64,000 nucleotides of DNA. Origin: Nitrososphaerota archaeon. Lineage in GTDB: Archaea > Thermoproteota > Nitrososphaeria_A > Caldarchaeales > Calditenuaceae. The position numbers and the translations under genes were made by a program. Shown here one piece after another: positions 1 to 64,000 of this stretch. Location: positions 72,667 through 136,666 of the forward strand of contig JAWBQR010000003.1 of the NCBI GenBank assembly GCA_038845265.1, written 5' to 3'. Every line of letters starts with the position of its first letter. Positions within the stretch are counted from its first letter, which is position 1. Below the pieces are notes generated by a model. That model searched no databases. It had not been told where the DNA came from and saw only the letters and a program-made list of their open reading frames with translations.

Positions 1-854
1 CTTTCCAGCTCGTATATATTAATTGAGCCGAGCGCCTCGCTAACTAATTTGTCAGCCTCTCCCTGAATGTATCTGTCCCAGTTCTTCCAGTATCTGTAAT
101 TTTCGATTCTCGCCCAATCGATGCTGAATGACTCTAGGTCCTCTGGACTAATGGTGACTGCGACTATGTCTAGTTCTCGATGGATGCTCAGGGGAGCAGT
201 AAATACTCTCTGCACATCCATTAAGTTCTCAATCTTCAGCCTCCTATCCATTGCCTTTGACCTATTACATATCTCGCTCAACCTCTCTCTACATCTTCTC
301 AACACGTACTCGACGACTACGTGTCCCACTCTAACTGGGTCCTTCGTCCAGTAGGCCTCGCTGACCGCCTTCTCATTAATATGTAAATGTATTCCCCTCC
401 CAGACCATACAAGATAGACCGATTCTGATAATCCATTACTGCTCATCTCCTCAATGATCGTCCTTGCCGCTTCTATCGCCAACTCCACTTCTCCTAATGA
501 GCAGTCAATATCTATGCTCGGAGTAACCATCGAAATATTCTCCAGCCTGGCTACGTCATCCTTATCCTTAAGTTCTCTATACAGATTAGCAGAAGCATAA
601 ATCGTCCTTAGAACCCTCCGGCCAAGCCTCATAACTATCTTTTTAATATCTCCCGGCTCCCTAATCGTGATTGGCTTCTCATCAAAATACCTATAGAACG
701 TCCTCCTGCCGCCTCTCGACGTGCCCTCCACAGCAACCCATCTATCCCTACAAAACCTAGAAATCTCATCCTGAACATCCTCCCGGAGATAATGCCTCAA
801 AACACGATCATCAAGACTCAAAACCTGCTCCAAAAAAACCCACACAAAAACCAT
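1..854 (-). CDS. priS: DNA primase small (catalytic) subunit PriS. N-terminal ~284 aa; gene runs off the left edge of the window
   Basis: My own translation of the minus strand from the ATG at 852-854 reads MVFVWVFLEQ...SIDIDCSLGE...VWSGRGIHLHI. The DIDxxD and SGxRGxH motifs are those of archaeo-eukaryotic primase. The ORF track misses it because the stop lies outside the window. Confidence 0.7.
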   Translation of the reverse strand, partial: MVFVWVFLEQVLSLDDRVLRHYLREDVQDEISRFCRDRWVAVEGTSRGGRRTFYRYFDEKPITIREPGDIKKIVMRLGRRVLRTIYASANLYRELKDKDDVARLENISMVTPSIDIDCSLGEVELAIEAARTIIEEMSSNGLSESVYLVWSGRGIHLHINEKAVSEAYWTKDPVRVGHVVVEYVLRRCRERLSEICNRSKAMDRRLKIENLMDVQRVFTAPLSIHRELDIVAVTISPEDLESFSIDWARIENYRYWKNWDRYIQGEADKLVSEALGSINIYELE

Positions 855-904
855 ATTTATTCATTTAAAGAATCTAAGCGATGAACAATTTCTAAGAGCT
901 ATCA

Positions 905-1735
905 TTATGCTTGTCTGCTTATTTGGCGGGTTAGTGTTTTGTATCCCCATGTGACGAGTATGGTTATTGCGGTGGCGGCGTTGAGGATTAGTAGGTATAG
1001 TCCGCCCAGAGTGGTCTCGAGTGTCGGGATTATTAGGAATGATAGGTTGTTCATTGCGTGGAGTATCATGACTGCGAGTATACTGCGTCCCGTGTTGTTG
1101 TATATCCATGTGAATAGAATTGTTCCGCAGATTATTAGTGTCATGAAGCCCCATAGAGGGGTTTGGGACTGGATTGTTCCGGAGATGTAGAAGAGTGGTA
1201 GGTGCCAGGCTCCCCATATGACTCCGAGAATCAGGCTTGAGACGAGTGCGTTCCATCTTGACTGTAGTCTATCGAGTGCATAGCCTCTCCAGCCCCACTC
1301 CTCCTGAAACGGTCCGCCAAGAAAAAATATGTAGAGAAAGGCAATCAATATAAATAATGGATTCGACAGCATAGACAACTCTGGCATAGATTCGCCGCTG
1401 ATCGCTGCCAATATTAGGGCACCCCCATTCATGGCTGGGAATAGAAGGAAGATGGGGACAAGCCATATTTTCCCGAACCTGTAGTTTATCCCTCTTCTAA
1501 GCAGGTCCTTCACACCGTCGCTTCCTTCATATAAATAAGTCAAGGAGAAGGCTGATACAAGTGGGCCAAAAGCAGCCGGATTGAAGGGGCTGAATAGGAA
1601 ATCGACGAGTGTTACGGGAGCAGATAGTAGTCCCGCTGAAATTAAGGCCTGAGGAACCCAAAAAATCCAAGAAAATGCAAAGGCGACCGAGAAGTATAGC
1701 CATAAATTACCTCTACGAGAATCAAGATGTGTCAC
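905..1735 (-). CDS. CPBP-family (CAAX/Abi-type) intramembrane metalloprotease
   Basis: 276-aa polytopic membrane protein with EExxxR (QEEWGWRGY), FxxxH (GAWHLP) and HxxxN (HAMNN) motifs. Confidence 0.7.
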   Translation of the reverse strand: MTHLDSRRGNLWLYFSVAFAFSWIFWVPQALISAGLLSAPVTLVDFLFSPFNPAAFGPLVSAFSLTYLYEGSDGVKDLLRRGINYRFGKIWLVPIFLLFPAMNGGALILAAISGESMPELSMLSNPLFILIAFLYIFFLGGPFQEEWGWRGYALDRLQSRWNALVSSLILGVIWGAWHLPLFYISGTIQSQTPLWGFMTLIICGTILFTWIYNNTGRSILAVMILHAMNNLSFLIIPTLETTLGGLYLLILNAATAITILVTWGYKTLTRQISRQA

Positions 1736-1918
1736 TCTTAGGCACTCCTGCTTGATTCATACTTCTTTTGGCTATAAATGTTTTGCATATCTAAAAGAGA
1801 TTAAGCGAGACCGTGGCGTATGCATTAATTAATCCTATTTAAGCTGGGCTGCTATCATTTTCCAAATTCTCTGCATTTCTGGAGTTCTCTCTGCGATAAC
1901 CCCTTTCGTAGAATTTAG

Positions 1919-2003
1919 TGCGGGGGGTGGGATTTGAACCCACGAACCCCTGCGGGACAGGAGCCTCAGTCCTGCGCCTTTGACCAGGCTTGGCGACCCC
2001 CGC
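1919..2003 (-). tRNA. tRNA-Leu (anticodon GAG), class II with long variable arm, no encoded CCA
   Basis: Reverse complement folds as acceptor GCGGGGG/CCCCCGC, anticodon stem CAGGA/TCCTG with loop CTGAGGC, long variable arm, and T-arm GGGTTCAAATCCC. Confidence 0.8.
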
Positions 2004-2028
2004 GTCTGTTTTGTCTTCCCCGTTTTTC

Positions 2029-2038
2029 AATTTTTTAT
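2029..2038 (-). promoter_or_regulatory. TATA-like box (ATAAAAAATT) about 26-35 nt upstream of the tRNA-Leu 5' end
   Basis: A/T-rich box at the spacing expected for an archaeal tRNA promoter. Confidence 0.4.
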
Positions 2039-2051
2039 GCTCTATACTTAA

Positions 2052-2762
2052 ATGTTATCCTTGTTGGGGTTTAATAGGGAGTATTTGGTGCGGAAGTTTA
2101 TTTTTTGGCTGAGCATTGCGTTGGTTATTGTCTTCTTAGTGTTTTTTGGGATGTGGATGGATTTTAACGAGGCTCAGAGCTCTATCTTGAGATGGATGAG
2201 GAGTGATCAAGGACTGCTTGATGGATTGTTCTGGATTGCTGATAATACTGGTAGCGACGTGGTGATTATTGCTTGGTGGGACTACGGGGTGGGAATAGAG
2301 GAGATAAGTCATAGAAGAGTAGTGATTAGTGAGGCCTCTAGGGAGATTAAGTGGACGATTGCTGGAATGAGGAAATATCCATGGAGTTGGATAGAGTATG
2401 AGTTGTGGTATCCATTCGAGTCTGATGAGAGGGTAAGAGACGTGGGCAGATTCTTTAGTGCGGAAGACGCATCAGAGGCCATAGAGATAGCGAGGAAATA
2501 CGGCTCTGAATATGTCTTCGTCGTCTATCCAGACGATATAATGAAATTTTACGCAATGGTTATGGCAGCCGGCAAGCAGCCAAGTGAATATCTCGGAGAG
2601 TCTAAGGCAGATACAGAGGAAGAAATGATCAGGGAGATAGAGAGCCGCGAGATAATAAAAAAGGAGACCATCGGTATAAGACTGATATATGGAGACGATA
2701 CGGAGGGCTTCGAGAAAGTATTTGATAATGGCAGAGTTAAAATATACAAGATAATAGAATAA
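2052..2762 (+). CDS. Stand-alone AglB/STT3 C-terminal-domain protein: one N-terminal TM helix plus WWDYG and DK (DDIMKF) motifs, no polytopic catalytic domain
   Basis: 236 aa. One TM (IFWLSIALVIVFLVFFGMW), then ...VVIIAWWDYGVGIEE... and ...EYVFVVYPDDIMKFYAMV..., which resembles the STT3/AglB ...YVLV..DDINKFLWM.. block. Confidence 0.6.
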   Translation: MLSLLGFNREYLVRKFIFWLSIALVIVFLVFFGMWMDFNEAQSSILRWMRSDQGLLDGLFWIADNTGSDVVIIAWWDYGVGIEEISHRRVVISEASREIKWTIAGMRKYPWSWIEYELWYPFESDERVRDVGRFFSAEDASEAIEIARKYGSEYVFVVYPDDIMKFYAMVMAAGKQPSEYLGESKADTEEEMIREIESREIIKKETIGIRLIYGDDTEGFEKVFDNGRVKIYKIIE

Positions 2763-2768
2763 GAATGG

Positions 2769-3479
2769 CTACTCGATTATGAATCTTTTTGGTTTGGGTA
2801 TGAGGAAACTGGGCATTTTTTCCTCGAATTTCTTTATCTCGTCATCATATAGTGAGAGCGTGATTGATATGTCATCCAGACCCTTAACCAAGCGCTCCTT
2901 TATGTGCTGTTCAATCTCGAATCTAATTGATTCGCCTGTCGAGGTTGTTATCGTCTGTTCGGATAGATTAATGGTGAGGTAGAGCCTGCCCCCACGCGCC
3001 AGCTCTCTAAGGTTCCTAACCTTCTCTTGAGGCAGCCTAATGCATAGTAGCCCATTCTTAGAGGCATTGACGTAGAAGATGTCTCCGAACGATGAGGCGA
3101 TTATGCTCTTGATTCCGAAATCCATGAGCGCCCAGACCGCGTTCTCCCTAGAGGACCCGATGCCGAAGTTCTTTCCAGCTATCAATATGGATGCGTCCCT
3201 GAATTCTGGCTCATCGAGGATAAAGCCGGGCTTCTTCGAGCCATCTTCATTATACCTCCATCTATAGAAGAGATACTTACCTAGCCCTTTCTTCTCTATT
3301 ATCTTGAGGAACTCGGCTGGAATTATTTGGTCAGTATCGACGTCGTCAGCCTCTAATGGTGCAGCCTTTCCATGAATTACTCTTATTGGTTCGGGCACTG
3401 GTATTTCACCTCCACGGCTCCTCCAGCCTTGCGTTATGCTCGATCTCGCATAGGTCTGCCGGCTCAATCTCTCGAACAT
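2769..3479 (-). CDS. leuD: 3-isopropylmalate/(homo)aconitate dehydratase small subunit
   Basis: Aconitase swivel-domain motifs (…DDVDTDQIIPAEFLK…, …AGKNFGIGSSRE…). The true start may be downstream of the ORF's first M, because it overlaps leuC by 74 nt. Confidence 0.8.
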   Translation of the reverse strand: MFERLSRQTYARSSITQGWRSRGGEIPVPEPIRVIHGKAAPLEADDVDTDQIIPAEFLKIIEKKGLGKYLFYRWRYNEDGSKKPGFILDEPEFRDASILIAGKNFGIGSSRENAVWALMDFGIKSIIASSFGDIFYVNASKNGLLCIRLPQEKVRNLRELARGGRLYLTINLSEQTITTSTGESIRFEIEQHIKERLVKGLDDISITLSLYDDEIKKFEEKMPSFLIPKPKRFIIE

Positions 3480-4860
3480 CGATGAATCTCCCCTCTATTG
3501 CCGCTGCAGCGGCCATTGCCGGGCTGACTAGGTGGGTCCGCCCACCTGGGCCCTGTCGGTTCTCGAAGTTTCGGTTCGAGGTGCTGGCGCACCGCTCGCC
3601 AGGCCTGAGCCTGTCGGGATTCATGGCGATGCACATCGAGCAGCCGGGATACCGCCATTCGAATCCTGCCTCGATGAAGATTCTGTGGAGCCCAATCCTC
3701 TCCGCCCTCCTCTTTATCAGCATGGAGCCCGGCACGACCATCGCCCTGACGCCCTGCTTAACCCTTCTGCCCTTCACGATCCTCGCGGCATCGATTAGGT
3801 CTGAGAGCCTCGCGTTAGTGCATGAGCCTATGAATACGACGTCTATCGGTATCTCGGTTATCTTCGTTCCGGGCCTGAGCCCCATGTAGCTCAGCGCCCT
3901 CTCGACCAGCAGTCTCTGAGCCCTGTCCTCATAATCTTCCGGCGAGGGAACCTCGCCCGTGATGCCTGTAGTCATTGCTGGATTTATCCCCCAGCTAACC
4001 TGCGGCTCGATTCTCGAGGCATCAAAGACATACCTGGCGTCGTATTCGGCGGATGAATCTGTCTTAAGACTTGACCAGTACTTGACTGCTTCTTCCCATT
4101 CTTCTCCGTCTGGCGCGTATGGAGCTCCCCTGAGGTATCTGAAGACTTTCTCGTCTGGCTCGATGATTGCTGTCCTTGCTCCGCCCTCTATCGACATGTT
4201 GCAGAGCGTCATCCTGGACTCGACTGATAGCCTCCTAGTGAGTTCTCCTGTGAATTCTACTACGTGTCCAATCATGCCTCCTGTTCCTAGGTGTTTGATT
4301 ACGTAGAGGATTACGTCCTTTGCTGAGACTCCTCTCTGTAGGTTTCCCTCGAGTCTAATCTCCATCTTCTTCGGCCTCTTCAGCCAGATTGTCTGCGTCG
4401 CGAAGACGTGTTCTCCCTCGCTCGTGCCTATTCCGAATGCAAGCGCCCCAAGCGCTCCATGCGTGCTTGTGTGGCTATCTCCGCATACCAGCGTTATTCC
4501 TGGAAGCGTCAGTCCCAGCTCCGGACCTATGACGTGTACGATTCCCTGCCATGGGCTGTGGTAGTCAAAGAGCGTTATGCCGTGCTCAGCTGCGTTTCTA
4601 GCGAGGGCCCTCATCTGCGCCGCTGAGAGCTCGTCAGTCACTGGGTGTGACCTATCAGTAGTGGGGACGTTGTGGTCCATCACGGCGAAGGTCAGGTCCG
4701 GCCTCCTTACTTTTCTCGACTTTTCTCTAAGTTCCTCGAAGGCTACTGGCGAGGTCACTTCATGTGTCAGGTGTCTATCAATGTAGAGTAATGCTTGTCC
4801 ATCTTCCCTCTCCGCGATTACGTGTCCCTCCCAGATCTTCTCAAATATGGTCTTAGCCAT
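3406..4860 (-). CDS. leuC: 3-isopropylmalate/(homo)aconitate dehydratase large subunit
   Basis: 484 aa, aconitase-family catalytic domain with Cys ligands (…GSCTNARL…, …CSMCIAMN…). Confidence 0.85.
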   Translation of the reverse strand: MAKTIFEKIWEGHVIAEREDGQALLYIDRHLTHEVTSPVAFEELREKSRKVRRPDLTFAVMDHNVPTTDRSHPVTDELSAAQMRALARNAAEHGITLFDYHSPWQGIVHVIGPELGLTLPGITLVCGDSHTSTHGALGALAFGIGTSEGEHVFATQTIWLKRPKKMEIRLEGNLQRGVSAKDVILYVIKHLGTGGMIGHVVEFTGELTRRLSVESRMTLCNMSIEGGARTAIIEPDEKVFRYLRGAPYAPDGEEWEEAVKYWSSLKTDSSAEYDARYVFDASRIEPQVSWGINPAMTTGITGEVPSPEDYEDRAQRLLVERALSYMGLRPGTKITEIPIDVVFIGSCTNARLSDLIDAARIVKGRRVKQGVRAMVVPGSMLIKRRAERIGLHRIFIEAGFEWRYPGCSMCIAMNPDRLRPGERCASTSNRNFENRQGPGGRTHLVSPAMAAAAAIEGRFIDVREIEPADLCEIEHNARLEEPWR

Positions 4861-4928
4861 GGACAGACCACCAAGGCTTCTCTCCTAAATATAAATCAGT
4901 CATTGCCTCGAACCTCTCTGTCAATGCT

Positions 4929-5087
4929 TTAACTCGATGCGTAGCGCTTGGGGTCTTTCTCGAATATTTCCTTGCATGCGGCTGAGCAGAAGTAGTATTT
5001 TCTGTGCTGGTAGTCCGAGACATATTTTGCTGTCTTCTCATTTACCAACATGCCGCAGACTGGGTCCCTAGCCATGCCTAGGGGCAT
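4929..5087 (-). CDS. Small YHS/TRASH-domain metal-binding protein (52 aa), absent from the ORF track
   Basis: Own translation: MPLGMARDPVCGMLVNEKTAKYVSDYQHRKYYFCSAACKEIFEKDPKRYASS. The DPVCGM…YYFCS..C pattern is the YHS/TRASH signature. Confidence 0.6.
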   Translation of the reverse strand: MPLGMARDPVCGMLVNEKTAKYVSDYQHRKYYFCSAACKEIFEKDPKRYASS

Positions 5088-5116
5088 CCCCGCATCGTTT
5101 ATTAAGGATTAATTAT

Positions 5117-5722
5117 TTACGTCTTTCTGTTGGCTGGCTCAAGCTTCTCGGCCAGCCTAGTCAGTATCTCCCTTATCTTTCTGAGCTCCGTCAGAGTCTC
5201 TTCTGGCTGTCCGAACAATGGCCTCGTCCGCACCCTGCTCAGTATCTTCTCCCTGAGTTCCTCCGGGTTGGTGACGTGGATTAGGCTGGCTTCTGCTCTT
5301 CTTGTCCCCGGCCCTGAGGTGCCTCCTGCCTGGCCGGTGTAGCCCGCGGTATGGACATCGACGGTTGCGTGTCCAAGCTTTCTCGAGATTGGCCCTTGTA
5401 TTATGTCGACTGACATTACCCTAGAGTATGGGACTGTATGCTTCATCTTCCACCAGACTCCACGCTTGACGACGATCTCGTCACTAGTTAGCTCGTATAT
5501 AATCGAGTCATAGTATTTTGGCGCCCAGTAGGCGACGAAGACTGCGGCGACCAATGATGGCAGAAAGAAGATTATTGCTGGGATAAATGCGAGTTCCGGT
5601 GCCTCTATCTGGACTAGCCATGTAACGATTATTCCTGCCACTAGTATCGGTGCTAGGACTATTGAGAGATAGATGTAGTACAGCGTCACCATCCTTCTGC
5701 TCGGCTTAAAAGTCTCGGACAA
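5117..5722 (-). CDS. Membrane protein with bacterial PH (bPH_2/YdbS-like) domain
   Basis: Two N-terminal TM helices, then …VKRGVWWKMKHTVPYSRVMSVDIIQGPISRKLGHATVDVHTAG…, typical of DUF304/bPH_2. Confidence 0.55.
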   Translation of the reverse strand: MSETFKPSRRMVTLYYIYLSIVLAPILVAGIIVTWLVQIEAPELAFIPAIIFFLPSLVAAVFVAYWAPKYYDSIIYELTSDEIVVKRGVWWKMKHTVPYSRVMSVDIIQGPISRKLGHATVDVHTAGYTGQAGGTSGPGTRRAEASLIHVTNPEELREKILSRVRTRPLFGQPEETLTELRKIREILTRLAEKLEPANRKT

Positions 5723-5861
5723 CTACCCTACACCGAGTGTCAATGGTTCATCTTGCTTATCTACGTTGCTTTTTATCTAGTTTTATTATGCTGTTTTGAT
5801 GAAAATTTACATAAACATGCAAGTATTGATTTATTTACTGGGACAACTCGGGGTTTTTACG

Positions 5862-6073
5862 TGAGTCTTCCATTACCATATCCTCAGTTCTTCCAGCTGA
5901 TAATCGTCATTGATGGCTTGTTGACTTTGGGGTTTTATTTGTGGCTTAGGAGGCTGAGTAGGAGTAGTAGTTACTATGGGTTTGTTAGGGGAATGACGTT
6001 CTTCATGGCCGTCGTCTTGGTGGGCCTCGTCATCTCATACGTGGCCCAGGCAACATTCATGGGGTGGTTTTAG
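5862..6073 (+). CDS. Possible small 2-TM membrane protein just upstream of the ECF S component. Start codon uncertain
   Basis: The 3' part of ORF 5753..6073 is hydrophobic (…LIIVIDGLLTLGFYLW…FFMAVVLVGLVISY…) and ends 1 nt before the next gene. Confidence 0.3.
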
Positions 6074-6074
6074 G

Positions 6075-6665
6075 ATGAGCGAGGTCGCGACAGAGGCAAG
6101 TGTAAAGATGAGGCTCGCAGTCATCTCTGGACTATTCGGAGGTGTCTGCGCAACTGCCGCCCTATTCTCGATAATAATTATTCCGCTGCCGGGTATTCCT
6201 GGAGGATCTGGGTTCTGGATACCAGCCGCTCTGTACTTTGCCTTGACGCTGTGGTTCGGCGTGTATGGGGCATTAGCTGGGCATATAGGCACCTTCATTG
6301 GGATGGGACCATTCTTCGGCTGGACCTTCCAGGTCTGGGCAGACGGGGCTCTCGGAGACTTTATCGCTCCGCTTATCTGCAGGGCATTCTTCCTGGCGTT
6401 CAAGGCAGACCCAGAGCTAAAGACGAGGAAGGACTATGCCGTGTGGCTAATCTCAGTCCCAATAGCGACATGCCTGGCCGCTATGTGGATACACTTCGTT
6501 AACTACTCATTCGGCACTATTACCTTTGGGGCATGGGTCTGGGGAGTCATTGCATACACGATTGGTGATTCGCTCGCAGTATTTACGCTCGGCACCGTGC
6601 TGCTCAAAGTCGCCTCCAAATGGGTGAAGACAAGTCCATTCTACGTTAAGGGCCGCCTCCTATAG
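6075..6665 (+). CDS. ECF transporter substrate-specific (S) component
   Basis: 196-aa, ~6-TM small integral membrane protein immediately upstream of EcfT and EcfAA'. Substrate not assignable. Confidence 0.6.
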   Translation: MSEVATEASVKMRLAVISGLFGGVCATAALFSIIIIPLPGIPGGSGFWIPAALYFALTLWFGVYGALAGHIGTFIGMGPFFGWTFQVWADGALGDFIAPLICRAFFLAFKADPELKTRKDYAVWLISVPIATCLAAMWIHFVNYSFGTITFGAWVWGVIAYTIGDSLAVFTLGTVLLKVASKWVKTSPFYVKGRLL

Positions 6666-6674
6666 TGCTCAAAA

Positions 6675-7496
6675 ATGAGTCAAAAAACTTTTTTTACATA
6701 TGTTACTAGTGAGTCACCCCTAGTCAGGATTCATCCTCTTCCCAAAGTGGCGCTCCTACTCTCGATCAATCTTGTAGCCTTAATAATTGAGGCGCCCATT
6801 CCCTTCATCGCGTTAATAACACTCTTGGCATTAAGCTTCAGAATTATGCGTGTCCCCCTCATTGGACTAAAGAAATTCGTAGTTGTAGTCATCATTGCGA
6901 GCCAGGCAGTCCTGATTTCGTATCTCCTCGGCAGCTCCATTCCTGGCAACCATATTTACATCACGTATCCATGGGGTACGTACGTCTCAGAGATGACGCT
7001 TCTCTACGCCTCCGCGATGATTATGCGATACACAACTATGCTACTTGGCTCGACACTAGTATTAGCGACGACTAGTGATAGAGACATTGTTTACGGCGCA
7101 GCGGCGCTCAAGCTTCCCTACACGTTGGGACTAATGATGAGCCTCGCTTTCAGGACCGCTACAATATTTGCAGAAGACTTCATGAAGGTCAGAGACGCGA
7201 TGATTCTTAGAGGAGCGAGCTTTCACGAAGGCCCGTTACTACAGAGGGCGAAGAAATACGCAAACGTCTTTACCTCAATGATAGTTATAGCGCTTAGAAG
7301 ACTGATGGAAGTATCATATGCAATTCAGGCAAAGGGATTCGGGGCAGCACCTAAGAGAACCTTCTATAGAGAATACAGCCTCAGAATCAGAGACATAGTA
7401 ATTACTGCACTGCTAGTAGCGACAATCCCCTCGGCATATATCTTAAGATACTATTTAGGCATCTTCGCATTTCCGGGATGGATTCCTCAAATCTAG
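6675..7496 (+). CDS. ecfT: ECF transporter transmembrane (T) component (CbiQ/EcfT family)
   Basis: 273 aa polytopic. C-terminal coupling region …ARGF…-like (…AIQAKGFGAAPKRT…) is typical of EcfT. Confidence 0.7.
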   Translation: MSQKTFFTYVTSESPLVRIHPLPKVALLLSINLVALIIEAPIPFIALITLLALSFRIMRVPLIGLKKFVVVVIIASQAVLISYLLGSSIPGNHIYITYPWGTYVSEMTLLYASAMIMRYTTMLLGSTLVLATTSDRDIVYGAAALKLPYTLGLMMSLAFRTATIFAEDFMKVRDAMILRGASFHEGPLLQRAKKYANVFTSMIVIALRRLMEVSYAIQAKGFGAAPKRTFYREYSLRIRDIVITALLVATIPSAYILRYYLGIFAFPGWIPQI

Positions 7497-7506
7497 GAGA
7501 TGAGAT

Positions 7507-9216
7507 TTGGTGGACGAGGTTATAAGAATTCAGGACCTATGGTGGAGGTACGAACTCGGAAAAGACTGGGCACTCAGAGGGATAAACCTCACAGTAAGAA
7601 GGGGAGAATTCCTCGTAATAGTTGGCCCAAGCGGAGCCGGAAAATCAACACTATGTCTCACGCTCTGCGGCATGATTCCACACTTCTCGCGGGGATACTA
7701 TAAGGGAGAAGTTCTGATAAATGGCCAGGAGACGAGAAAGATGAGGCTGAGCGAGATAACAAAGAAGGTCGGGATAGTCTTCCAAGACCCCGACACACAG
7801 TTCGTCACGATGTCTGTAGAGGATGAGATAGCCTTCCCACTCGAGAATCATGGAGTCCCTAGAGAAGAGATGATTAAGAGGGTTAGAAGGACGATGGAGA
7901 TGACGAGGATACTTGAGTTAAAGGATAAGTATCCACATGAGCTCTCCGGAGGCCAGAAGCAGAGAGTCGCGATAGCCTCAATACTCGCCCTGGAGCCTGA
8001 GATACTCGTCCTAGATGAGCCGACCTCTGACCTCGATCCAGTTGGAAAGACAGAAGTATTCTCAATGCTGGCAGACCTAAAGAAAGCGGGGAGAACAATT
8101 ATCCTAGTCGAGCATAATACTGAGGAAGCCGCGAAGTATGCGGATAGAATTGTCCTCCTTAAGGATGGACAAATAATCAGCGAGGGCTCACCGAGAGAGG
8201 TATTCAGAGACGTAGAACACATAAAGTCTACAGGCGTATACCCGCCACAAGTGACTGAGCTAGCTTATCTCCTTTCGTTAAGACATGGCTTGAACGGCAA
8301 GTTACCAATAACCCTAGAAGAATGCATCGAGTGGCTCCGGGAGATGAACGCGAAGATCATCAAATCTCTCCAGTCCAAGCCATCACCACAGAAGACGGAG
8401 GGAGAACCAATTATATCGTTCAGGAGAGTCTCATACAGGTACCCAGACGGCACGCTTGCCTTGAGTAATGTAGAAATAGGCTTCTCTAGGGGCGAGTTCA
8501 TCGCTATAATCGGTCAGAATGGCTCAGGAAAGACTACGCTGGTAAAACACATAGTCGGATTGCTGAAACCAAGTACTGGAGAAGTGAGGATATTCGGTAA
8601 GAGGACCTCTGAGACAAGCATTAGGGAGCTTGCAACAAAGGTTGGATACGTCTATCAGAACCCTGATCATCAGCTCTTCTGTCAGACAGTATATGAAGAG
8701 TGCGCATATGGTCTCCGTAACCTCGGAGTCAGGGAGGATGAGATTAAGTCCCGTGTGAGGGAAATCCTCAGAATGGTCGGCCTCGAGGGAATGGAAGATG
8801 TCGATACATTTCTACTGGGAAAGGGACAGCGCCAGAGATTGGCGATTGCATCTACACTCGTAATGAATCCAGAGGTAATAATCGTTGATGAACCGACCAC
8901 AGGCCAGGATATGGCCCAGTCATCAAGCATAATGAAGCTCCTCCAAGCCCTGAACAGGGAGGGAAGAACAATAATAATCGTCACACATAATATGCGCCTC
9001 GTTGCTGAATATGCCGAGAGGGTTGTGGTGATGCATGCAGGTAGAATAATTCTTGACGAAGACGTCAGGACAGTCTTCTCGCAGCCCGAGAAGCTGAAGG
9101 AAGCATTGATCACTCCTCCCCAGATAACGCAGCTTGGACACATCCTGGCAGGAGAGCAGTTCAGCCCACTCACAGTCGAGGAGGCAGCAGAATCGATTAG
9201 GATCGGTGATGCGTAG
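7507..9216 (+). CDS. ecfA: ECF transporter ATPase, fused tandem ABC domains (EcfA-EcfA')
   Basis: Two Walker A sites (GPSGAGKST, GQNGSGKTT), two LSGGQ-type signatures (LSGGQKQR, LGKGQRQR) and two Walker B sites (ILVLDEP, IIVDEP). Confidence 0.85.
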   Translation: MVDEVIRIQDLWWRYELGKDWALRGINLTVRRGEFLVIVGPSGAGKSTLCLTLCGMIPHFSRGYYKGEVLINGQETRKMRLSEITKKVGIVFQDPDTQFVTMSVEDEIAFPLENHGVPREEMIKRVRRTMEMTRILELKDKYPHELSGGQKQRVAIASILALEPEILVLDEPTSDLDPVGKTEVFSMLADLKKAGRTIILVEHNTEEAAKYADRIVLLKDGQIISEGSPREVFRDVEHIKSTGVYPPQVTELAYLLSLRHGLNGKLPITLEECIEWLREMNAKIIKSLQSKPSPQKTEGEPIISFRRVSYRYPDGTLALSNVEIGFSRGEFIAIIGQNGSGKTTLVKHIVGLLKPSTGEVRIFGKRTSETSIRELATKVGYVYQNPDHQLFCQTVYEECAYGLRNLGVREDEIKSRVREILRMVGLEGMEDVDTFLLGKGQRQRLAIASTLVMNPEVIIVDEPTTGQDMAQSSSIMKLLQALNREGRTIIIVTHNMRLVAEYAERVVVMHAGRIILDEDVRTVFSQPEKLKEALITPPQITQLGHILAGEQFSPLTVEEAAESIRIGDA

Positions 9217-9986
9217 TGTCGAGAGAGGAGAAGGCTGGCTACAGGCTGAATGTCTGGGAGACACTCAGAAAGTACGCACGACCAGACTCGAGGTTCCACT
9301 GGGACTTCTCCAAATTCATCCCAGACTTCAGGGGAAGCACGAGGTGCGCTGAGAGGATCAGACGCCTACCAGCATATAGGAGGGCAAAACTACTGTTCAT
9401 AACTCCTGACAACTGTCTCGAGTACTTCAGGGAGCTCTGCATAAGGGATGGGAAGCGATTCCTCATGACGCCCTACGCTATTCGGAGAGACTTCTTCTAC
9501 CTCGACCCGAGGAGGGTGCCGCGCGGAATGGAGGCCCTCGCATCGACGCTAGACGGAATCGAGCGATACGCTAGGCCAGTCAGTCTTAGAAAGATGATGA
9601 GGCTTGGACGCGTCGATATGTTGGTGACGGGCGTCTCGATCGTGAATACTAAGGGCGTAAGGTACGGCAAGGGTACTGGCTTCTTCGACATAGAGTGGGC
9701 AATCTTCAGAGAGCTCGGAATGGTTGATGACGAGACTCCGATAGTTGCGGTTGCCCACGATTGTCAGGTCGTCGAAGTGGATTTTCCCTATGCCTCGCAC
9801 GACACTATTGTTGACTACATTGTGACGCCGAGGAGGACAATCAGGGTCGAGAGGACTGAGAAGAAGCCACTGGGCATCGACTGGAGAATACTTCCACGAG
9901 AGCTGTTTGAGACTATTCCTCCACTCCAAGAGCTGGCGGAGCTCAAGGGTGTCAGGTACCCAGCCTCCAGTCCTGGAGATACTTGA
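9216..9986 (+). CDS. 5-formyltetrahydrofolate cyclo-ligase-family protein (MTHFS-like)
   Basis: …VNTKGVRYGKGTGFFDIEW… resembles the G-x-G-x-G-YYD motif of 5-FTHF cyclo-ligases. Confidence 0.45.
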   Translation: MSREEKAGYRLNVWETLRKYARPDSRFHWDFSKFIPDFRGSTRCAERIRRLPAYRRAKLLFITPDNCLEYFRELCIRDGKRFLMTPYAIRRDFFYLDPRRVPRGMEALASTLDGIERYARPVSLRKMMRLGRVDMLVTGVSIVNTKGVRYGKGTGFFDIEWAIFRELGMVDDETPIVAVAHDCQVVEVDFPYASHDTIVDYIVTPRRTIRVERTEKKPLGIDWRILPRELFETIPPLQELAELKGVRYPASSPGDT

Positions 9987-11265
9987 CCTGTCTCTCTGTC
10001 AGCTCCTCGATCTCTATCCCCATGCTCCTGAGCTTCGCCTTTGCTACTGCCTTGTCTATCTCTTCTGGGACGTCGTAGACCTTCTTCTCCAGTCTATCGG
10101 CGTTTCTTGAGATGTATTCGATTGAGAGCGCCTGGAGTGAGAAGCTTAGGTCCATTACTTCTGACGGATGTCCCTCGGCCGCTACGAGGTTCACCAGTCG
10201 GCCCTGACCGATCAGCAAGAGCTCCTTTCCGTCCCTCAGTATGTATTTCGTGACCAGGGGGGTTAATTCCTCGACCCTGACCGCCATCGATGCGAGGTCC
10301 TTGACAGATATCTCGACGTCGTAGTGCCCCGCGTTTGCGAGTATTGCTCCGCTCTTCATCTCTTTGAAGTGCTCCGCCCTTATGACGTCTATGTCTCCTG
10401 TCGCCGTTATGAATATGTCTCCGATCCTCGCGGCCTCCGTCATTTTTGTTACTCTGTAGCCATTCATCACGGCCATCAGTGCCCTCACTGGGTCCGCCTC
10501 GACCACTATTACCTCTGCTCCCATTCCCCTGGCCCTCATGGCTATTCCCGAGCCGACCCGCCCATATCCGGCGACGACGACTCTCTTTCCGGCGAGGAGT
10601 ATTCCAGTGGCCCTGATTATTCCGTCGAGGGCTGACTGTCCCGTGCCTATTGGGTTGTCGAAGAGAGACTTTGTCGGCGATTCATTGACGGCGAAGACTG
10701 GGTAGAGCAGCAGTCCCTGCCTCATCAGTGACTTTATTCTTACGACGCCCGTGGTGGTCTCCTCTGTCCCGCCCTTTATCGATGAGTATATCTCGAGGTC
10801 TCCGCCGATGGCCGCGGAGGCGTTCTCGACGTCAGGCCCATCCATCTTCCTCGCAATCTTGTGGACGATGACTGTTAGGTCTGCCCCGTCGTCGACCGTG
10901 ATTGTCGGCTTAATCCTGAGGGCTCTCCCGATGCATTCGTAGTACTCTCTCTGGTTCATGCCCCTGGCCGCGTATACTTTTATTCCGCTCCTTGCGAGTG
11001 CCGCCGCTACGTCGTCCTGGGTGCTGAGCGGGTTGGATGCGCATAGGGCGACTTCTGCTCCTCCCGCCCTGAGGGTCTCGACGAGGACTGCGGTCTCCTT
11101 CGTGACGTGTAGGCACGCGGCTATCCGCTCATCTCTGAGCGGCTTCTCCTCCATGAATCTCTTCCTGACCATTAGGCAGACAGGCATGAATCTCTCGGCC
11201 CACTCAATTTTTCTTCTACCCTGTCCTGCCAGGCCGATGTCTCTTACCCAGTAATCCATGCTCAT
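9952..11265 (-). CDS. ahcY: S-adenosyl-L-homocysteine hydrolase
   Basis: 437 aa. NAD-binding …VVVAGYGRVGSGIA… and catalytic-domain conservation throughout. Confidence 0.9.
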   Translation of the reverse strand: MSMDYWVRDIGLAGQGRRKIEWAERFMPVCLMVRKRFMEEKPLRDERIAACLHVTKETAVLVETLRAGGAEVALCASNPLSTQDDVAAALARSGIKVYAARGMNQREYYECIGRALRIKPTITVDDGADLTVIVHKIARKMDGPDVENASAAIGGDLEIYSSIKGGTEETTTGVVRIKSLMRQGLLLYPVFAVNESPTKSLFDNPIGTGQSALDGIIRATGILLAGKRVVVAGYGRVGSGIAMRARGMGAEVIVVEADPVRALMAVMNGYRVTKMTEAARIGDIFITATGDIDVIRAEHFKEMKSGAILANAGHYDVEISVKDLASMAVRVEELTPLVTKYILRDGKELLLIGQGRLVNLVAAEGHPSEVMDLSFSLQALSIEYISRNADRLEKKVYDVPEEIDKAVAKAKLRSMGIEIEELTERQVKYLQDWRLGT

Positions 11266-11378
11266 CGATGACTCTCTCTATCGGCGGCTTAATAAAGAAG
11301 CTCTGGGGCAGTGTAGGGATTAATAGGAGGCATGGAGACCTATTTCTCGTGGATATTAGGTCGAAGGAAAGCTACCTG

Positions 11379-11774
11379 ATGATGCTTGACTATGTCTACT
11401 CGAGGCTGGGGAGCAGGGCTGGGAAGGGTGGAGACAGGATGATAGAGCTGGTCCCGACAGTCCTCCACGAGCAGAAACAGACAATCATTACTAATTTTAG
11501 ACAACTCGCCGAGTCCATGAATAGGGAGCCTGAGCATCTCGCAAGGTTCATCTTCAAGGAGACAGGAAGACCTGGAACAGTAGAGAAGGACAGGCTGATA
11601 ATCAGCGGAAAGATGACAGACGCTGAGATCGTGAGGCTACTACAGCTCTACTTCAGAGAGTTCGTCAGATGCCCAGTCTGTGGAGGAGTAGACACAGAGA
11701 TAACGAGCGAGAAGAGGTTCAGATTCCTAGTATGCGAGGTATGCGGGGCCAAAAGCTCAATAAGAAAAATCTAA
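11379..11774 (+). CDS. eif2b: Translation initiation factor 2 beta subunit (aIF2-beta)
   Basis: C-terminal zinc ribbon …VRCPVCGGVDTEI…FLVCEVCGA… and an eIF2beta core. I chose the internal ATG at 11379, since the 11268 start would abut ahcY head-to-head. Confidence 0.75.
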   Translation: MMLDYVYSRLGSRAGKGGDRMIELVPTVLHEQKQTIITNFRQLAESMNREPEHLARFIFKETGRPGTVEKDRLIISGKMTDAEIVRLLQLYFREFVRCPVCGGVDTEITSEKRFRFLVCEVCGAKSSIRKI

Positions 11775-12685
11775 ACCAAAAACACATCACTGGTACTAAC
11801 ACCGAACTGCAGTAACAATCGTTTACTATATCTAAAAATGTCCGGAATGCCATAATTACATTCAACATAAAACCCAGAAACTTCTTTCGGGTCTTTAAAC
11901 CTCTCCCCCGTTGAGTGTGTAGGCTTATCATTTACAAGATATCTTTTACTTCTTTGTCCTGCTCTTATGGGAATATTGCTGCTCGTTATTCTTTTAGTCT
12001 CGACCAGCCATTCAACAGTCCTTAATAATATGTCTCGCCATCGCTTAAGCATGTATCTTCTCCCATCGGGAAATACTATCTCGCTAAACTTCATCGGAGA
12101 GCCTTGCTTAGGCTTAATGCTACTTAGCGATACACCTCTTTTTTCAGGTGGTTTTGGAATTACTTTTGTCTCCTGAATCGTTAGTGGTTTAGATGCCTCA
12201 CTGACGAGGGGCGAGTACCTAAAGAGTATGAAGGCCTTTCTAAGGACTTCTCCCGGCTCGTCCTTAGTTATGTCCCATTCAGCAATCTTCTTCTCTGGTA
12301 GCGGCTTGAGCGCATAAGTATCATAGACCTCCCACTTGGCGCCATCAGTCGCGATAAAGTATTTCACACCCTCAGCGACGCAGTAGGAGATGTATTGCTG
12401 AAGGTCTTCCTGTTTTCCGAGACTCTTCGCCCCTATGAAAACGAGCGGCCTCTCACCGCCATGCAACAGTGCGTAATCCGGGCGTCCAGCCTGAGTAGAG
12501 AACTCAGGCCTCACCTGCTCTGGGTCTTCTAAGTCCCAGCCCAATAGCCTAAGGAAAGGGTCAATAAGGACATAACGAGTCAATAACTCATTTTTCGCCA
12601 ACTGATCCCTATATCTATCCACTCGCCTCTGCAACTCGGCAATTTTATCAATTAATGTCTGAAACAACTCAAAGATAATAGCCAT
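11771..12685 (-). CDS. HsdR-N/Mrr-like PD-(D/E)xK nuclease-domain protein with an uncharacterised C-terminal domain
   Basis: N-terminus …TRYVLIDPFLRLLGWDLEDPEQVRPEF…GRPDYALL…IGAKSLGK…ATDGAKWEVYD matches the type I restriction-enzyme R-subunit N-terminal domain. Lies in an AT-rich stretch. Confidence 0.5.
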   Translation of the reverse strand: MAIIFELFQTLIDKIAELQRRVDRYRDQLAKNELLTRYVLIDPFLRLLGWDLEDPEQVRPEFSTQAGRPDYALLHGGERPLVFIGAKSLGKQEDLQQYISYCVAEGVKYFIATDGAKWEVYDTYALKPLPEKKIAEWDITKDEPGEVLRKAFILFRYSPLVSEASKPLTIQETKVIPKPPEKRGVSLSSIKPKQGSPMKFSEIVFPDGRRYMLKRWRDILLRTVEWLVETKRITSSNIPIRAGQRSKRYLVNDKPTHSTGERFKDPKEVSGFYVECNYGIPDIFRYSKRLLLQFGVSTSDVFLV

Positions 12686-12732
12686 ATAAACTATAAAAAT
12701 TTTATCTAAATCATCAATGAAATAAAGACAAT

Positions 12733-13959
12733 TTATTGACAGGCTGTTTCATAGAAGTATGGTATCGAAGATATTGTAGGCCTATCGATTAAATAATCAC
12801 ATGCATCAAACGAGTAACCAGACTGGAAAAGCCTAATAGTTCTCAACAGATAGAGAACAAATTGTATTAGGAATGAAAAGATAACAAAGTTACACAGATA
12901 CTTATTCTTTGATCTTAATTCTTTTAATCCCTGACCAACCATGTATGGCATTACTGGCAATAAATATGCTGTATGCCTAAAGAAGTCAATGTCACCTTTC
13001 AAAAATAAAAGTCCTACTGCAATAAATAATCCCAGAATAAACTGATACTTAACCGTGCTGTCCAGCGAATTAAAACGCTTAAGTACAAAAAATATCGGTA
13101 ACAATATTGCAAACGCAATTAGATTTATTGCCACTCTGAGAATAATCGTAATCTCGTTTGTAGCAATTACTGGTAATTTTACAAATGATAGATAAGAAGC
13201 GACATCATGAGCAGTAATCTCCCATGGGAGTATAGATGATAATACTGTCATGACTGCTCTATAACTTTCAATTGGCGTAGGAATGTGGGGCTGAAAATCA
13301 GAATAAGAATTACCTTCACTCATTGCAATATATGAATAATAAGTTAGTAATCCAATTATCCATCCACAAAACATTAACAATGTTGCCATTCTCAGCGACC
13401 TATCACCTTTGATATGATGTAAAACGATGAGGGTGGTAACGAGTAAGGGGAGGAAAACAAAAGCCGTCTCTCTGGTGAGGACCATTAAAAGAGGCAACAA
13501 AAGTAACAAGATATTCATAGATTTATTTCTATTCCTAAAAAGAATCAATAATAATGCCGTATTTAATAATGCAGTAAGAGCATCAACATAGGTACGTGAA
13601 AACAACAAATAAATCGGGGGCCATAATAAACCAACTAAACCAATCCGAGAAACAGTGTCTCGAATCATATGTACTTGAAGAAAAATGAAAATAATTAGTA
13701 AGCATGCAAGAATGACTTTATAGTAATTCCCTGTTATAGCTAACAAAAAATAATATAACGGAGCCCTTACGCATAAAGACATAGAATCTTTGGTACAGAC
13801 TGGGTCGTAAGCAAAGCCAGTCTTCCGCATAACCTTACTCGTCCAATAAACAACAGCTGGGTCACCATATAGAGGAGAAACAAAAATCAGAAATATAACA
13901 CTGATAATGTAAGTAAATAATGTGAATACTTGATAAATATTATCGTGGCTAAGCCGCAC
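12733..13959 (-). CDS. Polytopic (~11-12 TM) membrane protein, possibly a GT-C-type (PMT_2/ArnT-like) glycosyltransferase
   Basis: 408 aa, very hydrophobic, ~33% GC. No diagnostic motif is certain. Confidence 0.3.
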   Translation of the reverse strand: MRLSHDNIYQVFTLFTYIISVIFLIFVSPLYGDPAVVYWTSKVMRKTGFAYDPVCTKDSMSLCVRAPLYYFLLAITGNYYKVILACLLIIFIFLQVHMIRDTVSRIGLVGLLWPPIYLLFSRTYVDALTALLNTALLLILFRNRNKSMNILLLLLPLLMVLTRETAFVFLPLLVTTLIVLHHIKGDRSLRMATLLMFCGWIIGLLTYYSYIAMSEGNSYSDFQPHIPTPIESYRAVMTVLSSILPWEITAHDVASYLSFVKLPVIATNEITIILRVAINLIAFAILLPIFFVLKRFNSLDSTVKYQFILGLFIAVGLLFLKGDIDFFRHTAYLLPVMPYMVGQGLKELRSKNKYLCNFVIFSFLIQFVLYLLRTIRLFQSGYSFDACDYLIDRPTISSIPYFYETACQ

Positions 13960-14032
13960 GTAGTTTATCGTATCTATTCGATTTTTAAACTTTAATCATG
14001 CAGAAAGTGTTTGATTATCCAAAAAGTTAGAC

Positions 14033-14455
14033 TTACTTTATTTTTTCTAGTATTATGGCTGGGCAGACCCTTGTGACGCCGTCTAGTTTGTTTATTTTTT
14101 TTACAAATTCTGATAGTTCCTGCGAATCCTTAAACCAGCACTCAGCAAGCATCATGTGGTCGCCCGTTGAAGTATACAGGTTGATAACCTCCTCTATTTT
14201 CTTCAGTTCATCTACTATGTAGAGAAATTTCTCCGGAGACGCATCAATCCCTATGAGGACATGAACATTATATCCAAGCTTACGCAAATCAACCACCACT
14301 GTATACTTCTTTATCACGCCTTCCTCCTCGAGTTTTCTAATCCTCTTCCTGACAGCCGCCTCAGAAACTCCAAAAACTCCTGCTAACTCTGTGTATGACC
14401 TTCTGGCGTCCTCTCTCAGTAGCTTTATTAAGTCATGGTTCGTTATTCGAACCAT
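14033..14455 (-). CDS. lrp: Lrp/AsnC-family transcriptional regulator
   Basis: N-terminal HTH (…[41 protein letters not shown]…) plus C-terminal RAM domain, 140 aa. Confidence 0.85.
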
Positions 14456-14509
14456 AAAACATTAATAATCGTCTTATTTAATAAATATTACGAACAGGTG
14501 AAGAAAAAA

Positions 14510-15178
14510 ATGGGAACCAATGTTGAGGTTGGAAAGCTTCCACTAATCGGCGATAAGATGCCGAGCTTTAAGGCAAGAACAACCAAGGGAGTGATCAATT
14601 TCCCAGAAGACTTAAAGGGAAAATGGATAGTACTGTTCTCTCATCCAGGAGACTTTACGCCCGTATGCACGACGGAGTTCCATGCCTTCCAGAAGAGATA
14701 TAACGAGTTCAAACAGCTAAACTGCGAGCTCGTCGGCCTAAGCATCGACCAAGTATTCAGCCATATACAATGGGTCAGATGGATAAAGGAAAATCTGAAT
14801 ACCACTATTGAGTTCCCCATTATTGCTGATAGTGCTGGACAAATCGCATCCATGCTCGGAATGATACATCCAAAGAAGGGAACAAACACTGTGAGGGCAG
14901 TCTTCATAATAGACCCAGAAGGAGTAGTCAGAGCAATCTTCTACTACCCACAAGAACTCGGAAGAAACATCGACGAGATACTCAGAGCCGTCAGAGGCCT
15001 ACAAGTTGCTGACAAATCCAAGGCCGCCCTACCTGCAAACTGGCCCAATAATGAAATCATAGGAGATAAAGTAATCGTGCCACCCGCAACAGACGAAGCA
15101 ACCGCAGAAGAACGCCTAAAACAATACAAGGGATTCGACTGGTGGTTCGTCTACAAAGAACCAAGCCCAACCACCTAA
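14510..15178 (+). CDS. prx: Peroxiredoxin (Prx6/1-Cys-type thioredoxin peroxidase)
   Basis: …[15 protein letters not shown]… peroxidatic-Cys motif. I start at the ATG at 14510 (MGTNVEV…) rather than the track's upstream start. Confidence 0.85.
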
Positions 15179-15495
15179 AAATAAAACCTAATCAAAATTT
15201 TTTATGCTATCTAACCATCAAATAACATAATATACTAAACAACCCCTACCATAACCAAATACATCCCACAAATAATAAATAATTAATTATATCACAGATT
15301 TAATATCATTCCTCAACATATAATATCAATGGAGGAGCACAAATGAAGGACAAATCAAACAAAAAATAATAAGAAAACAACTACAACTCCACAGGTCAAA
15401 ATACTACACACACCACTACTAGCAAATACATAAACAAAACCAAGAACTGTTAAGCAATTTTTGACAAAAAACCCGCCGCTTAACAACCAAACAAT

Positions 15496-16215
15496 TCAGC
15501 GCTTCCTACGACCAGTCCGACGAGCAGCAATAAGCCCAACCTTCTGACCAGGCGGAGCCGTACGCTTCACCGGCTCAGGACGACCAATCCTCTTATGACT
15601 ACCCCCACCAAACGGATGCCTCGCAGGAACCATCGCAACACCCCTAACACGCGGATAAGGACGATGACGAGCCCTCATCAAATGATACCTCTTACCAGCC
15701 TTCAACATCGGCTTATCAGTACGACCACCACCAGCCACAATACCCACGACAGCCAACGCCTTACTACTAACCTCGGCAAGCTTCTTCGACGGAAGCTCAA
15801 TAATCGTCCTATCACCAAGCTGAGAGACAACAGAGGCATAAGCACCCGAAGACCTCACAAGCTTACCACCATCACCAGGAGAATGCTCAATACAAGAGAC
15901 AAGACCACCCTCAGGAACCTTACCAATCGGCACAATGTTCCCAGTAGCAACGCTAGCATCAGCACCAGCCTCAATCACCTGACCAACATACAGCCCCTGA
16001 ACAGCCGGAAGATAAAACACATGACCATCCATCTCCACCTCAGCCACAGGAACACCACGACCAGCATCATGAACAATGTCCCTCACAACCCCCCTCAACA
16101 AACCAGCAGAACCAATAACACTCGAAGGATAACCAACCGCATACCTCCTCTGAATACTACCGACATAAGTCGGCGAACCCCTACCAATCCTCTGAGCCCT
16201 AATCCTACGCGGCAA
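15496..16215 (-). CDS. rpl2: 50S ribosomal protein L2 (uL2), TTG start
   Basis: …GRGSPTYVGS…, …HPFGGGSHK… L2 signatures. Third codon positions are almost exclusively G/T. Confidence 0.9.
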   Translation of the reverse strand: MPRRIRAQRIGRGSPTYVGSIQRRYAVGYPSSVIGSAGLLRGVVRDIVHDAGRGVPVAEVEMDGHVFYLPAVQGLYVGQVIEAGADASVATGNIVPIGKVPEGGLVSCIEHSPGDGGKLVRSSGAYASVVSQLGDRTIIELPSKKLAEVSSKALAVVGIVAGGGRTDKPMLKAGKRYHLMRARHRPYPRVRGVAMVPARHPFGGGSHKRIGRPEPVKRTAPPGQKVGLIAARRTGRRKR

Positions 16216-16227
16216 ACACCACCACCC

Positions 16228-16500
16228 CTAAAACACACCAAGCCTCACAGCAAGATCCGAAGCCCTATACTCAGGCCTAAGCTTCACATACGCCTTCTTC
16301 ACACCCCTCGGCGTAATCAACGTATTAACCTTCTCAACCCTAACACCATAAAGACTCTCAACCGCACGCTTCACATCACTCTTCGAAGCCCCCAAAGAAA
16401 CAATAAAAGTCAACTTATTCTCCCGCTCAATCAACGAAACCGCATCCTGCGTAATCACAACACCCAAAATAACCTCCTCAGGCCTCAACGCCAAAGACAC
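16228..16500 (-). CDS. rpl23: 50S ribosomal protein L23 (uL23). Start re-assigned to GTG/TTG overlapping the L4 stop
   Basis: …[46 protein letters not shown]…. The track's 116-aa version extends into the L4 gene in another frame. Confidence 0.8.
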
Positions 16501-17299
16501 CCCCAAGAACACCAAGAGCAGAAGAAGAAAAAACCACAAGCCTACCAGGATGACCTCCAGGCGCCAAATGAAGAACACTCAAATCCCTCACATCAACAAC
16601 CTCAACGCCGGGAACACTCCCAGCAGCCCTAGATATGCCCTCATCACGAGAAACAACAATTAGAGGACCAACACGACGCTTATACCTCCTTCCCCTCCGC
16701 TTGCCCTTACCAGACCTCACCTTCCTCTCCCTGCACCTCTCCAACTCTTCTCCAAGCCCAAGACGCACCAAGAAGTCGACCAAGTCCTTCGCCCTCGAGA
16801 CACGCTCAATCTCATCCACAACAACGATCGGAACATCCAGGCCATCCGGGACTCGATGCCCCCTCTTCCTAACCCATTCAAGATTAGCAGTAAATGCAAG
16901 CGCAGAAAAAAGCGCCGACCTCCTCTCCTTATCATTCACATCCTTATGAATCCGCTTCTCAGGAACAGGAGGATGCGTCGGCCTCCCACCGACCGCAGTA
17001 GGGACAAACCCACCCGCATTACTCTTACCCGTACCAGTCACCCTCAGCCTAGAAATCCTCGCCAAGCCATAACCAGCACCAAGAGACTCAACAGAATACT
17101 TATGCCCAGAACCCCTCCACGCACCTTTAGGCTGAACCCGATGAGAAAAGAGAGCATTAAAGACCCTCTGCACAAGCAATGGCCTAAGAGGAGCATTAAA
17201 GACCCGGGGAAGAATCGTCCTGCCCTTCTCCACCCCATCTAAGCCGTAGACCCTGACCTCTCTCGGCTCAGAGACGCTGATACGCGTTAAGATACTCAT
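16478..17299 (-). CDS. rpl4: 50S ribosomal protein L4 (uL4)
   Basis: 273 aa, L4 family (…[17 protein letters not shown]…). Lies between L3 and L23. Confidence 0.85.
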
Positions 17300-18294
17300 G
17301 ATGCAAGCACCTCTCCTCCATAAATGTACGAGACGATCTTTGGCGGACTCACCGAATGGCTGGGTGGCTTCGCAGGCATCCTGAGCACAACCGGTCTCTT
17401 AGGAGTGCCGAAAACTGATCCAAGTACCACGATGCATGGGGACTTCAGAACTGTGAAGTGCTTGAACCCGCCGCTCGGAGTCAGCTTGGCGCCGTCGTCA
17501 ATCACGGCCATCACTCTTTTGTTGAACTCTGTTCTCCTATGATAACCCATCTGCCCAGCACGGGGGACAAATCTGGTGACATAAGTAGGTTTCCGCCCAC
17601 CGATTGCGCCGACCGCTCTACGAGTCTTTCTCTGCTTTCTTGGGAGAATCTTAACGCCAAATCTCTTTACAACGCCCTCGAATCCATGTCCCTTTGTGAC
17701 GCCTATGACGTCTACGTATAATCCAGGAGTAAACACTTCTGAGGCACTTATCTTACTCCCAAGCTTAGACATAACGTATTCAAGGGCTGAACGTACCTCT
17801 CCACCGACCTTGATTTCAAGGAGGAATGGGCGTTTCTGTGATAAGCCCGCCTCGCTTGGGAATGATGCGACAATTGCTCTTACCTCTACTGCCTTGTCAA
17901 GTAGGCTTTTAATCTCTTCTTTACCAGCGCCGGGAGATATGCCCCTGACTTTCTTGAGTAATGCTTCTGGCAGATTATCTGCATACATTCTTCCAAGCTC
18001 GATTAGATTGCCGTTTTCCTCGCCCATTAAGACCACGCCTATGATGTACATTGGTGGTGCAGCCAAGACAGTCGCAGCCGTCTGCACCTCAGTTCCGAAT
18101 GTAGGAGAGCCTGGCAGATCATCTACATAATGCAAAGTTAACGTACCTGCTTTATATGCAATGAATCCCATTAGCCCCTTTACACCATCTCTACTTGGCC
18201 AGTACCTTACGCTTGGAAGCAGTTCTTTAGCCCTCTTCCTCGGGCTATATGCTAATGACCCATGCCTCGGTGCCGAGTATTTCCTATGTCCCAT
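17296..18294 (-). CDS. rpl3: 50S ribosomal protein L3 (uL3)
   Basis: 332 aa, …GVTKGHGFEGVVKRFG… L3 signature. Codon usage is ordinary, unlike the three genes downstream. Confidence 0.9.
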   Translation of the reverse strand: MGHRKYSAPRHGSLAYSPRKRAKELLPSVRYWPSRDGVKGLMGFIAYKAGTLTLHYVDDLPGSPTFGTEVQTAATVLAAPPMYIIGVVLMGEENGNLIELGRMYADNLPEALLKKVRGISPGAGKEEIKSLLDKAVEVRAIVASFPSEAGLSQKRPFLLEIKVGGEVRSALEYVMSKLGSKISASEVFTPGLYVDVIGVTKGHGFEGVVKRFGVKILPRKQRKTRRAVGAIGGRKPTYVTRFVPRAGQMGYHRRTEFNKRVMAVIDDGAKLTPSGGFKHFTVLKSPCIVVLGSVFGTPKRPVVLRMPAKPPSHSVSPPKIVSYIYGGEVLAS

Positions 18295-18337
18295 CCAGCA
18301 TCACTATGATTAGCTGAGAGCAAAAGTTCTTTCAAAG

Positions 18338-18344
18338 TTATAAA
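18338..18344 (-). promoter_or_regulatory. TATA box (TTTATAA) of the rpl3 operon, flanked by an inverted repeat
   Basis: TTTATAA sits 44-50 nt upstream of the rpl3 ATG. Arms 18299-18313 and 18346-18361 match at 15 of 16 positions as an inverted repeat. Confidence 0.4.
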
Positions 18345-18503
18345 CCTAATCTATAGTGATGACTGGGACGAATAGTGAGGATTAGTGAGCTATGCCTGGT
18401 TTTTATTTGTGTAATTATTTAGTGTGAATAGTTTCTCTTTCTTATAAGTCTTTTTGTTGAGAAAACTAAATTAGCAGAGCAAGAGATGAATAATTTTGGT
18501 TAG

Positions 18504-18791
18504 ATGTCTGAGCAGACTCAAAGGACCACCATCGTCAGATTAGTATTAGATGTATTAAAGCCCCATAATCCAAACATTATTGATTTCAGTAGAAGTATTG
18601 CCCAAATCAGAGGAATAAGAAGAGTAGATGCATCGGTTATAGAGGTTGATGTGGAGACGGAGACAATTAAATTGATAATAGAAGGAAGTGAATTAGATGT
18701 CTCAAAAATCGAGGAGGTAATTAAAAAATTGGGAGCAGCAATTCATAGCATAGATGCTGTAGTAATAGAGAAATCTGATGTAAAGAAATGA
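18504..18791 (+). CDS. DUF211-family small protein
   Basis: 95 aa, …IVRLVLDVLKPHNPNIIDF…IEGSELDVSKIEEVIKKLGAAIHSIDAV…. Confidence 0.6.
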   Translation: MSEQTQRTTIVRLVLDVLKPHNPNIIDFSRSIAQIRGIRRVDASVIEVDVETETIKLIIEGSELDVSKIEEVIKKLGAAIHSIDAVVIEKSDVKK

Positions 18792-18805
18792 TGTGGATAC
18801 TTTAA

Positions 18806-19408
18806 ATGTTGTTAGAGAAACTTGTTCGTCGCATCAGGTTGATAATGAGTCTGACGGAAACAAGTGGAATAGCTAGACGTTACTTTGCACTTAATGCTTT
18901 CGATGGCGCGCTGATCGGACTGGGCGCAATCTTTGGTTTTTATATTTCGGGGATGTATGACTACAGAGTAGTCCTTTTGACAATAATGGCGATAGCTGTT
19001 GGGTCGGCAATCTCTGGTTTTTCCGGTGCCTTTATATCAGAAAAACTTGAGCAAGAGGCTAGGGTAAAGCGACTTGAGGAGGCCATTCTTACTAATCTTA
19101 AGGATAGCATTCATTACCAAGCAAGTTTAACAAGTTCTATTATAGTTTCCATAATTAATGGTGTTAGTTCATTGATTTCTATTTTTAGTGTCTCTGCTCC
19201 ATATGTTATTTGTATCTACTTATCACTAAGTGAGGTTGTTGGAATATTAAGCTCCATAACGGCATTTTTTGCCGTGCTAACCATATTGGGATATTTTTTC
19301 GGAAGAGAACTGAAGATAAGGACGATAAGTGTTGTTTCAAGAATTTTATTAGTTGGAATAGTAGCAATAGTTATTTACTTTTTAATTGAGTTAGTATTTC
19401 GGCTTTAG
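18806..19408 (+). CDS. VIT1/CCC1-like family membrane protein (putative metal transporter)
   Basis: …YFALNAFDGALIGLGAIFG… resembles the GANDGLVS block. About 4-5 TM, 200 aa. Confidence 0.45.
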   Translation: MLLEKLVRRIRLIMSLTETSGIARRYFALNAFDGALIGLGAIFGFYISGMYDYRVVLLTIMAIAVGSAISGFSGAFISEKLEQEARVKRLEEAILTNLKDSIHYQASLTSSIIVSIINGVSSLISIFSVSAPYVICIYLSLSEVVGILSSITAFFAVLTILGYFFGRELKIRTISVVSRILLVGIVAIVIYFLIELVFRL

Positions 19409-20422
19409 GCTCAATAATTCTTCTGGCCGATGTATTCCCACTTCCGTTATTATTCTTGTAATGAGTTCGGGTGGAGTTATGTCGAATGCATAATTTATAG
19501 CTCTTGCCTTTCGTGGTGTTATTCTTTTTCCAGCAAAATATAAAACTTCATTTGGATTACGTTCTTCTATGATGACCTCATCTATGGTTTTATCAAAATC
19601 TATTGTACTTGTTGGGGCTGCTACGTAGAGTGGGATTTTGTAGTAGTTAGCGGATATTGCTAATTCTAATGTACCTACCTTGTTTATAACGTGTCCTGTC
19701 TTAGCAATAATTCTGTCTGCTCCTACGACTATGCAGTTCACAAGGCCTCTACTCATAAGAAATGGCGCCATGTTATCTGTTATGACCCTATATTCTATTT
19801 TGGCGGTTTCTAGCTCATATGCAGTCAGACGCGCACCCTGCAGCTTAGGCCTAGTCTCCGGCACGATGACTGATATTTTCTTTCCCATCTCTACTGCTGC
19901 TTTTATCACGCCCAATGCTGTCCCGTACCCAGCAGTTGCTAGAGCACCTGCATTGCAGTAGGTCATGACCACCCCCCTATCAGGTAAAAGCCTAGCCCCG
20001 TTCTGACCAATTTTTCGATTCATCTCAACATCCTCCATAGATATTTTTTCCGCCTCCAACAATACTGTTTTAGCTACATCATCGTTCTTTATCCATGCTG
20101 ATTCCGCGGCTTTGAGCACTCTATCAATGGCCCAATATAGATTAACCGCTGTGGGTCTTGTCTTTCTTAAAATATTCGCTGCCTTTTGGAGTGATTTGAG
20201 TACGTCTTTCTTATTTTTTCTAGCATGGACTGCTGCAAGGGCTAATCCATATGCAGCGGCTACTCCAATCGCTGGAGCACCTCTCACCGTCATGTCTCTT
20301 ATGGCCTTTGCGACTTCAAGATAATTTTTACATCTCACATATCTCAGCTTATGCGGAAGTACCTTTTGATCTATTAGGTATAGTGAGTTATTCCGCCAGT
20401 ATAAGGTTCTTAGCTCTCTCAA
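19391..20422 (-). CDS. eIF-2B alpha/beta/delta-like isomerase (ribose-1,5-bisphosphate or methylthioribose-1-phosphate isomerase family)
   Basis: 343 aa, …MTVRGAPAIGVAAAYGLALAA…, …TYCNAGALATAGYGTALGVI…, …VGADRI…. Confidence 0.8.
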   Translation of the reverse strand: MRELRTLYWRNNSLYLIDQKVLPHKLRYVRCKNYLEVAKAIRDMTVRGAPAIGVAAAYGLALAAVHARKNKKDVLKSLQKAANILRKTRPTAVNLYWAIDRVLKAAESAWIKNDDVAKTVLLEAEKISMEDVEMNRKIGQNGARLLPDRGVVMTYCNAGALATAGYGTALGVIKAAVEMGKKISVIVPETRPKLQGARLTAYELETAKIEYRVITDNMAPFLMSRGLVNCIVVGADRIIAKTGHVINKVGTLELAISANYYKIPLYVAAPTSTIDFDKTIDEVIIEERNPNEVLYFAGKRITPRKARAINYAFDITPPELITRIITEVGIHRPEELLSLKPKY

Positions 20423-20454
20423 TTCAATTATGTGTTTAATGAGCGAAATTTAAG

Positions 20455-21432
20455 CTATAGCCCGTACTCGCTAAGGATGTCTGATACACATATTGCTTTC
20501 TTTGTATTTATTGATTGGAGGATGGCCTCCGCCACAGCCGTGGCCCTAGCACCTTCTAGACACCCCGGAGATAAATCCTCGTTTTTTCTTAAAGAGGCTA
20601 CAAAATATTTCAACTCGTTTTTTAGAGGTTCTGAGTTTGGCGTCATTGGCATATAAGTTCCCTCCGATTTTTCTATGACTACCTCTCGACTTAGAAATTC
20701 TAAGTGAATTACACCTTCGGTCCCCGTGATTCGGAGGTCTCTTTTTTTCCGTGGCGTCAGCCAGTTAGCCTCAATGATGGCAGATCTCTCCTCCTTAAAG
20801 GTGATTAATGCCTGTATATAGTCTTCGTTAGAATGTCTCAGAGAGCCTCCAGCAGCGTATACAAAGATGGGCTGAGGACCGAAAAAATACATCGATAAGT
20901 CGATATCATGTATTGATGTATCCTTTAATACTCCAATATCACCAATTCTCTCTGGCCATGGGCCGATTCTCCGTCCATAGATAAGTAGTGGTCTTCCAAT
21001 TATACCACTCTCTAAAGAATCTTTTGCGACCTCCACTGCAGGATTAAATCTCTCTATAAATCCAACCATAAGACGCCTACCAGACGATTTAACAGCATCG
21101 ATGACTCTGATTGATTCATTAAGCGAGGATGCCATCGGCTTCTCCACAAATACGTCCTTACCCATCAACAGTGCATTAATGCTGATCTCGGCATGGGTGT
21201 TGGAAGGGGTACAAATTGTCACCGCGTCTACATCATCGCTCCGAAGGATGTCAAGATAGTTCTGAAATATTTTTGACACACCATATCTCTTAGCAATGTT
21301 TTTTGCACGTTCAAGATTTATATCGCACACCGCAGTCAAAGTAGCTCCCTCAAGCTCGGAAATTACCCTCGCATGATTAGCGCCCCAAAAACCTGTCCCA
21401 ATGATGCCTATCCTGATGGGGCCGCTGTCCAT
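20455..21432 (-). CDS. Gfo/Idh/MocA-family NAD(P)-dependent oxidoreductase
   Basis: N-terminal Rossmann IRIGIIGTGFWGANHA…, …EKPMA…, 325 aa. Confidence 0.8.
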   Translation of the reverse strand: MDSGPIRIGIIGTGFWGANHARVISELEGATLTAVCDINLERAKNIAKRYGVSKIFQNYLDILRSDDVDAVTICTPSNTHAEISINALLMGKDVFVEKPMASSLNESIRVIDAVKSSGRRLMVGFIERFNPAVEVAKDSLESGIIGRPLLIYGRRIGPWPERIGDIGVLKDTSIHDIDLSMYFFGPQPIFVYAAGGSLRHSNEDYIQALITFKEERSAIIEANWLTPRKKRDLRITGTEGVIHLEFLSREVVIEKSEGTYMPMTPNSEPLKNELKYFVASLRKNEDLSPGCLEGARATAVAEAILQSINTKKAICVSDILSEYGL

Positions 21433-21435
21433 TTT

Positions 21436-22560
21436 TTACTCACCAACTCCTACGTAGTCGCAGAGATTAATCACTACGACGCTCTTCCCCATAATAGACT
21501 TTACAGTATTTGCTACATATTTATTCCTAGTCGTTAATAAGACCACATCACATTTACCAGCATATGTCTTTATTCTTTCTTCAAACACCTCGGGCTTTGA
21601 CCTTTGAAGTTGATGAATCACAAACTTCCTTGAAGAGAGCTCGCTCAATATTTTCAATCCATCCCCGACCACGAGTATTCTAAGCCTCTCCCTGCCTTTT
21701 CTAAGCCCATCCAGCAAATTTATGAGGTCCATCTCAGCCATCCTTGACATTCTATGAAGAGTCCGCATGATGCCTTTTCCCATCAAGAAATTTGACTCAA
21801 CACTATCAATTATTTTGAGAACTGGATGCCCACGCCTCGCTATAAAAGAAAGCCTAACACCCCTACCAAGAAGACCCTTCAAGACTGCCTTAGGTGAGAC
21901 CGATAATCTCCTAGTCAATAGGAGACTCTCGACTGTAGAAATTTCTATAGATAATTTCCTAATAAGTAGACTAATTGACGCGATCTCAGCCTCCAAGAGA
22001 CTTAGACCGGAGACTATTCGTTTTCCATCAACAATAGCCCTTACAATCTGAGCAGAACCCTTTGTTAGCCTCCCACCGACCGGTATACGGCCATCCAGCA
22101 GCAACGGCAATGGAAGATAAAGGAGAGTCCCGCCAGACGATGCGTCAAGATCAACCTCTCTCGTGACGAATTTAAAGAGTCTATCCATGAAGCCGGGAAA
22201 AGTAAGCCCAGTAACTATAATGGTCCCCCCTCTATGAAAATTCTTTGCAACACTTTGGACCAGTCTTAACACGTCCATGTCTTTAAGATCGTTTCTCAAC
22301 CCAGCCACGTATGAAATCAATAATGTCCCAGTTGTCCCAGCATCAATGTATCTGTTTGACTGTCTAAGTCTATTGCTATTTATTGAGTCCGCGATAAGCC
22401 TCACATAAGCAGGACTCAAGCATCTTTCCGCTAGACGCGTTATTCTATATTCTCCACCTATAGAGTAGTACGTAACAGTGAAATCTTTCTTCAATAGCTT
22501 TATGGTTGGATATATCCCAGCACCATCAATATCTAATACCTCGACCACTCTTCTCTTCAT
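21436..22560 (-). CDS. Hypothetical protein (~375 aa) inside the glycosylation cluster. C-terminus Rossmann-like
   Basis: No family recognised. I start at the internal M (MKRRVVEVLDIDG…), which gives a 4-nt overlap with the upstream small ORF. Confidence 0.4.
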   Translation of the reverse strand: MKRRVVEVLDIDGAGIYPTIKLLKKDFTVTYYSIGGEYRITRLAERCLSPAYVRLIADSINSNRLRQSNRYIDAGTTGTLLISYVAGLRNDLKDMDVLRLVQSVAKNFHRGGTIIVTGLTFPGFMDRLFKFVTREVDLDASSGGTLLYLPLPLLLDGRIPVGGRLTKGSAQIVRAIVDGKRIVSGLSLLEAEIASISLLIRKLSIEISTVESLLLTRRLSVSPKAVLKGLLGRGVRLSFIARRGHPVLKIIDSVESNFLMGKGIMRTLHRMSRMAEMDLINLLDGLRKGRERLRILVVGDGLKILSELSSRKFVIHQLQRSKPEVFEERIKTYAGKCDVVLLTTRNKYVANTVKSIMGKSVVVINLCDYVGVGE

Positions 22561-22793
22561 TTCTCTCTCCTCGTTAAAACTCTGTAAAACCAGTAGTAAG
22601 CGAGCGCAGCCCACCAGGCAAGCCATAATCCAAACAGCAACAGCGATGCAGCGACCCTCATTATGCTTGCCATTAGGTTTTCATAGACACCGCTAATTAT
22701 TGGAAGAACGATAAAGCCGATAACTGCCAAGACAGCGATGAATGAGACCCAAATGATCGATATAAGGAGAATCGTGAAAAAGAGCGTTCTCAA
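22557..22793 (-). CDS. Small 2-TM membrane protein (78 aa)
   Basis: Two clear hydrophobic helices and a basic C-terminus. Translationally coupled to the downstream gene. Confidence 0.45.
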   Translation of the reverse strand: MRTLFFTILLISIIWVSFIAVLAVIGFIVLPIISGVYENLMASIMRVAASLLLFGLWLAWWAALAYYWFYRVLTRREK

Positions 22794-22797
22794 AGAG

Positions 22798-23781
22798 TCA
22801 AACCACCTGGTCGATGAACTGAGTCAAGACGGCAAGTATCGAGGAGTATAAGCAGACTATTCCCATGTAGATGGCGATCTGAACCTCGCTTCTAGGCCTA
22901 TCAGCTGCAAGCATTCTGACTAATGTGAGAGGAGCGGCTGGGCTTAGATTTGACAATATTAAGTTGCCTGAGACCTTAATAGGTCTAGTAATGACTTGTT
23001 TACCTGATTTAAGGCCCCTCAATGAGACAAGGACATAAAACTCATTCATTATATGTGGAATTAAGGCAATGATTGCCACTACTTCAAGCCTAGAGGTGAT
23101 AGCGATTCCAGCAATAACCGCTCCTATCAAGTTGCTGCCAGCGTTTCCACTAAATGCCCTCGCAGGGCACCAGTTGTATTTCAGGAAACCCAGCATAGAG
23201 GCGACAAGAATCATTGCCATCAATGAGACATCTGTTTTATTATTCATTATTGATAGTCCTGCCAACGTTAATAGTGGTGGAAGACTTGTAAGGACAAGTG
23301 ATCCGTTGACGACGTCTAGACTATTAACAGCGTTCGTTACGATTGTATAGGCAACTAACACAAGTAATGGATAGAGTATCGTGATTCTGACCTGTCCTAT
23401 GAACGGAAGGATCGGCCTAGGTTCATAGAGCCCGAGAAACACTATGGGAAGACCCGGCAATATGAGCAATAATGGTTTTAGGATCGGGTTTAGTTCTCTA
23501 AAATCCTCAATTAATCCTATGATTGCAGCTATTGCAGGCGCTATTAAAAAAGGTACGATAAGGTCGTTTCTTGATAATATGAGGAATATTCCTGAAGCTG
23601 CTAGGTAAGTGATTACTATTGCGAGACCCCCTATGCGGGGAACTAAGGGGTGTCCGGGCTTATGCACATCTCTACCCAGTATTCCCCGTGAAAAAGAGAA
23701 CTTGATAATTAATTTAGTTAATAATAGAGATGAGATAAATGAGAGAAGGAATAAGCCCGCGAGTAGTATGATGTTCTCCAT
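22798..23781 (-). CDS. aglH: UDP-GlcNAc:dolichyl-phosphate GlcNAc-1-phosphate transferase (GT4, MraY/WecA/AglH family)
   Basis: …GLIEDF…, …VNSLDVVNG…, …PARAFSGNAGSNLIG… motifs in a 10-TM protein. Confidence 0.8.
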   Translation of the reverse strand: MENIILLAGLFLLSFISSLLLTKLIIKFSFSRGILGRDVHKPGHPLVPRIGGLAIVITYLAASGIFLILSRNDLIVPFLIAPAIAAIIGLIEDFRELNPILKPLLLILPGLPIVFLGLYEPRPILPFIGQVRITILYPLLVLVAYTIVTNAVNSLDVVNGSLVLTSLPPLLTLAGLSIMNNKTDVSLMAMILVASMLGFLKYNWCPARAFSGNAGSNLIGAVIAGIAITSRLEVVAIIALIPHIMNEFYVLVSLRGLKSGKQVITRPIKVSGNLILSNLSPAAPLTLVRMLAADRPRSEVQIAIYMGIVCLYSSILAVLTQFIDQVV

Positions 23782-23880
23782 GCATTATCCCATCTAAGAT
23801 TGGCTTAATATATGGTTAATTCTAATATCTTGATAAGCATTGCGGATGCCATTAATCTTAATGATAGGAGGAGTGAATAA

Positions 23881-24933
23881 ATGGACGTTTGGGTAGACAT
23901 CCTCACACCGAAACAAGTATTGTATTTCTGGCCAGTCGTAGAAAAACTTAGAGACAAGGGCCATGAAGTATTAGTTACCGCACGGAGGTATGAACAGCTT
24001 GACTGGCTGATCAGCAGAATTAATCTGGATATAAAGGTAATAGGCGAGTTTGGAGGAGAGACACTATACGGCAAGCTCCTATCAAGTACTAGGAGACAAC
24101 TCGAACTACTAGAATTATTCAGAGAAGATAAGCCTAGAATTGTATTATCGAGCGGCTCAATAGAAGCCTCCAGGATTTCATATGGATTGGGAGCGCGGCA
24201 TATATTGGCTTCAGACACTGTTCACTCACCAGTGAATAGAATATGTGTTCCACTATCTGAATTAATCCTGACTCCACGCTTTATTCCAATAAAGGAGTGG
24301 CTGAGATATGGTGCAAAAAAAGGAATGATTAAGAGATATAGATCTCTCGATCCAGTCGCATGGATGAAGAGAATAAGTACTTTTCAGGAATCTTATATGG
24401 AAATTGACTTGCCGGAAAATTATATATTGGTAAGGACGCCGGAGAGTAAGGCATCATACATTCTTGGTAAAGGACTAGAGGAGGTAATTAAACTAATTAA
24501 CATTATTACAAAACTTGAAGAATACAGCATAGTAGTGTTGACAAGATACAGAGAAGAAGCTAACCTTATTAGAGAAAAATTGCCCAAAGGCATAATTATA
24601 ATTGAGAAGCCTATATTAGCTATTCCATTAATTAAAAAAGCGAGCCTTGTTTTATCAGGAGGCGGAACAATGACTCAAGAAGCAGCGCTCCTAGGTAAAC
24701 CTACAATAATGTTTTATCCTGGAAAACTTCCAGCCGTGCATAGATTCCTAGCTAGGTTAGGACTAATAAAGAGGATTCCACCAAGCATGCTTCATAGGGT
24801 TCCCTATATTGCTGCTCAACTATTATCCGAAAAATCGAAAAGTAAACTCGCCGCAAAAGCTGAAAAATTAATGAGGACACTCGAAGACCCAGCTGAGTTT
24901 ATTTATCGATATGTTAATTCACTTCTGACATAA
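23881..24933 (+). CDS. DUF354-family protein (predicted glycosyltransferase-like, archaeal)
   Basis: N-terminus MDVWVDILTPKQVLYFWPVVEKLRDKGHEVLVTARRYEQL… matches the DUF354 consensus (MKIWIDI..P.H..FF…GHEV.ITAR). Confidence 0.55.
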   Translation: MDVWVDILTPKQVLYFWPVVEKLRDKGHEVLVTARRYEQLDWLISRINLDIKVIGEFGGETLYGKLLSSTRRQLELLELFREDKPRIVLSSGSIEASRISYGLGARHILASDTVHSPVNRICVPLSELILTPRFIPIKEWLRYGAKKGMIKRYRSLDPVAWMKRISTFQESYMEIDLPENYILVRTPESKASYILGKGLEEVIKLINIITKLEEYSIVVLTRYREEANLIREKLPKGIIIIEKPILAIPLIKKASLVLSGGGTMTQEAALLGKPTIMFYPGKLPAVHRFLARLGLIKRIPPSMLHRVPYIAAQLLSEKSKSKLAAKAEKLMRTLEDPAEFIYRYVNSLLT

Positions 24934-26547
24934 TTCTCTGAGAGTATCCTCTATGCTTAATAACTTGTCATAAGCGTATCTCAAGTCTTTTCTGAATGAA
25001 TCATATATCTTCTTGTAGCTTTGCTGGCTTAATTCACCTTTCTGAAAATCTGTATAATTCCTCAGAATTACTCTCAATGCCTCACTAAGCACACCTAACG
25101 ATGAGTTTATCTCCTTTGTTGTTTCCTGTATCTCGATTGTTTTTTCCTCTAGTTTTTCAATCGAGTTTATAACTTCATCAGCAATTCTGCGCACAACGTG
25201 TACCTTATCAGTCATAACTTGCGGTCTCGTCTTTACAGCCGTGGGGGATAACCCATTCTCGATCTCCAGTAATATTGATCTCAACTTTTGTAATTCTTGT
25301 ATAGCTTTTGAAATTGTCTGTAAATCCTTTTGACTTATTATCTTAGTCCGCGGAAACTTACCGCGGATTACCTGCAATACGATGGCACTTAATATTATGA
25401 CTACAAAGCCTCCGCCTATGATCCAAGAGGCAAGAGAAGCTGAGCTAGACGACTTGACCAATGGAAGAGTGATGTAATTGTTTTGATAGATATTTAGTTC
25501 TCTGCTCTCGATTCTTGCGATAGCTGCTCCAGCCTCGTCGTGATGATATTCAGCAACATTTGCATTTGTCATATCAACTTCGTATCCGGCTGGAAGAATT
25601 ACAGAAATACTCAATGAACCGACTGTTGCATTTATTGGTGTGAAGAGTAATATCTTCACTTCATCGTCATTTATGTACATTGTTTCTGGTGTCTGGCATT
25701 TTGCCAAAATTGTGAATGTGTATCTCCACGAGTTTTGGAGGGCATATCGTGACTGTTCAAGATTGACAGTGAGTATATTTTTTTCTTTGCTCCATGAGTA
25801 GGACAGCTTACCTAGAGTGTCTCTTACTTCCTTTACTTCAATTCCATTGGGAAAATTTAGGTCCAACTGTCTCAGCAAGCTATTAGCTTGGTTCTTTATC
25901 CTCATCGTTATGACTATAATTGATTCTGAAGGCTCATAAGTCATGTCAAGACTTTCAACATGAATTAGAGATATTCCACTCGAGATTAGCCTAATTCTTA
26001 TCGGATCTGGAATCGTATCACCAGAAATCGTGATGTTGTTTTTCTCTAATCCACGATTAGTTAGTGTCCAGTCTGAGGGGGCACCCGGATATCTAACGTA
26101 ACTCGTTGATGAGAAGAGTATATTTGCATGGACAGTCTGTCCCTGAATTAAGGGCTCAGCATTTATGACTAACTCGTAGTTATTTCCTCCCGCATCATAT
26201 ATTAATTCTCTATAAATTGCTGTAATTATCAAATCCGTCGACTTGGGGTTTATCTCATAAATGTATAGTCCCGACGGTGACTTTTCTATGAATTTGCTTT
26301 CCCCGCCATTAACTACGAGTTGAACAAGTCGGTTATGCATCTCTTCAACTATTCCAAACCTAAAGCTATCATCCGCTCCGTGAATCTTATCTACCACATA
26401 TACCAGGCCACCGTTCTCCGGAATGATAGTCCTATCAACCATAAGAACATTTTCCGGCCTAGCAGAGATAGGCATCAAGAAGATTAGCAATACCGCCAAG
26501 ACCACGATGATCGGAATCCTCAATTTCTTATCCAAAGCTATAATCAT
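24919..26547 (-). CDS. Type-I membrane surface protein: signal peptide, ~340-aa ectodomain with many N-x-S/T sequons, one TM, ~150-aa cytoplasmic coiled-coil tail
   Basis: Signal/TM MIIALDKKLRIPIIVVLAVLLIFLMPISA, TM …WIIGGGFVVIILSAIVLQVI…, helical K/E/L-rich C-terminus. Confidence 0.5.
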   Translation of the reverse strand: MIIALDKKLRIPIIVVLAVLLIFLMPISARPENVLMVDRTIIPENGGLVYVVDKIHGADDSFRFGIVEEMHNRLVQLVVNGGESKFIEKSPSGLYIYEINPKSTDLIITAIYRELIYDAGGNNYELVINAEPLIQGQTVHANILFSSTSYVRYPGAPSDWTLTNRGLEKNNITISGDTIPDPIRIRLISSGISLIHVESLDMTYEPSESIIVITMRIKNQANSLLRQLDLNFPNGIEVKEVRDTLGKLSYSWSKEKNILTVNLEQSRYALQNSWRYTFTILAKCQTPETMYINDDEVKILLFTPINATVGSLSISVILPAGYEVDMTNANVAEYHHDEAGAAIARIESRELNIYQNNYITLPLVKSSSSASLASWIIGGGFVVIILSAIVLQVIRGKFPRTKIISQKDLQTISKAIQELQKLRSILLEIENGLSPTAVKTRPQVMTDKVHVVRRIADEVINSIEKLEEKTIEIQETTKEINSSLGVLSEALRVILRNYTDFQKGELSQQSYKKIYDSFRKDLRYAYDKLLSIEDTLRELCQK

Positions 26548-26644
26548 CTAGAATAAAGAGATATTCTATTGTCGTTTAGAAAAGCCTCCTTTCATTATTC
26601 AAAGATATAGGGCGTTGTGATGACCTAAAGAAATGATTTTCATA

Positions 26645-27808
26645 TTAATATGTTTCTGCCAGCCTCTCAATTATCTCGACTCCATATGGATATCTCATTG
26701 CTAATTCCTTCGACATTATTATCTGCCTCTCTATCCTATCAAGCGCCGTCCTTGCGGCTAGGTCCGGCGTCCATCCCTCGCCAACCCCGACAAATTGGTA
26801 TTTATCAGTCTTCAACCGAGCTCTACAATGAATTAAGTGGCGCTCGCCATGTTTCTCCTTATGCTCCTTAAAATGTAGTGTGAGTACACCTTTACCTATA
26901 GTCTTCCTTAGCCTATTTATGAAACGCCTAGACATGAGCGACACTCGTTCTTTTGACGATGTGTCAATGCTTCCCAGCTTATAGATTACTTGGACATCAA
27001 TATCCTCAACAAATTGAGAACCAAGTCTTGCTATCGGCGCCAGTATATCGATCAAAGTTAATATTCCGACTACCTTTCGATCCTCAACGACGACAAGACT
27101 ACTGATATCGTACTGCTCCATTCTATCTAAGGCTCTCTGAACTGGCTCCCATGGATACGCCGTATGAACGGGGACAGTCATAATGTCTCTGACCCTATTA
27201 CTTAACGTTCTTATTTTTTCACCCATCATGTCTCCTATACTTGATTTTTCTCTCGGAAGTATTATCTTAGTAATTAAATCATGAAGAGTTAGAATGCCTC
27301 TAAGCTCACCATTCTCGACTACTGGGAGCCTCGAGACGCCCATATCACGCATAACACTAACAGCCTTTCCTATCGTATCATCCACATTTATGACCACCGG
27401 GTCTCTAGTCATGACCTCTCTCACCTTAATCCCACGGAGAAACCTACTGCAAGAAGACACAACATCTCTGACCGTCAGTATTCCTACCACTTTCTCGTCC
27501 TGTAGTACCGGAATGGCTTTAAGGCTATTTTCAATCATGAGTCTCGCAGCCTTACATACATTATCATCTGGGCTCAGCTTAGGGGGTCTTAAGGCAACCG
27601 AGGCTGCCTTAACGACAAGCGGGTTTAGACGAGGCTTCAGAAGAACCCTCTCAGTAATTATCCCAAAAAATTTCTCTCCCTCAACAACTACTATTAATGG
27701 AGGATGCTCAGTCTCAAAGACACCCTTCGCCCTTGTTAGAGACTCATCGGCAGCTATCGTGACAAATGACGACGACATATAATCCTTAACTAAAGGCAGC
27801 TCTGACAT
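26645..27808 (-). CDS. Four-CBS-domain protein with a C-terminal HPF/RaiA (Ribosomal_S30AE)-like domain
   Basis: CBS pairs cover residues ~5-260. C-terminal …IDVQVIYKLGS…RFINRLRK…GVLTLHF…HLIHCRARL…YQFVGVGEGWTPDLAARTALDRIERQI has the pattern of the HPF beta-alpha-beta-beta-beta-alpha fold. Confidence 0.55.
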   Translation of the reverse strand: MSELPLVKDYMSSSFVTIAADESLTRAKGVFETEHPPLIVVVEGEKFFGIITERVLLKPRLNPLVVKAASVALRPPKLSPDDNVCKAARLMIENSLKAIPVLQDEKVVGILTVRDVVSSCSRFLRGIKVREVMTRDPVVINVDDTIGKAVSVMRDMGVSRLPVVENGELRGILTLHDLITKIILPREKSSIGDMMGEKIRTLSNRVRDIMTVPVHTAYPWEPVQRALDRMEQYDISSLVVVEDRKVVGILTLIDILAPIARLGSQFVEDIDVQVIYKLGSIDTSSKERVSLMSRRFINRLRKTIGKGVLTLHFKEHKEKHGERHLIHCRARLKTDKYQFVGVGEGWTPDLAARTALDRIERQIIMSKELAMRYPYGVEIIERLAETY

Positions 27809-27929
27809 AGTTAGCTCTGATAGTAATAATGCGCGGCGTGAGATTTAAGCTATTTTATTCGAGCCGCCCATCCAATATTCTTATCCGAGTCAACGCTTTA
27901 TACTGGACGATTAAAGAATTAGAGATGAA

Positions 27930-28820
27930 ATGAGTGGCGAACAGTTGATATACATAGATGGTGAGCTTGTTCAGCGATCAGATGCAAAGATTTCAGTACT
28001 GGACCACGGTCTACTCTACGGCGACGGCGTATTTGAGGGAATAAGATGCTATAATGGCGTAGTATTCAAGCTTAAGGAACATATTGACAGGCTTTACAGG
28101 TCTGCAAAAGTCATAAAGCTGGATATACCAATGACTAAGGAAGAGATGATTAAAGCCGTGATCGATACGCTGAAATCAAACGGCTTAAGAGACGCCTATA
28201 TCAGGCTAATCGTGACTAGGGGTGTTGGAGACCTAGGACTCGACCCAAGAAAATGCTCAAAGCCATCAATAATAATAATTGCAGAGAAGCTTGAGCCGAT
28301 TCTTGGAAAAATTGCAAGAGAGAAAGGAGCAAGAGTAATCATTAGTTCTGTTCGCAGAGACCCGGTCTATGGCACAAGCCACGAAGTTAAGAGCCTCAAT
28401 TATCTTAACAGCATCCTAGCAAAGCTTGAAGCAATTAATGCCAATGCAGATGATGCAATCATGCTTGACTCAAGAGGGTTCGTATCTGAAGCCTCAGCCG
28501 CAAACCTCTTCATTGTTAAGGAAGGCACAATAATAACACCCCCAGTCACGGCCGGCATACTACCTGGAATAACTAGAGCATTTGTGATGGAGCTTGCGAA
28601 ATCTCTGGGAATAAGTGTTTATGAGAGAGACATAACTCCAGTAGAACTCATGACTGCTGATGAGGTTTTCCTGACAGGTACTGGCGCAGAGATCGTGCCA
28701 GTCACAGTGATTAATGGCATCAAAATTGGAGATGGTACACCCGGCAGGTTAACAAAATTACTGATCGACGAGTTTGATAAGAGAAAGAGTCTACCCTCAG
28801 AAGGTATACCAATCAGTTAG
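27930..28820 (+). CDS. ilvE: Branched-chain amino acid aminotransferase (class IV PLP enzyme)
   Basis: …YGDGVFEGIRCYNG…, …EVKSLNYLNSILA… (Lys), 296 aa. Confidence 0.85.
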   Translation: MSGEQLIYIDGELVQRSDAKISVLDHGLLYGDGVFEGIRCYNGVVFKLKEHIDRLYRSAKVIKLDIPMTKEEMIKAVIDTLKSNGLRDAYIRLIVTRGVGDLGLDPRKCSKPSIIIIAEKLEPILGKIAREKGARVIISSVRRDPVYGTSHEVKSLNYLNSILAKLEAINANADDAIMLDSRGFVSEASAANLFIVKEGTIITPPVTAGILPGITRAFVMELAKSLGISVYERDITPVELMTADEVFLTGTGAEIVPVTVINGIKIGDGTPGRLTKLLIDEFDKRKSLPSEGIPIS

Positions 28821-28863
28821 ATAAAATATCACCAGTTGTTTTTCAGATTAATTAATTGGCTTT

Positions 28864-30069
28864 TTGCTAGAAGATGTAATGCGATTAAAAATTTATCATA
28901 AGGTTTGGATCACCGTAATTTTTATCTGGATATCAATCTACACAGTCAGGATAACTCTATCACCAGCCCTTCCATTTATAATTTCTGAATTCAAGCTTAG
29001 CTACACTGAGGCAGGAATAGCCGCTTCCGTCATATTCTATACCTATACATCTATGCAGTTTATTGCTGGCTTTCTAGGAGCTCGCTTCGGCAGAAAGAGA
29101 CTTTTGATAATTGGGACCCTATTGAATGGTTTTGGTGGCTTCTTGACAGCAATTTCTAATAGCTTCTCACAGCTTTTACTGGCAAGAATTCTCACAGGAA
29201 TTGGTGCCGGACTAATCTTCAGTAACGATAGAGCAATTGTTGCTTCATACACTCCCATTGAGATGGCTGGAATGGGTCAGGGCTTATCTTTTTCAGGGGT
29301 GGGTATAGGAATGACTCTTGGAATACTCGTAGGTGGATTAATCACCGTCAATTTAGGATGGAGATGGGCCTTCATTGTCTTCTCTATTTTCGCAGCAATA
29401 CCAATACTGATGGCGGCAACAATGTTTTCAGAACCAATTATAAATAAGAGCGAAGACTCCTCTTCTAGTTCAATCCGTCAATTATTTCATAACAAGGACT
29501 ACTTAGCAGTTATATTTGGAGGATTCCCGGTTCAATATTCATTTTGGGTAATGGCAACATGGTTACCGACAATATTGATTGAGTCAGGTCAAGCCGATGC
29601 AGCACTATCCTCAGGAATCACGGCGATATTAGGGATATCAGTACCATTTGGTTTAATAGTCCTCGGTAGGCTGGCAGACATGAGAGCTTTAAAAGGCGGC
29701 GATAGCAGAGCCATCCTAGTTTATAGTAGCTTGTCACTCTCTGCAGCAATACTTGGCATAACAATGCTTGTCATCTATAAAGCATACGTATTTCTGCTTG
29801 CTCCATTAATATTCCTTGCCAGCTTTCTGATATTCGGCATAGGCGCTGTACAGATGAGAATAGTTTCAAGAATTGTGGAAAATAAAAACTTGCTACCAAT
29901 TGCCTTTGGATACTTGAACGGTGTTTCATTTTTGGCTCCAATTATTTCGCCATACGTAACTGGCTTTCTAAGAGACGTTACCGGAGACTTCACTTGGGGA
30001 TTAGTGCTGTCATTCATGGCTCCCTTAGCTTCTTTTATCCTCTTCAGATATATATCTAAGAAAATTTAG
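28864..30069 (+). CDS. MFS transporter
   Basis: 12-TM protein with …GARFGRKR… MFS loop motif. Confidence 0.7.
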   Translation: MLEDVMRLKIYHKVWITVIFIWISIYTVRITLSPALPFIISEFKLSYTEAGIAASVIFYTYTSMQFIAGFLGARFGRKRLLIIGTLLNGFGGFLTAISNSFSQLLLARILTGIGAGLIFSNDRAIVASYTPIEMAGMGQGLSFSGVGIGMTLGILVGGLITVNLGWRWAFIVFSIFAAIPILMAATMFSEPIINKSEDSSSSSIRQLFHNKDYLAVIFGGFPVQYSFWVMATWLPTILIESGQADAALSSGITAILGISVPFGLIVLGRLADMRALKGGDSRAILVYSSLSLSAAILGITMLVIYKAYVFLLAPLIFLASFLIFGIGAVQMRIVSRIVENKNLLPIAFGYLNGVSFLAPIISPYVTGFLRDVTGDFTWGLVLSFMAPLASFILFRYISKKI

Positions 30070-30080
30070 TTGAGATTGTT

Positions 30081-31532
30081 CTATATACTGATTGATGAGT
30101 TTATGATGATCAGTATTGGATTAACAAATATGGCGAGGGTAGATATTAGGACGACAAGGATCATCATTGATGCTAACATGCTTATAGGAGCCTCCGACAA
30201 CTTCTTAGCCTCACCAAGTTGGAATGCATACATGAAAGCCCTTAAATAATAACCAGCCGTCAATGCAGTTGCAAGTATTGCTAAAAATGTGTAGAGTATT
30301 TGGTTAGCATCGATACCGCCCTTAAAAATCATCCATTCGCTGAAGAATCCAGCCAAAGGTGGTGTGCCTGCTATTGACAATCCACCTACTAAGAATGCCA
30401 TAGACGTAAGAGGCAGCGCGCTGAAAAGCCCGCCCAGCTTTCTTATGTCTCTTTCACCCGTCACATGCATAACTGAGCCGGCAGTCATGAAGAGGAGGGA
30501 TTTTGCGAGCCCATGTGTAAATACATGCAATAATGCTCCTGAATAACCAGTCGACATCAGCGAGGAGAGCCCAAACACAATGTATCCAACTTGGCTCACA
30601 GAGCTGTAAGCGAGAATTCTCTTTATGTCAGTCTGGACTAGTGCCATTAGGCCTCCCCAAAACATCGTGAGTACCGATACGAAAAATATTCCAGGAGTCA
30701 TTATTGAAAAAACACCTGGCATAAAACTGATTAGAAGTCGTGCTAATGCGTATACCCCTGTCTTTATCATGACGCCGCTTAGAAGGACACTAATCGGCGT
30801 TGGCGCCTCAGCATGTGCATCCGGAAGCCAAGTATGTAATGGGAAGAGGGCCATCTTTACAGCCGCCCCGATAAAAATGAGAATAGCAATGTAAAGAAGC
30901 TCCGGCCTGTATGTCTTCACGGCCATCGATAACACATCATACTCGACACTTCCATAAATTGCGTTCAGCCACGCGATACCAGCTAAGAGAGACACTGCAC
31001 CCACATGAGTCATGGCAAAGTATTTGAAGCCTATTATCCTAGCATTCCCAGTTCCCCAATACGCAATGAGGAAATAACTAGGAATAAGCATCAACTCCCA
31101 AAATATATAGAAGAGAAAAAGATTGGTAGATAGGACAACCCCAATCATGCCTGAGACGAATAACATTAGTAATGCATAATATGCTTCGATGTTATGTTCA
31201 TGCTCCATGTATCTCCAAGAGTAAATACTCGCAAGAAAGCCAATGAGGGTGATGAGAAGAAGGAAGGGATAAGAGAGCTGGTCTAGCCTCAGTGTAAATG
31301 TAAGCCCTAACTGTGGAATCCAGTCAAGAGATTCCCTAATCTCTCCTCCATTATAAATAGTTTGAAAATTAATCAGCGTCAAGATAAACGGAATTGCAAG
31401 GACAGTATGAGAAAATACTCCAGCAGTCTTCTTCTCAGTTAACTTACCGAATAAGTAAGCAAAAGGCGAGAGCCCAAGCGGTATGAAAAGGGACACCAGC
31501 AATGGAGGGGTGCCGGCCGGGACACTCATCAT
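30081..31532 (-). CDS. Solitary NuoM/MrpD-family proton-conducting antiporter-like subunit
   Basis: 483 aa, …WLPDAHAEAPTPISVLLSGVMIKTGVYAL… typical of complex I antiporter-like subunits. No other nuo/mrp genes nearby. Confidence 0.7.
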   Translation of the reverse strand: MMSVPAGTPPLLVSLFIPLGLSPFAYLFGKLTEKKTAGVFSHTVLAIPFILTLINFQTIYNGGEIRESLDWIPQLGLTFTLRLDQLSYPFLLLITLIGFLASIYSWRYMEHEHNIEAYYALLMLFVSGMIGVVLSTNLFLFYIFWELMLIPSYFLIAYWGTGNARIIGFKYFAMTHVGAVSLLAGIAWLNAIYGSVEYDVLSMAVKTYRPELLYIAILIFIGAAVKMALFPLHTWLPDAHAEAPTPISVLLSGVMIKTGVYALARLLISFMPGVFSIMTPGIFFVSVLTMFWGGLMALVQTDIKRILAYSSVSQVGYIVFGLSSLMSTGYSGALLHVFTHGLAKSLLFMTAGSVMHVTGERDIRKLGGLFSALPLTSMAFLVGGLSIAGTPPLAGFFSEWMIFKGGIDANQILYTFLAILATALTAGYYLRAFMYAFQLGEAKKLSEAPISMLASMMILVVLISTLAIFVNPILIIINSSISI

Positions 31533-31598
31533 TATTCATACGCTCTCCAGTAGGAGGATTATAAATAGATAAGTCGGGCAGTAGCAATAGTAGAGTTA

Positions 31599-32165
31599 TC
31601 ATAGCTGCGATAGGAGGACTTTATAGGCCTCTGCTAAACTCCTTATTCTTCTTATAAACTTGTTGGGCTCCACGTGCCTATTCCACGGCTGGTCTCTCAG
31701 GAGAAAGATTCTCCCGATGGATGATACCTCCAACGCCTGTATTGGTGAATCATCTATATAGACGTCGTACAAGTAGCTGCTTTTTTTCTCTACTCCAATT
31801 AGAAGTCTCCTATACTTAATTCCATGCTTGTTTAGCCACTTGACTATGTATGGCCTATTTCTGTTAGGTCTCCCTGTGACTATATCTACGACGCCAATTT
31901 CATTAAGCTTATCTACGGCCTGAGCCACGTCTTGTTCTAATGGCTGAAGTTTCTCCCAATTGCTCCAAACCTCATCAAATATCTCGGAAAATCTTTTCTC
32001 GTCTAGGCCGAGACGGCGCCAGAAATCCCACTCTGATATGTCTTCATAATTCAATTTAGGGTAGTTAGAGGCGTTCCATATCTGTATCCAAAGGCCCATA
32101 GAGTCTGATAAAACACCATCAAGGTCTATCGATATCCGCATTCCCAACCTAAACAATTGCGTCAT
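31599..32165 (-). CDS. HAD-superfamily 5'(3')-deoxyribonucleotidase-like hydrolase
   Basis: ISIDLDGVL (DxDG/V) motif I and NT5C-like layout. Confidence 0.55.
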   Translation of the reverse strand: MTQLFRLGMRISIDLDGVLSDSMGLWIQIWNASNYPKLNYEDISEWDFWRRLGLDEKRFSEIFDEVWSNWEKLQPLEQDVAQAVDKLNEIGVVDIVTGRPNRNRPYIVKWLNKHGIKYRRLLIGVEKKSSYLYDVYIDDSPIQALEVSSIGRIFLLRDQPWNRHVEPNKFIRRIRSLAEAYKVLLSQL

Positions 32166-32212
32166 GGATATCTATAAAGCATACGTATGAGTGGTTAAAA
32201 TTTAGTAGGATC

Positions 32213-33811
32213 TTGCAGGAGAAGCCCATAATTGGTCGGGGTACCTGGATAGACAAGGTAGCAGCAAGAGTAATTGAAAGAGAGAAAGCACTCAATAGAA
32301 GCCTAGACCTCATTAGGACAGAAAGTGGTCTCGGAGCAAGCGGGATACCCCACATAGGAAGCATGGCTGATGCTGTAAGGGCACACGCAATAACCTTAGC
32401 ACTCAGAGACATGGGATACGACTCCGAACTAATGGCATTCAGCGATGATATGGATGGGCTGAGGAAAGTACCAGCAGGAATGCCGGACTGGCTAAATGAA
32501 TATCTACTAAAGCCAGTTAGCAGCATTCCGGATCCCTTCGGAAACTATGACTCATATGCTGACAGAATGAGCAGCATGCTAAGAGAAGCGCTAGACATCG
32601 CTGGTATAGAATATACACACAAGTCGGGAAGAGAACTCTACTCATCCGGAGAACTAGCAAGCATAATCCATGAAATTCTGAAAAATGCATCAATAATAGG
32701 CGACAAGATTAAAGAGATAACTGGACAGGAGAAATTTCTAAGAATACTTCCATACTTCCCCATCTGTAAGAACTGTGGAAGAATATACACATCGGAGGCA
32801 TATGGGTACGATGAGTCAAGACGCAAAGTAACTTATCGATGCGTCGGCATCGAGATGAGGGGAAAGTTCTTTGATGGCTGTGGATACGAAGGTGAAGCAG
32901 ATATTACGAGGGCTGACGGAAAGCTTCCATGGAAAGTCGAGTTTGCTGCCCGTTGGAAACTGCTTGATATTAGATTTGAGGCGTATGGAAAGGATATAGC
33001 CGACTCGGTCAAGATAAATGATTGGGTATCAAAACACATACTTAACTTTGACCCACCCATGCATGTCAAGTATGAAATGTTTCTAGACTCTCTTGGCAGA
33101 AAGATCTCTAAATCGACTGGAAATGTCTTTACGCCACAGATGTGGTTTAAGTACGCGACACCTCAGAGCCTAATATTGTTGATACTTAAGCGTTCAGTAG
33201 GTACTAGGCATATTTCTCCATTGACCATTCCTAGATTGATGGATGAATTGGACTATCTTGAAGATGTTTATTTCAACAAAGTTAAGGTAAATGATAAGAA
33301 AGAAGAGGCCAAGCTTAAAGGGCTCTACGAATATTGCCATAACTTGAAGCCGCCAAAGAATCCAAGCATTCATATCCCATACCGATTGTTGATCGAGCTC
33401 GCACACTACTCTCCGGTTGGCTCTAAATTAGAATACATATTATCAAAACTCCAAAAATATGGATATAAGATTGATGAAGATGTCAGAAAAAGAGTGATGT
33501 TTGCAATAAACTTCGTAGACGATTTTGGAGCTAAAGAACGACGAAAAACAAAAATCGAGCTCTCGGAGAACGAGCGAAGAGTCATAAATGATGTCTTGGC
33601 AGCGCTAAAGGCCTCTAAGACTCCGGACGAGGTACAGGCCAGCATATTTGACTCGTGTAGAAGAAATGATATCAATCCGCCTGAAATTTTTAGAAAAATG
33701 TATATGATTTTATTTAACAGGCAGAGCGGACCGAGGCTGGGGACATATTTATTTGATGTTGGATATGAGAGGATAAAAGAGATTTTGAGCCCCTACTTGG
33801 AAAATAAATGA
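32213..33811 (+). CDS. lysS: Lysyl-tRNA synthetase, class I (archaeal type)
   Basis: HIGS (…IPHIGSMAD…) and KISKS (…RKISKSTGN…) class I motifs plus a zinc-binding CxxC…CxxC insert. Confidence 0.9.
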   Translation: MQEKPIIGRGTWIDKVAARVIEREKALNRSLDLIRTESGLGASGIPHIGSMADAVRAHAITLALRDMGYDSELMAFSDDMDGLRKVPAGMPDWLNEYLLKPVSSIPDPFGNYDSYADRMSSMLREALDIAGIEYTHKSGRELYSSGELASIIHEILKNASIIGDKIKEITGQEKFLRILPYFPICKNCGRIYTSEAYGYDESRRKVTYRCVGIEMRGKFFDGCGYEGEADITRADGKLPWKVEFAARWKLLDIRFEAYGKDIADSVKINDWVSKHILNFDPPMHVKYEMFLDSLGRKISKSTGNVFTPQMWFKYATPQSLILLILKRSVGTRHISPLTIPRLMDELDYLEDVYFNKVKVNDKKEEAKLKGLYEYCHNLKPPKNPSIHIPYRLLIELAHYSPVGSKLEYILSKLQKYGYKIDEDVRKRVMFAINFVDDFGAKERRKTKIELSENERRVINDVLAALKASKTPDEVQASIFDSCRRNDINPPEIFRKMYMILFNRQSGPRLGTYLFDVGYERIKEILSPYLENK

Positions 33812-33885
33812 AAATAATATCTTTGAAATAGCTTTATTAGCTGCCATACGCTATTAATGTTACACATAAAGCGGTTGAAACGTGT

Positions 33886-34332
33886 TTGGAAAGATTAGAT
33901 AAAATAGGAAACCTAACTCCTCACTCGAGGGGCATAAACCTAGTTGCAAAGGTTATATCCAAATCGGAGCCAAGATCTGTTGGAAGCCAATACGACCAAA
34001 CGCAGCATCAATTATCAGACCTACTGATAGCAGATGATACAGGAGCGATATCTTTAGTGTTATGGGACGAAAACATACCTAAGGTGAATGCCGGAGACAC
34101 CGTAAAGGTCTCAAATGCCTTTGTAAAGATATTCAGAGGAAAGATGCAGCTTAATCTGGGAAGGTATGGGAAGATAGAAATTTCAGATGAGCCTATAGGC
34201 GAAGTAAATACTGAGAACAACCTTTCTGAAAAAGAGAGCTTCCAGCAAGGCGGATTCAGAAGATTCAGTGGCCCAAGAAGAGGCGGAGAAAGAAGAGGCA
34301 GGCCTCAATTTAGATCAAGACAAGAAGAATAA
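33886..34332 (+). CDS. ssb: Single-stranded DNA-binding protein (canonical OB-fold SSB, Sulfolobus-like, 148 aa with RG-rich tail)
   Basis: OB-fold core …INLVAKVISKSE…GAISLVLWDEN…KVSNAFVKIFRGKMQLNLG…, acidic/RG C-terminus. Confidence 0.7.
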   Translation: MERLDKIGNLTPHSRGINLVAKVISKSEPRSVGSQYDQTQHQLSDLLIADDTGAISLVLWDENIPKVNAGDTVKVSNAFVKIFRGKMQLNLGRYGKIEISDEPIGEVNTENNLSEKESFQQGGFRRFSGPRRGGERRGRPQFRSRQEE

Positions 34333-34343
34333 GAATACTGATA

Positions 34344-35675
34344 CTAAGGCTGCTCCCGATAAGGCTCCACTATTAAGTAGTTATTTTTTTGTCCAATAAC
34401 TCTTACTCGTTGGTTTTGCTTTATTTCTTCTCGCGCTATTACTCGTCGGTATTCCCCTGCTATTATAACGTATCCCTCGGCACCTGCTGGAATATCCTCG
34501 ACTGCCCTCCCTATCTCAGACTGGGGAACTAAACTGTATGTTTTTCTCCTAATTGTCCTCAGGCCCTTCAATAATATGAAGGAAAAAATCGCGCCACTAC
34601 CGATTGCCACTATTATGATTATGCTCATTACTTGGTTTAGCCACTCTTGTGCAACGTATATGGTGCCTGGAGGAGCTCGGACAATGAGTATTAGGCCTAA
34701 TCCGATAAGGACTACTCCACTTATCATGGCAAGAGCTATACCCCCTGAATAAAATTCATACAAAACTAGTATGGAGCCAAGTATAATTAAGGCTAGCCCA
34801 GCCCAATTCAAATTAAATCCCTGCCCAATTAAGCCCAGAATAATCATGATTCCACCTACAAGCTCAGCACCAAAGCCAGGAGTGGACAGCCCAACTATTA
34901 AAACAAGGACACCAAGCGATAATAGGAGCCCAGATACTAGGGGATCGCTCAGGAAGCTTAGCAAATGATATCTAATCCCGGGATCAGCCCGTATTATCTC
35001 TACATTAGAGAGGTCTAATGTCCTCTCTCCTCTAATCGTCTTTACTGTCCTGCCATTAGCCTTCTGTAACAGTTCTGTAATATCTTTTGCTATTATCTCT
35101 ATTATGCCTCTCTTAAATGCATCTTCTGGACCAAGATTATCATTATGCGTCACGAACCTAGCAGCCTGTGTTTCATTTCTGCCGTGCATTCTAGCTAGCG
35201 TATGCATCTTCTCAACTAGGAAATTTATCAACTTGGTATCATTGCTAGGAACTCCATTGACTACTGGTTGTGCCGACCCTATTATTGTGTAGGGAGCCAT
35301 CGCAGCAAGACTAGAAGCCATGAGGATATAGGTACCTGCAGATAACGCCTGTCCACCTTCTGGATAAACATACACTATTACCGGCGCATCGCTATATGTT
35401 ATAGAGTCAATTATTTGGAACATCGAGTCACCTAAGCCGCCAAAAGTATCTATAGTCATAATGACAGCCTCAAAATTTCTTGTATCTTCTAAGTATTCTC
35501 TGACATATTCGGCTACGGAGGGACCTATATTTCCCTTAATCTCTATTAAGAGGACTCTTTTTGATTCACCAGAAGCTACGAATGTCCCTAAATTAAGAAT
35601 TAATAATAGCGAAAATACTATACCAATCACTACTAGAACTTTATTCCTCAACTTTTTTCTTCTTTGTTGCACCAA
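34344..35675 (-). CDS. nfeD: NfeD-like membrane-bound ClpP-class serine protease (stomatin operon partner protein)
   Basis: N-terminal protease domain (…IDTFGGLGDSM…), several TM helices, and C-terminal OB (…VRVIGQKNNYLIVEP). Confidence 0.8.
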   Translation of the reverse strand: MVQQRRKKLRNKVLVVIGIVFSLLLILNLGTFVASGESKRVLLIEIKGNIGPSVAEYVREYLEDTRNFEAVIMTIDTFGGLGDSMFQIIDSITYSDAPVIVYVYPEGGQALSAGTYILMASSLAAMAPYTIIGSAQPVVNGVPSNDTKLINFLVEKMHTLARMHGRNETQAARFVTHNDNLGPEDAFKRGIIEIIAKDITELLQKANGRTVKTIRGERTLDLSNVEIIRADPGIRYHLLSFLSDPLVSGLLLSLGVLVLIVGLSTPGFGAELVGGIMIILGLIGQGFNLNWAGLALIILGSILVLYEFYSGGIALAMISGVVLIGLGLILIVRAPPGTIYVAQEWLNQVMSIIIIVAIGSGAIFSFILLKGLRTIRRKTYSLVPQSEIGRAVEDIPAGAEGYVIIAGEYRRVIAREEIKQNQRVRVIGQKNNYLIVEPYREQP

Positions 35676-36441
35676 TGGTTGTGCCGAGAACCGTGGCTAA
35701 CGAGCCTCCCTCAGTCACTATGATGAGGTTTCTTTCTCTCGCTATTTCCGTCCAAGTTTGCAGCTCTCTAAGACGCATTGCCTGCGGCATAGACGCATAA
35801 GCTGCAGCCGCTTCAGCCATCTTCTGTGCTGCCTGTAACTCACCCTCAGCCATTATTATTCTACTCCTCCTCTCCCTTTCAGCTTCAGCCTGCTTTGCTA
35901 TCGCTCTCTGCATACTTTCAGGAATAACTACATCTTTTATTGCAACTGCCGTAACTTTTATGCCCCACGGGTCCGTCGCTTCGTCGAGTATAGATTGTAA
36001 ACGTTTATTTAGTTCATCTCTCTTTGCAAGTAAATCATCAAACTCCACCTGCCCTATTACGTCCCTTAGTGTTGTTTGAGCTAGTAGACTGGCTGCGGTT
36101 AAATAGTCTCTAACGCGCATTACGGCGGCTAGCGGGTCCTGAACCCTCATATACACCACGGCATCAACATCAACAGTCACGTTATCTTTCGTAATTATCC
36201 TCTGTTTAGGTACATCGAAAGTCAATATCCTCATGTCTATTACTCTTGGGGAATCAATTATCGGAACGATGAATACTAGCCCAGGACCCTTCGCACCTAA
36301 TAATCTGCCAAGTCTAAAAACTACTATTCTTTCATATTCCTTCACTATACGAATAGCAGACCCCAGAATAATGAGCAGGATAATTACTAGGAAAAATAAT
36401 CCGATAATCTCGCCTATGCCTACCTGAAGAGTTAAAACCAT
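35641..36441 (-). CDS. Stomatin/prohibitin (SPFH/band-7) protein
   Basis: …IVKEYERIVVFRLGRLLGAKGPGLVFIVP…, SPFH domain plus coiled-coil tail. Confidence 0.9.
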   Translation of the reverse strand: MVLTLQVGIGEIIGLFFLVIILLIILGSAIRIVKEYERIVVFRLGRLLGAKGPGLVFIVPIIDSPRVIDMRILTFDVPKQRIITKDNVTVDVDAVVYMRVQDPLAAVMRVRDYLTAASLLAQTTLRDVIGQVEFDDLLAKRDELNKRLQSILDEATDPWGIKVTAVAIKDVVIPESMQRAIAKQAEAERERRSRIIMAEGELQAAQKMAEAAAAYASMPQAMRLRELQTWTEIARERNLIIVTEGGSLATVLGTTIGATKKKKVEE

Positions 36442-36593
36442 ATTTACCCCACTTTTAGTTAAAGATACTGTATGGGCCCTATTATATTTTTGCTTATTGC
36501 TGTAACCAGAATTAATAATTAGGCAGAAACGTATCGATAATGCTCAAACAATTGATGTAATACATAGACATCATTTGGATAACCCCAAGGCAA

Positions 36594-36618
36594 TATCTCA
36601 GGATAGAAGGCTGAGATA
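36594..36618. repeat. Perfect 8-bp inverted repeat TATCTCAG-(9 nt)-CTGAGATA
   Basis: Seen directly in the sequence. Sits in a 530-nt intergenic region just upstream of the putative start of the next gene. Confidence 0.5.
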
Positions 36619-36974
36619 GAATTTTCTCTAACCATTTATTCAGTTACAATCGGTGTCTGACCCTGAATAATGGAGAACAACAAACAGAGACATTTATTCC
36701 CTACACATACATAGGTGAATTACTCAAAGAAATTGAAAAAATTGGAATAACGCCTCAAGAGACTGTAGAAATACTGAGAACATTAGAAAAACATGGAATA
36801 TTCAATGATAGAGAGCATAGCCCATGTAAGGCAATTGAAGATATACTAGTAAAGAGCAGAACAAGTGAGGAAAATATTTCAAGTATAGAGAAGATTCGTG
36901 AATTAGCTACGCTCGGCGAGGTTTTCATAAAAGCAATTTCTTCGCCCTCCCTGTGTAGCTCGGCTGATTTAGAA

Positions 36975-37523
36975 TTGTTGGTCGAGACCATAAAAAATGT
37001 CTCCCGGTTAAGAAAAGAAGATTTTGACCATAAAAGCGGTGATAGCGCTGCTTTGAAAGTAAAGGAATTGCTAATACGAATAATGATGCCAAGCATCAAA
37101 GATCTTGTGATTCCCAAATGGTTATTTGACTCTCTAGAAAAAAGGCTGGTAGATATGCGTGAAAGATTAAGACATAAAGAGCTAGAACTTGAAAGAATTA
37201 AGAGAATGCTTAAGGACCGCGGACTGAGCCCAAATACATTGAGACTATATATAGTTACGGGTCTACTTGAAGAGACACCGACTATACAGTCAGGGGAGAC
37301 TGCTAAATTGATATGTCCCTGGTGCAACGAGATTAATCTGGTCTCTCTACCCTTAATAGAGATAATCGAGGAAGCACAAAAAAAGCACTGGATCTTCAGA
37401 GCTCATTGTCAATATTGCTCAAAAATAATTGACGTAGAGCCACATAGGCTTCTCTCAATGTTGGAGCTGAAGAGAAGGGATTTGAATATAGCTAACAAGA
37501 TTATTAGTAACCCATCAACCTAA
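36975..37523 (+). CDS. Hypothetical zinc-ribbon protein. The gene probably starts near 36670 and appears frameshifted
   Basis: The annotated ORF begins at TTG. Its frame stays open back to 36615 (…TYIGELLKEIEKIGITPQETVEILRTLEKHGIF…) with no in-frame start. An ATG at 36670 (MENNKQRHLF…) lies in the -1 frame. C-terminus has …CPWCNE…HCQYCSK…. Confidence 0.45.
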   Translation: MLVETIKNVSRLRKEDFDHKSGDSAALKVKELLIRIMMPSIKDLVIPKWLFDSLEKRLVDMRERLRHKELELERIKRMLKDRGLSPNTLRLYIVTGLLEETPTIQSGETAKLICPWCNEINLVSLPLIEIIEEAQKKHWIFRAHCQYCSKIIDVEPHRLLSMLELKRRDLNIANKIISNPST

Positions 37524-37567
37524 GTAGTCTATTTATTAAGCCCATAATAAAATTTACGCGAACCAAG

Positions 37568-38329
37568 ATGAGGAAAAATCCATTAAAATCTAGGCTTCGA
37601 AATGGTGAGAACGTAATCGGCACCTTCCTCTGCATAAATAGCCCTGCAGTCGTTGAGATCTTTGGGTATGCTGGATTTGACTTCGTCATAATAGACATGG
37701 AGCATGGCCCATTTAACTTTGAAACCGTTGAAAATATGATAAGAGCAGCGGAAGCATCAGGAATCACACCTATAGTTAGGACGCCATCAAGCGAGGAGAC
37801 CTATATCCTCAGGGCTCTAGAATGTGGAGCTGCTGGTGTTCAGGTACCGCATGTAGATGAAGTTGAGACTGCAAAGCAAGTAATTGAGGCAGCAATGTAC
37901 TATCCACGGGGATTGAGAGGAGTCTCACCATATACTAAAGCTGCCCAATACTCAGCCATCGATCCTAAGACACATATGGATACTTCTAATATGGAAGTTA
38001 TGACGATTATACATATAGAGAGTCAAAAAGGCATTAATAATTTGCCGGCAATGCTTGACTCCGCACCGGTAGATGTAGTCTTTTTAGGACCATACGACCT
38101 CTCACAATCACTCGGAATACCAGGAATGGTAGATGATCCTAGGGTAATAGAGAGCATAACAAAAGGACTCAAAATCTGCAGAGAAAAAGGCGTAGCCGTA
38201 GGTACATTCGTGGAGAGCCCGGAAAGAGCTAGGAGATGGATGAATTCAGGAATACAATACATAGCCTACTCGGTCGACATTGGAATATTTATGAGAACAG
38301 CAAAGCAGATAATTCAAAACTTTAAATAA
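37568..38329 (+). CDS. HpcH/HpaI-family 2-keto-3-deoxy-acid aldolase
   Basis: …FDFVIIDMEHGP… and TIM-barrel aldolase conservation, 253 aa. Confidence 0.75.
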   Translation: MRKNPLKSRLRNGENVIGTFLCINSPAVVEIFGYAGFDFVIIDMEHGPFNFETVENMIRAAEASGITPIVRTPSSEETYILRALECGAAGVQVPHVDEVETAKQVIEAAMYYPRGLRGVSPYTKAAQYSAIDPKTHMDTSNMEVMTIIHIESQKGINNLPAMLDSAPVDVVFLGPYDLSQSLGIPGMVDDPRVIESITKGLKICREKGVAVGTFVESPERARRWMNSGIQYIAYSVDIGIFMRTAKQIIQNFK

Positions 38330-38464
38330 AAATTATTTATTTTGAAAACCACTAAAATTAACAGCACGGCAACTTCTTTATTACTCATGAGGTCTGAGTA
38401 AAAATTGAGCAATATACTGTAAGAAAAATTTATCTTTAGGAGAACTATGTAACTAGATAACTCT

Positions 38465-39358
38465 ATGAAGAGAATACCAAAAGAAATGGGTATTTTCAAG
38501 TTTAGTAGAAATAATAAACCCGTTGAATATGTTGATCTAGGAGAAATAGTTGTCTTAGAGCTAGAGGACGCAGTAGGTGGACAGGTGCAAAGCGAAGATA
38601 CTCCCCTAGAAAAACTTGATTGGAATAGAGTTAACAAAGCCACTGGACCCATCTATATTAACGGAGTAAATAAAGGAGACACACTAGTTGTCGACATACT
38701 CAAAATAGAGGTCGCCTCAAAAGGAGTAATTCTAGTTGTTCCCGGTGCAGGCGCATTAGCAAAAAAGAACTTTAAGCCAAGAGCTAAAATAGTCAAGATA
38801 GAAAATGGCTTCGCTTATTTCGACAAGTTTAAACTTCCAGTGAGACCCATGATAGGCACCATTGGTGTCGCTCCTGATGAAGAAGAATATCCCACAGGCA
38901 CTCCATATAAGCATGGTGGAAATCTTGACTGCAAAGAAATTCGCAGTGGAGCGAAGTTGTACTTGCCTGTTTATGTAGACGGCGCATTATTTGCGGCTGG
39001 CGATCTGCACGCATTCCAAGAAGACGGTGAATTATGTGTATCATCTATCGAGGTAGAAGGAAAAGTATTACTGAGATTTAATGTCATAAAAAATATGAGA
39101 CCAGAGTGGCCAATAGTCGAGACACAAGATAACTACTCTATCCTTGTAGCAGATGATGATTTAGATAAAGCAGTAGAAATAGCGACTGAAAAAGCTGTTA
39201 ATGCATTAATGAAAGCTAATAACTGGAGCTTCGAGGAATCATACATGTTCAGCAGCCTAGGAGTAAAAATAGCAGTAAACCAAGTCGTAGATCCTAAAAA
39301 AGGAGTTAGGGCAATGATTCCGAAAGAATTTATATCTATTCAACACCTACTTTCATGA
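38465..39358 (+). CDS. Acetamidase/formamidase (FmdA/AmdA) family protein
   Basis: …TGPIYINGVNKGDTL…, …KHGGNLDCKEI…, …AGDLHAFQEDGE… motifs. Confidence 0.75.
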   Translation: MKRIPKEMGIFKFSRNNKPVEYVDLGEIVVLELEDAVGGQVQSEDTPLEKLDWNRVNKATGPIYINGVNKGDTLVVDILKIEVASKGVILVVPGAGALAKKNFKPRAKIVKIENGFAYFDKFKLPVRPMIGTIGVAPDEEEYPTGTPYKHGGNLDCKEIRSGAKLYLPVYVDGALFAAGDLHAFQEDGELCVSSIEVEGKVLLRFNVIKNMRPEWPIVETQDNYSILVADDDLDKAVEIATEKAVNALMKANNWSFEESYMFSSLGVKIAVNQVVDPKKGVRAMIPKEFISIQHLLS

Positions 39359-39384
39359 TTACCAAATAGGGTGGCAAAATAAGA

Positions 39385-40197
39385 TTGAGGGTAGAACTAA
39401 CGGATGAAGAGATAATCTCCGAAGCCACGGGGATCGTAAAGAAGGCAGAAGAAAAGGGAATAATATTAAGAATACTGGGTGCATTAGCCATTAGGATGCA
39501 CTCTGAGAAACTAAAAGAGCTACATAAGAGACTTAGCAGGCTCGGAGAAAATACAGATAGATCCTTTACCGATATAGATTTAGTTGGATATTCGTCTCAA
39601 AGAGCTGAAATTAGAAATCTAATGGAAAAAGAACTTTCATTTAGCATCTCTAAGCAGTTTCTATTTCTATATGGTAAAGAAAGACTCATCTACTATCATC
39701 CATCAAACCTATATCACGTTGACATATTTTTTGATAAACTCAATTTTAGCCATACGATTCCCTTCGGTAAAAAAGGCAGCGGACGATTAGAGCTTGACAA
39801 CCCAACAATAACGCCTACAGATTTACTTTTAGAAAAATTACAAATTCATCAAATAAATGAAAAAGATATCAAAGACTTAATCATACTTATAAGAGGACAC
39901 GAATTAGGAGATGATGATAATAATAAAATAAATCTACAATATATTTCAAAACTTTTAGGAGATGATTGGGGATTTTGGATGGATGCTACTGAGAATCTTA
40001 AAAAGACTATGAATTATGCTGAAAAATATTTTGAAGAATCTCTAATCACTGAAGGAGACTTAAGAGATGTTTTAGAAAAATGTTCAAAGATTCTTGATCT
40101 TCTGGAAAACTGTCCAAAAACAAAAAATTGGGAAAAAAGGGCGAAGAAGGGAATAAAAGAAAAGTATTGGCAAGATGTTGAAGAACTTTATAGATAA
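39385..40197 (+). CDS. Hypothetical protein, possibly Pol-beta-superfamily nucleotidyltransferase-like
   Basis: …ILRILGALAIRMH…RLGENTDRSFTDIDLVG…HVDIFFD… loosely fits the G[SA]…DxD…D pattern. ~30% GC. Confidence 0.3.
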   Translation: MRVELTDEEIISEATGIVKKAEEKGIILRILGALAIRMHSEKLKELHKRLSRLGENTDRSFTDIDLVGYSSQRAEIRNLMEKELSFSISKQFLFLYGKERLIYYHPSNLYHVDIFFDKLNFSHTIPFGKKGSGRLELDNPTITPTDLLLEKLQIHQINEKDIKDLIILIRGHELGDDDNNKINLQYISKLLGDDWGFWMDATENLKKTMNYAEKYFEESLITEGDLRDVLEKCSKILDLLENCPKTKNWEKRAKKGIKEKYWQDVEELYR

Positions 40198-40201
40198 CTT
40201 A

Positions 40202-41161
40202 TTATCCTGATGTGAAGATATAGTCTTTTACCTTGTTTTTATCAATCTGGATTAGTACACCTCTCAGAATACCTTCATGATATTCGCTTCCAGGATTAAA
40301 ACAAAGCGTCTTATTTATCCTTGAGAAACCTCTAGCTTCATGGACATGTCCGTGCAGTCCAAGTAATGGTCTGAATGTTTCTATGCATTTTCTTACGGCT
40401 CTGCTCCCAACTGGTATTAGCACTAATTGGCCACCAGGACCGACTTTGGGCCTCATATTCTCATTAAGTTCTGGAGCAGAATCTATACCTGAGTCATAAG
40501 GAGGAACATGAATGTTAAATATTACATCAACGCCTGCACTAATATTGCTCATCAATTTAATAATCTTAGACTCAAGTTCTTCCTCAGATATGTCTCTAGG
40601 ACATTTCCATGGTGTAATATTTGAGTAACCTAGGCTTAGCATCTCCAGTTTATCAGAAAGCTGAACGATTTTTTCATTTGGATTAATTATTATGTCGGAG
40701 GAGCTCAATATTGGGTCAATTGCATAGCTATCATCGTTTCCAGGCATGATGTAACATTTCACATTCTTTCCATTTAGTTTCTTCTCAGCATAATTAATCC
40801 ATCCACGCACTGACTCAATTACCAACTCATTAAAAATCTCGTCCATTTTATCTCTATCCTGTACGAGGTTCCCCCAAACCTCCTTAGTAGTAATGTATGG
40901 ATATGAGCCCGAGTCTTTTATTTTCTGAATAGATCTTTCAAGCTCCTCTCTGTTTGTTATTAATTGTTCTTCTTTATCTATTCTAAGTTTGTAGTAGTTT
41001 CCGTAGTCATATATAGGTACTATGAATTTTCCAGTAATGTCTCCACCTAGGATTATGACGTCTGATTTATAGACATCTACAGAATTTATGAATTTCTTGA
41101 AGCATACCTCGCTTCCATGGATATCTGATATAAAAAATATCCTGAGTTTATTGTTTGTCAT
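40202..41161 (-). CDS. Calcineurin-like metallophosphoesterase
   Basis: …FISDIHGS…, …GGDITG…, …GNDD…, …GLHGHVHE… motifs. Confidence 0.8.
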   Translation of the reverse strand: MTNNKLRIFFISDIHGSEVCFKKFINSVDVYKSDVIILGGDITGKFIVPIYDYGNYYKLRIDKEEQLITNREELERSIQKIKDSGSYPYITTKEVWGNLVQDRDKMDEIFNELVIESVRGWINYAEKKLNGKNVKCYIMPGNDDSYAIDPILSSSDIIINPNEKIVQLSDKLEMLSLGYSNITPWKCPRDISEEELESKIIKLMSNISAGVDVIFNIHVPPYDSGIDSAPELNENMRPKVGPGGQLVLIPVGSRAVRKCIETFRPLLGLHGHVHEARGFSRINKTLCFNPGSEYHEGILRGVLIQIDKNKVKDYIFTSG

Positions 41162-41170
41162 TTTTGTGAA

Positions 41171-42733
41171 CTACTCCGGTGGAAGTTCCTTGAACGATAG
41201 TTCGAGAGGTATTCCTGTCTTGCGGTGGTATAGCGAGGATATGAGGTAGATCACGATGCCTATTATGAAAAGCCCGATAGTGAATGCCATTATTGATGGG
41301 TCGAGTTCTCCGACAAATGCTGGCGATATACTTGCGTAGCCTAGGTATATTGATAGTATTATCGCTATGATTGACAATATATGTAAAACATATATCGGTC
41401 CGATTCTTGTCTTGACAATTGATGGAGACCTTTCCCAAATGTCTTTTCTCCTGGAAGGGAACAATAAAGCAGCGATAGAGGTTATTATCTGCATTATCAT
41501 CCATCCGAAGACAATATATGCGAAATATTGTAAAAGCGGAGTCCAGAGCCATAGTGCTTGGAATATTATGGCCACTATTGTTACAAAGATTAAAGCTGCG
41601 TATGGTGTGTGATATCGTACATCGACATTCGACAAAAAAGTCGGTACTACTCTGTCGAAAGCCCATGCAAATACAAATCTTACACCAGAGGCGACGTAAG
41701 TCAATATCGCGGCTAAGACCATCGCTCCCCATCCAATCATCATTATTGTAAAGACTCTGGGATCGACAGAGTACTGGAATAACCACATAAAGAAGGGTTC
41801 CCTCGCTAGTGGATAGTTGCTGCTTCCAATTGCATAGAGGTAGGACAATGCGCCAAGAAACTCTCCACCCATTCCAACGTATGAAACTTCGTATGCTAAC
41901 CAGTCAATAAATCCGAAGAGCAATACCGCTCCGACTATGGCAATTATCTGAGACTTCTGAACCTCTTTAATCTCTCCAGCGAGATATATTGAAAAATTGA
42001 ATCCAAGGAAGTTGATGTATGTAAATGTTAACCCAAGTAGAGTTGCTGATAACAAGAATGTGCCTGGATAACCCTCTTTTACGGCTTCACTGATTATAGA
42101 TTCATAAGAAACACCGGTGGCCTTGGTGAAATTTTCTGCAAAGCCTGCTTTACCAATCATGAGTAGCCCTGCTACATAGACGACTAAGCCTATCAAGACC
42201 AGTATGAAGAACGCCCATAAAACTTTAGTTGTAGCTTTCGCCCCTCTAGAAATTATCAATGCACATATCAAATAGTAGATGACCGCAAAGATGAATGTAA
42301 ATTCGTTTGATGAAACGAGAGCCGCTAAGTCTGTCATGCCGTTGACCTCAAAAATCGGTGCCAATGTATATTGAGTAAACCAAGGAATGTATGCGCCAGC
42401 AACACTCAATACCGTCATGAATAGAAAGAAGTTAATGGCGTAGCCCAATGAGGGATGAAGTATCCTGCTGACCCATATGTAGTCTCCTCCTGCTCTAGGC
42501 ATAGCTATCGAGAATAATGCGTAGAATAATCCAATGACCAAGCTTATGGGTATAGCTAGTAGTGCGGTGGCGGGGAGATGTGCGCCTGGATATATTACAG
42601 AGGCCCATACGCCGTATACCAAGATTGCCATAGGCGCCATGACCATAATGTTAAAAATCATGGCATCGAATGCAGAGATGTTTCGTATAAGCCCTGACGC
42701 CCTCCTTACGTAAACATCCCTACTCATTCCCAA
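41171..42733 (-). CDS. APC-superfamily amino acid/polyamine permease
   Basis: 520 aa, 12-13 TM, APC-type N-terminal region. Confidence 0.7.
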   Translation of the reverse strand: MGMSRDVYVRRASGLIRNISAFDAMIFNIMVMAPMAILVYGVWASVIYPGAHLPATALLAIPISLVIGLFYALFSIAMPRAGGDYIWVSRILHPSLGYAINFFLFMTVLSVAGAYIPWFTQYTLAPIFEVNGMTDLAALVSSNEFTFIFAVIYYLICALIISRGAKATTKVLWAFFILVLIGLVVYVAGLLMIGKAGFAENFTKATGVSYESIISEAVKEGYPGTFLLSATLLGLTFTYINFLGFNFSIYLAGEIKEVQKSQIIAIVGAVLLFGFIDWLAYEVSYVGMGGEFLGALSYLYAIGSSNYPLAREPFFMWLFQYSVDPRVFTIMMIGWGAMVLAAILTYVASGVRFVFAWAFDRVVPTFLSNVDVRYHTPYAALIFVTIVAIIFQALWLWTPLLQYFAYIVFGWMIMQIITSIAALLFPSRRKDIWERSPSIVKTRIGPIYVLHILSIIAIILSIYLGYASISPAFVGELDPSIMAFTIGLFIIGIVIYLISSLYHRKTGIPLELSFKELPPE

Positions 42734-42812
42734 TTACATCTCCTTTTGGATATTTTTCAATCTTTTGCAATTTTTAAAATAAATTTATTGTATAAAAACT
42801 TTACTATTGATT

Positions 42813-44084
42813 CTATTTCTCATGATAAATCCAGCCTTCCATCTTTTCCCATTCCCAATGATAACTGGTCGGAACAGCATAGCCATAGACTATGCATCCC
42901 CGCCATACGGCATACTGTGGTTCTGCTGATAACTTTACGTTGACGTTCTCTAATCCTTTATTTCTCAACATGTATTGAAGTTTTGTTTGTGAATCTACTG
43001 TAATTCCTTTGAGTAAGGATAAAGGTTTCCACATAAAGTTACCGCCCGACAAAATTATATGTGCATATAAGTGGGGCTGTAACTCCACTGGGCACCTCTC
43101 TACAGCCCTTATTATTGTCTCAGCCATGTCTAAGGTTCCATAGAAAGTAATATCTCCTATCCTAGTGTCAGATGGTCTCGGCATGCCCCTCTTAAAGTAG
43201 CTCTGAAAGACCTCATGGTTGGGATTGAAAACATACTCTCCTATCAAGAAACGAGTCCATGAATACTCAGCCAAGTCAATCTTAATTCTCGTTCCCGGCA
43301 CTTGGTAGACCGCTCGGACCTGTTCAGGGTTACGCTTGGCGTAATTGATAGCCTCGTCAAGCTCGAGGGGGAGTAGCCCGATGTTTTCCTTAACTTTTCT
43401 GACTAGATTCTCTTCTCTTGCGAGGTCACCATACCCTGCATCTTTTAGTATCTCTGCAGTAATTGCATTTGCCTCACTTCCACCTCTATTCAAGGCAACT
43501 ATGGCGTCTCTAATAGGCGCCCTAGATATTGGTGCGACCTGCGTATTCCCATGGCCGCTTTCGACGACGACACAAGATAGCTCTTTATGAGCTATCGCAA
43601 CAGCTAATGGCTGAGGTATAATTGTTGATGCATAGACCAGTTTACTTTCCTTAGCTATGCTATCGTATATGTTTATTAAATTTTCATACATATATCGAGG
43701 AGCTACGGCAGATAATGATGCAACAAGATAAAATCCTTTAAAGCCAAAACCACTAGGTTTAAACTCCTCAAGTGCAAACATGGTTAATTCCTTAATAATT
43801 CTCCATGCGTTCTGATCGCCTTTTGGTATTACTCCATCCCTCATTGGATATATTAATCTCGATGAAAGATCAGCCCCACTTTCAAGAAAATACGATACTT
43901 CTTTTCCTACTACTATGTCTTTTTCGACACCCAAAATCTTAGATACCATTGACTTCTCTGGGAGATATCCACGATTCTCAATAATTGCGGGCCTCTCACC
44001 TAAAGTAATCGGTCCATATTTATAATCACTAGTTCCATAATCACTACCAAATACGAACCTGCGCTTGTAATCCTCCTCAAACAA
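42813..44084 (-). CDS. cren-1: Crenactin (archaeal actin homologue)
   Basis: Actin-fold motifs: phosphate-1 …FVFGSDYGTSDYKYG…, phosphate-2 …VVVESGHGNTQVAPI…, adenosine …ILSGGNFMWKPL…. 423 aa, as in Pyrobaculum/Thermofilum crenactins. Confidence 0.8.
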   Translation of the reverse strand: MFEEDYKRRFVFGSDYGTSDYKYGPITLGERPAIIENRGYLPEKSMVSKILGVEKDIVVGKEVSYFLESGADLSSRLIYPMRDGVIPKGDQNAWRIIKELTMFALEEFKPSGFGFKGFYLVASLSAVAPRYMYENLINIYDSIAKESKLVYASTIIPQPLAVAIAHKELSCVVVESGHGNTQVAPISRAPIRDAIVALNRGGSEANAITAEILKDAGYGDLAREENLVRKVKENIGLLPLELDEAINYAKRNPEQVRAVYQVPGTRIKIDLAEYSWTRFLIGEYVFNPNHEVFQSYFKRGMPRPSDTRIGDITFYGTLDMAETIIRAVERCPVELQPHLYAHIILSGGNFMWKPLSLLKGITVDSQTKLQYMLRNKGLENVNVKLSAEPQYAVWRGCIVYGYAVPTSYHWEWEKMEGWIYHEK

Positions 44085-44119
44085 TCCTACTAGAGAGTCG
44101 AGAACACGTAATTATTAAG

Positions 44120-44797
44120 TTAAGTCTTCTCGGAGAGTAAGTCAACCCATGGATTTTCTGCAATAAAGGACGGCAGATTATCAGTCTTGCTCTTCTTAAC
44201 TTTCTGTTCACTTCTTTTTTGATATATTTCTATTTTCGGCTTCTCTGAATTACTTGTCTCAACTGTTTTAATGTCGATGTGATTCATCTTTTCATAAACG
44301 ACCTGCTCTAAGAATTCTAATCTCCTATTTAATTCATCAATCATGCTTAGACTACTAATTAATTCTTCAACTCTTTCCAATCTTGAGGATAAAGAATCGA
44401 TCAATGTCTCTATTTTTTCGAGTTCATTTATATTACCCTGAGTTTCGCCGAATGAAACTATACTGCCGCCCACAAGCTCAGTTATCTTTTGATCGCTATA
44501 AACAATGAGCCCTATTTTATGAAGTCTAAAAGCATGGTCTCCAATTCTCGATAGTAGTTGCATCGGTAATGCGACATATGCGATCTTTCCCGAAGCGGCA
44601 TCAAATGCCGATTGAATTACTGCGGAGAGTAAATCTCCTCCATTGGCTTCTTCATCAACAATACGGATGATTGCCTCTATACCACCATTACTAAACCTAA
44701 TAATATTTTCAGAGAAATCTTTTTCTAAAATTCTGTATCCTTGTTTAGATATGTAACTAGCAATTTTGTCTAACGTATCCTTTCTCGTTACGTGCAA
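44120..44797 (-). CDS. Hypothetical protein with coiled-coil C-terminus immediately upstream of crenactin (possible arcadin-like partner)
   Basis: 225 aa. Globular N-terminal domain plus heptad-rich C-terminal half (…LEKIETLIDSLSSRLERVEELISSLSMIDELNRRLEFLEQ…). Probably co-transcribed with crenactin. Confidence 0.35.
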   Translation of the reverse strand: MHVTRKDTLDKIASYISKQGYRILEKDFSENIIRFSNGGIEAIIRIVDEEANGGDLLSAVIQSAFDAASGKIAYVALPMQLLSRIGDHAFRLHKIGLIVYSDQKITELVGGSIVSFGETQGNINELEKIETLIDSLSSRLERVEELISSLSMIDELNRRLEFLEQVVYEKMNHIDIKTVETSNSEKPKIEIYQKRSEQKVKKSKTDNLPSFIAENPWVDLLSEKT

Positions 44798-44878
44798 TTG
44801 CCACTGATAATAATTCTTGGTCTCGGATATAAATAATCTCTGCCTTTTATAGCTGCTAATTTATTAGACAATCCATGA

Positions 44879-45367
44879 ATGGATTTATCCATGATATCCC
44901 TCGATGTTGTAGGATATGTAAGAGTAAATTACACCGATGAATATGTAAAAGAACATTCAGGTGAAGTTGAAGGAATCGTCGAAGTATTGCCTAAATTTAC
45001 TGATGCACTTGAAGGAATCGAAGAATATTCACATATTTTTCTAATATCTTATCTACATAAACAAGCAGATGCTTCTAGGAATGTTTTGAAGGTTAGACCT
45101 AGAAGGCTCCTGAGAATGGGGTTAGAATTTAAGGATCTACCGATTGTAGGAGTATTTGCAACGGATTCGCCCACCCGCCCTAACCCGGTAGGATTAACAT
45201 TAGTCAAACTGCTGGGTAGGAAAGAGAATTTACTTCATGTATGGGGATTAGATCTTTTTAATGAGACTCCCATCATAGATATTAAACCGTATTCGAGTAG
45301 TTACAGGGCAAGTGAATATAAAGTGCCACTCTGGGCCTCAAAGTTTGATGAGCGTAAACCGATTTAG
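44879..45367 (+). CDS. TsaA/TrmO-like (YaeB family) tRNA methyltransferase
   Basis: …RPNPVGLTLVKLL… signature, 162 aa. Confidence 0.75.
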   Translation: MDLSMISLDVVGYVRVNYTDEYVKEHSGEVEGIVEVLPKFTDALEGIEEYSHIFLISYLHKQADASRNVLKVRPRRLLRMGLEFKDLPIVGVFATDSPTRPNPVGLTLVKLLGRKENLLHVWGLDLFNETPIIDIKPYSSSYRASEYKVPLWASKFDERKPI

Positions 45368-45371
45368 TAGT

Positions 45372-46229
45372 TTATAGTGCACGTATTACCAAATATATGC
45401 CGACGAGAACAACTGCGGCTCCAAGAATAAAAGGAGGAGCCGGGATCTCATTTAAGATAATAAATGCTAATACAGTGGCTGTTAATGGTTCTAGGAGAGT
45501 AAGTATAGAAGTCTGATAAGGTCTAAGAGCCTTCATTGATGAAAAATGTAAAGTATGACCAATCGTTGTTGGAAAGATCGATAAGCCGATCAAAGGTGCC
45601 CACTGATCAAGAGTAGGAAACATGAATACTCCAGAAATCAACGATAGGATCATTAACGCAATACAGCCTATGAAGTATATGACGGGCATTATCGATAATA
45701 CGTCACTTTTCTCCCTGATCGGCTTACCGACCACGAGATAAATGGCCCATAAAATGGCCGCTGACAAGGATAAGAAATCACCTATAATGTTAGATAATGA
45801 GAACTTAATATCGAGAGCCGAAATTATAAAAATACCAGTCATACTCATCAATAATCCAAAAGTCGCAATATTTGACGGTCTCTCTCTATTTCTGATACAA
45901 TAAATGATCAAAGCTATGGCAGGCGTTGTGTTAACTAGTACAGTCGCATTAATCACAGTAGTAACTTTGACAGAGTATATAAACATTGCAAAGTGAATTC
46001 CTAAAAGTAGACCCAAAATACCTACTCTCCATGGCGAAACACCTTGTAAGGCAACTTTTTTCCTCTTTAGAAGTAGGTTAGCTAGTAGCAGGATAGATGA
46101 GGCAATAAGTAACCTGTAAAAACCTATCGTGATGGCATCCAATCCACTTATGAATCTTATAAAAATTGAGGCAGTTCCAAAAAAGAATCCAGCCATTAAT
46201 GCTTGAACTACGTAAATTTTGTTTTGCAT
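45372..46229 (-). CDS. DMT-superfamily (EamA-like) transporter
   Basis: 10-TM protein with duplicated EamA halves. Confidence 0.65.
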   Translation of the reverse strand: MQNKIYVVQALMAGFFFGTASIFIRFISGLDAITIGFYRLLIASSILLLANLLLKRKKVALQGVSPWRVGILGLLLGIHFAMFIYSVKVTTVINATVLVNTTPAIALIIYCIRNRERPSNIATFGLLMSMTGIFIISALDIKFSLSNIIGDFLSLSAAILWAIYLVVGKPIREKSDVLSIMPVIYFIGCIALMILSLISGVFMFPTLDQWAPLIGLSIFPTTIGHTLHFSSMKALRPYQTSILTLLEPLTATVLAFIILNEIPAPPFILGAAVVLVGIYLVIRAL

Positions 46230-46532
46230 CTACAAGTCGAGAATACCGTAATACAATTATTTATGAATATTTTCGGTTAAGTGGTACTCAAGATATGTTA
46301 ATAGAATTTTTATACTATGACGGATAATTTCTAAAGAGCAGTGCATGCATTATTTTTAGAAATATTCGCAGTTTTCGGCCTAGTACTCTCTTTGAAATAT
46401 AACTGCATTCTTTACAAATGAAGTATAGTCCTCCCTTTAAGGAGCCCAACTTAACTATCGCTAAGTGAAGAAAATCTTGATTTTCTTAGCTTTAATAAAT
46501 TTTTAATGTTTTAAAAACTAACAATAGTTTTA

Positions 46533-46604
46533 TGGACCGGGCGGGATTCGAACCCGCGGCCTCCCGCACGCCAAGCGGGCGATCTACCACTGATCTACCG
46601 GCCC
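46533..46604 (-). tRNA. tRNA-Ala (anticodon GGC), no encoded CCA
   Basis: Reverse complement: GGGCCGG acceptor with G3:U70 wobble (Ala identity), anticodon loop TTGGCGT, T-arm GGGTTCGAATCCC. Confidence 0.85.
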
Positions 46605-46628
46605 ATTCATCGATATTTTCTTAGTCCC

Positions 46629-46636
46629 TTATTTAA
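46629..46636 (-). promoter_or_regulatory. TATA-like box (TTAAATAA) about 25-32 nt upstream of tRNA-Ala
   Basis: Spacing and A/T composition typical of an archaeal promoter. Confidence 0.4.
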
Positions 46637-46696
46637 TCATTGCTCAACCAAAAAATGCTTATCTATATACTAAATTGTTAAGTTAATAGAGTTGCA

Positions 46697-46996
46697 TTGA
46701 GTATACCTATTCTGACCGGCGAAGAACTGTTAGTGAATTTTATTTTATTTATAGCGGGCTTTTTGGTTGGGTTAGGGATAGGAAAGCTCCTAAAGGGCTT
46801 CCTACTCATCATTGCTGGGTTAGCAATATTGATATTAGGGGGTTTCACAATTGCAGGAATAATTAATCTCGAAGAACTCTGGAACCTGTTTGGGCCACTG
46901 AAAACAATGGTTGCAAATGCCGCAGGCATGTTGGCGAGGTATCCTGCACTATCGTTCGGATTGATTATAGGAACTGTTATAGGAGCCATAAAGTGA
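46697..46996 (+). CDS. Small 3-TM membrane protein (99 aa)
   Basis: Three clear hydrophobic helices. Preferred over the overlapping minus-strand ORF 46678..46989. Confidence 0.4.
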   Translation: MSIPILTGEELLVNFILFIAGFLVGLGIGKLLKGFLLIIAGLAILILGGFTIAGIINLEELWNLFGPLKTMVANAAGMLARYPALSFGLIIGTVIGAIK

Positions 46997-47080
46997 CTTA
47001 TTTTTATGCTACGTATCTTACGTAATTTGTTGAAAAAATAAGTATTTTTGAATGGGCGTAGAGGGATTTATGGGTACTAA

Positions 47081-47959
47081 ATGAGCGTAATGCACGATGA
47101 ATTTGTAAAATTACCTGTCCATATTACTGGTTTCTTCAAGCCCTACTACTCAGATGACCCCACAACTACTGGATCGGTAGGTGCAGGGCTAATACTTACT
47201 CCTGGCATAGAATTCCGATTTCGACGTGGAAATGGGAAAGTTATGTTTAATGGCGAATATTGCAAGATAAGGCCTGCTCTTAATCTTTCGACGAAGCTCA
47301 AAGAAGCATTTGTAGAAATATTTACGTCATTAAAACCCGGTGTTGGCTATGCAATCAGCGCCGCATCAACACTAGCCGTAGCTTTATCATATGCGTGGCT
47401 GTCAGGCACTTCAGTAAGAAAACTTGCCATGGATGCACATATTTCAGAAGTCGAACATAGGACGGGGCTGGGCGATGTTATTTCAATTTTAGAAGGAAGT
47501 GGTTTAGTTGTCAGGGAGAAACCCGGTGGGCCAGGCATCGGAAAGACGAGAAGCTACGAGAGGGCAGTGAACATGACAGTAGTAACTACTGACCTTGGTT
47601 CAATGGAGACAGAAATAATGTTGAGCACCATAAATTACCGCCTCCAAACGTATGGAGAAATGGCAATGCGAATCTTCGAGGCACAGCCCTCACTAGAGGG
47701 GTTCTTAGAGGCATCTAGTTGGTTCTCCGAGAAAGTCGGCTTTATGACCCCTGAAATAAGTGAGCTACTCAAGCCGATCAAGCATATGATTATTGGATCA
47801 TATATTAAAAAGAAAGTCTTATTAGTTGTACCCGAACCCGACCTTGTCTATGAAGTAAAAGAATACTTGAAATCAGTATTCGGACATGCTAGAATCTTCA
47901 GGATAGGTGATAATAGTTGGATGAAATCCCTAGAACTCATCCAAGGTATCATTCACTAA
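47081..47959 (+). CDS. Pantoate kinase (archaeal CoA pathway, GHMP kinase family)
   Basis: GHMP motif …PGVGYAISAASTLAVAL…. First gene of a PoK-PPS-PanB-PanE run. Confidence 0.7.
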   Translation: MSVMHDEFVKLPVHITGFFKPYYSDDPTTTGSVGAGLILTPGIEFRFRRGNGKVMFNGEYCKIRPALNLSTKLKEAFVEIFTSLKPGVGYAISAASTLAVALSYAWLSGTSVRKLAMDAHISEVEHRTGLGDVISILEGSGLVVREKPGGPGIGKTRSYERAVNMTVVTTDLGSMETEIMLSTINYRLQTYGEMAMRIFEAQPSLEGFLEASSWFSEKVGFMTPEISELLKPIKHMIIGSYIKKKVLLVVPEPDLVYEVKEYLKSVFGHARIFRIGDNSWMKSLELIQGIIH

Positions 47960-48687
47960 TCATTAGGAAAAAACTTGTAGAGGCATTCAGACAGGGCATC
48001 GTAGTACCTGAGGGATTAATCGCTCACGGAAGAGGCGAGGCGCTCGACTACATACTAGGCGAAAAAACACTCGAACCTGCATATAGAGCCATTAAAGCAG
48101 CATCGGCACTACTATTGACATCAAAAAATCCAGTAATATCAGTAAATGGAAATACAGCTGCACTAGTGCCAAAAGAACTTGTAGAACTTTCAAAAATAGT
48201 TAAAGCTAAGCTAGAGGTCAACCTGTTTCACAGAACTATCGAGAGAGAAATTAAGATTGGTGAATTTTTAAAGTCTTTTGGCGCAGAAGAAGTATTAGGC
48301 ATTGGTAGTGATGCATCTGAAACGATTCCCGGTTTAGAAAGTAAGAGGAGATTTGTAAGCAATCGTGGAATCTATTCGGCAGACACGGTATTAGTGGCCC
48401 TCGAAGATGGCGATAGGACAGAACAGCTAGTTAGAATGGGGAAAAAAGTAGTAGCAATCGACCTTAACCCCTTCTCGAGAACTGCTAGGGCCGCAAGTAT
48501 AACTATTGTTGACAACGTAACGAGAGCATTACCAATATTGATCGAAGAGTGTAAAAATCTATTGAATAGTAAGAGAGATGAGCTTAAAGAGATCGTCACG
48601 GGATTTGATAATGAAAGAAATCTAAAGGATATGATTAGAGAGATTAGAGATAGATTATCCACGCTAAGTTCTTTAGAAGATGAGTAG
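47917..48687 (+). CDS. Phosphopantothenate synthetase (4-phosphopantoate--beta-alanine ligase, archaeal PPS)
   Basis: …[42 protein letters not shown]… resembles TK1686-type PPS N-termini. Confidence 0.65.
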   Translation: [256 protein letters not shown]

Positions 48688-48689
48688 CT

Positions 48690-49535
48690 ATGGAAAGACA
48701 TCTTTCTGCACTAGATATTCAGAAAATTAAGCGTATAGGAAGAAAAATAGTAATGGTGACTGCATATGACTATACCTCTGCACGATTAGCAGATAGCGCC
48801 GGCGTAGACATTATACTCGTAGGGGATTCAGCCTCAATGGTCATGATGGGGATGAAAGATACACGATACCTCACTCTTGAAGAAATGATTGTATTTTGCA
48901 AATCAGCTGCAAGAGGAGTTAAACATGCAATGGTTGTTGGAGACATGCCATTCATGAGCTATCAAGTATCTGTAGAGGAGGCAGTTAGAAATGCGGGCAA
49001 ACTAGTCAAGGAGGGGTTGGTAGATGCCGTAAAGATTGAGGGAGGGACAGAATATGCCGATACCGTAAGAGCAATAGTGCGCGCAGGGATACCAGTAATG
49101 GGACACATTGGCCTTACACCTCAGAGCGCATCTATGGAAAGTGGCTATAGATTAAGAGGGAAAAGAGCTGAAGAAGCAAAATCAATAATCCAAGATGCTT
49201 TACAATTGGAAAGTGCAGGGGCATTTGCAATTGTTCTTGAGTACACCACATGTGAAGTAGGTAAAATACTATCCGAAAGGTTATCTATACCAGTCATTGG
49301 AATAGGATCTGGGCCCTATTGTGATGGACAAGTACTTGTATTTCATGATATTGTTGGATTATATGAAGAACCTCCTCCATTCGCTAAGAAATACATAGAC
49401 GCCGCTTCATTAATAAAAGACGCATTAATACGATACAGAGAAGAAGTCTTAACTAATAGATTCCCATCAGAAAGCCAGTATTGGAACATGGACCCAATTG
49501 AGTATAGTCGACTTTTAGAACTGATTAGTAAATAG
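48690..49535 (+). CDS. panB: 3-methyl-2-oxobutanoate (ketopantoate) hydroxymethyltransferase
   Basis: …VMVTAYDYTSA…, …ILVGDSASMV…, …VKIEGG… motifs. Confidence 0.9.
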   Translation: MERHLSALDIQKIKRIGRKIVMVTAYDYTSARLADSAGVDIILVGDSASMVMMGMKDTRYLTLEEMIVFCKSAARGVKHAMVVGDMPFMSYQVSVEEAVRNAGKLVKEGLVDAVKIEGGTEYADTVRAIVRAGIPVMGHIGLTPQSASMESGYRLRGKRAEEAKSIIQDALQLESAGAFAIVLEYTTCEVGKILSERLSIPVIGIGSGPYCDGQVLVFHDIVGLYEEPPPFAKKYIDAASLIKDALIRYREEVLTNRFPSESQYWNMDPIEYSRLLELISK

Positions 49536-49545
49536 GTGTGATTCG

Positions 49546-50457
49546 TTGGAAATACTTGTAGTCGGTGCGGGGGCCTTAGGACTTTTAATATCTGGACTTA
49601 TTGCACATAATGGAGGACACGTAACACTTTACAGTAGGAGACCAGAAGCCATAGAACATATATCGAAAAAGGGAATAAGAATAATCACCGACAACGAAGA
49701 ATATGTAGTAAGAGTAAAATGTATAGCTAGCATTCAAAAAGATAACTATTATGAGCTTGCTATTGTAACTGTCAAGTCATATGACACAGAAACTATAGCA
49801 AAATTACTCGCTGAAAAATTGAACAGCCAGACATTTGTCTTGAGTCTTCAGAACGGACTAGGCAATGCTGAAATACTAGCTAGCCATCTAGGAAAGGAAC
49901 GAGTATTTCCTGGAATAACAACACAAGCATCAACACGACTAGGCATAAACGAAGTATACCATGCATTTAATGGACTTACGATAATCGGGGAGTATGATGG
50001 CCCACCTACAGAAAGAGTCAGAAGAATAGCCGACTTCCTTTCCAACAATGGAGTCACATGCATAGTTTCAGAAAACATATGGCGAGAAATATGGTTTAAA
50101 GTTATGGTTAATTCGGTGATAAATCCCTTAACCGCCATTATGAAAATAAAAAATGAAGGGTTACTAAAAATTTCGTCTATAGAATTGCTAATCAAAGATA
50201 TTTTATCAGAGATAATTTCTGTCGCTAAGTTATATGGATATGAGTTTAATCTAAATGAATGCTATGAAAAAATTATAAAAATAATTCAGGACACTAGAAA
50301 TAATAAGTCATCCATGTTGCAAGATATTGAGAATAAAAGAAGAACAGAAATAGATAGCCTTAATGGAATGATAACCAAGCTAGCCGAGATGCACGGCTTA
50401 GAAACACCGCTTAACAGGGCATTGACCATATTTGTGAAAGGCATTGAAGAAAGATAA
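49546..50457 (+). CDS. panE: 2-dehydropantoate 2-reductase (ketopantoate reductase)
   Basis: N-terminal Rossmann ILVVGAGALG, ApbA/PanE N- and C-domains. Confidence 0.8.
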   Translation: MEILVVGAGALGLLISGLIAHNGGHVTLYSRRPEAIEHISKKGIRIITDNEEYVVRVKCIASIQKDNYYELAIVTVKSYDTETIAKLLAEKLNSQTFVLSLQNGLGNAEILASHLGKERVFPGITTQASTRLGINEVYHAFNGLTIIGEYDGPPTERVRRIADFLSNNGVTCIVSENIWREIWFKVMVNSVINPLTAIMKIKNEGLLKISSIELLIKDILSEIISVAKLYGYEFNLNECYEKIIKIIQDTRNNKSSMLQDIENKRRTEIDSLNGMITKLAEMHGLETPLNRALTIFVKGIEER

Positions 50458-50515
50458 GGCAAAGTAGTTTCTTAACTCAAGGATTAATAACCAGAAATAT
50501 TTGAATAAATAGTGA

Positions 50516-51553
50516 ATGTCGAATAAAATCTCAGATTTGGGAGAATCATGGCTATTAAAATTCATTATCGACAGGATTTCTAAAATTGAAGACTCAATAC
50601 TAATTCCTGGCGACGATGCATTTGATTTCATCTGTCATGGAAGAATTATCTGTTCTGGTGATATGTTAGTTGAACACACTGATATTCCACCAGGCATGAC
50701 TCTTAGGCAAGCTGGAAGAAAAGCGATAGTAGCAGTTATAAGCGACTTAGCCGCGAAAGGAGCCCATCCTAGATATATCGTAACTCAGTTGGGACTTAGA
50801 CGGGACATGATGATCGATGAATTTATAGAGCTCTGGACCGGACTCGAGGATGCATGCAATGAATATCGCGTTAAGATTGTCGGAGGAGATACAAACGAGT
50901 CTAACGAGCTCGTAATAAGCGTGTTTGGAATAGGTTTCTCAGAAAAACCTATACCGAGAACAGGCGCCCGTCCCGGGGATATAGTGGCCACTACCGGTCA
51001 ATTCGGAACAACCTATACAGGGCTACATGCATTATTTAACTCGATAACTGATAAAAAATGGGATAGGCTGAGACAAAGCGTTCTATATCCAAGAGCCAAA
51101 CTATCTGAGGGAATTACAATTGCGAGGTTAGGACTCGCAACCTCCTCAATAGATTCGAGCGATGGACTCGCAGCTTCACTTCAGCAGTTATCGCAAGCCA
51201 GCAATGTAGGATTCATGATTGATAAGCTACCCATAGATCCTCTCGCAGCCGAATATGCCTATCGATATGGACTTGATGTGTTTGATGCTGTAATGTTTGG
51301 AGGAGAGGAATATGAACTAGTCGTAACACTTCCAGAGTCAGCAATCGACAAAGTAAACGCGGAATTATCAAAAATTGGCAGCAGATTAATACCTATTGGC
51401 ACAACGACTGAAAAAAAAGAATTAAATGTAGCTTGGCAAGGATCTATCAGAAAAGTGATTAGTGGTGGGTGGGAACATTTTACATCAAAAGGACTTGATA
51501 GAAAGCGAATAATTAGTGACAGCTTAAATCGAGCTACTACTCACCAAAAATAA
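50516..51553 (+). CDS. thiL: Thiamine-monophosphate kinase (AIR synthase-related)
   Basis: …LIPGDDAF…, …VAVISDLAAKGAHP…, …VGGDTNES… PurM-like motifs. Confidence 0.75.
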   Translation: MSNKISDLGESWLLKFIIDRISKIEDSILIPGDDAFDFICHGRIICSGDMLVEHTDIPPGMTLRQAGRKAIVAVISDLAAKGAHPRYIVTQLGLRRDMMIDEFIELWTGLEDACNEYRVKIVGGDTNESNELVISVFGIGFSEKPIPRTGARPGDIVATTGQFGTTYTGLHALFNSITDKKWDRLRQSVLYPRAKLSEGITIARLGLATSSIDSSDGLAASLQQLSQASNVGFMIDKLPIDPLAAEYAYRYGLDVFDAVMFGGEEYELVVTLPESAIDKVNAELSKIGSRLIPIGTTTEKKELNVAWQGSIRKVISGGWEHFTSKGLDRKRIISDSLNRATTHQK

Positions 51554-51614
51554 TGAAAACAAAAATATCTTTATTGTGGTATAATTAATGAAATAATCAA
51601 GGGGGACGTCTCCT

Positions 51615-52070
51615 GTGAAAAAATATTTGTTCAAATGCAGAGAATGTGGACATGAATTTAGACTGCAGGCTTGGAAAGCAGTATGTCCTAACTGTGAAAA
51701 AAGCTATTCACTCGTTAAAGTTGTTGAGCCGGCCAGAAGTCTTAGGATCAGGCCTCGAATATTCATTAGCATTCTTTTACTCATATATGCTGCATACTCG
51801 ATTATTACAGTAAACATTGAGCCTGCTCTGCCTCTGACATATTTCTATCTTTATCAAGTCTTTATTATTGGAGGAGCATTGTTCGCGCTCAGTGGAAGTC
51901 TTCCCTCGAACGCGTTATCTGTATTCTTAGGAGGGTTGATAGCGTATAGCCACATAGCTTCTTTATCGACTAATTACTATAGCATCATTTTCATAATTCT
52001 TGGAGTCATAATAGCAATTCTCGGTACATTAGATGAGCTGATAATTAGACATAGCCGAAAAGAAATATAA
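51615..52070 (+). CDS. Membrane protein with N-terminal zinc ribbon
   Basis: CRECGH…CPNCEK then 3 TM helices, 151 aa. Confidence 0.5.
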   Translation: MKKYLFKCRECGHEFRLQAWKAVCPNCEKSYSLVKVVEPARSLRIRPRIFISILLLIYAAYSIITVNIEPALPLTYFYLYQVFIIGGALFALSGSLPSNALSVFLGGLIAYSHIASLSTNYYSIIFIILGVIIAILGTLDELIIRHSRKEI

Positions 52071-52162
52071 TAGGAAGAAACGTCTATTTATTTTCAAATT
52101 GTTAATTTCAACCCTTAAATAAAGGCTCAGCAATTCTACAACTTGTGGAGGTTTAGCAGCAT

Positions 52163-53197
52163 ATGGAAAAAGTAGTAACTTTCGGTGAAATAATGCTACG
52201 GCTTGCGCCACCAGGATTTCTACGAATCACACAAGCAAGATCATTTGACGCAATATACGCTGGAGCCGAGGCAAATGTTGCGATAGCCCTCGCTAATCTA
52301 GGAATACCTGCAGATTTTGTCACTAGACTGCCGGCAAATGATTTAGGAGATGCATGCATCAACTATTTACGACAATTTGGAGTGGGCACCGACAAAATAA
52401 TTAGAGGAGGCGATAGACTAGGAATTTATTTTGTTGAGATCGGTGCGGCTCAAAGACCAAATAAAGTAATCTATGACCGTGCAAATTCATCAATCGCAAC
52501 AGTCACGCCAGGAATGTTCGACTGGGATAAAATATTTGCTGATGCTATTTGGTTCCACTGGACTGGGATAACACCGGCCCTTAGTCAAGGAGCAGCTGAG
52601 ACTTGTTTGGAGGCGGTTAAGGCTGCTAAAAAGAAGGGAGTCACTGTGTCATGCGACCTAAACTACCGTGCTAAACTATGGAAATGGGGAAAGTCAGCCG
52701 GCGAGGTCATGTCGGAGCTAGTAAAGTATGTAGATATTTTGATCGGTAATGAAGAAGACGTAGAGCAAGTATTCGGAATCAAAGCGCCTGGCGTAGATGT
52801 AGTGAGAGGCGAAGTAAAAGCTGAACCATATGAGTTTGTTGGAAAAGAAATAATGAAGAAATTCCCAAACGTTAAGCTCTTCGGCGTCTCGCTTAGGGGC
52901 AGCATTAGTGCTAGCCATAATACTTGGTCGGGAGCCCTATACGATGGCTCAAAACTCTATGTAGGACCAACTTACGACATAATCCCAATCGTTGACCGTG
53001 TCGGCGGTGGAGATGCATTCAATGCCGGACTTATCTATGGACTATTAAAATTCAAGGATGATAAACAGAAGGCGCTAGACTTTGCGGTTGCACTATCTTG
53101 CCTAAAACACTCTATTTACGGCGACTCTTGCCTAGTCAGACTAGACGAAGTAGAAACACTAATGAAGGGAATAACTACTGGAAGAATTGTGCGTTAA
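52163..53197 (+). CDS. kdgK: PfkB-family sugar kinase, likely 2-keto-3-deoxygluconate kinase
   Basis: Ribokinase-fold motifs (…GGDAFNAG…, DTxGAGD-like at the C-terminus). Adjacent to a KDPG aldolase. Confidence 0.7.
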   Translation: MEKVVTFGEIMLRLAPPGFLRITQARSFDAIYAGAEANVAIALANLGIPADFVTRLPANDLGDACINYLRQFGVGTDKIIRGGDRLGIYFVEIGAAQRPNKVIYDRANSSIATVTPGMFDWDKIFADAIWFHWTGITPALSQGAAETCLEAVKAAKKKGVTVSCDLNYRAKLWKWGKSAGEVMSELVKYVDILIGNEEDVEQVFGIKAPGVDVVRGEVKAEPYEFVGKEIMKKFPNVKLFGVSLRGSISASHNTWSGALYDGSKLYVGPTYDIIPIVDRVGGGDAFNAGLIYGLLKFKDDKQKALDFAVALSCLKHSIYGDSCLVRLDEVETLMKGITTGRIVR

Positions 53198-53212
53198 GAA
53201 GGTGAGAGGAAT

Positions 53213-54232
53213 ATGCCGAAATTTTTAAAACATGAAGTTGTGGCGAAGCTCCTCGAAGTAGGGGTTTTACCAACTTTTTACGAAGGGGATCTTGAGACTG
53301 CTAAAAAAATTCTTATTGCATGTGCTGATGGTGGCGCAAAAGTAGTGGAATTCACTAATAGGGGAGCACTGGCTTATCAAGTCTTCTCCGACTTAATAAG
53401 ATGGCGTGACAAAGAGCGGCCGGACCTAATATTGGGAGTCGGTACTGTGATAGATCCAGCAACTGCTTCCCTGTTCATAAACAGTGGAGCCGACTTTGTC
53501 GTCGGTCCTGTCTTTAATCCAGAGATAGCGAAGATTTGCAATAGACGTAAAGTAGCCTATATCCCAGGATGCAGCTCGCCGTCTGAGATCTCAGCAGCAG
53601 AGGAGTCTGGCGCTGATATAATTAAGGTATTTCCAGCAGATGTTTTAGGACCTCGATTCATTAAAGACATGATGGGACCATCTCCATGGTCTCGATTAAT
53701 GCCTTCAGGCGGCGTTGAGCCTACGCGTGAAAACATATTTGAATGGATCAAGGCTGGTGCAGCAGCACTTAACATGGGGTCAAACCTCATAGTGAAGGAT
53801 CTGGTTAAGGCTGGAGACTTTGAGGGAATTAGGAAAAAAGTAGAGAATAGCATTATGTGGGTTAAAGAGGCAAGGGGGACACCTTTATTCCTGGGAGTTG
53901 AACACATAGGACTATATCCAACAGCAAAGGCTACCGCTGCTGAGATTGCCGATTGGTATGCGAATACTTTTGGCTTTGCCAAGAAGGAAGGCGCTAGTTC
54001 AATCTTTGTCTCTGGACCAACGCATGGAAGGATCGAGATAATGAAGAGCGAAGAAAAAGGAGTACAATGTCACGTAGCCGTGCTGGTCTCAAACTTTGAG
54101 GCTGCCTGTGAGTATCTAAGAAATAAGGGGATAGAGCTCGAAGAACCATCAATAAAACCGGGAGTAAAGGCTGTCTATCTCAAGAACCCCGATCCTGCTG
54201 GAAATAGGGTACACCTGCTATACCGGTCATAA
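53213..54232 (+). CDS. eda: Eda-type (class I) KDPG aldolase fused to a C-terminal VOC/glyoxalase-like domain
   Basis: N-terminal ~215 aa aligns to E. coli Eda (GAKVVEFTNRG, GVGTVI, IPGCSSPSE, Schiff-base Lys in IIKVFPA, PSGGVE). C-terminal ~120 aa …LFLGVEHIGLY… is a VOC fold. Confidence 0.65.
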   Translation: MPKFLKHEVVAKLLEVGVLPTFYEGDLETAKKILIACADGGAKVVEFTNRGALAYQVFSDLIRWRDKERPDLILGVGTVIDPATASLFINSGADFVVGPVFNPEIAKICNRRKVAYIPGCSSPSEISAAEESGADIIKVFPADVLGPRFIKDMMGPSPWSRLMPSGGVEPTRENIFEWIKAGAAALNMGSNLIVKDLVKAGDFEGIRKKVENSIMWVKEARGTPLFLGVEHIGLYPTAKATAAEIADWYANTFGFAKKEGASSIFVSGPTHGRIEIMKSEEKGVQCHVAVLVSNFEAACEYLRNKGIELEEPSIKPGVKAVYLKNPDPAGNRVHLLYRS

Positions 54233-54279
54233 AACCTAAAAATCCAAGGCTATTTTTTGGACAATAATCCAGTCTACAT

Positions 54280-55158
54280 TTACTTTATATGATAATAACA
54301 TTTTCTGCCAATTCTTTCTTTTTCTACTATGCCCAGATTTAAAAGTTGATTTAGATATACACTCTCTATTGCCCTAGTTCTTCCTGTCTGACTAGCAACT
54401 TCCATAGCAGTGGCTTTTCCTAAAAATCTAAGCGCCTGAAGTGTTTTATCTAAATGTGCCGGTAGTGTTTTCTGAACCGCCTCATCAGACTTTTTAGAAA
54501 TGTATGACGCGGTAGACTCAATCTGGTAAATCTTTCCTAAGTAGTTGCTTAGGACTTCATCCATTTTTTGGAGAAAGCCCTCTAACGTTGCCTTAAGGTT
54601 TTTGGTTAATACATCAGAAATGTGAAGTCTACCTGTTAGTACTATCTCATTTGTAGCTTCCTTCATTATATCCGTATCCTCAGAAATTAGGTATGAAAAT
54701 AGTGGTTTCGACCCTGCCTGACTTGCATCAAATGATTTATTACATTTTTTACAAACTAGTGATAGCTTAGGGCTCATGAATATAGCAGAACATGAATCAC
54801 ATCTTAATTCATGATTTATTCTAGATATATTTTTAGACCCACATCCTGGACATACATGCTTAATATCGATTAATGGTGAATCACAATATGGGCATGTCTT
54901 TATTATGTCAAGTAAAAGTTTATTGAGTACACCCATTGACGTTAGATTTTCGAGTATTTTTTCAGTCTCTCTGCTTTCTGTTCCAAAGAGTAAGTCTGCA
55001 TCTTGGAAGACTATTCCTTGTTGTATGTGTGGATCAATTGTAGGCCTAATGTATGTTACTCCTGCATATCTAAGAATTCTTTTAATAAGGGATATATCCA
55101 TAAGAGTTGGTTTTATTTGTTGCCCACTCGCTATGTTTTTATTACTACTTTTTATCAA
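54280..55158 (-). CDS. Putative DNA-binding protein with Cys4 zinc fingers and C-terminal winged helix
   Basis: CPYCDS…CPGCGS and CDSC…CKKC, then …LRFLGKATAMEVASQTGRTRAIESVYLNQLLNLGIVE…. Confidence 0.45.
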   Translation of the reverse strand: MIKSSNKNIASGQQIKPTLMDISLIKRILRYAGVTYIRPTIDPHIQQGIVFQDADLLFGTESRETEKILENLTSMGVLNKLLLDIIKTCPYCDSPLIDIKHVCPGCGSKNISRINHELRCDSCSAIFMSPKLSLVCKKCNKSFDASQAGSKPLFSYLISEDTDIMKEATNEIVLTGRLHISDVLTKNLKATLEGFLQKMDEVLSNYLGKIYQIESTASYISKKSDEAVQKTLPAHLDKTLQALRFLGKATAMEVASQTGRTRAIESVYLNQLLNLGIVEKERIGRKCYYHIK

Positions 55159-55314
55159 TTCTTATCTCCCTCAGATGATGCGTATTAATTCCCAACCTAC
55201 GTGATTAACAGATTCTTATGCAAACTTTATATGCGTTATTTCATTAAGGATTATTATTTTTCCGTTTAGGGAGAAAACCTGCCGAATAGTTGGGAAATTG
55301 AACAAATGGAGAAG

Positions 55315-56517
55315 TTAATTTGAGTTATTATCGATTTTGGTTAGCAAGTAGAGCATTCCGATTAAAATGACAATGTACGACATGTGGATGTATATTGTGT
55401 TTGTCGGCCCTAATTCATCCCATAACAGTCCTCCGAGATACATTACCCCCATTGTCATGAGGGTCATGATAGATTGTTGAATTCCCCAGACAGCACCTCT
55501 ATGAAACTTATCTAAACTAGCAGAAATCCTAGAGTCAATTGAAGGCATGAAAAATATTGCTAGTCCTGAATCCATCAAGAGTGCGAGAAGTATGCCTTCC
55601 ATAGTGAATGAATTGACAAGAATTATGAGTGCGATAGACTTAATGGCTAGCTCGATTAATGACAACGAAAACCAACGACCACCCTCCACCATTCTTCCAC
55701 CAATCGGTGCTAACACTGTATAAACTGCTCCCTCAATAGCAAAAATTAAAGAGAGCTCCATTTCACTTATCATTGCTAAGTCTTTAGCCCAGAGTGGAAT
55801 AAGTATCGACCCAACAACACCAGCGAATGCTAGATAAAGCGATCTCGCTGAAATTAGAAGCAACATATGTGGATGACGAAGTCGTTCATAAGATTCTGTC
55901 AATTGTTGGCTTATGGATATTTCTGGCCTTCTAGCTATTGTTTCTCTTAAATATATTCTTGTTAGTCCTGAAATCAACGTTGATATGCCGATGAGAGTTA
56001 TGCTGAATTCGTATCCAAAAGTCGCGATGAGCATACCCATGCTTAAGTATCCAGCAACAGCACCCAGATTCATGCATGCAAAATATATTCCATAAGCCCT
56101 CCCATAACTATGCCTAGAGGATACATCAGCAATGTATGCAAAGATGGGAGGGGCTGTAAAAGCTGTTGGAAGCATCGAAAAAGCAAGTGGCAAAATGGCG
56201 TCTTCCCATCTACTAACTTGTGACAAAGCGATATAGGAAGCTCCTGTTATAATAGGACCTATGATCAATAGCTTCTTTCTACCAATAATGTCAGCAATAA
56301 AACCACCAATTGGCACTAATAAAACGTAGAATATTCTTGAGGCAGCAAATACCATTCCGATATCTTTAGCCTCTGCTCCTATGTTCCTTAGAAAATATGG
56401 GATGAATGGGCTAAATCCTAGTATAAACATATTACTGATAATTAATGAGATCATTAAGATCCAGAAATCCATTGGGAGACCGACAAAGTTACGCTGCCTC
56501 TCATCAATCATTATCAC
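55315..56517 (-). CDS. MFS transporter
   Basis: 400 aa, 12 TM, …IADIIGRKK… MFS loop. Confidence 0.7.
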   Translation of the reverse strand: MIMIDERQRNFVGLPMDFWILMISLIISNMFILGFSPFIPYFLRNIGAEAKDIGMVFAASRIFYVLLVPIGGFIADIIGRKKLLIIGPIITGASYIALSQVSRWEDAILPLAFSMLPTAFTAPPIFAYIADVSSRHSYGRAYGIYFACMNLGAVAGYLSMGMLIATFGYEFSITLIGISTLISGLTRIYLRETIARRPEISISQQLTESYERLRHPHMLLLISARSLYLAFAGVVGSILIPLWAKDLAMISEMELSLIFAIEGAVYTVLAPIGGRMVEGGRWFSLSLIELAIKSIALIILVNSFTMEGILLALLMDSGLAIFFMPSIDSRISASLDKFHRGAVWGIQQSIMTLMTMGVMYLGGLLWDELGPTNTIYIHMSYIVILIGMLYLLTKIDNNSN

Positions 56518-56781
56518 TCATTTTCTATATTCTCGATAAAAGCATTAACAAACTCCTAATTCAAATAAAGTGAACTGACTCATATATTCAGATATTTTAG
56601 ACGGTAATGGCCAATCTAATAATTAATTAAGTTATAAGTGAATTAATTGTTTTCCGTTTTCCCAAAATTTTTATTTCAAAATTTATGAAAAGAAAAAAGC
56701 TTATAAGCCGATATTTATAGATATTTTTCATTGGTGAAGAGTATGGGCCCCAGAACAGGAAGAGATCCAACTTAAATTGTT

Positions 56782-57963
56782 TTAAAATAGATTAAGATGT
56801 TTATGTTTTACCTCGTCTTTTATTATGTTTATTAATGGTATTTTAGGTGGTCTTAACCATCCTGTAGCATTTGTGAATAATTCTTTTGTTATCGTGAAGT
56901 TTGCACCGTCTTGCTCCAATACTGGTTCGCCAAATATCCCTTCTTCCTCAAGTTTCTTGGATAGGTTATTGATCGCTCCTATAAGTTGTTTTTCAGCTAT
57001 CATATAGGATATGAAGGAACCATCACTTGCAACTTGGTAAGATTTACAGAATGGTGAGGAGGAGACCATTTTTCTCAATTTTGAGAGCTCTTTTTCACTC
57101 CTCGGACCGAAGCTAACCCACCACCTAGCAATATCAAGACTCCTCTCCCCTTTAGGATACCATGTTAACAAATATCCTGCAATAAGTCCTTTTCTAACTA
57201 TGTGTTCCTGGAAGTGATATCTAAGGAGTCTTGGGTCTTTACCATACTGAGTAGCGACTTCGGTAAGTGGCTTAAATGCATCTATATGAAGTTCAGCAAT
57301 AATAGCAAGGTCTAAACTATCAACAACGTAATTGGCAGCCTCCTTTTGCGATATTCTTTGAAGAGAAATTACATCGGCATTATATTCGAAATCACCGTCA
57401 AGTTTCCACTCGCATTTTTTGAAGTCAAATAATCTGTATGATACATGGGGATAACCAACCTCTACGATTTCCTTAAAATCATATTCAGCAATTATGTCTC
57501 TAGTCGCTAACTCCTCAAACATATCGATTAATTCACTACTCCACTTAGTCGGGGGACTTAACATTACTATGTACTTATTGCTAAATGCTATTTTTCCATA
57601 ATATGATAAGTACGAATTTACTCCAAGCCAGTCAAGAATTTCTTGGGCATATTTATTACCGTTCCTAGTAAATGATACTATTCCAAAGAATCTTTCAAGC
57701 CCCATTCTATAGTAATGGGGCACGGTCTTAATCATGAATCCCATACTCTTAAGCTGCTTCTTCACCTTGTATCTTACGGTCTCTTTAGGAAGACCCGTCA
57801 ACATCGCTATCAATGATAAGTTTCTAGGTCCATATTTTTTTAAAGCATCAAGAATTCTCACAAATTCAGAGTTCACATCATAATCATTCGAATTGCTCAA
57901 GTTATGATTTGATTCTTGGTTCTCTATGTTGTTAATCTTGTTAATCATCACGCACTTCAACAT
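56782..57963 (-). CDS. Tandem-HTH (two AsnC/Lrp-type winged-helix modules) putative transcription regulator with N-rich N-terminus
   Basis: …FVRILDALKKYGPRNLSLIAMLTGLPKETVRYKVKK… and …LAIIAELHIDAFKPLTEVATQYGKDPRLLRYHFQEHIVRKGLI… each followed by ~100 aa. Confidence 0.45.
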   Translation of the reverse strand: MLKCVMINKINNIENQESNHNLSNSNDYDVNSEFVRILDALKKYGPRNLSLIAMLTGLPKETVRYKVKKQLKSMGFMIKTVPHYYRMGLERFFGIVSFTRNGNKYAQEILDWLGVNSYLSYYGKIAFSNKYIVMLSPPTKWSSELIDMFEELATRDIIAEYDFKEIVEVGYPHVSYRLFDFKKCEWKLDGDFEYNADVISLQRISQKEAANYVVDSLDLAIIAELHIDAFKPLTEVATQYGKDPRLLRYHFQEHIVRKGLIAGYLLTWYPKGERSLDIARWWVSFGPRSEKELSKLRKMVSSSPFCKSYQVASDGSFISYMIAEKQLIGAINNLSKKLEEEGIFGEPVLEQDGANFTITKELFTNATGWLRPPKIPLINIIKDEVKHKHLNLF

Positions 57964-58004
57964 ATATTACTAATATAGTTATATATAAATTTTTCTATTT
58001 TAGT

Positions 58005-58931
58005 TTGTGCAAATGTAAATCTCCTTTAGAAAAGTTAATAAGCTACCGATCTATTGTTAATCACATGGAAAAATTGTGGGTCGAGCGGAAAGAAGACTCT
58101 AAGACTGCTGAGAGTGATATTCTGAGATTACCTAGGTGGTACTATCCGCTGGCCTTACCTTTGATTAACGTTTGTGAAGAGAAATCGATTGCTGAAATTT
58201 CTATTGTTTCTAAGGATGTGCCAGGAGCTATGGCCCTTATCTCTTCAATACTGGCCAGTAAGAATATCAACATTATGAGTGGATTAATTACCAGTGCCAG
58301 TCAACAAGGTAAGTCCATTTTGACAATTTTCATTGACTATTCAGGGACTGGACTCACTATAGAGTCTATTAGAAATACTCTTCTTTCATTAAAAATTGTT
58401 GAAGATGTCAACATAAATACTCCAATATATGAGGGACTCTTGATTGAGCAGTTTGGATTCCCATTATTATTAGCCGGCAGACGATACATCTTAATGTCTC
58501 TTGACTGCTTCAACGTGATGATTAAGCGTATGCAAAGCATCTTGGGAACCTCGGGGCTAGTACTCTTCTATGAAATGGGAAAATATGCTGGTGAGAAGAG
58601 AGCTAGACATCTAAAGGAAGTATTTGACCTCCATGGTTGGCAGCTCGTCATGGTAGCACTTTCAGAGACGCAGCCAATAGGTTGGGGGATAGCTGAGCTA
58701 ACTATGATTAATGATGAAGCAAAGGAATGGCGGGTAAGTGTAAAGGACTTATTTGAATGCACCCCATTTAGAAACGGTACAAAAGAATGTAGAAGCCACT
58801 TTTTCAGAGGTTATCTTGAAGGGGTGTTTAAGGAGGCATACGAGCTGGACAAGACGTCATGCATCGAGGAGAAGTGTATTGCGAATGGTTCTGATACATG
58901 TGAATTTGTGATTACGGGGATCAAAGCATAG
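58005..58931 (+). CDS. ACT-domain plus V4R-domain protein (putative small-molecule-binding regulator)
   Basis: ACT: …ISIVSKDVPGAMALISSILASKNINIMSG…. C-terminal V4R signature …GSDTCEFVITG…. Confidence 0.5.
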   Translation: MCKCKSPLEKLISYRSIVNHMEKLWVERKEDSKTAESDILRLPRWYYPLALPLINVCEEKSIAEISIVSKDVPGAMALISSILASKNINIMSGLITSASQQGKSILTIFIDYSGTGLTIESIRNTLLSLKIVEDVNINTPIYEGLLIEQFGFPLLLAGRRYILMSLDCFNVMIKRMQSILGTSGLVLFYEMGKYAGEKRARHLKEVFDLHGWQLVMVALSETQPIGWGIAELTMINDEAKEWRVSVKDLFECTPFRNGTKECRSHFFRGYLEGVFKEAYELDKTSCIEEKCIANGSDTCEFVITGIKA

Positions 58932-58996
58932 AACGATACTTAAAACATGCCAGATTGATATATGCCTGATTTAGCATTATATTGTTAGCTGATACC

Positions 58997-59003
58997 TAAA
59001 TAT
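58997..59003 (+). promoter_or_regulatory. TATA-like box (TAAATAT) 25-31 nt upstream of tRNA-His
   Basis: Position and composition. Confidence 0.4.
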
Positions 59004-59027
59004 GAGTATACAGTTATTGAAAGCGAT

Positions 59028-59131
59028 GGCCGCGGTGAGGTAATTGGTAGCCTCCCGGCCTGTGGAGGCTTACGCAGTTAGCCGGAAAGGAGTATTCCCC
59101 GGAGGTCGGGGTTCGAGTCCCCGCCGCGGCC
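59028..59131 (+). tRNA. tRNA-His (GUG) with encoded G-1 and C73, interrupted by ~30 nt of intronic sequence (probably two introns)
   Basis: Acceptor GCCGCGG/CCGCGGC, D-arm AGGT-AATTGGTA-GCCT, anticodon stem CCGGC…GCCGG with loop CTGTGG^A (14-nt insert 59066-59079 at 37/38), T-arm CGGGG-TTCGAGT-CCCCG. A further ~16-nt insert sits between anticodon stem and T-stem. Confidence 0.65.
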
Positions 59132-59188
59132 TCATATTAGTTCTATTCTGAAATTCACTATCGCATGTAGAATACTACGATATTTAAG

Positions 59189-59629
59189 TTGAATGTTTTA
59201 TCGAGTAGGGTGAAAGCCATGAGAGTAAGGGCTGTATGGATTTCTGGTTTTAGAAGCGTTTTGGACAATAATAGAGGACATAGCGTTATCATAGATTTGC
59301 CGAAGCAAGATAAGGGAGATGATACTGGACCTACTGCATTAGAACTAATGGCTATGAGCTATGTAGGATGCGTGGCGACTATATTCAAGATAGTTGCGGA
59401 TAAGCGAGGGCTTACATTTGAAGACTTAGAAATTAATTTAGAAGCAGTGAAAGGCGAGAAAACAATAGAAAGAGGGGCAGGTAAATTAATTATTAAAACC
59501 ACGGCAAAGAAGGAAGAAGTAGAAAATGCTCTGCGGTTAACATTGCAGGTTTGTCCAGTTGGAATAATATTTGATAATGCAGGAATTAAAATTGACTGGC
59601 AAGTAGAGTGCGTCAACATTAAATCTTAA
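59189..59629 (+). CDS. OsmC/Ohr-family peroxiredoxin-like protein
   Basis: …TGPTALELMAMSYVGCVATIF… and …LQVCPVG… Cys motifs. Confidence 0.65.
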   Translation: MNVLSSRVKAMRVRAVWISGFRSVLDNNRGHSVIIDLPKQDKGDDTGPTALELMAMSYVGCVATIFKIVADKRGLTFEDLEINLEAVKGEKTIERGAGKLIIKTTAKKEEVENALRLTLQVCPVGIIFDNAGIKIDWQVECVNIKS

Positions 59630-59743
59630 AAGTTTCTTAATTTTATGAAGAAATAAGCTGTTTTTCTGGATATTTAGTCCTACCTTGAGATTTATATCCT
59701 ATATATGTTGTAGTATGTTCATATACTTCCATGAATATTACTT

Positions 59744-60004
59744 TTGTCGATAATGGAGGATAAAGGGAAAATAAAAAGAATTGTAAGCACGACGGTCCAA
59801 GACCCAATGATGACTGTGAAAGAGATGGTCAAAACTGCGGGAGAAGTCAGTGAAGAGCTAGGTGGTTTTATAATACAAGTCAAAGATCCAAATAATTTTC
59901 CTTGGAGTGAATTGTTTCGATATTTGTTAAGTCTCAATCATACTGTCTGGATAGATCTGAGAGATGATAGCTTATTTATCATCACATGTCCGAAGGCGGA
60001 TTAA
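59744..60004 (+). CDS. Small hypothetical protein (86 aa)
   Basis: ORF only, no family recognised. Confidence 0.25.
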   Translation: MSIMEDKGKIKRIVSTTVQDPMMTVKEMVKTAGEVSEELGGFIIQVKDPNNFPWSELFRYLLSLNHTVWIDLRDDSLFIITCPKAD

Positions 60005-61419
60005 GTTATCATTAATGGAACCTGCAGATATATCATTAGTAATGAAATTAGGAATGTAGGGATGCTTACTATTGCTCCAGGCTTGATCCATTCTTTTAAA
60101 GTCATATGTCCTATCTTCTGTCTCTCAACTAGACCAGCTGCAACGATATTGGCAGTACTGCCAATGATTGTTAAGTTGCCCATTAATGTTCCTGCAAATA
60201 GTAGCACCCACCACAATGGTGCGACATTAACTCCTAACTGTGATAACTGTGTAACTATTGATGACCATAACGTTACTGCTAATACATTATCCATCAGAGC
60301 AGACATTAACCCCGCGATCCACCCAGTACTAAACATGAGTGGAAATATTTCGGTTCCAGTAGATGTTATTATTGTGTTAGCAATTAATGAAGTAGCGCCC
60401 GTGTAAGTTAGCGTGCCAACAGTGGCGAAAAACATTAAAAAGAATGAAAGTGTCCACCAATCTACTCTCTTCTCAACTAATTCCCTAGCTCTCACTCTTT
60501 CAAGTAATATTACTATCCCAGCTGATATGAGTGGCACACCTATAAGCATTGTGTTTTTATCGAGACCCAACATACTCTCTATAAATGTATGAAAGATTAA
60601 CCCTACTAATGTTCCAGCAAAAATAATACTTGCTACTATCATATCTTTTTTATTTGCCGCTGGATCTTTCACAACAAGCTGAACGGCCAGCTCCTTTCGC
60701 ACAACCTTTAATTGCTCATCTATTTCTTTTATATAATCTTTAAAATAATATATTGATAAGAAATATGATAAGACTAGGCATGTTATAGATATGGGTGCCG
60801 CCCATCTTAGAAAATCAGAAAATCCGTATCCTGACCTTAATGCGACTATAACACCCACGGGGTTGCCGACGACCGTCGCACTACTACCAATGTTGGTCGC
60901 AAATACTGTCATAATTATGAGAGGAATGGGGGAAACTTTTAGCCTTGCTGATAAGTGGATAACTAGTGCAGTCATGAAGAGGATTGATGTAACTTCGTCG
61001 ACCAGGGCTGCTGATAAAGCAGCCATAAACATTATGAGGAATAATGTTCTTTTGGCGCTATCTTTTCCGTATTTCATTACTCTGTCAAGTATAGCTTCGA
61101 AGAAATGTTTCTCTTCTAGGAATCCAATAATTATCATCATTCCTATCAGGAAGATAATTATGTCTAGGCCTGCAAACTCTATTAGGTGAGGGACGTCGAG
61201 TAGTCCTGAGCCTAGCAATATACCAATGCCTAAAAATGTGAAAGCCAGCCTAAACCTCCAATAAAAGAGCGCACCCATTATGATTGATGAGAAAACCCAA
61301 ATTGACAATGATTGTTTAAAGGGAATCCCCAAAAATATCGATATAATAAACACTGAGATGCTTATAGCAACAAAGACCCCTGGTTTAATTCTTTTCCATT
61401 CAATGATCATCTCGAACAC
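60001..61419 (-). CDS. ArsB/NhaD-superfamily (SLC13/CitMHS-like) anion permease
   Basis: 472 aa, 2x5-6 TM repeat with a central hydrophilic loop. Confidence 0.6.
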   Translation of the reverse strand: MFEMIIEWKRIKPGVFVAISISVFIISIFLGIPFKQSLSIWVFSSIIMGALFYWRFRLAFTFLGIGILLGSGLLDVPHLIEFAGLDIIIFLIGMMIIIGFLEEKHFFEAILDRVMKYGKDSAKRTLFLIMFMAALSAALVDEVTSILFMTALVIHLSARLKVSPIPLIIMTVFATNIGSSATVVGNPVGVIVALRSGYGFSDFLRWAAPISITCLVLSYFLSIYYFKDYIKEIDEQLKVVRKELAVQLVVKDPAANKKDMIVASIIFAGTLVGLIFHTFIESMLGLDKNTMLIGVPLISAGIVILLERVRARELVEKRVDWWTLSFFLMFFATVGTLTYTGATSLIANTIITSTGTEIFPLMFSTGWIAGLMSALMDNVLAVTLWSSIVTQLSQLGVNVAPLWWVLLFAGTLMGNLTIIGSTANIVAAGLVERQKIGHMTLKEWIKPGAIVSIPTFLISLLMIYLQVPLMIT

Positions 61420-61550
61420 CAGGTACGAGTATTTTACTCAAATCATTAGCTATACGCTTATTTTTTAGTATAGCTAATGATTCAGACATACGTTCCACAC
61501 ACTACAATTTAACCATTACACCAATTTCAGTGATAAGAGACCACACTCAA

Positions 61551-62267
61551 TTACCACAAATCAGTCCATATCAATTTTTGTAAATCAATTAAATAATAAT
61601 TTGCAGTCTTGATATTTTGAATAGACACTTTGGCAAGATCTACGATCCGATCTACTCGAGCCATAACCGGAGCATCACTTGTTGCAACTATATAGCCTGT
61701 CTTGATAAGCTCTGAGTCGACTGAGCGGCACGTTAATGCTGTTCCATTAACTGACAGTCTTTCTAATTCTTCTCTGATAAATTCAGAGAATTCGCCACTG
61801 TAGCTTACGTTTGCTTCAAGGAGAAAAAGGGCTACTGAAGGAGCCAGTGACGCTGTCTTTTTTAAAATACTGCTAGTTGCTTCATATGCATCTGGCTGTT
61901 TTAGTATTGATGTATGGAGTTCAGATAAATCTCTGATAAAACCATCCAGAGACTTGACTATTATTCCACCCGACATGGCAGATAATACGGTCCCCAGAAC
62001 GTTAAGAAAATCTACAGCGAGGCACTTGCCTCTGAGCTTACTTGGCTCCACGGTCTTCTCCTTTACATTAGATATCCAGTCAAGTGGATGAACACAACGA
62101 TAAATTAAGCTTCTTAATCTCTTATCCATATTATATTTATCACCAATAATGTCTCGTACAGTCTCACGGCGATATCCCCTCTCCAGCATCCAAAGCGCGT
62201 CAAGAACCGCCTCCCTTAATGTTATCACGTCTAAGCTAAGTGGAGCCTTATAATGATCTACACCCAT
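61551..62267 (-). CDS. Hypothetical protein (238 aa)
   Basis: ORF with ordinary composition, no family recognised. Confidence 0.35.
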   Translation of the reverse strand: MGVDHYKAPLSLDVITLREAVLDALWMLERGYRRETVRDIIGDKYNMDKRLRSLIYRCVHPLDWISNVKEKTVEPSKLRGKCLAVDFLNVLGTVLSAMSGGIIVKSLDGFIRDLSELHTSILKQPDAYEATSSILKKTASLAPSVALFLLEANVSYSGEFSEFIREELERLSVNGTALTCRSVDSELIKTGYIVATSDAPVMARVDRIVDLAKVSIQNIKTANYYLIDLQKLIWTDLW

Positions 62268-62358
62268 GTTTCACTGATACCTCTAATTTAGTCTATAATT
62301 CTCAGCCTAATAAAACTGTGGATAACTTAGAATAATACTAATAACCCAAATGTCGCAA

Positions 62359-64000
62359 TTATTTTAAGTATACGCCTGGCCTAAGTGGAGTCGCCTGCAT
62401 GGCCTTTCCCATCGGATCATCAACTGCATCTTCTGCACGCAATATTTCTACACCGCATCCAATCTCTATCTGAATGTAATTTCTAGCACTGGAATATACG
62501 TTGAATTCCTCATCTATAACCTTCAGAACAACTTCAGCACCATATCTAGGGATCAATTCTCTTAAAGTTGAGGCGATTTTCTCAATCAAGATTGGGAGCC
62601 GCTTGGCCTCAGATGGCACCTCTGCTATCAGCTTCTTGATTATTTGTCTAGGCTTCGAGGCAGCGTCTTGGACTCCGGCCGCAATGACCTCCTCCACTAT
62701 TCTTCTCATCCATCTTGGAGCGACAAATATATTCACCATACTTGGACGCTTGCCTGTCGCCTCTATTATCTCATTTACATCCTCTATAACTTTCTCAATG
62801 ATCTCCTCTTTCAGGAGAATGTCGTCAGGTATCTGCTCCGGTATTTCTGGCCAACTACTGTTTGAGACTAACCCTTCGCCGCCTATTATGCTCCATGCCT
62901 CCTCTGCTGTAAACGGAGCGAAGGGCGATAACGCTTTAATCCAGGACTCAATATAGGGTTTCGATGCCGGCCCTGGCCGACCTCCTCTTCTCTTAAGATA
63001 TCTTTTCCAGTCATTACTCATCAGGTATAAAACCGTCGCCGCCGCACTTCTAGTCTTCAACACTTCAAGATAGCTATCGATATCAGTTAACCACTTTTTT
63101 AATCTGGCTATTAACCAAGCGTCTATATCCGTAAAGGAATCGTCTTTCCGGCTGGAAGCATAATCCGAGATAGTCTTGAGGAATGCGTCAAGTGATTTTC
63201 TGACCTCTTCTGCATTCTTTGACCGCCAGTCTGGGTCGTTCATCTCTTCTGCAGATAGTAGAAGGGCGAGCCTAGTTGCATCCGCACCATACTTCGAGAT
63301 AGCTGTTTTTAGAGGCACGAAATTCCCCTTACTCTTGCTCATCTTTTCGCCCTCGACCTGTACCATCCCGTTAATTCCTACTGCCCTAGGCCATTTCTCT
63401 GGAGTAAATATCGCGACATGGTGAAAGATGAAGAATGTGAGATGATTCGGTAAAAGCTCCTTGGCAGATATCCTTAGATCTACTGGATACCAGTACTCAA
63501 ATTCCTCTCTCATCTGTTCAAGGATTTCCCGTGGAATACCTGTGGATATTGATAACTTCTCGGGGTTACCTATGCCTAGGAATACATAGTTTAGAACATC
63601 TATGCTTAGTTGACTATTCGACACGATTCCTAAATTTAGATACTTACTTATCGTGTACAGGGCTTGATAAATTGTAGAGTCGCTGAGTGTCTCTACTATC
63701 CATGAATTATCGAAGGGAAGTCTCGTCCCAAGTCCTGTCTTCCTAGCGCAGGGCCAGTCCCTTAGCCAGTCAACCACGTTGTAGAACCACTGCCTAGCCG
63801 TCTCCGGATAGATCTTCATCTGGTTAAGATGCGACTTGACGATTTCTTTCCAGTCACCGTCGGAATACGTTAGGAACCATTGGTCTTGAACGATCTTAAC
63901 TATGCATTCATCACCTGACCGACATATTACTTTCTCCGGCAGATCATACATTAACCCGCCTAATCCTTCTCTAATTAGTCTGTCCTTGACGATGTCTCGG
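62359..64000 (-). CDS. leuS: Leucyl-tRNA synthetase, C-terminal ~545 aa. Gene continues past the right edge
   Basis: …KMSKSKGN… class I KMSKS motif, anticodon-binding and C-terminal domains of archaeal LeuRS. No start codon inside the window. Confidence 0.85.
   Translation of the reverse strand, partial: RDIVKDRLIREGLGGLMYDLPEKVICRSGDECIVKIVQDQWFLTYSDGDWKEIVKSHLNQMKIYPETARQWFYNVVDWLRDWPCARKTGLGTRLPFDNSWIVETLSDSTIYQALYTISKYLNLGIVSNSQLSIDVLNYVFLGIGNPEKLSISTGIPREILEQMREEFEYWYPVDLRISAKELLPNHLTFFIFHHVAIFTPEKWPRAVGINGMVQVEGEKMSKSKGNFVPLKTAISKYGADATRLALLLSAEEMNDPDWRSKNAEEVRKSLDAFLKTISDYASSRKDDSFTDIDAWLIARLKKWLTDIDSYLEVLKTRSAAATVLYLMSNDWKRYLKRRGGRPGPASKPYIESWIKALSPFAPFTAEEAWSIIGGEGLVSNSSWPEIPEQIPDDILLKEEIIEKVIEDVNEIIEATGKRPSMVNIFVAPRWMRRIVEEVIAAGVQDAASKPRQIIKKLIAEVPSEAKRLPILIEKIASTLRELIPRYGAEVVLKVIDEEFNVYSSARNYIQIEIGCGVEILRAEDAVDDPMGKAMQATPLRPGVYLK

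Follow-up and report, generated by a model that had tools for sequence, protein, structure and literature searches.

What might the sequon-recognition end of an oligosaccharyltransferase (OST) do when it is encoded by itself, apart from the membrane domain that performs catalysis? In OSTs the Ser/Thr found at position +2 of an N-x-S/T sequon sits in a pocket formed by the WWD of the WWDYG motif and the lysine of the DK motif, the second wall being supplied by either a DK or an MI motif; EL5 and further portions of the transmembrane (TM) domain complete the acceptor site. To our knowledge, descriptions of OST catalytic subunits have always had the membrane and WWDYG domains acting together on a single chain. 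The locus described here lies in a window of 64 kb (the whole stretch of DNA that was analysed) and encodes a small protein in which both motifs follow a single hydrophobic helix. A search of the literature for AglB C-terminal domains that stand alone or derive from truncation found nothing relevant.

The first-pass annotation, which was made from the letters alone, had placed the gene at 2052..2762 next to tRNA-Leu. The ORF listing and ARAGORN confirm this arrangement, with an open reading frame on the forward strand of 236 amino acids from ATG 2052 and a TAA stop at 2760-2762, but the start codon has to be moved. ATG 2052 falls within a TTAAAT box that is conserved in 3-4 relatives in the upstream alignment, the start codons of the relatives line up with TTG 2085 or GTG 2088 of the window, and the 98%-identical homologue P0001 opens with MRKF. 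The true start is therefore most likely TTG 2085 or GTG 2088, giving a product of 224-225 amino acids, and the box is a probable archaeal TATA element with a putative promoter role.

1918..2003, reverse strand: tRNA-Leu(GAG), the divergent upstream neighbour (ARAGORN)
2048..2053, forward strand: TTAAAT box, candidate TATA element of archaeal type (unchanged in all sequences when the window is aligned with three relatives, L048, L044 and L002)
2085..2762, forward strand: most likely reading frame for the single-pass STT3/AglB C-terminal-core protein (ORF listing, upstream-DNA alignment with L048, L044 and L002, homologue N-termini, dN/dS)

The tRNA gene, 48 nt away from ATG 2052, is context only and has no functional tie to the gene; the adjacency is retained in L048 and is absent from L001, L002 and L044 as well as from the ANME-1 and Methanothrix loci scanned.

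The protein itself can be divided into a membrane anchor and a globular domain, the latter carrying three conserved elements.

2097..2165, forward strand: single TM helix, residues ~16-38 in the 236-residue numbering (hydropathy, AlphaFold secondary structure)
2274..2288, forward strand: WWDYG motif, residues 75-79 (invariance; alignment with the WWDYG of STT3A/B)
2337..2423, forward strand: block SREIKWTIAGMRKYPWSWIEYELWYPFES conserved within this family, residues 96-124, located between WWDYG and the DK motif (invariant positions)
2535..2558, forward strand: canonical DK motif DIMKFYAM, residues 162-169, which fits DxxKxxx(M/I) (invariance; alignment with DDINKFLWM of STT3A/B)

In the AlphaFold model the TM segment belongs to a long N-terminal helix spanning residues 3-51, and an R and a K stand before the hydrophobic part, which predicts an N-in, C-out topology. 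WWDYG is contained in VVIIAWWDYGVGIEE (residues 69-83); downstream of it lies EYVFVVYPDDIMKFYAMV, D162 being found 87 residues past W75, and the DK region of the globular domain reads DDIMKFYAM (the consensus DxxKxxx(M/I) is taken from PMC3703281). A single N-terminal TM helix and two OST motifs some 85 residues apart were already recognised in the first-pass annotation, and hydropathy, the model and the measured spacing bear this out. The WWDYG motif is not a chance occurrence, since the relaxed pattern W[WYF][DE][YFW][GAS] matches only once across the six frames of the window and both motif regions are included in the family-profile alignments to STT3 and AglB. The polytopic GT-C domain of the catalytic subunits (GT66), with its ~13 TM helices and the DxD-type acidic residues and EL5 loop that serve metal, lipid-linked glycan and Asn activation, is not encoded in a reading frame of 224-236 residues with one hydrophobic helix.

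Homology to the OST C-terminal domain is detectable at the level of sequence and becomes clear with profiles and structure. A single-sequence HMM search retrieved STT3A (E 4.6e-4) and AfAglB's C-terminal domain (3vgp, E 5e-4), and a profile built from 26 homologues improved these values to 1.1e-9 for STT3B, 4e-9 for STT3A and 2e-6 for 3vgp and 3vu0, with yeast Stt3 also matched. The curated family models score well below their thresholds: PF21436 (STT3-PglB_core) gives 13.1 bits against a cut-off of 23 bits and TIGR04154 25.9 bits against 450 bits. The small protein is modelled with confidence (pLDDT 92.6, pTM 0.85), and the best 24 Foldseek matches are OST subunits or the related C-mannosyltransferase DPY19, STT3A reaching an E-value of 4.9e-9 and AfAglB-S2's C-terminal domain a target-normalised TM-score of 0.66-0.72 (3vu0). 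In the Foldseek results the alignments with human STT3A/B are 222-236 columns long and so presumably take in the long N-terminal helix; as modelled, this helix is the counterpart of the last TM helix of STT3. Profiles, model and fold search, the last of these showing a fold shared with OST C-terminal domains, thus uphold the original reading of a stand-alone AglB/STT3 C-terminal unit, and support the view that the small protein is a free-standing central-core unit of that domain. The block at residues 96-124 falls outside the STT3 alignments (profile positions ~86-123 are uncovered); its invariant positions among the 26 family members are S96, T102, I103, W111, Y116, L118, W119, Y120 and E123.

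A short gene that covers only the last quarter or so of a normal AglB and scores under the family thresholds could be a decaying aglB remnant, one of the options of the first-pass annotation, or what a faulty assembly has left of a longer aglB gene, namely its 3' end. Both are scarcely credible in light of the family. The ~220-residue architecture recurs at ~40 loci in genomes labelled Nitrososphaerota, ANME-1 and Methanothrix (200-260 residues, 26 protein clusters, independent assemblies), the close relatives being labelled Nitrososphaerota or Nitrososphaeria. W75, W76, D77, Y78, D162 and K165 are invariant in the 26 family members, and all full-length copies at these ~40 loci carry WWDY[AG]...DxxK[FY]xx[IMV] at a spacing of 87-90 residues. 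The gene is under purifying selection (dN/dS 0.10-0.12) and is present as a tandem duplicate at the ANME-1 locus L006. What lies upstream is the conserved promoter-like box and a tRNA gene rather than aglB sequence; the tRNA had already been cited against a broken aglB in the first-pass annotation. Selection, recurrent short architecture, invariant motifs at fixed spacing and the upstream box lead us to reject remnant and mis-assembly alike: this is a real, conserved gene. Nor is the small protein a recent truncation of a host enzyme, because Methanosaeta and Methanothrix have full-length AglBs of their own (PMC3703281; PMC9128505), and these carry a variant DK motif (PMC3703281) whereas that of the small family is canonical.

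If the gene is intact, the missing catalytic half could be supplied in trans. The small protein would then be one half of a split OST, docking onto a membrane-only GT-C protein that is either the product of 12733..13959, the candidate partner of the first-pass annotation, or a C-terminally truncated AglB encoded elsewhere in the genome. The junction between the last TM helix plus C-terminal core of STT3 and the remainder of the enzyme is a natural break point, and ORF 12733..13959 (408 residues, ~10 TM helices, no match in Pfam and NCBIfam searches) models confidently (pLDDT 90) as a GT-C enzyme without a large outer domain, its best Foldseek matches being PglB, ArnT, STT3A/B, ALG9/12, EmbA/B and AftA (probability ~1, TMq 0.44-0.53). 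The proposal holds as far as the fold is concerned; adjacency, distribution and context speak against it. A distance of 10 kb separates the two genes, which are encoded on opposite strands, and recognisable AglB sequence motifs are absent from the GT-C protein. Those members of its family (54 clusters) that have source names are all Nitrososphaerota or Aigarchaeota, none being named Methanothrix or ANME-1, whereas the small family also occurs in genomes with those two labels. The GT-C relatives lie in polysaccharide clusters amongst GT4s, a Wzx-like flippase, an epimerase and a nucleotidyltransferase, the 10 kb around them being free of small-protein genes, and no TM-only AglB fragment adjoins the small-protein gene at any locus. 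With neither co-distribution nor synteny confirmed among the clusters and loci compared, the case for 12733..13959 as the partner is weakened, and we regard a split OST in general as unlikely.

Gene neighbourhoods offer a different perspective. No aglB or agl gene adjoins the small-protein gene at ~50 loci, which argues against a dedicated glycosylation role, and glycosylation genes are absent from its surroundings throughout the clade of the window (the window, L001, L048, L002 and L044), in which leuD/leuC-like synteny is common to the window, L001 and L048 and differs in L002 and L044. Neither a second WWDYG gene nor a full-length aglB was found in the 64 kb, and the ANME-1 loci yielded no conserved neighbour. 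A ribophorin-like ORF had no sequence match in the PDB, and a metagenome scan returned an identical fragment only. At 24 Methanotrichaceae loci, by contrast, the orthologue (40-49% identical) follows a same-strand gene for a 148-residue HTH/CxxC protein, the sole conserved neighbour there, which has no Pfam match and a weak Tfx-like match only in NCBIfam. Distant relatives show comparable arrangements: P0035 and P0047 belong to three-gene operons in which a homologue of this HTH protein is followed by a 7-8-TM protein and the single-pass WWDYG protein, P0038 has a divergently oriented wHTH neighbour, and proteins of the P0061 type (also P0073, P0098 and P0131) combine HAAS, a polytopic region and the WWDYG domain, with PadR directly upstream in P0061.

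Among superfamily relatives, the recurring links are with transcription regulators and not with glycosylation genes.

These associations raise the possibility of an extracytoplasmic sensor, whose ectodomain would detect an outside ligand, for instance part of the envelope or stretches of secretory proteins that are unfolded or lack glycans, and signal to a transcription factor directly or via a membrane transducer. We consider this unlikely. No HTH homologue is found in the 64-kb window or adjoining the gene in L001, L002, L044 and L048, the cytoplasmic tail of a few residues provides no obvious signal route, and the HTH gene in Methanotrichaceae may be a mere local regulator of the small-protein gene.

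The small family belongs to a much larger group of single-pass WWDYG proteins, a superfamily without a name (584 clusters at E <= 1e-3), which we define by an N-terminal TM helix, an outer domain of ~170 residues, WWD[YF]G, a conserved Ser ~19 residues further on and a D/E...K/I motif; the small protein has every one of these features, and among the best 150 of the 584 clusters most members are 200-320 residues long with one TM helix. The W, W and D are kept in 121, 120 and 118 of 122 distant single-pass relatives, respectively, and the pocket position is occupied by K in 77 of them, I in 19, L in 7 and V in 4. The pockets of true OSTs show a parallel alternation, being of either Lys type or Ile type (PMC3703281). 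Relatives are fused to a cyclophilin PPIase, a PsbP-like or a lectin-like domain, which fits an extracytoplasmic binding module, and for some the fused or neighbouring element is an HTH regulator, PadR-HAAS, a PPIase or an MBL domain. The superfamily also overlaps the HaoB models: TIGR04392 is matched by 48 of the 122 distant relatives (best E 3.4e-23), and precomputed matches to PF27869 (HaoB_nitrify) exist for the family member P0022 and for P0035 and P0047. HaoB (TIGR04392/PF27869), listed by NCBIfam as the hydroxylamine oxidation protein HaoB and encoded beside the hydroxylamine oxidoreductase gene haoA in nitrifiers, is not known to have an assigned function, and literature searches for a link between HaoB and the OST domain found nothing relevant.

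HaoB brings to mind a third alternative, namely that the fold has been re-used apart from sequons, for binding glycans or lipid-linked sugars, in an envelope role such as sheath biogenesis, or in the maturation of exported proteins as maybe in HaoB. The HaoB matches are in keeping with this, as is the strongly conserved aromatic block at 96-124 that is specific to the family. Furthermore, the family occurs at 45-55% identity in Methanotrichaceae, ANME-1 and a single Nitrososphaerota lineage, a pattern like that of envelope genes passed on by horizontal exchange, and sheath proteins are reported to have been exchanged between Methanotrichales and ANME-1 (PMC11576556). On the other hand, the exact residues of the Ser/Thr pocket are kept, including the Lys/Ile alternation, for which retention of the ancestral ligand is the simplest explanation, and the gene context in the window shows no connection with sheath or hao genes. 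Re-use of this kind is improbable in our judgement.

The explanation that we favour, with a probability of about one half, is that the small protein is a non-catalytic single-pass reader of Ser/Thr-containing exported segments which acts as an adaptor or recognition subunit for another membrane component. The N-terminus would remain inside and the anchor would present the globular domain outside the membrane. The ectodomain retains WWD and the canonical DK lysine, the elements that build the +2 Ser/Thr pocket in real OSTs. As the catalytic TM domain is missing, with its ~12 additional TM helices and its acidic loops for metal and lipid-linked glycan, the small protein alone would be unable to transfer glycan; instead, on the outer side of the membrane, it would bind those parts of exported polypeptides that contain Ser/Thr and resemble sequons. 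The data described above show homology and fold, signals of topology, invariant motifs, purifying selection and a wide occurrence; peptide binding, and that a partner exists and what it is, are inferred. The isolated pocket may bind weakly, or bind another ligand, because the acceptor site of OSTs needs EL5 and further parts of the TM domain. Amongst the three options of the first-pass annotation (remnant, half of a split enzyme, accessory or decoy sequon-binding protein), the last is the best fit.

A conserved family that has kept the Ser/Thr pocket only, together with hundreds of related single-pass clusters, suggests that the pocket domain is an independent binding module. More speculatively, the sequon-recognition half of OST would have been released as a mobile reader, and the superfamily, probably including the HaoB of nitrifiers, would bind N-x-S/T-like segments of exported proteins outside the membrane, working in trans with GT-C enzymes as a two-chain OST in some lineages and wired to transcription factors in others for the surveillance of unglycosylated or unfolded secretory proteins; this broader scheme is tentative and rather doubtful. 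If a reader function is true, the family would provide a minimal, soluble-expressible system for studies of sequon recognition, a structural handle on HaoB and the prospect that archaea have readers of glycosylation sites which act in trans or in regulation. Should its role be no more than to stabilise an envelope component, the protein would add modestly to the known cases of domain re-use.

How does the small protein compare to known systems? Most of the relatives that match the HaoB model TIGR04392 are likewise single-pass proteins with an outer domain; the small protein itself aligns to that model across the WWDYG region with 16.1 bits (E 0.0064), far below the 200-bit cut-off, its host is an archaeon, and no hao genes were found near the gene, the neighbours being tRNA-Leu, an Rce1-like protease and aconitase-family (leuD/leuC-like) subunits. 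A further comparison is with HAAS-PadR pairs that have extracytoplasmic sensor domains. HAAS and PadR have been proposed to form a signalling dyad (bioRxiv 10.1101/2020.09.24.301986), and the HAAS proteins P0061, P0073, P0098 and P0131 carry the same WWDYG domain, whereas the small protein lacks HAAS, a cytoplasmic domain and a PadR or other HTH neighbour.

Human STT3A/STT3B (6s7o, 6s7t) and yeast Stt3 are the best profile and fold matches (1e-9 and 5e-9, respectively), and the similarity covers the last TM helix and the core domain, with motifs that are nearly identical (WWDYG shared, DDINKF corresponding to DDIMKF), albeit at an identity of only 17-18%; in contrast, STT3 has 13 TM helices and catalytic DxD and SVSE-type loops and is part of a multi-subunit complex, none of which is encoded here. 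The short AglB paralogues AfAglB-S1 and AglB-S2, whose C-terminal domains of ~160 residues have been solved (3vgp, 3vu0), differ in that the small protein is a separate gene with one TM helix, in the extra conserved block 96-124 that belongs to the small family, and in the DK motif, which is a variant with an insertion in AfAglB and the canonical DxxKxxx(M/I) in the small family. Both nevertheless display the same fold (Foldseek E 1e-7) over ~160-190 residues, with WWDYG and a DK-type motif on one structural unit.

The first-pass annotation had described a 236-aa ORF beside a tRNA-Leu, with a single N-terminal TM helix followed by a WWDYG and a DDIMKFYAM peptide, and all of these were found as described; only the ATG at 2052 is probably not the true start. 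The features concerned are the following:

1918..2003, minus strand (opposite to the window gene): tRNA-Leu(GAG)
2048..2053: TTAAAT box, overlapping the ATG at 2052 and unchanged in three aligned relatives
2052..2762, plus strand: window gene, 236 aa in the ORF listing
residues ~16-38 of the window protein: its sole hydrophobic helix, by hydropathy and structure model
residues 75-79: WWDYG
residues 161-169: DDIMKFYAM

In the upstream alignment the ATG starts of relatives fall on TTG 2085 and GTG 2088 of the window, and a 98% identical protein (P0001) begins MRKF; the product therefore probably comprises 224-225 aa, translated from a putative short-leader or leaderless mRNA. The two motifs are 87 residues apart (in 236-aa numbering), and translating the whole window in six frames gives just one match to a relaxed WWDYG pattern. 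Arg and Lys stand ahead of the hydrophobic helix, so a cytoplasmic N-terminus and an external globular part are expected.

Single-sequence searches gave matches to models of oligosaccharyltransferases (OSTs) that are individually weak but mutually consistent: Pfam STT3-PglB_core (E 0.14), TIGR04154 archaeo_STT3 (E 2.9e-6, model positions 534-636 of 831) and, in the PDB, STT3A (4.6e-4) and the Archaeoglobus fulgidus AglB C-terminal domain 3vgp (5e-4). The database search returned 26 homologue clusters of 199-263 aa, save for one 135-aa partial match, and none longer. W75, W76, D77, Y78, G81, D162 and K165 are invariant across the alignment of this small family, whose profile matches STT3B (1.1e-9), STT3A (4e-9) and yeast Stt3 as well as the AglB C-terminal-domain chains 3vgp and 3vu0 from A. 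fulgidus (about 2e-6), aligning to STT3 in distinct stretches over the WWDYG and the DK regions (profile consensus DDILKF versus DDINKF). An AlphaFold2 model built from the homologue alignment (pLDDT 92.6, pTM 0.85) consists of a long N-terminal helix (residues 3-51) and an alpha/beta domain, and its top Foldseek matches in the PDB are exclusively OST catalytic subunits: human STT3A (4.9e-9) and STT3B (1.1e-8) over 222-236 aligned columns, and AfAglB-S2's C-terminal domain (3vu0, 1e-7; target-normalised TM 0.66-0.72). Next in rank stand yeast Stt3, 3vgp and AfAglB-L, followed by the related C-mannosyltransferase DPY19 and, more weakly, PglB. Together the profile, model and fold-search matches confirm the earlier assignment to a stand-alone AglB/STT3 C-terminal domain, the protein being predicted to correspond to the last TM helix and the central-core unit. 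It is homologous to that unit and shares its fold, it lacks the catalytic membrane domain, and the residues aligned with the +2 Ser/Thr pocket of real OSTs are strictly conserved in the small family.

A genome scan yielded 37 loci matching the small protein, two of them marginal matches to a short stretch (one labelled Desulfurococcaceae). The remainder come from MAGs that bear the labels Nitrososphaeria (68-71% identity), ANME-1/Methanophagales (48-56%) and Methanothrix/Methanotrichaceae (40-53%), with a few further loci labelled 'Halobacteria' or 'Methanomicrobia'. All full-length copies carry WWDY[AG] and DxxK[FY]xx[IMV] at a spacing of 87-90 residues, and comparison of the window gene with its orthologues in L001 and L002 places it under purifying selection (dN/dS 0.10-0.12, at a dS of 1.5-1.8 that is near saturation). 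The selection and the fixed motif spacing lead us to reject the suggestion that the gene is a remnant, which we regard as scarcely credible. Canonical AglBs are documented in Methanosaeta/Methanothrix species (PMC9128505, PMC3703281), and a variant DK motif containing an insertion is described for AglBs from the Methanomicrobia, Archaeoglobi and Halobacteria classes, in a set that includes three full-length Methanosaeta thermophila proteins (PMC3703281). In contrast, the small family, its Methanothrix members included, has the canonical, STT3-like DxxKxxx(M/I/V) and thus did not arise by recently truncating the AglB of a host.

The family (loci L001-L037) spans Methanotrichaceae, ANME-1 and one Nitrososphaerota lineage, with identities of 45-55% between phyla. 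Both Methanotrichaceae and ANME-1 are sheathed and are reported to exchange sheath-protein genes (PMC11576556), and this exchange, with the cross-phylum distribution, suggests horizontal transfer and a putative envelope-related role. The ANME-1 locus L006 (G60 MAG) holds two tandem paralogues (3416..3988 and 4163..4750) that share 55% and 50% identity with the window protein, indicating a lineage-specific expansion.

The window gene lies between tRNA-Leu and an Rce1-like protease on one side and convergent aconitase-family (leuD/leuC-like) genes on the other, its stop 6 nt from that of the leuD-like gene. L001, labelled Nitrososphaeria, is collinear with the window through the small gene and the leuD-like, leuC-like, YHS-type, bPH and ECF/ABC transporter genes; L048 (69% identity) retains the tRNA and the leuD/leuC-like genes; the neighbours in L044 and L002 differ. 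No aglB or agl gene adjoins the small gene in the ~50 loci examined. At 236 aa as listed, the leuD-like ORF (2769..3479, minus strand) shares 74 nt with the 3' end of the leuC-like gene (3406..4860, minus strand) and exceeds the orthologue called in L048, which has 209 aa; the true start of the window ORF is thus probably further downstream. Beyond the leuC-like gene, the small ORF at 4929..5087 is of YHS type and is followed by a bPH_2 membrane protein, an order kept in L001 and L048.

The first-pass annotation had also listed, as one of three options, a split OST with a GT-C-like protein as a possible partner:

12733..13959, minus strand: 408-aa polytopic ORF with ~10 TM helices

This ORF has no sequence match in Pfam, NCBIfam or the PDB. 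Its model (pLDDT 90, pTM 0.89) finds its best fold matches among the GT-C enzymes PglB, ArnT, STT3A/B, ALG9/12, EmbA/B and AftA (probability ~1, E 6e-3 to 0.5, TMq 0.42-0.53), so the 'GT-C-like' guess was right. It shares 99% identity with a protein whose given name is 'Nitrososphaerota archaeon' and belongs to a family of 54 clusters, sharply bounded in score, with source names confined to Nitrososphaerota and Aigarchaeota and with the invariant motifs PxYGDP, RTYxD, RE and KGDxDFxRH; by sequence and model this appears to be a GT-C family not yet described. The partnership itself is unsupported: the two genes lie 10 kb apart on opposite strands, the small family also occurs in genomes labelled ANME-1 and Methanothrix, and two GT-C relatives, sitting in polysaccharide-biosynthesis clusters with GT4s and a Wzx-like flippase, have no small-protein gene within 10 kb. 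That the window protein is half of a true split OST is accordingly improbable.

Elsewhere in the window, a 541-aa ORF (24919..26547, minus strand) combines a signal/anchor helix with an outer region some 350 aa long, a TM helix at ~376-394 and a helical C-terminal tail, and matches Pfam Ribophorin_I marginally (25.9 bits against a threshold of 25, E 6.7e-6). It has no PDB or NCBIfam match, and a metagenome scan gave just an identical fragment. Its neighbours (22798..23781, minus, and 23881..24933, plus) encode a GT family 4 protein (AglH/Alg7-like, E 8e-30) and a DUF354 protein. Among archaea, ribophorin homologues have been reported in Asgard lineages (PMC8993221); a genuine one in Nitrososphaerota would therefore be noteworthy.

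The reading we prefer, at a probability of about one half, is that the window protein is a non-catalytic reader or adaptor in a general sense. Its ectodomain would bind Ser/Thr-containing, sequon-like peptide segments at the outer membrane face and, as the isolated pocket covers just part of the OST acceptor site, would probably act together with another membrane component.

Regulator genes beside relatives would fit a sensor coupled to transcription. Directly upstream and on the same strand in 24 Methanotrichaceae loci lies a 148-aa HTH/CxxC protein (76-100% identical among them), the sole conserved neighbour there (L011 9405..9848, for example). Its homologues lead three-gene operons around two distant relatives, P0035 (on an archaeal contig) and P0047, in the order HTH, 7-8-TM protein (~280 aa), single-pass WWDYG protein; in L043 (8666..10813) and L050 (5704..7708), where such an uncharacterised 7-8-TM protein stands between the HTH and WWDYG genes, start and stop codons overlap, and the two 7-8-TM copies are 40% identical. 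The HTH protein, of 148-168 aa and with weak Tfx-like or sigma-region-4-like similarity, always precedes the WWDYG gene, and together these genes seem to form a conserved module of two or three members. HAAS proteins with a polytopic part and a WWDYG domain also exist (P0061 and others) with PadR upstream, at P0061 immediately so and overlapping its start; such a PadR-HAAS arrangement has been proposed as a signalling dyad (bioRxiv 10.1101/2020.09.24.301986). P0038 has a divergently oriented wHTH neighbour. All this support comes from relatives, however: no HTH, PadR or wHTH arrangement surrounds the window gene or its closest relatives, and the 64-kb window holds no HTH/CxxC homologue. We consider a sensor role possible but rather unlikely.

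Searched exhaustively with the profile, 1.84 billion representatives yielded 584 clusters at E <= 1e-3 (128 at <= 1e-10); most of the best 150 of the 584 are proteins of 200-320 aa that carry a WWDYG motif and, at the N-terminus, exactly one TM helix. Among 122 of these distant relatives, 56 match the C-terminal portion of archaeo_STT3 in NCBIfam, the HaoB model (TIGR04392, best E 3.4e-23) matches 48, and Pfam PF27869 'HaoB_nitrify' is precomputed on P0022, P0035 and P0047; HaoB is therefore probably an OST C-terminal-domain homologue. Fusions among relatives P0027-P0175 and at L055 3624..5485 to metallo-beta-lactamase (P0055, P0058, P0129), cyclophilin PPIase (P0141), PsbP-like (P0114) and lectin-like (P0095) domains, and possibly to an M50 protease, give the WWDYG domain the appearance of a mobile extracytoplasmic module. 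Re-purposing of the window protein's fold for another ligand or envelope role is quite unlikely in our estimate. Across the 122 relatives the W/W/D residues persist in 121, 120 and 118, and the Ser equivalent to S96 in 113.

The OST C-terminal domain itself is well known. Its free-standing single-pass architecture has been recognised only implicitly, JGI auto-annotation naming some small-family members 'Stt3' and HaoB models covering one superfamily branch. Our literature search found no paper on stand-alone OST C-terminal domains and none linking HaoB to OSTs; nor, to our knowledge and in the literature covered, has the architecture been presented as a module derived from OSTs. The window gene is solidly real and conceptually interesting, its function a prediction from sequence and model. 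At the pocket position equivalent to K165 the 122 relatives have Lys (77), Ile (19), Leu (7) or Val (4), and the superfamily thereby resembles true OSTs, whose DK and MI pockets are defined by the same Lys/Ile alternation (PMC3703281).

Follow-up and report, generated by a model that had tools for sequence, protein, structure and literature searches.

We found that the ribosomal-protein genes rpl4, rpl23 and rpl2 of an uncultured hot-spring archaeon lie in an island of strand asymmetry, which is practically complete yet restricted to 2.3 kb. The island (~2.34 kb) was delimited by change points and composition profiles within a stretch of 64,000 nucleotides, hereafter the window (table 1). Because the skew takes in the intergenic spacer downstream of rpl2 and also the last third of the peroxiredoxin gene, which converges on rpl2, it belongs to the DNA strand rather than to the codons. 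As its cause, we propose a local strand-asymmetric transition pressure, which would come from recurrent single-strandedness or unequal repair and would be filtered by selection at the protein level. We give this reading a probability of roughly 45%.

Table 1. Positions of the skew island and of the features in and beside it (numbering of the window)
Feature	Position	Strand	Description	Evidence
Strand-skew island	14899..17237	none	plus strand A+C-rich, minus strand G+T-rich	change points, composition profiles
prx, peroxiredoxin gene (1-Cys Prx type)	14510..15178	+	convergent with rpl2	PF00578, PF10417
Intergenic spacer in the island	15179..15495	none	plus strand A 50%, C 22%, T 22%, G 6%	
AT-rich promoter-like block	15270-15306	+	conserved	
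SD-like TGGAGGAG	15330-15337	+	between the promoter-like block and the micro-ORF	
Micro-ORF MKDKSNKK*	15343-15369	+	after the SD-like TGGAGGAG	
Inverted repeat CTGTTAAGC-N22-GCTTAACA	15447..15485	none	T/A runs in the loop	motif search
rpl2 (uL2)	15496..16215	-	239 aa	PF03947
Antisense ORF	15595..16632	+	345 aa, stop-free, opposite the rpl genes	
rpl23 (uL23)	16228..16488	-	86 aa; GT3 1.00	PF00276
rpl4 (uL4)	16478..17299	-	273 aa, intact	PF00573 on the identical gene in L001; homologues
rpl3 (uL3)	17296..18294	-	first gene of the rpl4-rpl2 operon; unskewed internal control; GT3 0.49	

The base fractions of the minus strand over the entire island are G 0.34, T 0.35, A 0.17 and C 0.15. On the rpl side, K3 goes from 0.49 to 0.86 at a change point (17237; LLR 46.8) that lies within rpl4, ~20 codons from its start. 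The earlier note on this DNA had described a gradual onset in the 5′ part of rpl4, which we also see, but its abrupt boundary at the rpl3 stop has to be moved into rpl4. Nor does the island end at 15179, as had been supposed. It reaches into prx, where the change point lies at 14899 (LLR 12.2) and A/C-ending codons go from 0.56 to 0.86; the island polarity is confined to the last ~93 codons of this gene (14899-15178), with A/C-ending fractions of 0.6-1.0. The island has ramps of 300-600 nt on either end and a peak at rpl23, and rpl23 is the maximum of the skew in every lineage that carries the island.

The fraction of third positions occupied by G or T (GT3) is 0.96 in rpl2, 1.00 in rpl23 and 0.83 in rpl4; in rpl4 the first ~20 codons are without bias, and the remainder reaches 0.75-0.97. 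For rpl2 and rpl23 together, G or T was found at 316 of 326 third positions (P = 2e-80 vs p = 0.5, and 6e-50 vs p = 0.63). A-ending codons are absent from rpl2 (A3 0.00; C3 0.04), and over the rpl genes the depletion of A exceeds that of C (A3 0.00-0.05 vs C3 0.00-0.12). The codon table showed the skew at each degenerate third position, whichever the amino acid, and T prevails over C in all two-fold pyrimidine boxes of the island genes. In contrast, rpl3 has a GT3 of 0.49, and all the remaining ~55 ORFs of the window lie at 0.33-0.63. Both the near-exclusive G/T third positions and the ordinary codons of rpl3 and the other genes, which the earlier note had read from the letters, are therefore confirmed by measurement. 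Furthermore, the longest codon-periodic A/C runs of the plus strand span 114 and 82 codons in the island and at most 23 codons elsewhere in the window. The GC skew of the non-template strand is ~+0.37 to +0.5 (the plus strand goes down to -0.5), and GGG runs on the minus strand number 22.7/kb in the island vs 7.75/kb for the window on average. Of the 70 two-tetrad G4 motifs on the minus strand of the window, 18 fall in the island.

As had been claimed, the 317-nt non-coding spacer shares the skew: its A+C content of 0.72 makes it a compositional outlier vs the 14 other intergenic regions of the window (0.43-0.58). It also contains several short elements. The inverted repeat lies 10 nt past the rpl2 stop, is kept in four lineages, and looks like a bidirectional terminator hairpin. 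The three elements at 15270..15369 together look like a small transcription unit convergent with rpl2; a paralogous copy is present in L085 (6540-6705), and an Rfam search gave no match. Scans of the island boundaries for Rfam families, tRNAs, repeats, and promoters or terminators gave nothing explanatory. In addition, the skew enters the 3′ end of the convergent downstream gene in several lineages, namely prx in the window and L015, g218/g176 in L011, and a 384-aa gene in L014. It fades away from rpl2 in prx and in the 384-aa gene, and stays raised over both g218 and g176. The pressure thus acts on DNA regardless of coding, and it is local.

The long antisense ORF is a by-product of the skew, and its frame is stop-free because T is nearly absent at its first codon position. 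We rejected it as a real gene: it has no Pfam match, and open antisense stretches differ in extent and in frame from one lineage to another. The earlier note had likewise taken it for a side effect.

Comparison of 67 Caldarchaeales loci showed that the skew and the synteny, with identical gene order, are common to five species-level lineages, in all of which GT3 is 0.74-1.00 in L4-L2. The third positions of L3 have diverged by 51-57% among these lineages, save for the pairs window/L012 (0.23) and L011/L014 (0.41). Because five lineages near synonymous saturation all retain the skew, it has been continuously maintained, and independently in each of them. Meanwhile, the skew is absent from the same operon in ~60 other Caldarchaeales, and in the sister group only rpl23 is raised (GT3 0.74-0.78).

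A second island was found in the same MAG (L085, ~8580-10200), over a gene pair that encodes a ubiquitin-like protein (Ubl) and DUF7388. It was met by clustering S19 homologues, followed by one locus look-up. Its anatomy is like that of the first island (GT3 0.78 in Ubl and 0.81 in DUF7388), and the skew pressure is thus demonstrably present at a second locus of this genome. The second island keeps one DNA polarity across a divergent promoter and extends upstream of the operon start, and the bias of the S19 gene there is opposite relative to its own transcription. In L029, the polarity is likewise unchanged across a divergent gene pair. The DNA polarity is therefore constant through prx, AA-kinase, S19 and the L029 pair. 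Unskewed genes of the same MAG include S19 (GT3 0.38), aEF-2 (0.46) and DNA ligase (0.54).

The substitution pattern differs between the island and L3. G<->T transversions in the island proceed at a normal rate (0.153 vs 0.178), transitions are suppressed (0.096 vs 0.34), and the transversion divergence equals that of L3. Compared with L3, K->M nucleotide substitutions are 2.5-3 times less frequent per site. In addition, polymorphism is low: the core of the first island has 0 SNPs in 1.2 kb vs ~7/kb around it, and that of the second has 3 SNPs in 1.19 kb vs 7.8/kb. This reduced diversity argues against simple hypermutation. Together with the rarer K->M changes, it can only be reconciled with the skew if the partner strand is protected or if selection acts. 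Clade-specific replacements at outgroup-conserved columns of L4, L23 and L2 raised the G/T content in 25 cases (including K->R eight times and I->V three times) and lowered it in 7, whereas the control counts for L3 are 8 and 6. The pressure is strong enough to alter conserved amino acids. Two context or repair effects were also considered. A CpG- or methylation-type effect was rejected, given a C fraction of 0.15 before G vs 0.08-0.36 before other bases, and GC-biased gene conversion through G/T mismatch repair was rejected on logic, since it would favour C over T and the opposite is seen.

Under the reading that we prefer, a long-standing nucleotide pressure would have driven A->G and C->T changes on the strand coding for rpl4, rpl23 and rpl2, or would have blocked the reverse changes, while purifying selection would have preserved the three ribosomal proteins. 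The G+T-rich strand would recurrently become single-stranded, either where the G-rich sense transcript forms R-loops or where replication forks linger, and the partner strand would be protected or better repaired. In a thermophile, C and A may then be deaminated more often on the exposed strand than on its partner. A G-rich, C-poor non-template strand would favour R-loops and could make the state self-reinforcing; this would explain how a weak nucleus such as the rpl23 of the sister group expanded in the skewed clade. The joint loss of A and C, the spacer, the convergent 3′ ends, the directional replacements and the second island speak for such a pressure. A single-transcript R-loop is insufficient, because the polarity crosses the divergent promoter in the second island and in L029. 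C deaminates spontaneously much faster than A, and the stronger depletion of A in the island counts against deamination as the cause.

Selection on nucleotide composition is a possible but less probable cause than this pressure. Here, a long RNA or the DNA as such would need one strand nearly free of A/C or the other nearly free of G/T, and weak selection would hold each free site at G or T. In one version, antisense transcripts would be kept unstructured, C-rich and G-poor for efficient termination or pairing; in another, the sense mRNA would be held G-rich and C-poor. The SNP deserts in the cores of both islands agree with such selection, and the rarity of K->M changes beside normal G<->T exchange fits a selection coefficient of roughly 4Nes = 2-3. 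The plus strand is also predicted to be nearly structure-free at 75 C, with folding energies per 150 nt of 0 to -3.5 kcal/mol in the rpl2-rpl23 core and at most -4.7 in the island, vs -5 to -8 kcal/mol in rpl3; moreover, the conserved promoter-like block of the spacer points antisense into rpl2. However, mutational asymmetry fits the substitution rates equally well, conserved amino acids have changed too, and the pressure covers poorly conserved spacer sequence and unrelated genes (ribosomal proteins and the Ubl-DUF7388 pair). The antisense ORFs are unconserved and without a family match, and we know of no archaeal factor that requires such a composition. Selection for an unstructured sense mRNA was rejected, because the predicted structure of that mRNA is not below that of the rpl3 mRNA.

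Plain transcription-associated asymmetry, in which the transcription bubbles of a very strongly transcribed operon would leave the non-template strand open and heat would deaminate its C and A, is quite improbable as the whole explanation. Such asymmetry is known in bacteria and mammals, according to the account in PMC12999951 (citing Beletskii & Bhagwat 1996). Like C>T on the non-transcribed strand of E. coli and the coding-strand G+T excess of mammals, the island skew acts at the nucleotide level and enriches G/T on the coding strand of the affected operons; its sign is right for both rpl4-rpl2 and Ubl-DUF7388, and it passes the rpl2 stop as read-through would. Nevertheless, the first gene of the operon is spared. 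Since its stop overlaps the rpl4 start, rpl3 is by all appearances co-transcribed with rpl4-rpl2; no conserved promoter is seen in the alignment of the junction, whose only features are the stop/start overlap and an SD-like GGTG. Because rpl3 is apparently co-transcribed yet unskewed, ordinary exposure during transcription is not the whole cause. The coding strands of S19, aEF-2 and prx are also without G/T bias, the polarity runs through convergent and divergent neighbours with no flip at divergent promoters, and ~60 other thermophilic Caldarchaeales have the same operon without the skew. The amplitude exceeds any reported transcriptional case by one to two orders of magnitude, and local diversity is down, not up. 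Thus the proposal of the earlier note, strand-specific deamination in a transcribed unit, stands in part. Its sign and its nucleotide level hold, in that the non-template strand has been depleted of C and A, and both non-coding DNA and replacements follow; its simple form fails on the unaffected rpl3, the fixed polarity and the lower polymorphism.

RNA-mediated conversion, by which a deaminated sense mRNA would be copied back into the chromosome from its 3′ end, is very improbable. It predicts that the 3′ 2.3 kb of the transcription unit gains coding-strand C>T and A>G, and the island is indeed anchored at the 3′ end of the operon, takes in the 3′ flank and fades toward the 5′ side; in L011 it extends further into rpl3 (GT3 0.67). 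However, no reverse transcriptase gene is present in the window or its flanks, the second island reaches upstream of its operon's start, and the reduced diversity does not fit. To our knowledge, no such process is known in archaea.

That a donor with another mutational bias supplied the tract, by horizontal transfer or gene conversion, is hardly credible, although the compositional change within the operon is abrupt. The nearest relatives of L3, L4, L23 and L2 are the same Calditenuaceae-like Caldarchaeales (identities of 65, 65, 74 and 75%), with the same nearest outgroups (L013, L017, L019, L038 and L041) for L3 as for the other three, and all L4 homologues are from Caldarchaeales; the differing protein neighbours envisaged earlier were not seen when compared. 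Five lineages share the skew and synteny despite near-saturation of synonymous sites, and the transversion divergence of the island is that of L3. Scans at the island found no flanking repeats, tRNA genes or mobile-element signatures, and among the 67 Caldarchaeales loci no lineage has a genome-wide bias of this type that would suit a donor.

Translational selection for G/T-ending codons has practically no chance: ribosomal-protein genes, the ones affected, are usually highly expressed, but the idea is excluded because this genome has no such bias in rpl3, S19 and aEF-2. The earlier note had named a bias common to all highly expressed genes as a refutation of its claim, and this outcome was not seen; non-coding DNA and oppositely oriented genes share the DNA-strand skew, and T beats C in two-fold pyrimidine boxes, where one tRNA reads both codons. 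An assembly or sequencing artefact is just as implausible, because several projects have yielded nearly the same sequence in at least 10 independent assemblies. Ten loci match window positions 14401-18400 at 99.45-99.95% identity, over both boundaries and with the same gene order, and at least 23 contigs (from NCBI MAGs, Logan SRA assemblies and JGI metagenomes) encode the exact L2 protein. The proteins, moreover, are intact and conserved; the chimera once suggested is thereby excluded.

Three known systems resemble the island in part. The heavy strand of vertebrate mtDNA loses A and C when it is single-stranded (see PMC9561281, PMC3269012). As there, one strand of the island has lost A and C jointly at neutral sites and become G+T-rich, with an A+C-rich partner; the change affects mainly synonymous sites of intact genes with conserved proteins, is independent of orientation, and has A>G as its strongest component. 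However, the mitochondrial asymmetry covers a whole replicon, which replicates via a single-stranded intermediate, whereas the island is a 2.3-kb patch in an otherwise unskewed chromosome, has no known intermediate of this kind, and is of higher amplitude (A/C at 0-4% of third positions). R-loop regions, such as immunoglobulin class-switch regions and CpG-island promoters, share with the island a kilobase tract whose non-template strand is G-rich, C-poor and has G clusters (GC skew ~+0.4 to +0.5, GGG runs at 3x background), and in class-switch regions the displaced strand is a deamination target. They differ in that the island is protein-coding, its T/A skew is as strong as its G/C skew, and it is known from sequence alone. 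In bacterial replichore skew, the leading strand is G+T-rich, with G>C and T>A on one strand and a polarity unrelated to gene orientation, as in the island, but it extends over megabases and switches at the origin and terminus, while the island is a 2-kb bump with no switch in 60 kb of unskewed surroundings. Background replichore skew was rejected as a source, since the background is about zero everywhere (K 0.49-0.52 outside the islands at every locus examined) and without a sign switch. No Orc1/Cdc6 gene lies within the 64-kb window.

Strand compositional asymmetry is normally weak and genome-scale, and it serves to locate origins and to infer mutational processes. In archaea it is described as especially weak in PMC12999951. 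In our literature searches, no report of a local skew like this one in archaea came up. Whichever its cause, the island means that archaeal chromosomes undergo a so far undescribed process, strong, local and specific to one strand; one strand could be chronically single-stranded, repair could prefer one strand, or nucleic-acid composition could be under selection. The skew has outlived speciation, bends universally conserved ribosomal proteins and ignores gene orientation. Such islands can mislead HGT detection based on codon usage, and their long spurious antisense ORFs can mislead gene callers. Phylogenies from ribosomal-protein DNA can be misled as well; since the K->R and I->V replacements are directional, protein markers may also be affected.

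A wider generalization is more doubtful than the local pressure itself. Caldarchaeales chromosomes may carry discrete heritable "keto-skew islands" of 0.6-2.4 kb, which would mark chronic single-strandedness of one strand as footprints of stable R-loops or of fixed fork-pausing or initiation zones. Each might start from a nucleus (rpl23, or the S19/Ubl promoter region in sister lineages), whose G-rich displaced strand would stabilize the structure, so that the island would grow and intensify. If this footprint reading is true, the island in the window would be the most extreme natural strand asymmetry that we know of, and composition alone could map R-loop or single-stranded DNA hot spots in uncultured thermophilic archaea.

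The earlier note had described a G/T-ending skew in rpl4, rpl23 and rpl2 beside an unskewed rpl3, and this was confirmed. The fraction of G/T-ending codons on the coding strand (GT3) was 83%, 100% and 96% in the three genes versus 49% in rpl3, and 0.33-0.63 in the remaining ~55 ORFs of the 64-kb window. In rpl2, no codon ended in A and 4% ended in C, and 316 of the 326 third positions of rpl2 and rpl23 together were G or T (P = 2e-80). On the plus strand, codon-periodic A/C runs reached 114 and 82 codons, against at most 23 elsewhere in the window. Codon positions 1 and 2 of the skewed genes were shifted only slightly (0.53-0.59), and the proteins aligned normally with their orthologs. The antisense ORFs were rejected as genes and judged to be by-products of the skew, as had been proposed for the stop-free one.

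The spacer after rpl2 was also skewed (A+C = 0.72, G only 6%; A+C 0.43-0.58 in 14 other intergenic regions), and A/C-ending codons made up 0.6-1.0 of the last third of the convergent prx gene versus ~0.5 of its first part. Likelihood change points fell at 17237, ~20 codons inside rpl4, and at 14899, within prx. Thus, of the limits first drawn (15179-17299), the gradual onset in rpl4 and the skew of the spacer held, while the start at the rpl3 stop and the end at 15179 had to be moved. Since a single polarity continues from one gene to the next, through a spacer and into a gene coded on the other strand, this island (island 1) is a 2.34-kb DNA-strand domain and not the codon usage of three genes.

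Features of the window and of related loci (window coordinates unless a locus is named)
Feature	Coordinates	Strand	Remarks
rpl3	17296-18294	minus	
rpl4	16478-17299	minus	
rpl23	16228-16488	minus	
rpl2	15496-16215	minus	
Spacer after rpl2	15179-15495		317 nt
prx	14510-15178	plus	peroxiredoxin; convergent with rpl2
Small conserved unit	15270-15485		AT-rich promoter-like block, TGGAGGAG, ATG + 6-9-codon ORF, ~100 nt variable, hairpin CTGTTAAGC-N22-GCTTAACA
Paralogous copy of unit	L085 6540-6705		middle part not A+C-rich
Island 2	L085 ~8580-10200		~1.6 kb
Smaller skew islands	L029 12400-13850; L073 12351-13150; L075 12251-13150; L017/L019 ~12700-13400; L026 10651-11300; L051 17701-18450		
Low-GC segment	12700-13960		GC 0.32-0.36 (surroundings 0.45-0.57)
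Multi-pass membrane ORF	12733-13959		408 aa; in low-GC segment
SSB-like OB-fold protein	33886-34332		GT3 0.38
Crenactin-type actin homolog (PF00022)	42813-44084		GT3 0.52

Outside island 1 the window is ordinary chromosome. The actin homolog and the SSB-like protein have ordinary codon composition. Gene calls in the low-GC segment differ between strains (L001/L004 versus L002/L003/L007), which suggests a strain-variable insertion.

The skew was common to five species-level lineages with conserved synteny. Besides the window species, GT3 of L3/L4/L23/L2 was 0.67/0.91/0.93/0.88 in L011, 0.55/0.74/0.84/0.78 in L014 and 0.54/0.85/0.92/0.93 in L015, and that of L3/L4/L23 was 0.53/0.81/0.95 in L012, whose contig does not include L2. 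GT3 was 0.30-0.78 in ~60 other Caldarchaeales, and in a sister group (L017, L019, L026, L043 and L072) rpl23 alone was raised (0.74-0.78). In 600-nt windows over 1.16 Mb of Caldarchaeales DNA, the G+T fraction was 0.499 ± 0.037, and it exceeded 0.65 across more than 1 kb only in the L4-L2 domain of the skewed clade. Third positions of rpl3 differed between lineages by 51-57%, near saturation, apart from two closer pairs (window/L012, 0.23; L011/L014, 0.41). A relic of a single event is therefore impossible, and by this sequence comparison the skew must be kept up separately in each lineage. In addition, smaller islands of 0.5-1.4 kb and both polarities were seen in other Caldarchaeales, often at or adjoining S19, whose GT3 was 0.15 in L029 (Ca. 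Pelearchaeum) and 0.24-0.31 in Caldarchaeum MAGs.

An assembly chimera is ruled out, since the locus recurs with the same gene order in 10 fetched loci (99.45-99.95% identity to window 14401-18400); at least 23 contigs, drawn from NCBI MAGs and from Logan assemblies of independent runs, encode the exact L2 protein, and JGI metagenome contig L091 has the second locus of the window species. Horizontal transfer from a differently biased lineage was rejected as well. Among 67 Caldarchaeales loci, L4, L23 and L2 had the same nearest outgroups as L3, namely Calditenuaceae-like genomes (65/65/74/75% identity for L3/L4/L23/L2), and synonymous-site transversion divergence of the island (0.153) was judged to match that of rpl3 (0.178), with no sign of foreign origin. 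The L4 homologs placed the host in Caldarchaeales/'Aigarchaeota'.

A GT3 bias of all highly expressed genes, which the earlier note had linked to translational selection, was not found. An S19 homolog (P0192) was located in the assemblies that contain L002, L008 and L010, and at this second locus (L085) GT3 was 0.38 for S19, 0.46 for aEF-2 and 0.54 for DNA ligase, so the bias is not common to highly expressed genes. Translational selection was rejected because these genes and rpl3 are unbiased while the spacer and convergent genes are skewed. In the window species, S19 stands alone between a ubiquitin-like gene and the DNA ligase.

This locus carries island 2, found in the same MAG as L002 (GCA_042137595.1) and in L081-L091. 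It includes DUF7388 (GT3 0.81) and the ubiquitin-like gene (0.78), spills into a convergent amino-acid kinase gene (0.32), and reaches past a divergent spacer to take in the 5'-most ~200 nt of S19. In the distant relative L092/L093, only a ~700-nt nucleus was present at this site. Similarly, one polarity in L029 spans a minus-strand gene (GT3 0.69), a spacer and S19. Background skew outside the islands was nil. Thus, the skew islands are DNA domains whose polarity is independent of gene orientation.

Within island 1, codon choice moved toward G/T endings for every amino acid (CTT/TTG for Leu, AGG/CGT for Arg and GGT for Gly, with T in each two-fold pyrimidine box), a pattern beyond any tRNA-based preference. 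Clade-specific replacements at outgroup-conserved columns of L4+L23+L2 raised G/T content 25 times and lowered it 7 times (8 and 6 in L3). They included K to R (eight), I to V (three), T to A, A to V and N to S; the commoner replacements were mostly coding-strand A>G or C>T transitions. Furthermore, the gene 3' of rpl2 varies by lineage (prx, g218/g176 or a 384-aa gene), and each is complementarily biased toward its rpl2-proximal end. Together, these results show a strand-specific pressure on nucleotides.

With SAHH in the sister group, the varying neighbour also marks this junction as a rearrangement hot spot. The archaeal S10-type r-protein operon is interrupted here after rpl2 (window 15179-15495; L011, L013, L014, L015, L017, L035). 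The conserved blocks of the spacer run antisense toward rpl2 and were kept in 4/4 clade lineages; besides the promoter-like block they comprise an SD-like motif, with its micro-ORF, and a hairpin formed by an inverted repeat. No Rfam, tRNA or repeat features were found in the island 1 region, and this unit matched no Rfam family. The unit may represent a family of sRNAs or micro-ORFs, its hairpin serving as a bidirectional terminator.

Among 11 strains, window 14000-20000 had 40 SNPs and 15496-16698 none (~8 expected from flanks); synonymous SNPs numbered 0 in rpl2+rpl23 versus ~4.3/kb in adjoining genes. The island 2 core (L085 8515-9840, 11 strains) had 3 SNPs in 1.19 kb, where ~9 were expected from flanks (locus 7.8/kb). 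Haplogroup structure persisted on either side of the island 1 core. By parsimony over four lineages, transitions from G/T to A/C per G/T site were 0.15-0.23 in the island versus 0.46-0.55 in L3, while G<->T transversions were normal or higher. The sites are thus pinned at G/T with continuing turnover, which argues against simple hypermutation. Two models fit these dynamics equally well: deamination of the exposed strand while its partner is asymmetrically protected or repaired, and a selection-like force of ~4Nes = 2-3.

Selection on nucleic-acid composition is the main rival; the prediction that the antisense strand has no structure at 75 C would favour it. We prefer, with moderate confidence, a self-reinforcing R-loop or ssDNA zone with deamination. 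A strand that loses A and C together bears the mark of single-strand deamination, an example being the mitochondrial heavy strand, and the depleted strand of island 1 shows the same loss. For the rpl genes this strand is non-template; it is G-rich and C-poor, with GGG runs at 3x background density; such a strand favours R-loops. Such a zone would account for a kilobase-sized domain with diffuse edges and a peak at rpl23, grown from a small nucleus. However, rpl3 escapes the skew, the same polarity crosses divergent promoters, A is depleted more than C and diversity is low, so confidence stays moderate. The strand-specific deamination first proposed is partly supported, and this in a modified, domain-level form alone; its simple form fails on the rpl3 escape, the orientation-independent polarity and the low diversity.

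A 2026 survey (PMC12999951) describes archaeal skews as weak in general. A comparable local skew was not found in our literature search, and island 1 is an extreme and, it appears, undescribed variant of strand compositional asymmetry.

Follow-up and report, generated by a model that had tools for sequence, protein, structure and literature searches.

A likely core N-glycosylation locus of Caldarchaeales archaea with a predicted OST1/ribophorin I homologue

We propose that in this hot-spring archaeon of the Caldarchaeales (Aigarchaeota) the genes described here are likely to form a conserved core locus for N-glycosylation, built from two joined sub-modules. The first would be a tight operon leading from aglH through the genes of a 78-aa transmembrane (TM) protein and a UGDH-fold pseudoenzyme to a Gfo/Idh/MocA gene and, optionally, an mtnA-like gene. 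The second would be a convergent, overlapping pair of a DUF354 gene and a gene for an OST1-like protein. The first-pass annotation had read the region as an AglH-centred glycosylation module. Its core, lipid-linked glycan initiation with several unassigned members, stands; the label of surface protein for one product and the suggested lineage do not, as judged from Pfam and Foldseek matches and from the relatives found. The window (the whole analysed stretch of 64,000 nucleotides) matches the "Nitrososphaerota archaeon" MAG GCA_042137215.1, and the relatives found for it belong to Aigarchaeota, Caldarchaeum and Caldarchaeales. Instead of the Thermoproteales/Thermofilaceae setting that had been expected, the relatives are thus of Caldarchaeales/Aigarchaeota type.

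Layout and conservation of the locus

All six reading frames listed earlier are present with the coordinates and strands given for them. On the minus strand, the stop of aglH (22798-23781, 327 aa) lies 4 nt from the start of the 78-aa reading frame (22557-22793, minus). This frame overlaps the 374-aa one (21436-22560, minus) in the sequence ATGA, in keeping with the translational coupling claimed for it, and 3 nt separate the stop of the latter from the start of the Gfo gene (20455-21432, minus, 325 aa). The conserved block reaches one gene beyond what had been described, to an IF-2B family gene of the MtnA isomerase type (19391-20422, minus, 343 aa) that starts 32 nt after the Gfo gene. The DUF354 gene (23881-24933, plus, 350 aa) does diverge from aglH, across an AT-rich spacer of 99 nt (23782-23880) in which both promoters are presumed to lie; GGAGG is found 8 nt upstream of its ATG. 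Its 3´ end overlaps by 15 nt the 3´ end of the convergent OST1-like gene (24919-26547, minus, 542 aa).

Conservation was surveyed in GTDB species genomes, from which 80 loci with DUF354 were taken. In 42 of them DUF354 and the OST1-like gene meet at their 3´ ends, with -23 to +10 nt between them. All 42 are labelled Caldarchaeales/Aigarchaeota-type or unresolved thermophilic Nitrososphaeria, and none comes from an ammonia oxidiser, Bathyarchaeia or Baldrarchaeota. AglH is near DUF354 in 44 of the 80 loci and is in most cases followed directly by the small TM protein; these loci include Bathyarchaeia, Baldrarchaeota and ammonia oxidisers; a Gfo gene is present in 44 loci of the survey as well. 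In Caldarchaeales, aglH and DUF354 remain divergent, and their stop-to-stop ORFs end about 0-115 nt apart. The order OST1-like/DUF354/AglH/small TM/(UGDH-like)/Gfo/IF-2B recurs in loci L009, L011, L012-13, L017, L018 and L019, whose OST1-like proteins are about 17-24% identical to that of the window. In L019 the block stands beside a bigger glycan island with a true UGDH, several GT1 and GT2 genes, an NDP-sugar epimerase and an NTP-transferase.

The IF-2B protein scores 387 bits against NCBIfam TIGR00512 (cutoff 279). Its gene is adjacent in L005, L007, L009, L011, L012/13, L017, L019 and many of L020-L073, is separated from the block by two inserted genes in L018, and was not detected in the loci of Bathyarchaeia, Baldrarchaeota and ammonia oxidisers. 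Most Caldarchaeales loci have it alongside the block, and it may or may not belong to the cluster by function. DUF211 and VIT1-like genes show the same tendency to accompany the block.

Initiating enzyme and sugar supply

The AglH label was confirmed by Pfam (Glycos_transf_4, 104 bits). Like the other enzymes of the Alg7/DPAGT1-AglH-WecA group, the protein belongs to Glycos_transf_4 and is polytopic, with multiple hydrophobic segments. It has the NAxNxxD..NG motif in common with DPAGT1, and human DPAGT1 is its best PDB relative (E 3.1e-7), above MraY. It departs from this group in two respects. Firstly, all AglH proteins of the Caldarchaeales clade (26 of 26 loci) carry E-D for D-D and G-N-x-G-S for G-D-x-G-S; D-D and G-D are retained in AglH of Bathyarchaeia and Baldrarchaeota neighbours. 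Because Asn replaces the metal-binding Asp of GDxGS and Glu-Asp replaces Asp-Asp, the chemistry of this AglH may differ. Secondly, the small two-TM protein always comes after AglH of the Caldarchaeales clade, and to our knowledge it has no counterpart in eukaryotes or bacteria. Its two TM helices, noticed earlier, are borne out by hydropathy. No Pfam family matches the 78-aa protein; in the alignment of its own family W15, R46, W57 and L64 are invariant across 8 lineages. The family HMM finds it directly downstream of AglH in loci of Caldarchaeales, Bathyarchaeia, Baldrarchaeota and ammonia oxidisers. Since four archaeal lineages share this invariant adjacency, the protein probably serves AglH as a membrane partner or subunit.

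The 374-aa protein had been described as an unknown with a Rossmann-like C-terminus. The fold prediction was right, and the protein can now be placed in a family, as a dead derivative of UDP-sugar 6-dehydrogenases. Neither Pfam nor a sequence search of PDB gave a match. Foldseek places UDP-ManNAc and UDP-Glc dehydrogenases on top (4r16_A first, 7.9e-11), and hhalign aligns the extended family with true UGDHs over 364 columns (Prob 97%, E 1.2e-10); one family member matches PF03721 (E 1.5e-6). The NAD loop, the catalytic Cys/Lys/Asn/Glu and the UDP motif are gone, and catalytic positions are substituted in 10 of 10 members. Alignments and the structural model thus indicate a pseudoenzyme derived from the UDP-glucose/GDP-mannose dehydrogenase family. 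Since the cofactor and catalytic residues are lost, it would only be able to act as a scaffold or regulator. The pseudoenzyme is dispensable in some lineages, and in Bathyarchaeia (locus L087) a true UGDH fills the slot of its gene.

Three Pfam Gfo/Idh/MocA domains support the name given to the oxidoreductase. Its best NCBIfam match, over the full profile, is NF040723 (archaeal UDP-GlcNAc 3-dehydrogenase) with 282 bits, short of the 450 set as equivalog cutoff, and the runner-up family reaches 166 bits. On the grounds of this best match and of the literature, it is probably an Agl19/MMP0352-like UDP-GlcNAc 3-dehydrogenase, acting at C3 in the first step to 2,3-diacetamido sugars. This fits the di-N-acetylated chitobiose-like core of related lineages: both P. 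calidifontis and N. viennensis have GlcA(NAc)2-beta1,4-Glc(NAc)2, and Thermoproteales lack Agl24 (PMC8993221, PMC12153357). As in the UDP-2,3-diacetamido-sugar pathways of Pseudomonas (WbpA/WbpB/WbpE/WbpD/WbpI) and Methanococcus (Agl17-19, MMP0350-0352), the 3-dehydrogenase homologue adjoins a UGDH-family protein. Further likenesses are the hexapeptide acetyltransferase within the ammonia-oxidiser cluster L095 and the true UGDH of the Bathyarchaeia cluster. The window differs from these pathways in that its UGDH-family member is dead and no aminotransferase or acetyltransferase for 2,3-diacetamido sugars is found within it.

The DUF354 protein as glycosyltransferase or epimerase

Membership of the 350-aa protein in DUF354 is clear (Pfam, 167 bits). 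The family has no characterised member, and in a published analysis few catalytic residues of glycosyltransferases proved to be conserved (PMC4520260). As read from its sequence, the protein is soluble and of GT-B fold, with a GT28-like UDP-binding motif. A profile of 20 DUF354 sequences finds as best PDB match a GT28-type processive diacylglycerol glucosyltransferase (9wde, E 3.1e-5). DUF354 has its fold in common with Agl24 of Sulfolobus, Alg13-Alg14 and MurG, the GT28 enzymes by which lipid-linked HexNAc receives its second sugar, and its C-terminal motif G-G-G-T-x-x-Q-E-x-x-x-x-G-x-P aligns with the UDP-binding segment of MurG. Further, DUF354 stands beside an initiating phosphotransferase, as MurG goes with MraY and Alg13/14 with Alg7. 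There are differences as well. Pfam places the protein in DUF354 and not in Glyco_tran_28; GT28 membership is only putative. It has no membrane anchor or other TM segment, and its glycosyltransferase activity is a prediction. Its N-terminal domain carries D-x-x-T-P-K-Q at the place where MurG and Agl24 presumably have their G-G-x-G-G-H loop. We tentatively hypothesize that DUF354 is a glycosyltransferase and attaches the second sugar to Dol-PP-HexNAc, and we hold this to be somewhat short of an even chance.

The main competing idea is that DUF354 is a WecB-like modifier of nucleotide sugars, a 2-epimerase or similar. The cluster would then serve above all to supply sugar, in the manner of WecA/WecB/WecC or WbpA/B/I, and the glycan would receive a 2,3-diacetamido (mann)uronic acid from it. 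The hhalign comparison with E. coli WecB is full-length and collinear over 294 columns (E 1e-3), whereas the MurG alignment is confined to the C-terminal 91 columns around GGGT..QE..G.P, and WecB ranks first in a single-sequence search of PDB (E 0.05). The cluster also joins a WecA homologue, a protein of WecC/WbpA fold and a WbpB-like Gfo enzyme. Three folds are those of wecA-wecB-wecC of E. coli, which initiate enterobacterial common antigen: a GT4 phosphotransferase, a WecB-like GT-B protein and a WecC-like protein. However, D95, E117 and E131 of WecB, which we take to be its catalytic acids, align in hhalign with S93, L109 and P117 of DUF354 and are thus unconserved, and in the broader 20-sequence profile, which favours glycosyltransferases, epimerases fall to E 0.2-1.4. 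The archaeal WecC-like partner has lost all catalytic residues, the cluster goes beyond the three folds in having a small TM protein and an OST1 homologue, and no parallel exists for a soluble epimerase paired so tightly with an OST1-like membrane protein. We regard the epimerase as unlikely, at about half the weight given to the second-sugar glycosyltransferase.

The OST1-like protein and the role of the cluster

The 542-aa product was thought to be a large type-I surface protein rich in N-sequons. Its type-I architecture is predicted again here, with a signal peptide (~1-29), a beta-rich extracellular domain (~60-365) and one TM helix (~370-394), followed by a basic cytosolic four-helix domain of 148 aa (395-542; K+R 27, D+E 22). 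The protein is something more than a surface protein because Pfam matches it to Ribophorin_I, marginally (25.9 bits, cutoff 25) and in residues 218-322 only. The same Pfam family is found in 9 of 29 members of its family (best E 2.7e-8). In the AF2 model the helices of residues 406-541 have pLDDT of about 83, and the ectodomain is of low confidence (mean pLDDT 62). The six best Foldseek matches in PDB are all human and yeast chains of the OST complex, 8b6l_O first (7.6e-14), then 8pn9_E, 6s7o_E, 6ezn_A, 6s7t_E and 8agb_E, at TM-scores of only about 0.3; from the chain lengths and the known content of these entries, we take the chains to be RPN1/Ost1. The family profile weakly matches 8whn_A, a "Ribophorin 1 superfamily protein". 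Judged from these sequence and model matches, the protein appears to be an OST1/ribophorin I homologue, and we predict it to be part of the glycosylation machinery and not a likely substrate.

With 33 representatives in 1.84 billion proteins, this is a small family, annotated as "hypothetical protein" in every source. Its members are all about 500-557 aa long or fragments, uniform in length and architecture, with a net-positive tail of 128-153 aa. HMMER did not connect it to eukaryotic or Asgard sequences. Compared with eukaryotic and Asgard OST1 (PF04597; PDB 6EZN, 6S7O, 8B6L; C-terminal domain of MK-D1, 8WHN), the type-I architecture is alike, and so is the cytosolic four-helix domain, ~145 aa in the human and MK-D1 proteins. 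Foldseek matches are full-length, yet sequence identity is only ~11%. In addition, the protein occurs outside Asgard, in Caldarchaeales, and its gene is paired with DUF354 and not with STT3 or OST3, and no partner subunits came to light. There is no AglB/STT3 gene within the window, no ORF with a WWDxG motif in ~95 related loci, no STT3 among the large multi-TM ORFs inspected there, and no AglB adjacent to the block in any locus examined. The link to OST is therefore one of homology only.

Three other interpretations of the locus have to be weighed. A heavily N-glycosylated surface or S-layer-type protein, serving as substrate of the neighbouring genes, would also have the signal peptide, the big beta-rich extracellular domain and the lone TM helix, and the sequon N306-A-T is kept across the family. 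Nevertheless, sequons are not enriched (4 in total, 2 extracellular, compared with 4.1 +/- 1.8 in shuffles; 1-5 in relatives), the conserved cytosolic helical domain is unusual for such proteins and matches OST1 architecture, and the Ribophorin_I and OST-chain matches given above add to this, which makes a substrate the least credible of the three. Glycos_transf_4 enzymes of bacteria also start the synthesis of O-antigen, enterobacterial common antigen and teichoic acid. The cluster might thus build a non-protein glycoconjugate (envelope polysaccharide or lipoglycan) from a WecA-like step, with the OST1-like protein as a chaperone of export or assembly that has nothing to do with N-glycosylation. 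The lack of a nearby AglB and, in L051, a PMT_2-type GT-C enzyme ~2 kb from the OST1-like gene would agree with that. We find it very improbable: the best PDB relative of AglH is eukaryotic DPAGT1 and not WecA or MraY, no relatives other than OST subunits could be detected for the 542-aa protein, and relatives of the AglH, small TM, Gfo and DUF354 genes are found in loci of ammonia oxidisers, the group to which N. viennensis with its N-glycan of matching di-N-acetylated core belongs (PMC12153357).

Only slightly better is the chance that the neighbourhood is inherited gene order, with the OST1-like and DUF354 genes functionally unlinked to the aglH operon. Close relatives (55-62% identity) are collinear over the whole 20-kb region, unrelated housekeeping genes included, the IF-2B, DUF211 and VIT1-like genes go along with the block, and at least 16 loci have DUF354 and OST1 but no AglH. 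Against this, the core block persists in distant relatives with entirely different outer flanks, and three different gene arrangements (Baldrarchaeota, Bathyarchaeia and ammonia oxidisers) bring DUF354 together with AglH and the small TM protein. We argue for selection because the association repeats across rearrangements. The conserved neighbourhood that the first-pass annotation asked for was thus found, and its unknowns did not turn out to be unrelated housekeeping proteins without synteny to aglH.

Returning to a core N-glycosylation locus, AglH would start the glycan at the cytoplasmic face by transferring HexNAc-1-phosphate from a UDP-sugar onto dolichyl phosphate. The Gfo enzyme probably oxidises UDP-GlcNAc as the entry to 2,3-diacetamido sugars, which would form the "modified chitobiose" core. 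DUF354 would add the second sugar, as a functional analogue of Agl24 and Alg13/14. The OST1-like protein is most likely a non-catalytic partner of the oligosaccharyltransferase AglB encoded elsewhere. Its basic four-helix domain may dock to the ribosome or translocon; ribosome binding is known for the corresponding bundle in human and Asgard OST1 (PMC11417166). Taken together, the locus would cover glycan initiation, sugar supply and an accessory subunit of OST.

Gene content and layout of the block

All six open reading frames that the first-pass annotation had assigned to a glycosylation cluster around aglH were found. The minus strand carries aglH (22798-23781, 327 aa), a gene for a 78-aa protein with two transmembrane helices (22557-22793), a gene for a 374-aa protein resembling UDP-sugar 6-dehydrogenases (UGDHs; 21436-22560) and a gene for a Gfo/Idh/MocA oxidoreductase (20455-21432, 325 aa). 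DUF354 is encoded on the plus strand (23881-24933, 350 aa), followed on the minus strand by a 542-aa OST1-like protein (24919-26547). The longest frame at the 374-aa gene is 21436-22626(-), 396 aa; we adopted the ATG at 22560, which is the start used by gene callers and all relatives. As read from their junctions, the minus-strand genes have operon-like packing: the 78-aa frame starts with TTG 4 nt after the aglH stop, the start of the 374-aa gene overlaps the 78-aa stop in ATGA and the Gfo start lies 3 nt from the 374-aa stop. An AT-rich spacer of 99 nt separates the divergent DUF354 and aglH genes, and the 3´ ends of DUF354 and the 542-aa gene overlap by 15 nt.

Rfam and tRNA scans gave no matches in the region. 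Extra glycosylation genes elsewhere in the window can be ruled out as far as the 38 other scanned ORFs of at least 150 aa are concerned, none of which is a glycosylation gene. The previously suggested Thermoproteales affiliation has to be abandoned: an exact copy of a window protein is present in Nitrososphaerota archaeon MAG GCA_042137215.1, and the names of relatives include Aigarchaeota, Caldarchaeum subterraneum, Caldarchaeales, Terraquivivens and Wolframiiraptor. The cluster shares the base composition of the bulk of the window (G+C ~0.37-0.43); values of ~0.46-0.52 occur at 1-12000 and 16000-18000, the latter stretch spanning genes for ribosomal proteins L3 and L4.

The remainder of the window contains several features of separate interest. 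An actin-family, crenactin-like protein (42813-44084, -; Pfam Actin, 57.6 bits) is encoded beside a 225-aa ORF with no Pfam match (44120-44797, -); in one related locus, L011, actin lies beside a faint CdvA match. The gene at 54280-55158 (-) encodes a protein that matches TackOD1 (Thaumarchaeal output domain 1) with 66 bits and, weakly at its C-terminus, a TrmB-like winged helix (20 bits, below cutoff). Pantothenate/CoA genes occupy 47917-50457 (+): PPS_PS (archaeal phosphopantothenate synthetase), ketopantoate hydroxymethyltransferase and ketopantoate reductase. Five further ORFs of 196-408 aa had no Pfam match at the thresholds used: 2052-2762 (+), 6075-6665 (+), 12733-13959 (-), 39385-40197 (+) and 47081-47959 (+).

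The 542-aa OST1/ribophorin I homologue

The 542-aa protein had been regarded as an N-sequon-rich surface protein. This description does not hold: shuffled sequences of matched composition carry 4.1 +/- 1.8 N-X-S/T sequons, and the protein itself has four, only two of which are extracellular. Its Pfam match is to Ribophorin_I (PF04597). This match is marginal, the score of 25.9 bits lying just above the gathering cutoff of 25 (E 6.7e-6), and covers only residues 218-322. Individually, 9 of 29 family members match Ribophorin_I (best E 2.7e-8), and a precomputed match at E <= 1e-5 exists for the orthologue in L019, a locus from another Caldarchaeales lineage. Hydropathy indicates a hydrophobic N-terminal stretch (7-23) followed by ISA|R and, together with the secondary structure of the AF2 model, a beta-rich domain at ~62-365 and a transmembrane helix at 370-394. 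The predicted topology is thus that of a type-I membrane protein, as in OST1. The cytosolic part is modeled as four long helices (406-541, pLDDT ~83), a layout resembling that of the domain with which OST1 of metazoans and Asgard archaea binds ribosomes. Throughout the family this tail is 128-153 aa long and net positive.

The AF2 model is of mean pLDDT 62 with a weak ectodomain (pLDDT 40-75). Its six best Foldseek matches in the PDB are nevertheless all chains of human OST-A/translocon, human OST-B or yeast OST structures: 8b6l_O (7.6e-14), 8pn9_E, 6s7o_E, 6ezn_A, 6s7t_E and 8agb_E, with E from 7.6e-14 to 8.4e-9. The alignments span essentially the whole 542-aa length, with TM-scores of only ~0.3; aminopeptidase beta-domains follow at ~1e-6. 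We take all six chains to be RPN1/Ost1, given the content of these entries and the chain lengths (~560-580 with the cytosolic domain, ~430 without it). The best scores belong to the entries that contain the cytosolic bundle. The family profile also gave a weak match, amid coiled-coil noise, to 8whn_A, a "Ribophorin 1 superfamily protein" (E 0.0048), which is presumably the C-terminal domain of OST1 from the Asgard archaeon MK-D1, the domain described in PMC11417166. Judged by profile and model, the 542-aa protein is a homologue of OST1/ribophorin I.

With 33 members found when 1.84 billion representative proteins were searched exhaustively by profile, the family is small; the members are mostly of 500-557 aa and matched mostly over full length, and a few shorter entries look like fragments. 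Every database names them "hypothetical protein". The narrow family alignment had no match to PDB sequences at E <= 10, and when the broad OST1 alignment was used in a word-index search for homologues, only the same 9 close relatives were recovered. One sequon, N306-A-T (window 25630-25632 region), is situated in the motif F-T-P-I-N-A-[TS]; N306 is invariant across eight aligned sequences, and the 29 family members have the consensus "PLNAT". The OST1-like protein may itself be N-glycosylated at this one conserved site.

Archaeal OST1 was not found by Lombard 2016, and Eme 2023 confined prokaryotic OST1 to Asgard. The non-catalytic subunits of OST count as signature proteins of eukaryotes that only Asgard archaea share (PMC10307638), and a 2024 review of archaeal N-glycosylation makes no mention of them (PMC11407970). 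A single sentence in PMC11417166, the only one within the literature searched, places OST1 in TACK as well as Asgard archaea; the same paper demonstrates ribosome binding by the four-helix domain of OST1 from both human and MK-D1.

The OST1-like protein would be a putative subunit of a complex with AglB, the STT3-type oligosaccharyltransferase. No AglB gene adjoins the OST1-like gene in any locus examined, and the possibility that it does so in some lineage was ruled out by the lack of any ORF with WWDxG in ~95 loci. Large multi-TM ORFs near the loci encode FeoB, CstA, a PMT_2 GT-C enzyme, a PTPS_related/YfhO-like protein and one protein without Pfam family; the 1203-aa ORF upstream of OST1 in Pelearchaeum is a reverse gyrase. 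The PMT_2 protein (L051:12921-14942, -, from Terraquivivens; large, polytopic, GT-C-type) and the YfhO-like one (L078:9209-11530, +, from Bathyarchaeia; likewise large, polytopic and GT-C-type) both lie within a few kb of a DUF354 cluster. Both could be glycosyltransferases that depend on lipid-linked sugars and work at the outer face of the membrane.

AglH, its predicted small partner, DUF354 and the dehydrogenase-family proteins

Pfam confirms the identity of AglH as a Glycos_transf_4 protein (PF00953, 104 bits against a cutoff of 27). Hydrophobic segments along its whole length make it polytopic, and its best PDB relative is human DPAGT1, ahead of MraY. The NAVNSLD motif is retained. In all 26 Caldarchaeales-type AglH sequences (the window and loci L020-L073), D-D is replaced by E-D and G-D-x-G-S by G-N-x-G-S, so that D252 of DPAGT1 aligns with Asn; both are metal-binding positions. 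AglH proteins encoded beside DUF354 in Bathyarchaeia and Baldrarchaeota retain D-D and G-D. From the alignments, the substitutions appear to be a conservative, correlated, clade-wide change. The sugar that AglH would transfer, as its 1-phosphate, to dolichyl phosphate could be GlcNAc or a di-N-acetylated derivative.

The 78-aa protein consists of two hydrophobic helices with positive residues at both termini, which predicts cytoplasmic termini. Searches with eight orthologues found no relevant Pfam family, even at E <= 10; W15, R46, W57 and L64 are common to orthologues from eight lineages. An HMM of the family detects the ORF directly downstream of AglH in Caldarchaeales and, at lower scores (19-40 bits), an ORF in the same slot of loci from Bathyarchaeia, Baldrarchaeota and ammonia oxidisers. 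We read the protein as a predicted membrane partner of AglH. The alternatives that it is Ost5/TMEM258, DPM2 or another small OST subunit were rejected for having no sequence support and the opposite predicted topology; the termini of TMEM258 are luminal/outer.

The DUF354 label is borne out by a full-length Pfam match (PF04007, GT-B clan, 167 bits), and from its profile relationships the protein is clearly a GT-B-clan enzyme. The choice then lies between an epimerase and a glycosyltransferase. A profile of six DUF354 sequences aligned in hhalign with E. coli WecB over the full length (E 1e-3), and with MurG only in the C-terminal nucleotide-binding segment (E 0.04). The residues of DUF354 at the WecB catalytic acids, which we take to be D95, E117 and E131 (E. 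coli numbering), are S93, L109 and P117, and NCBIfam wecB reaches 24 bits against a cutoff of 210. DUF354 thus does not appear to belong to the UDP-GlcNAc 2-epimerases (WecB, PF02350). When the profile was built from 20 sequences of Caldarchaeales, ammonia oxidisers, Bathyarchaeia and Baldrarchaeota, the best PDB match was 9wde, a GT28-type processive diacylglycerol glucosyltransferase aligned, like MurG, only in the C-terminal UDP-binding segment (E 3.1e-5), followed by other glycosyltransferases, with epimerases at E 0.2-1.4. Forty positions are invariant in the 20-sequence alignment, including D-x-x-x-P-K-Q (with a nearly invariant Thr), several basic residues of the N-domain and G-G-T-x-x-x-E-x-x-L-x-G-x-P. 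There is no Pfam match to Glyco_tran_28, and the N-terminal motif differs from the G-rich loop with His of GT28 enzymes (MurG/Alg13-14/Agl24). A glycosyltransferase is the more likely identity, though not a proven one. A published analysis of DUF354 likewise predicted a glycosyltransferase and noted few conserved catalytic residues; the Agl24 paper does not mention DUF354.

The 374-aa protein, previously listed as unknown with a suggestion of a Foldseek search, has no Pfam, NCBIfam or PDB sequence match, and its narrow alignment found nothing in PDB at E <= 10. Foldseek with the AF2 model placed UDP-ManNAc/UDP-Glc 6-dehydrogenases on top, 4r16_A first (E 7.9e-11) and then dozens of UGDH chains. 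In hhalign, syntenic orthologues from distant loci matched a profile of E. coli WecC, Ugd and two archaeal UGDHs from related loci with a probability of 97% (E 1.2e-10, 364 columns); with WecC as the sole partner, the narrow alignment had reached no significance (Prob 0.2). One orthologue, that of L019, still matches PF03721 (E 1.5e-6). By model and profile, the family thus shares the three-domain UGDH fold (Rossmann, helical, Rossmann; PF03721/PF00984/PF03720).

In ten members compared with WecC through hhalign, the NAD loop G10-x-G12-x-x-G15 has become D-x-D-x-x-G, the NAD ribose-binding D33 is S, E159 is L and K212 is S/A/T/N/H. The nucleophile C266 is replaced by G/D/S/T/I/V after a 7-residue deletion of the glycine loop, the UDP motif FKPNxDDxR is deleted and no Cys is conserved. 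A MAFFT alignment with WecC and Ugd agrees in the N-terminal half; as its central domain is unreliable, the catalytic Cys was not read from it. Because the NAD loop, the catalytic residues and the UDP motif are lost, the protein is a descendant of the UGDH family and not a working member. At the corresponding position, between Gfo and DUF354, a Bathyarchaeia genome encodes a genuine UGDH with all three domains (L087:5706-7142, -), and an ammonia oxidiser (L095:6727-7884, -) encodes a 385-aa protein with no Pfam match and only 18 bits on the pseudoenzyme HMM. These two look like snapshots of an enzyme decaying in place. The 374-aa protein is absent from some Caldarchaeales, including loci L009, L018, L025, L039 and L044. 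It is likely that an ancestral 6-dehydrogenase of the cluster decayed to a non-catalytic, dispensable protein.

Pfam and NCBIfam uphold the label of the Gfo/Idh/MocA protein. Its best NCBIfam match is NF040723 (archaeal UDP-GlcNAc 3-dehydrogenase, Agl19/MMP0352), with 282 bits over the whole profile and 166 bits for the second-best family. As this is below the equivalog cutoff of 450, the assignment is at family level only. The ammonia-oxidiser cluster also holds a hexapeptide acetyltransferase, which matches the situation in Nitrosopumilus piranensis, where homologues of Agl17/Agl19 are close to AglH by locus-tag numbering. An IF-2B gene follows Gfo by 32 nt (19391-20422, -) and scores as MtnA (S-methyl-5-thioribose-1-phosphate isomerase; TIGR00512, 387 bits). 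In most Caldarchaeales loci it remains beside the glycosylation genes, in some of them (L012, L017) as two separate ORFs; it was not detected in loci of Bathyarchaeia, Baldrarchaeota and ammonia oxidisers.

Conserved gene order and a possible pathway

Collinearity over 20 kb among close relatives (55-62% identity) carries little weight. More informative are the loci L009/L010, L011, L012/L013, L017, L018 and L019, whose OST1-like proteins are ~17-24% identical to that of the window. Their outer flanks are wholly different (ribosomal proteins, CdvA and actin, HEPN/MNT, DNA polymerase, UbiA or a large glycan island), and the core order of the aglH neighbourhood, whose conservation had been proposed as a check, is kept: OST1-like, DUF354, AglH, small TM, (UGDH-like), Gfo, IF-2B. 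The island in L019 (1-7800) is located directly upstream of the OST1-like gene and contains an NTP-transferase, a true UGDH, two GT1, three GT2 and an NDP-sugar epimerase/dehydratase. At 18504-19408 (+) the window has a pair of genes, one for a 95-aa DUF211 protein and one for a 200-aa TIGR00267/VIT1-like membrane protein; the pair also occurs near the cluster in the distant L012/13, L017 and L018.

For a wider survey, 349 relatives were identified by DUF354 motifs in GTDB species genomes, and the best 80 loci were searched with HMMs from our own alignments; lineage labels are our own classification, made from the record titles. In 42 of 80 loci the OST1-like gene and DUF354 meet tail to tail (-23 to +10 nt), all 42 with Caldarchaeales/Aigarchaeota-type or unresolved thermophilic Nitrososphaeria labels. 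The OST1-like gene is missing from 30 loci despite at least 1.7 kb of downstream sequence, mainly from ammonia oxidisers, Bathyarchaeia and Baldrarchaeota. AglH and Gfo are each present in 44 of 80 loci. Relative to DUF354, AglH is divergent in Caldarchaeales, co-directional in Baldrarchaeota and convergent in Bathyarchaeia; in ammonia oxidisers it lies ~3.8 kb away. At least 16 loci have the DUF354 and OST1 pair with no AglH within at least 2 kb upstream. Hidden glycosylation genes were sought in the flanks of these loci and rejected, the unrelated neighbours being HerA/NurA, fumarase and an acetyl-CoA synthetase-like protein. The hub is thus DUF354, whose links to AglH, Gfo and the small TM protein extend over the sampled TACK lineages and Baldrarchaeota and whose link to OST1 falls within Caldarchaeales.

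The homologies, the lost catalytic residues, the operon layout and the kept gene order are shown by the data above. Taken with published N-glycan cores, they best support a pathway in which we infer the substrates, the protein contacts and the AglB link. Gfo would oxidise UDP-GlcNAc at position 3 towards 2,3-diacetamido sugars, with the aminotransferase and acetyltransferase encoded elsewhere in the genome. AglH and its small partner would then form Dol-PP-HexNAc, to which DUF354 might add the second residue. After flipping, the glycan would be moved to protein by AglB with the OST1-like protein as an accessory subunit, whose cytosolic domain may touch ribosomes; the pseudo-UGDH would be a non-catalytic accessory. 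The published N-glycan core of Pyrobaculum calidifontis is GlcA(NAc)2-beta1,4-Glc(NAc)2. Against this scheme stand the lack of AglB near ~95 loci, the lack of another glycosylation gene in the window and the E-D/G-N substitutions of AglH.

A bolder interpretation, which we hold to be rather unlikely, is that the non-Asgard Caldarchaeales possess a eukaryote-like, multi-subunit N-glycosylation apparatus, with the OST1 tail coupling the machinery to the cytoplasm, DUF354 as the missing core glycosyltransferase and the two-TM protein as a hitherto unrecognised, obligatory subunit of archaeal AglH. The partners of the tail could then be translating ribosomes, by analogy with human and Asgard cells. 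Alternatively, the conserved tail-to-tail gene pairing suggests soluble DUF354 as the partner, brought to the membrane much as Alg14 recruits Alg13. If the apparatus is indeed eukaryote-like in this sense, DUF354 would build a di-N-acetylated chitobiose-like core in archaea without close Agl24 homologues.

Known counterparts exist for each component (OST1, Alg7/AglH, the GT-B clan, UGDH, Agl19), and we do not claim a new category of system. In the literature searched, we found no description of a defined Caldarchaeales OST1 family fixed beside DUF354 and the initiation operon, of the UGDH-derived pseudoenzyme, of a conserved small partner of AglH or of a lineage-wide link between DUF354 and AglH. 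As candidates, synteny nominates DUF354 for the enzyme that adds the second sugar of a modified chitobiose core where close homologues of Agl24 are lacking, the 78-aa family as a conserved membrane partner of AglH and the 374-aa protein as a pseudoenzyme that took the place of a UDP-sugar dehydrogenase in the pathway. For archaeal glycobiology, and for the question of how the eukaryotic OST evolved, the block is a useful lead that can be tested. The Caldarchaeales OST1 family provides thermostable proteins for the study of OST1 function and shifts the possible origin of the multi-subunit OST outside Asgard.
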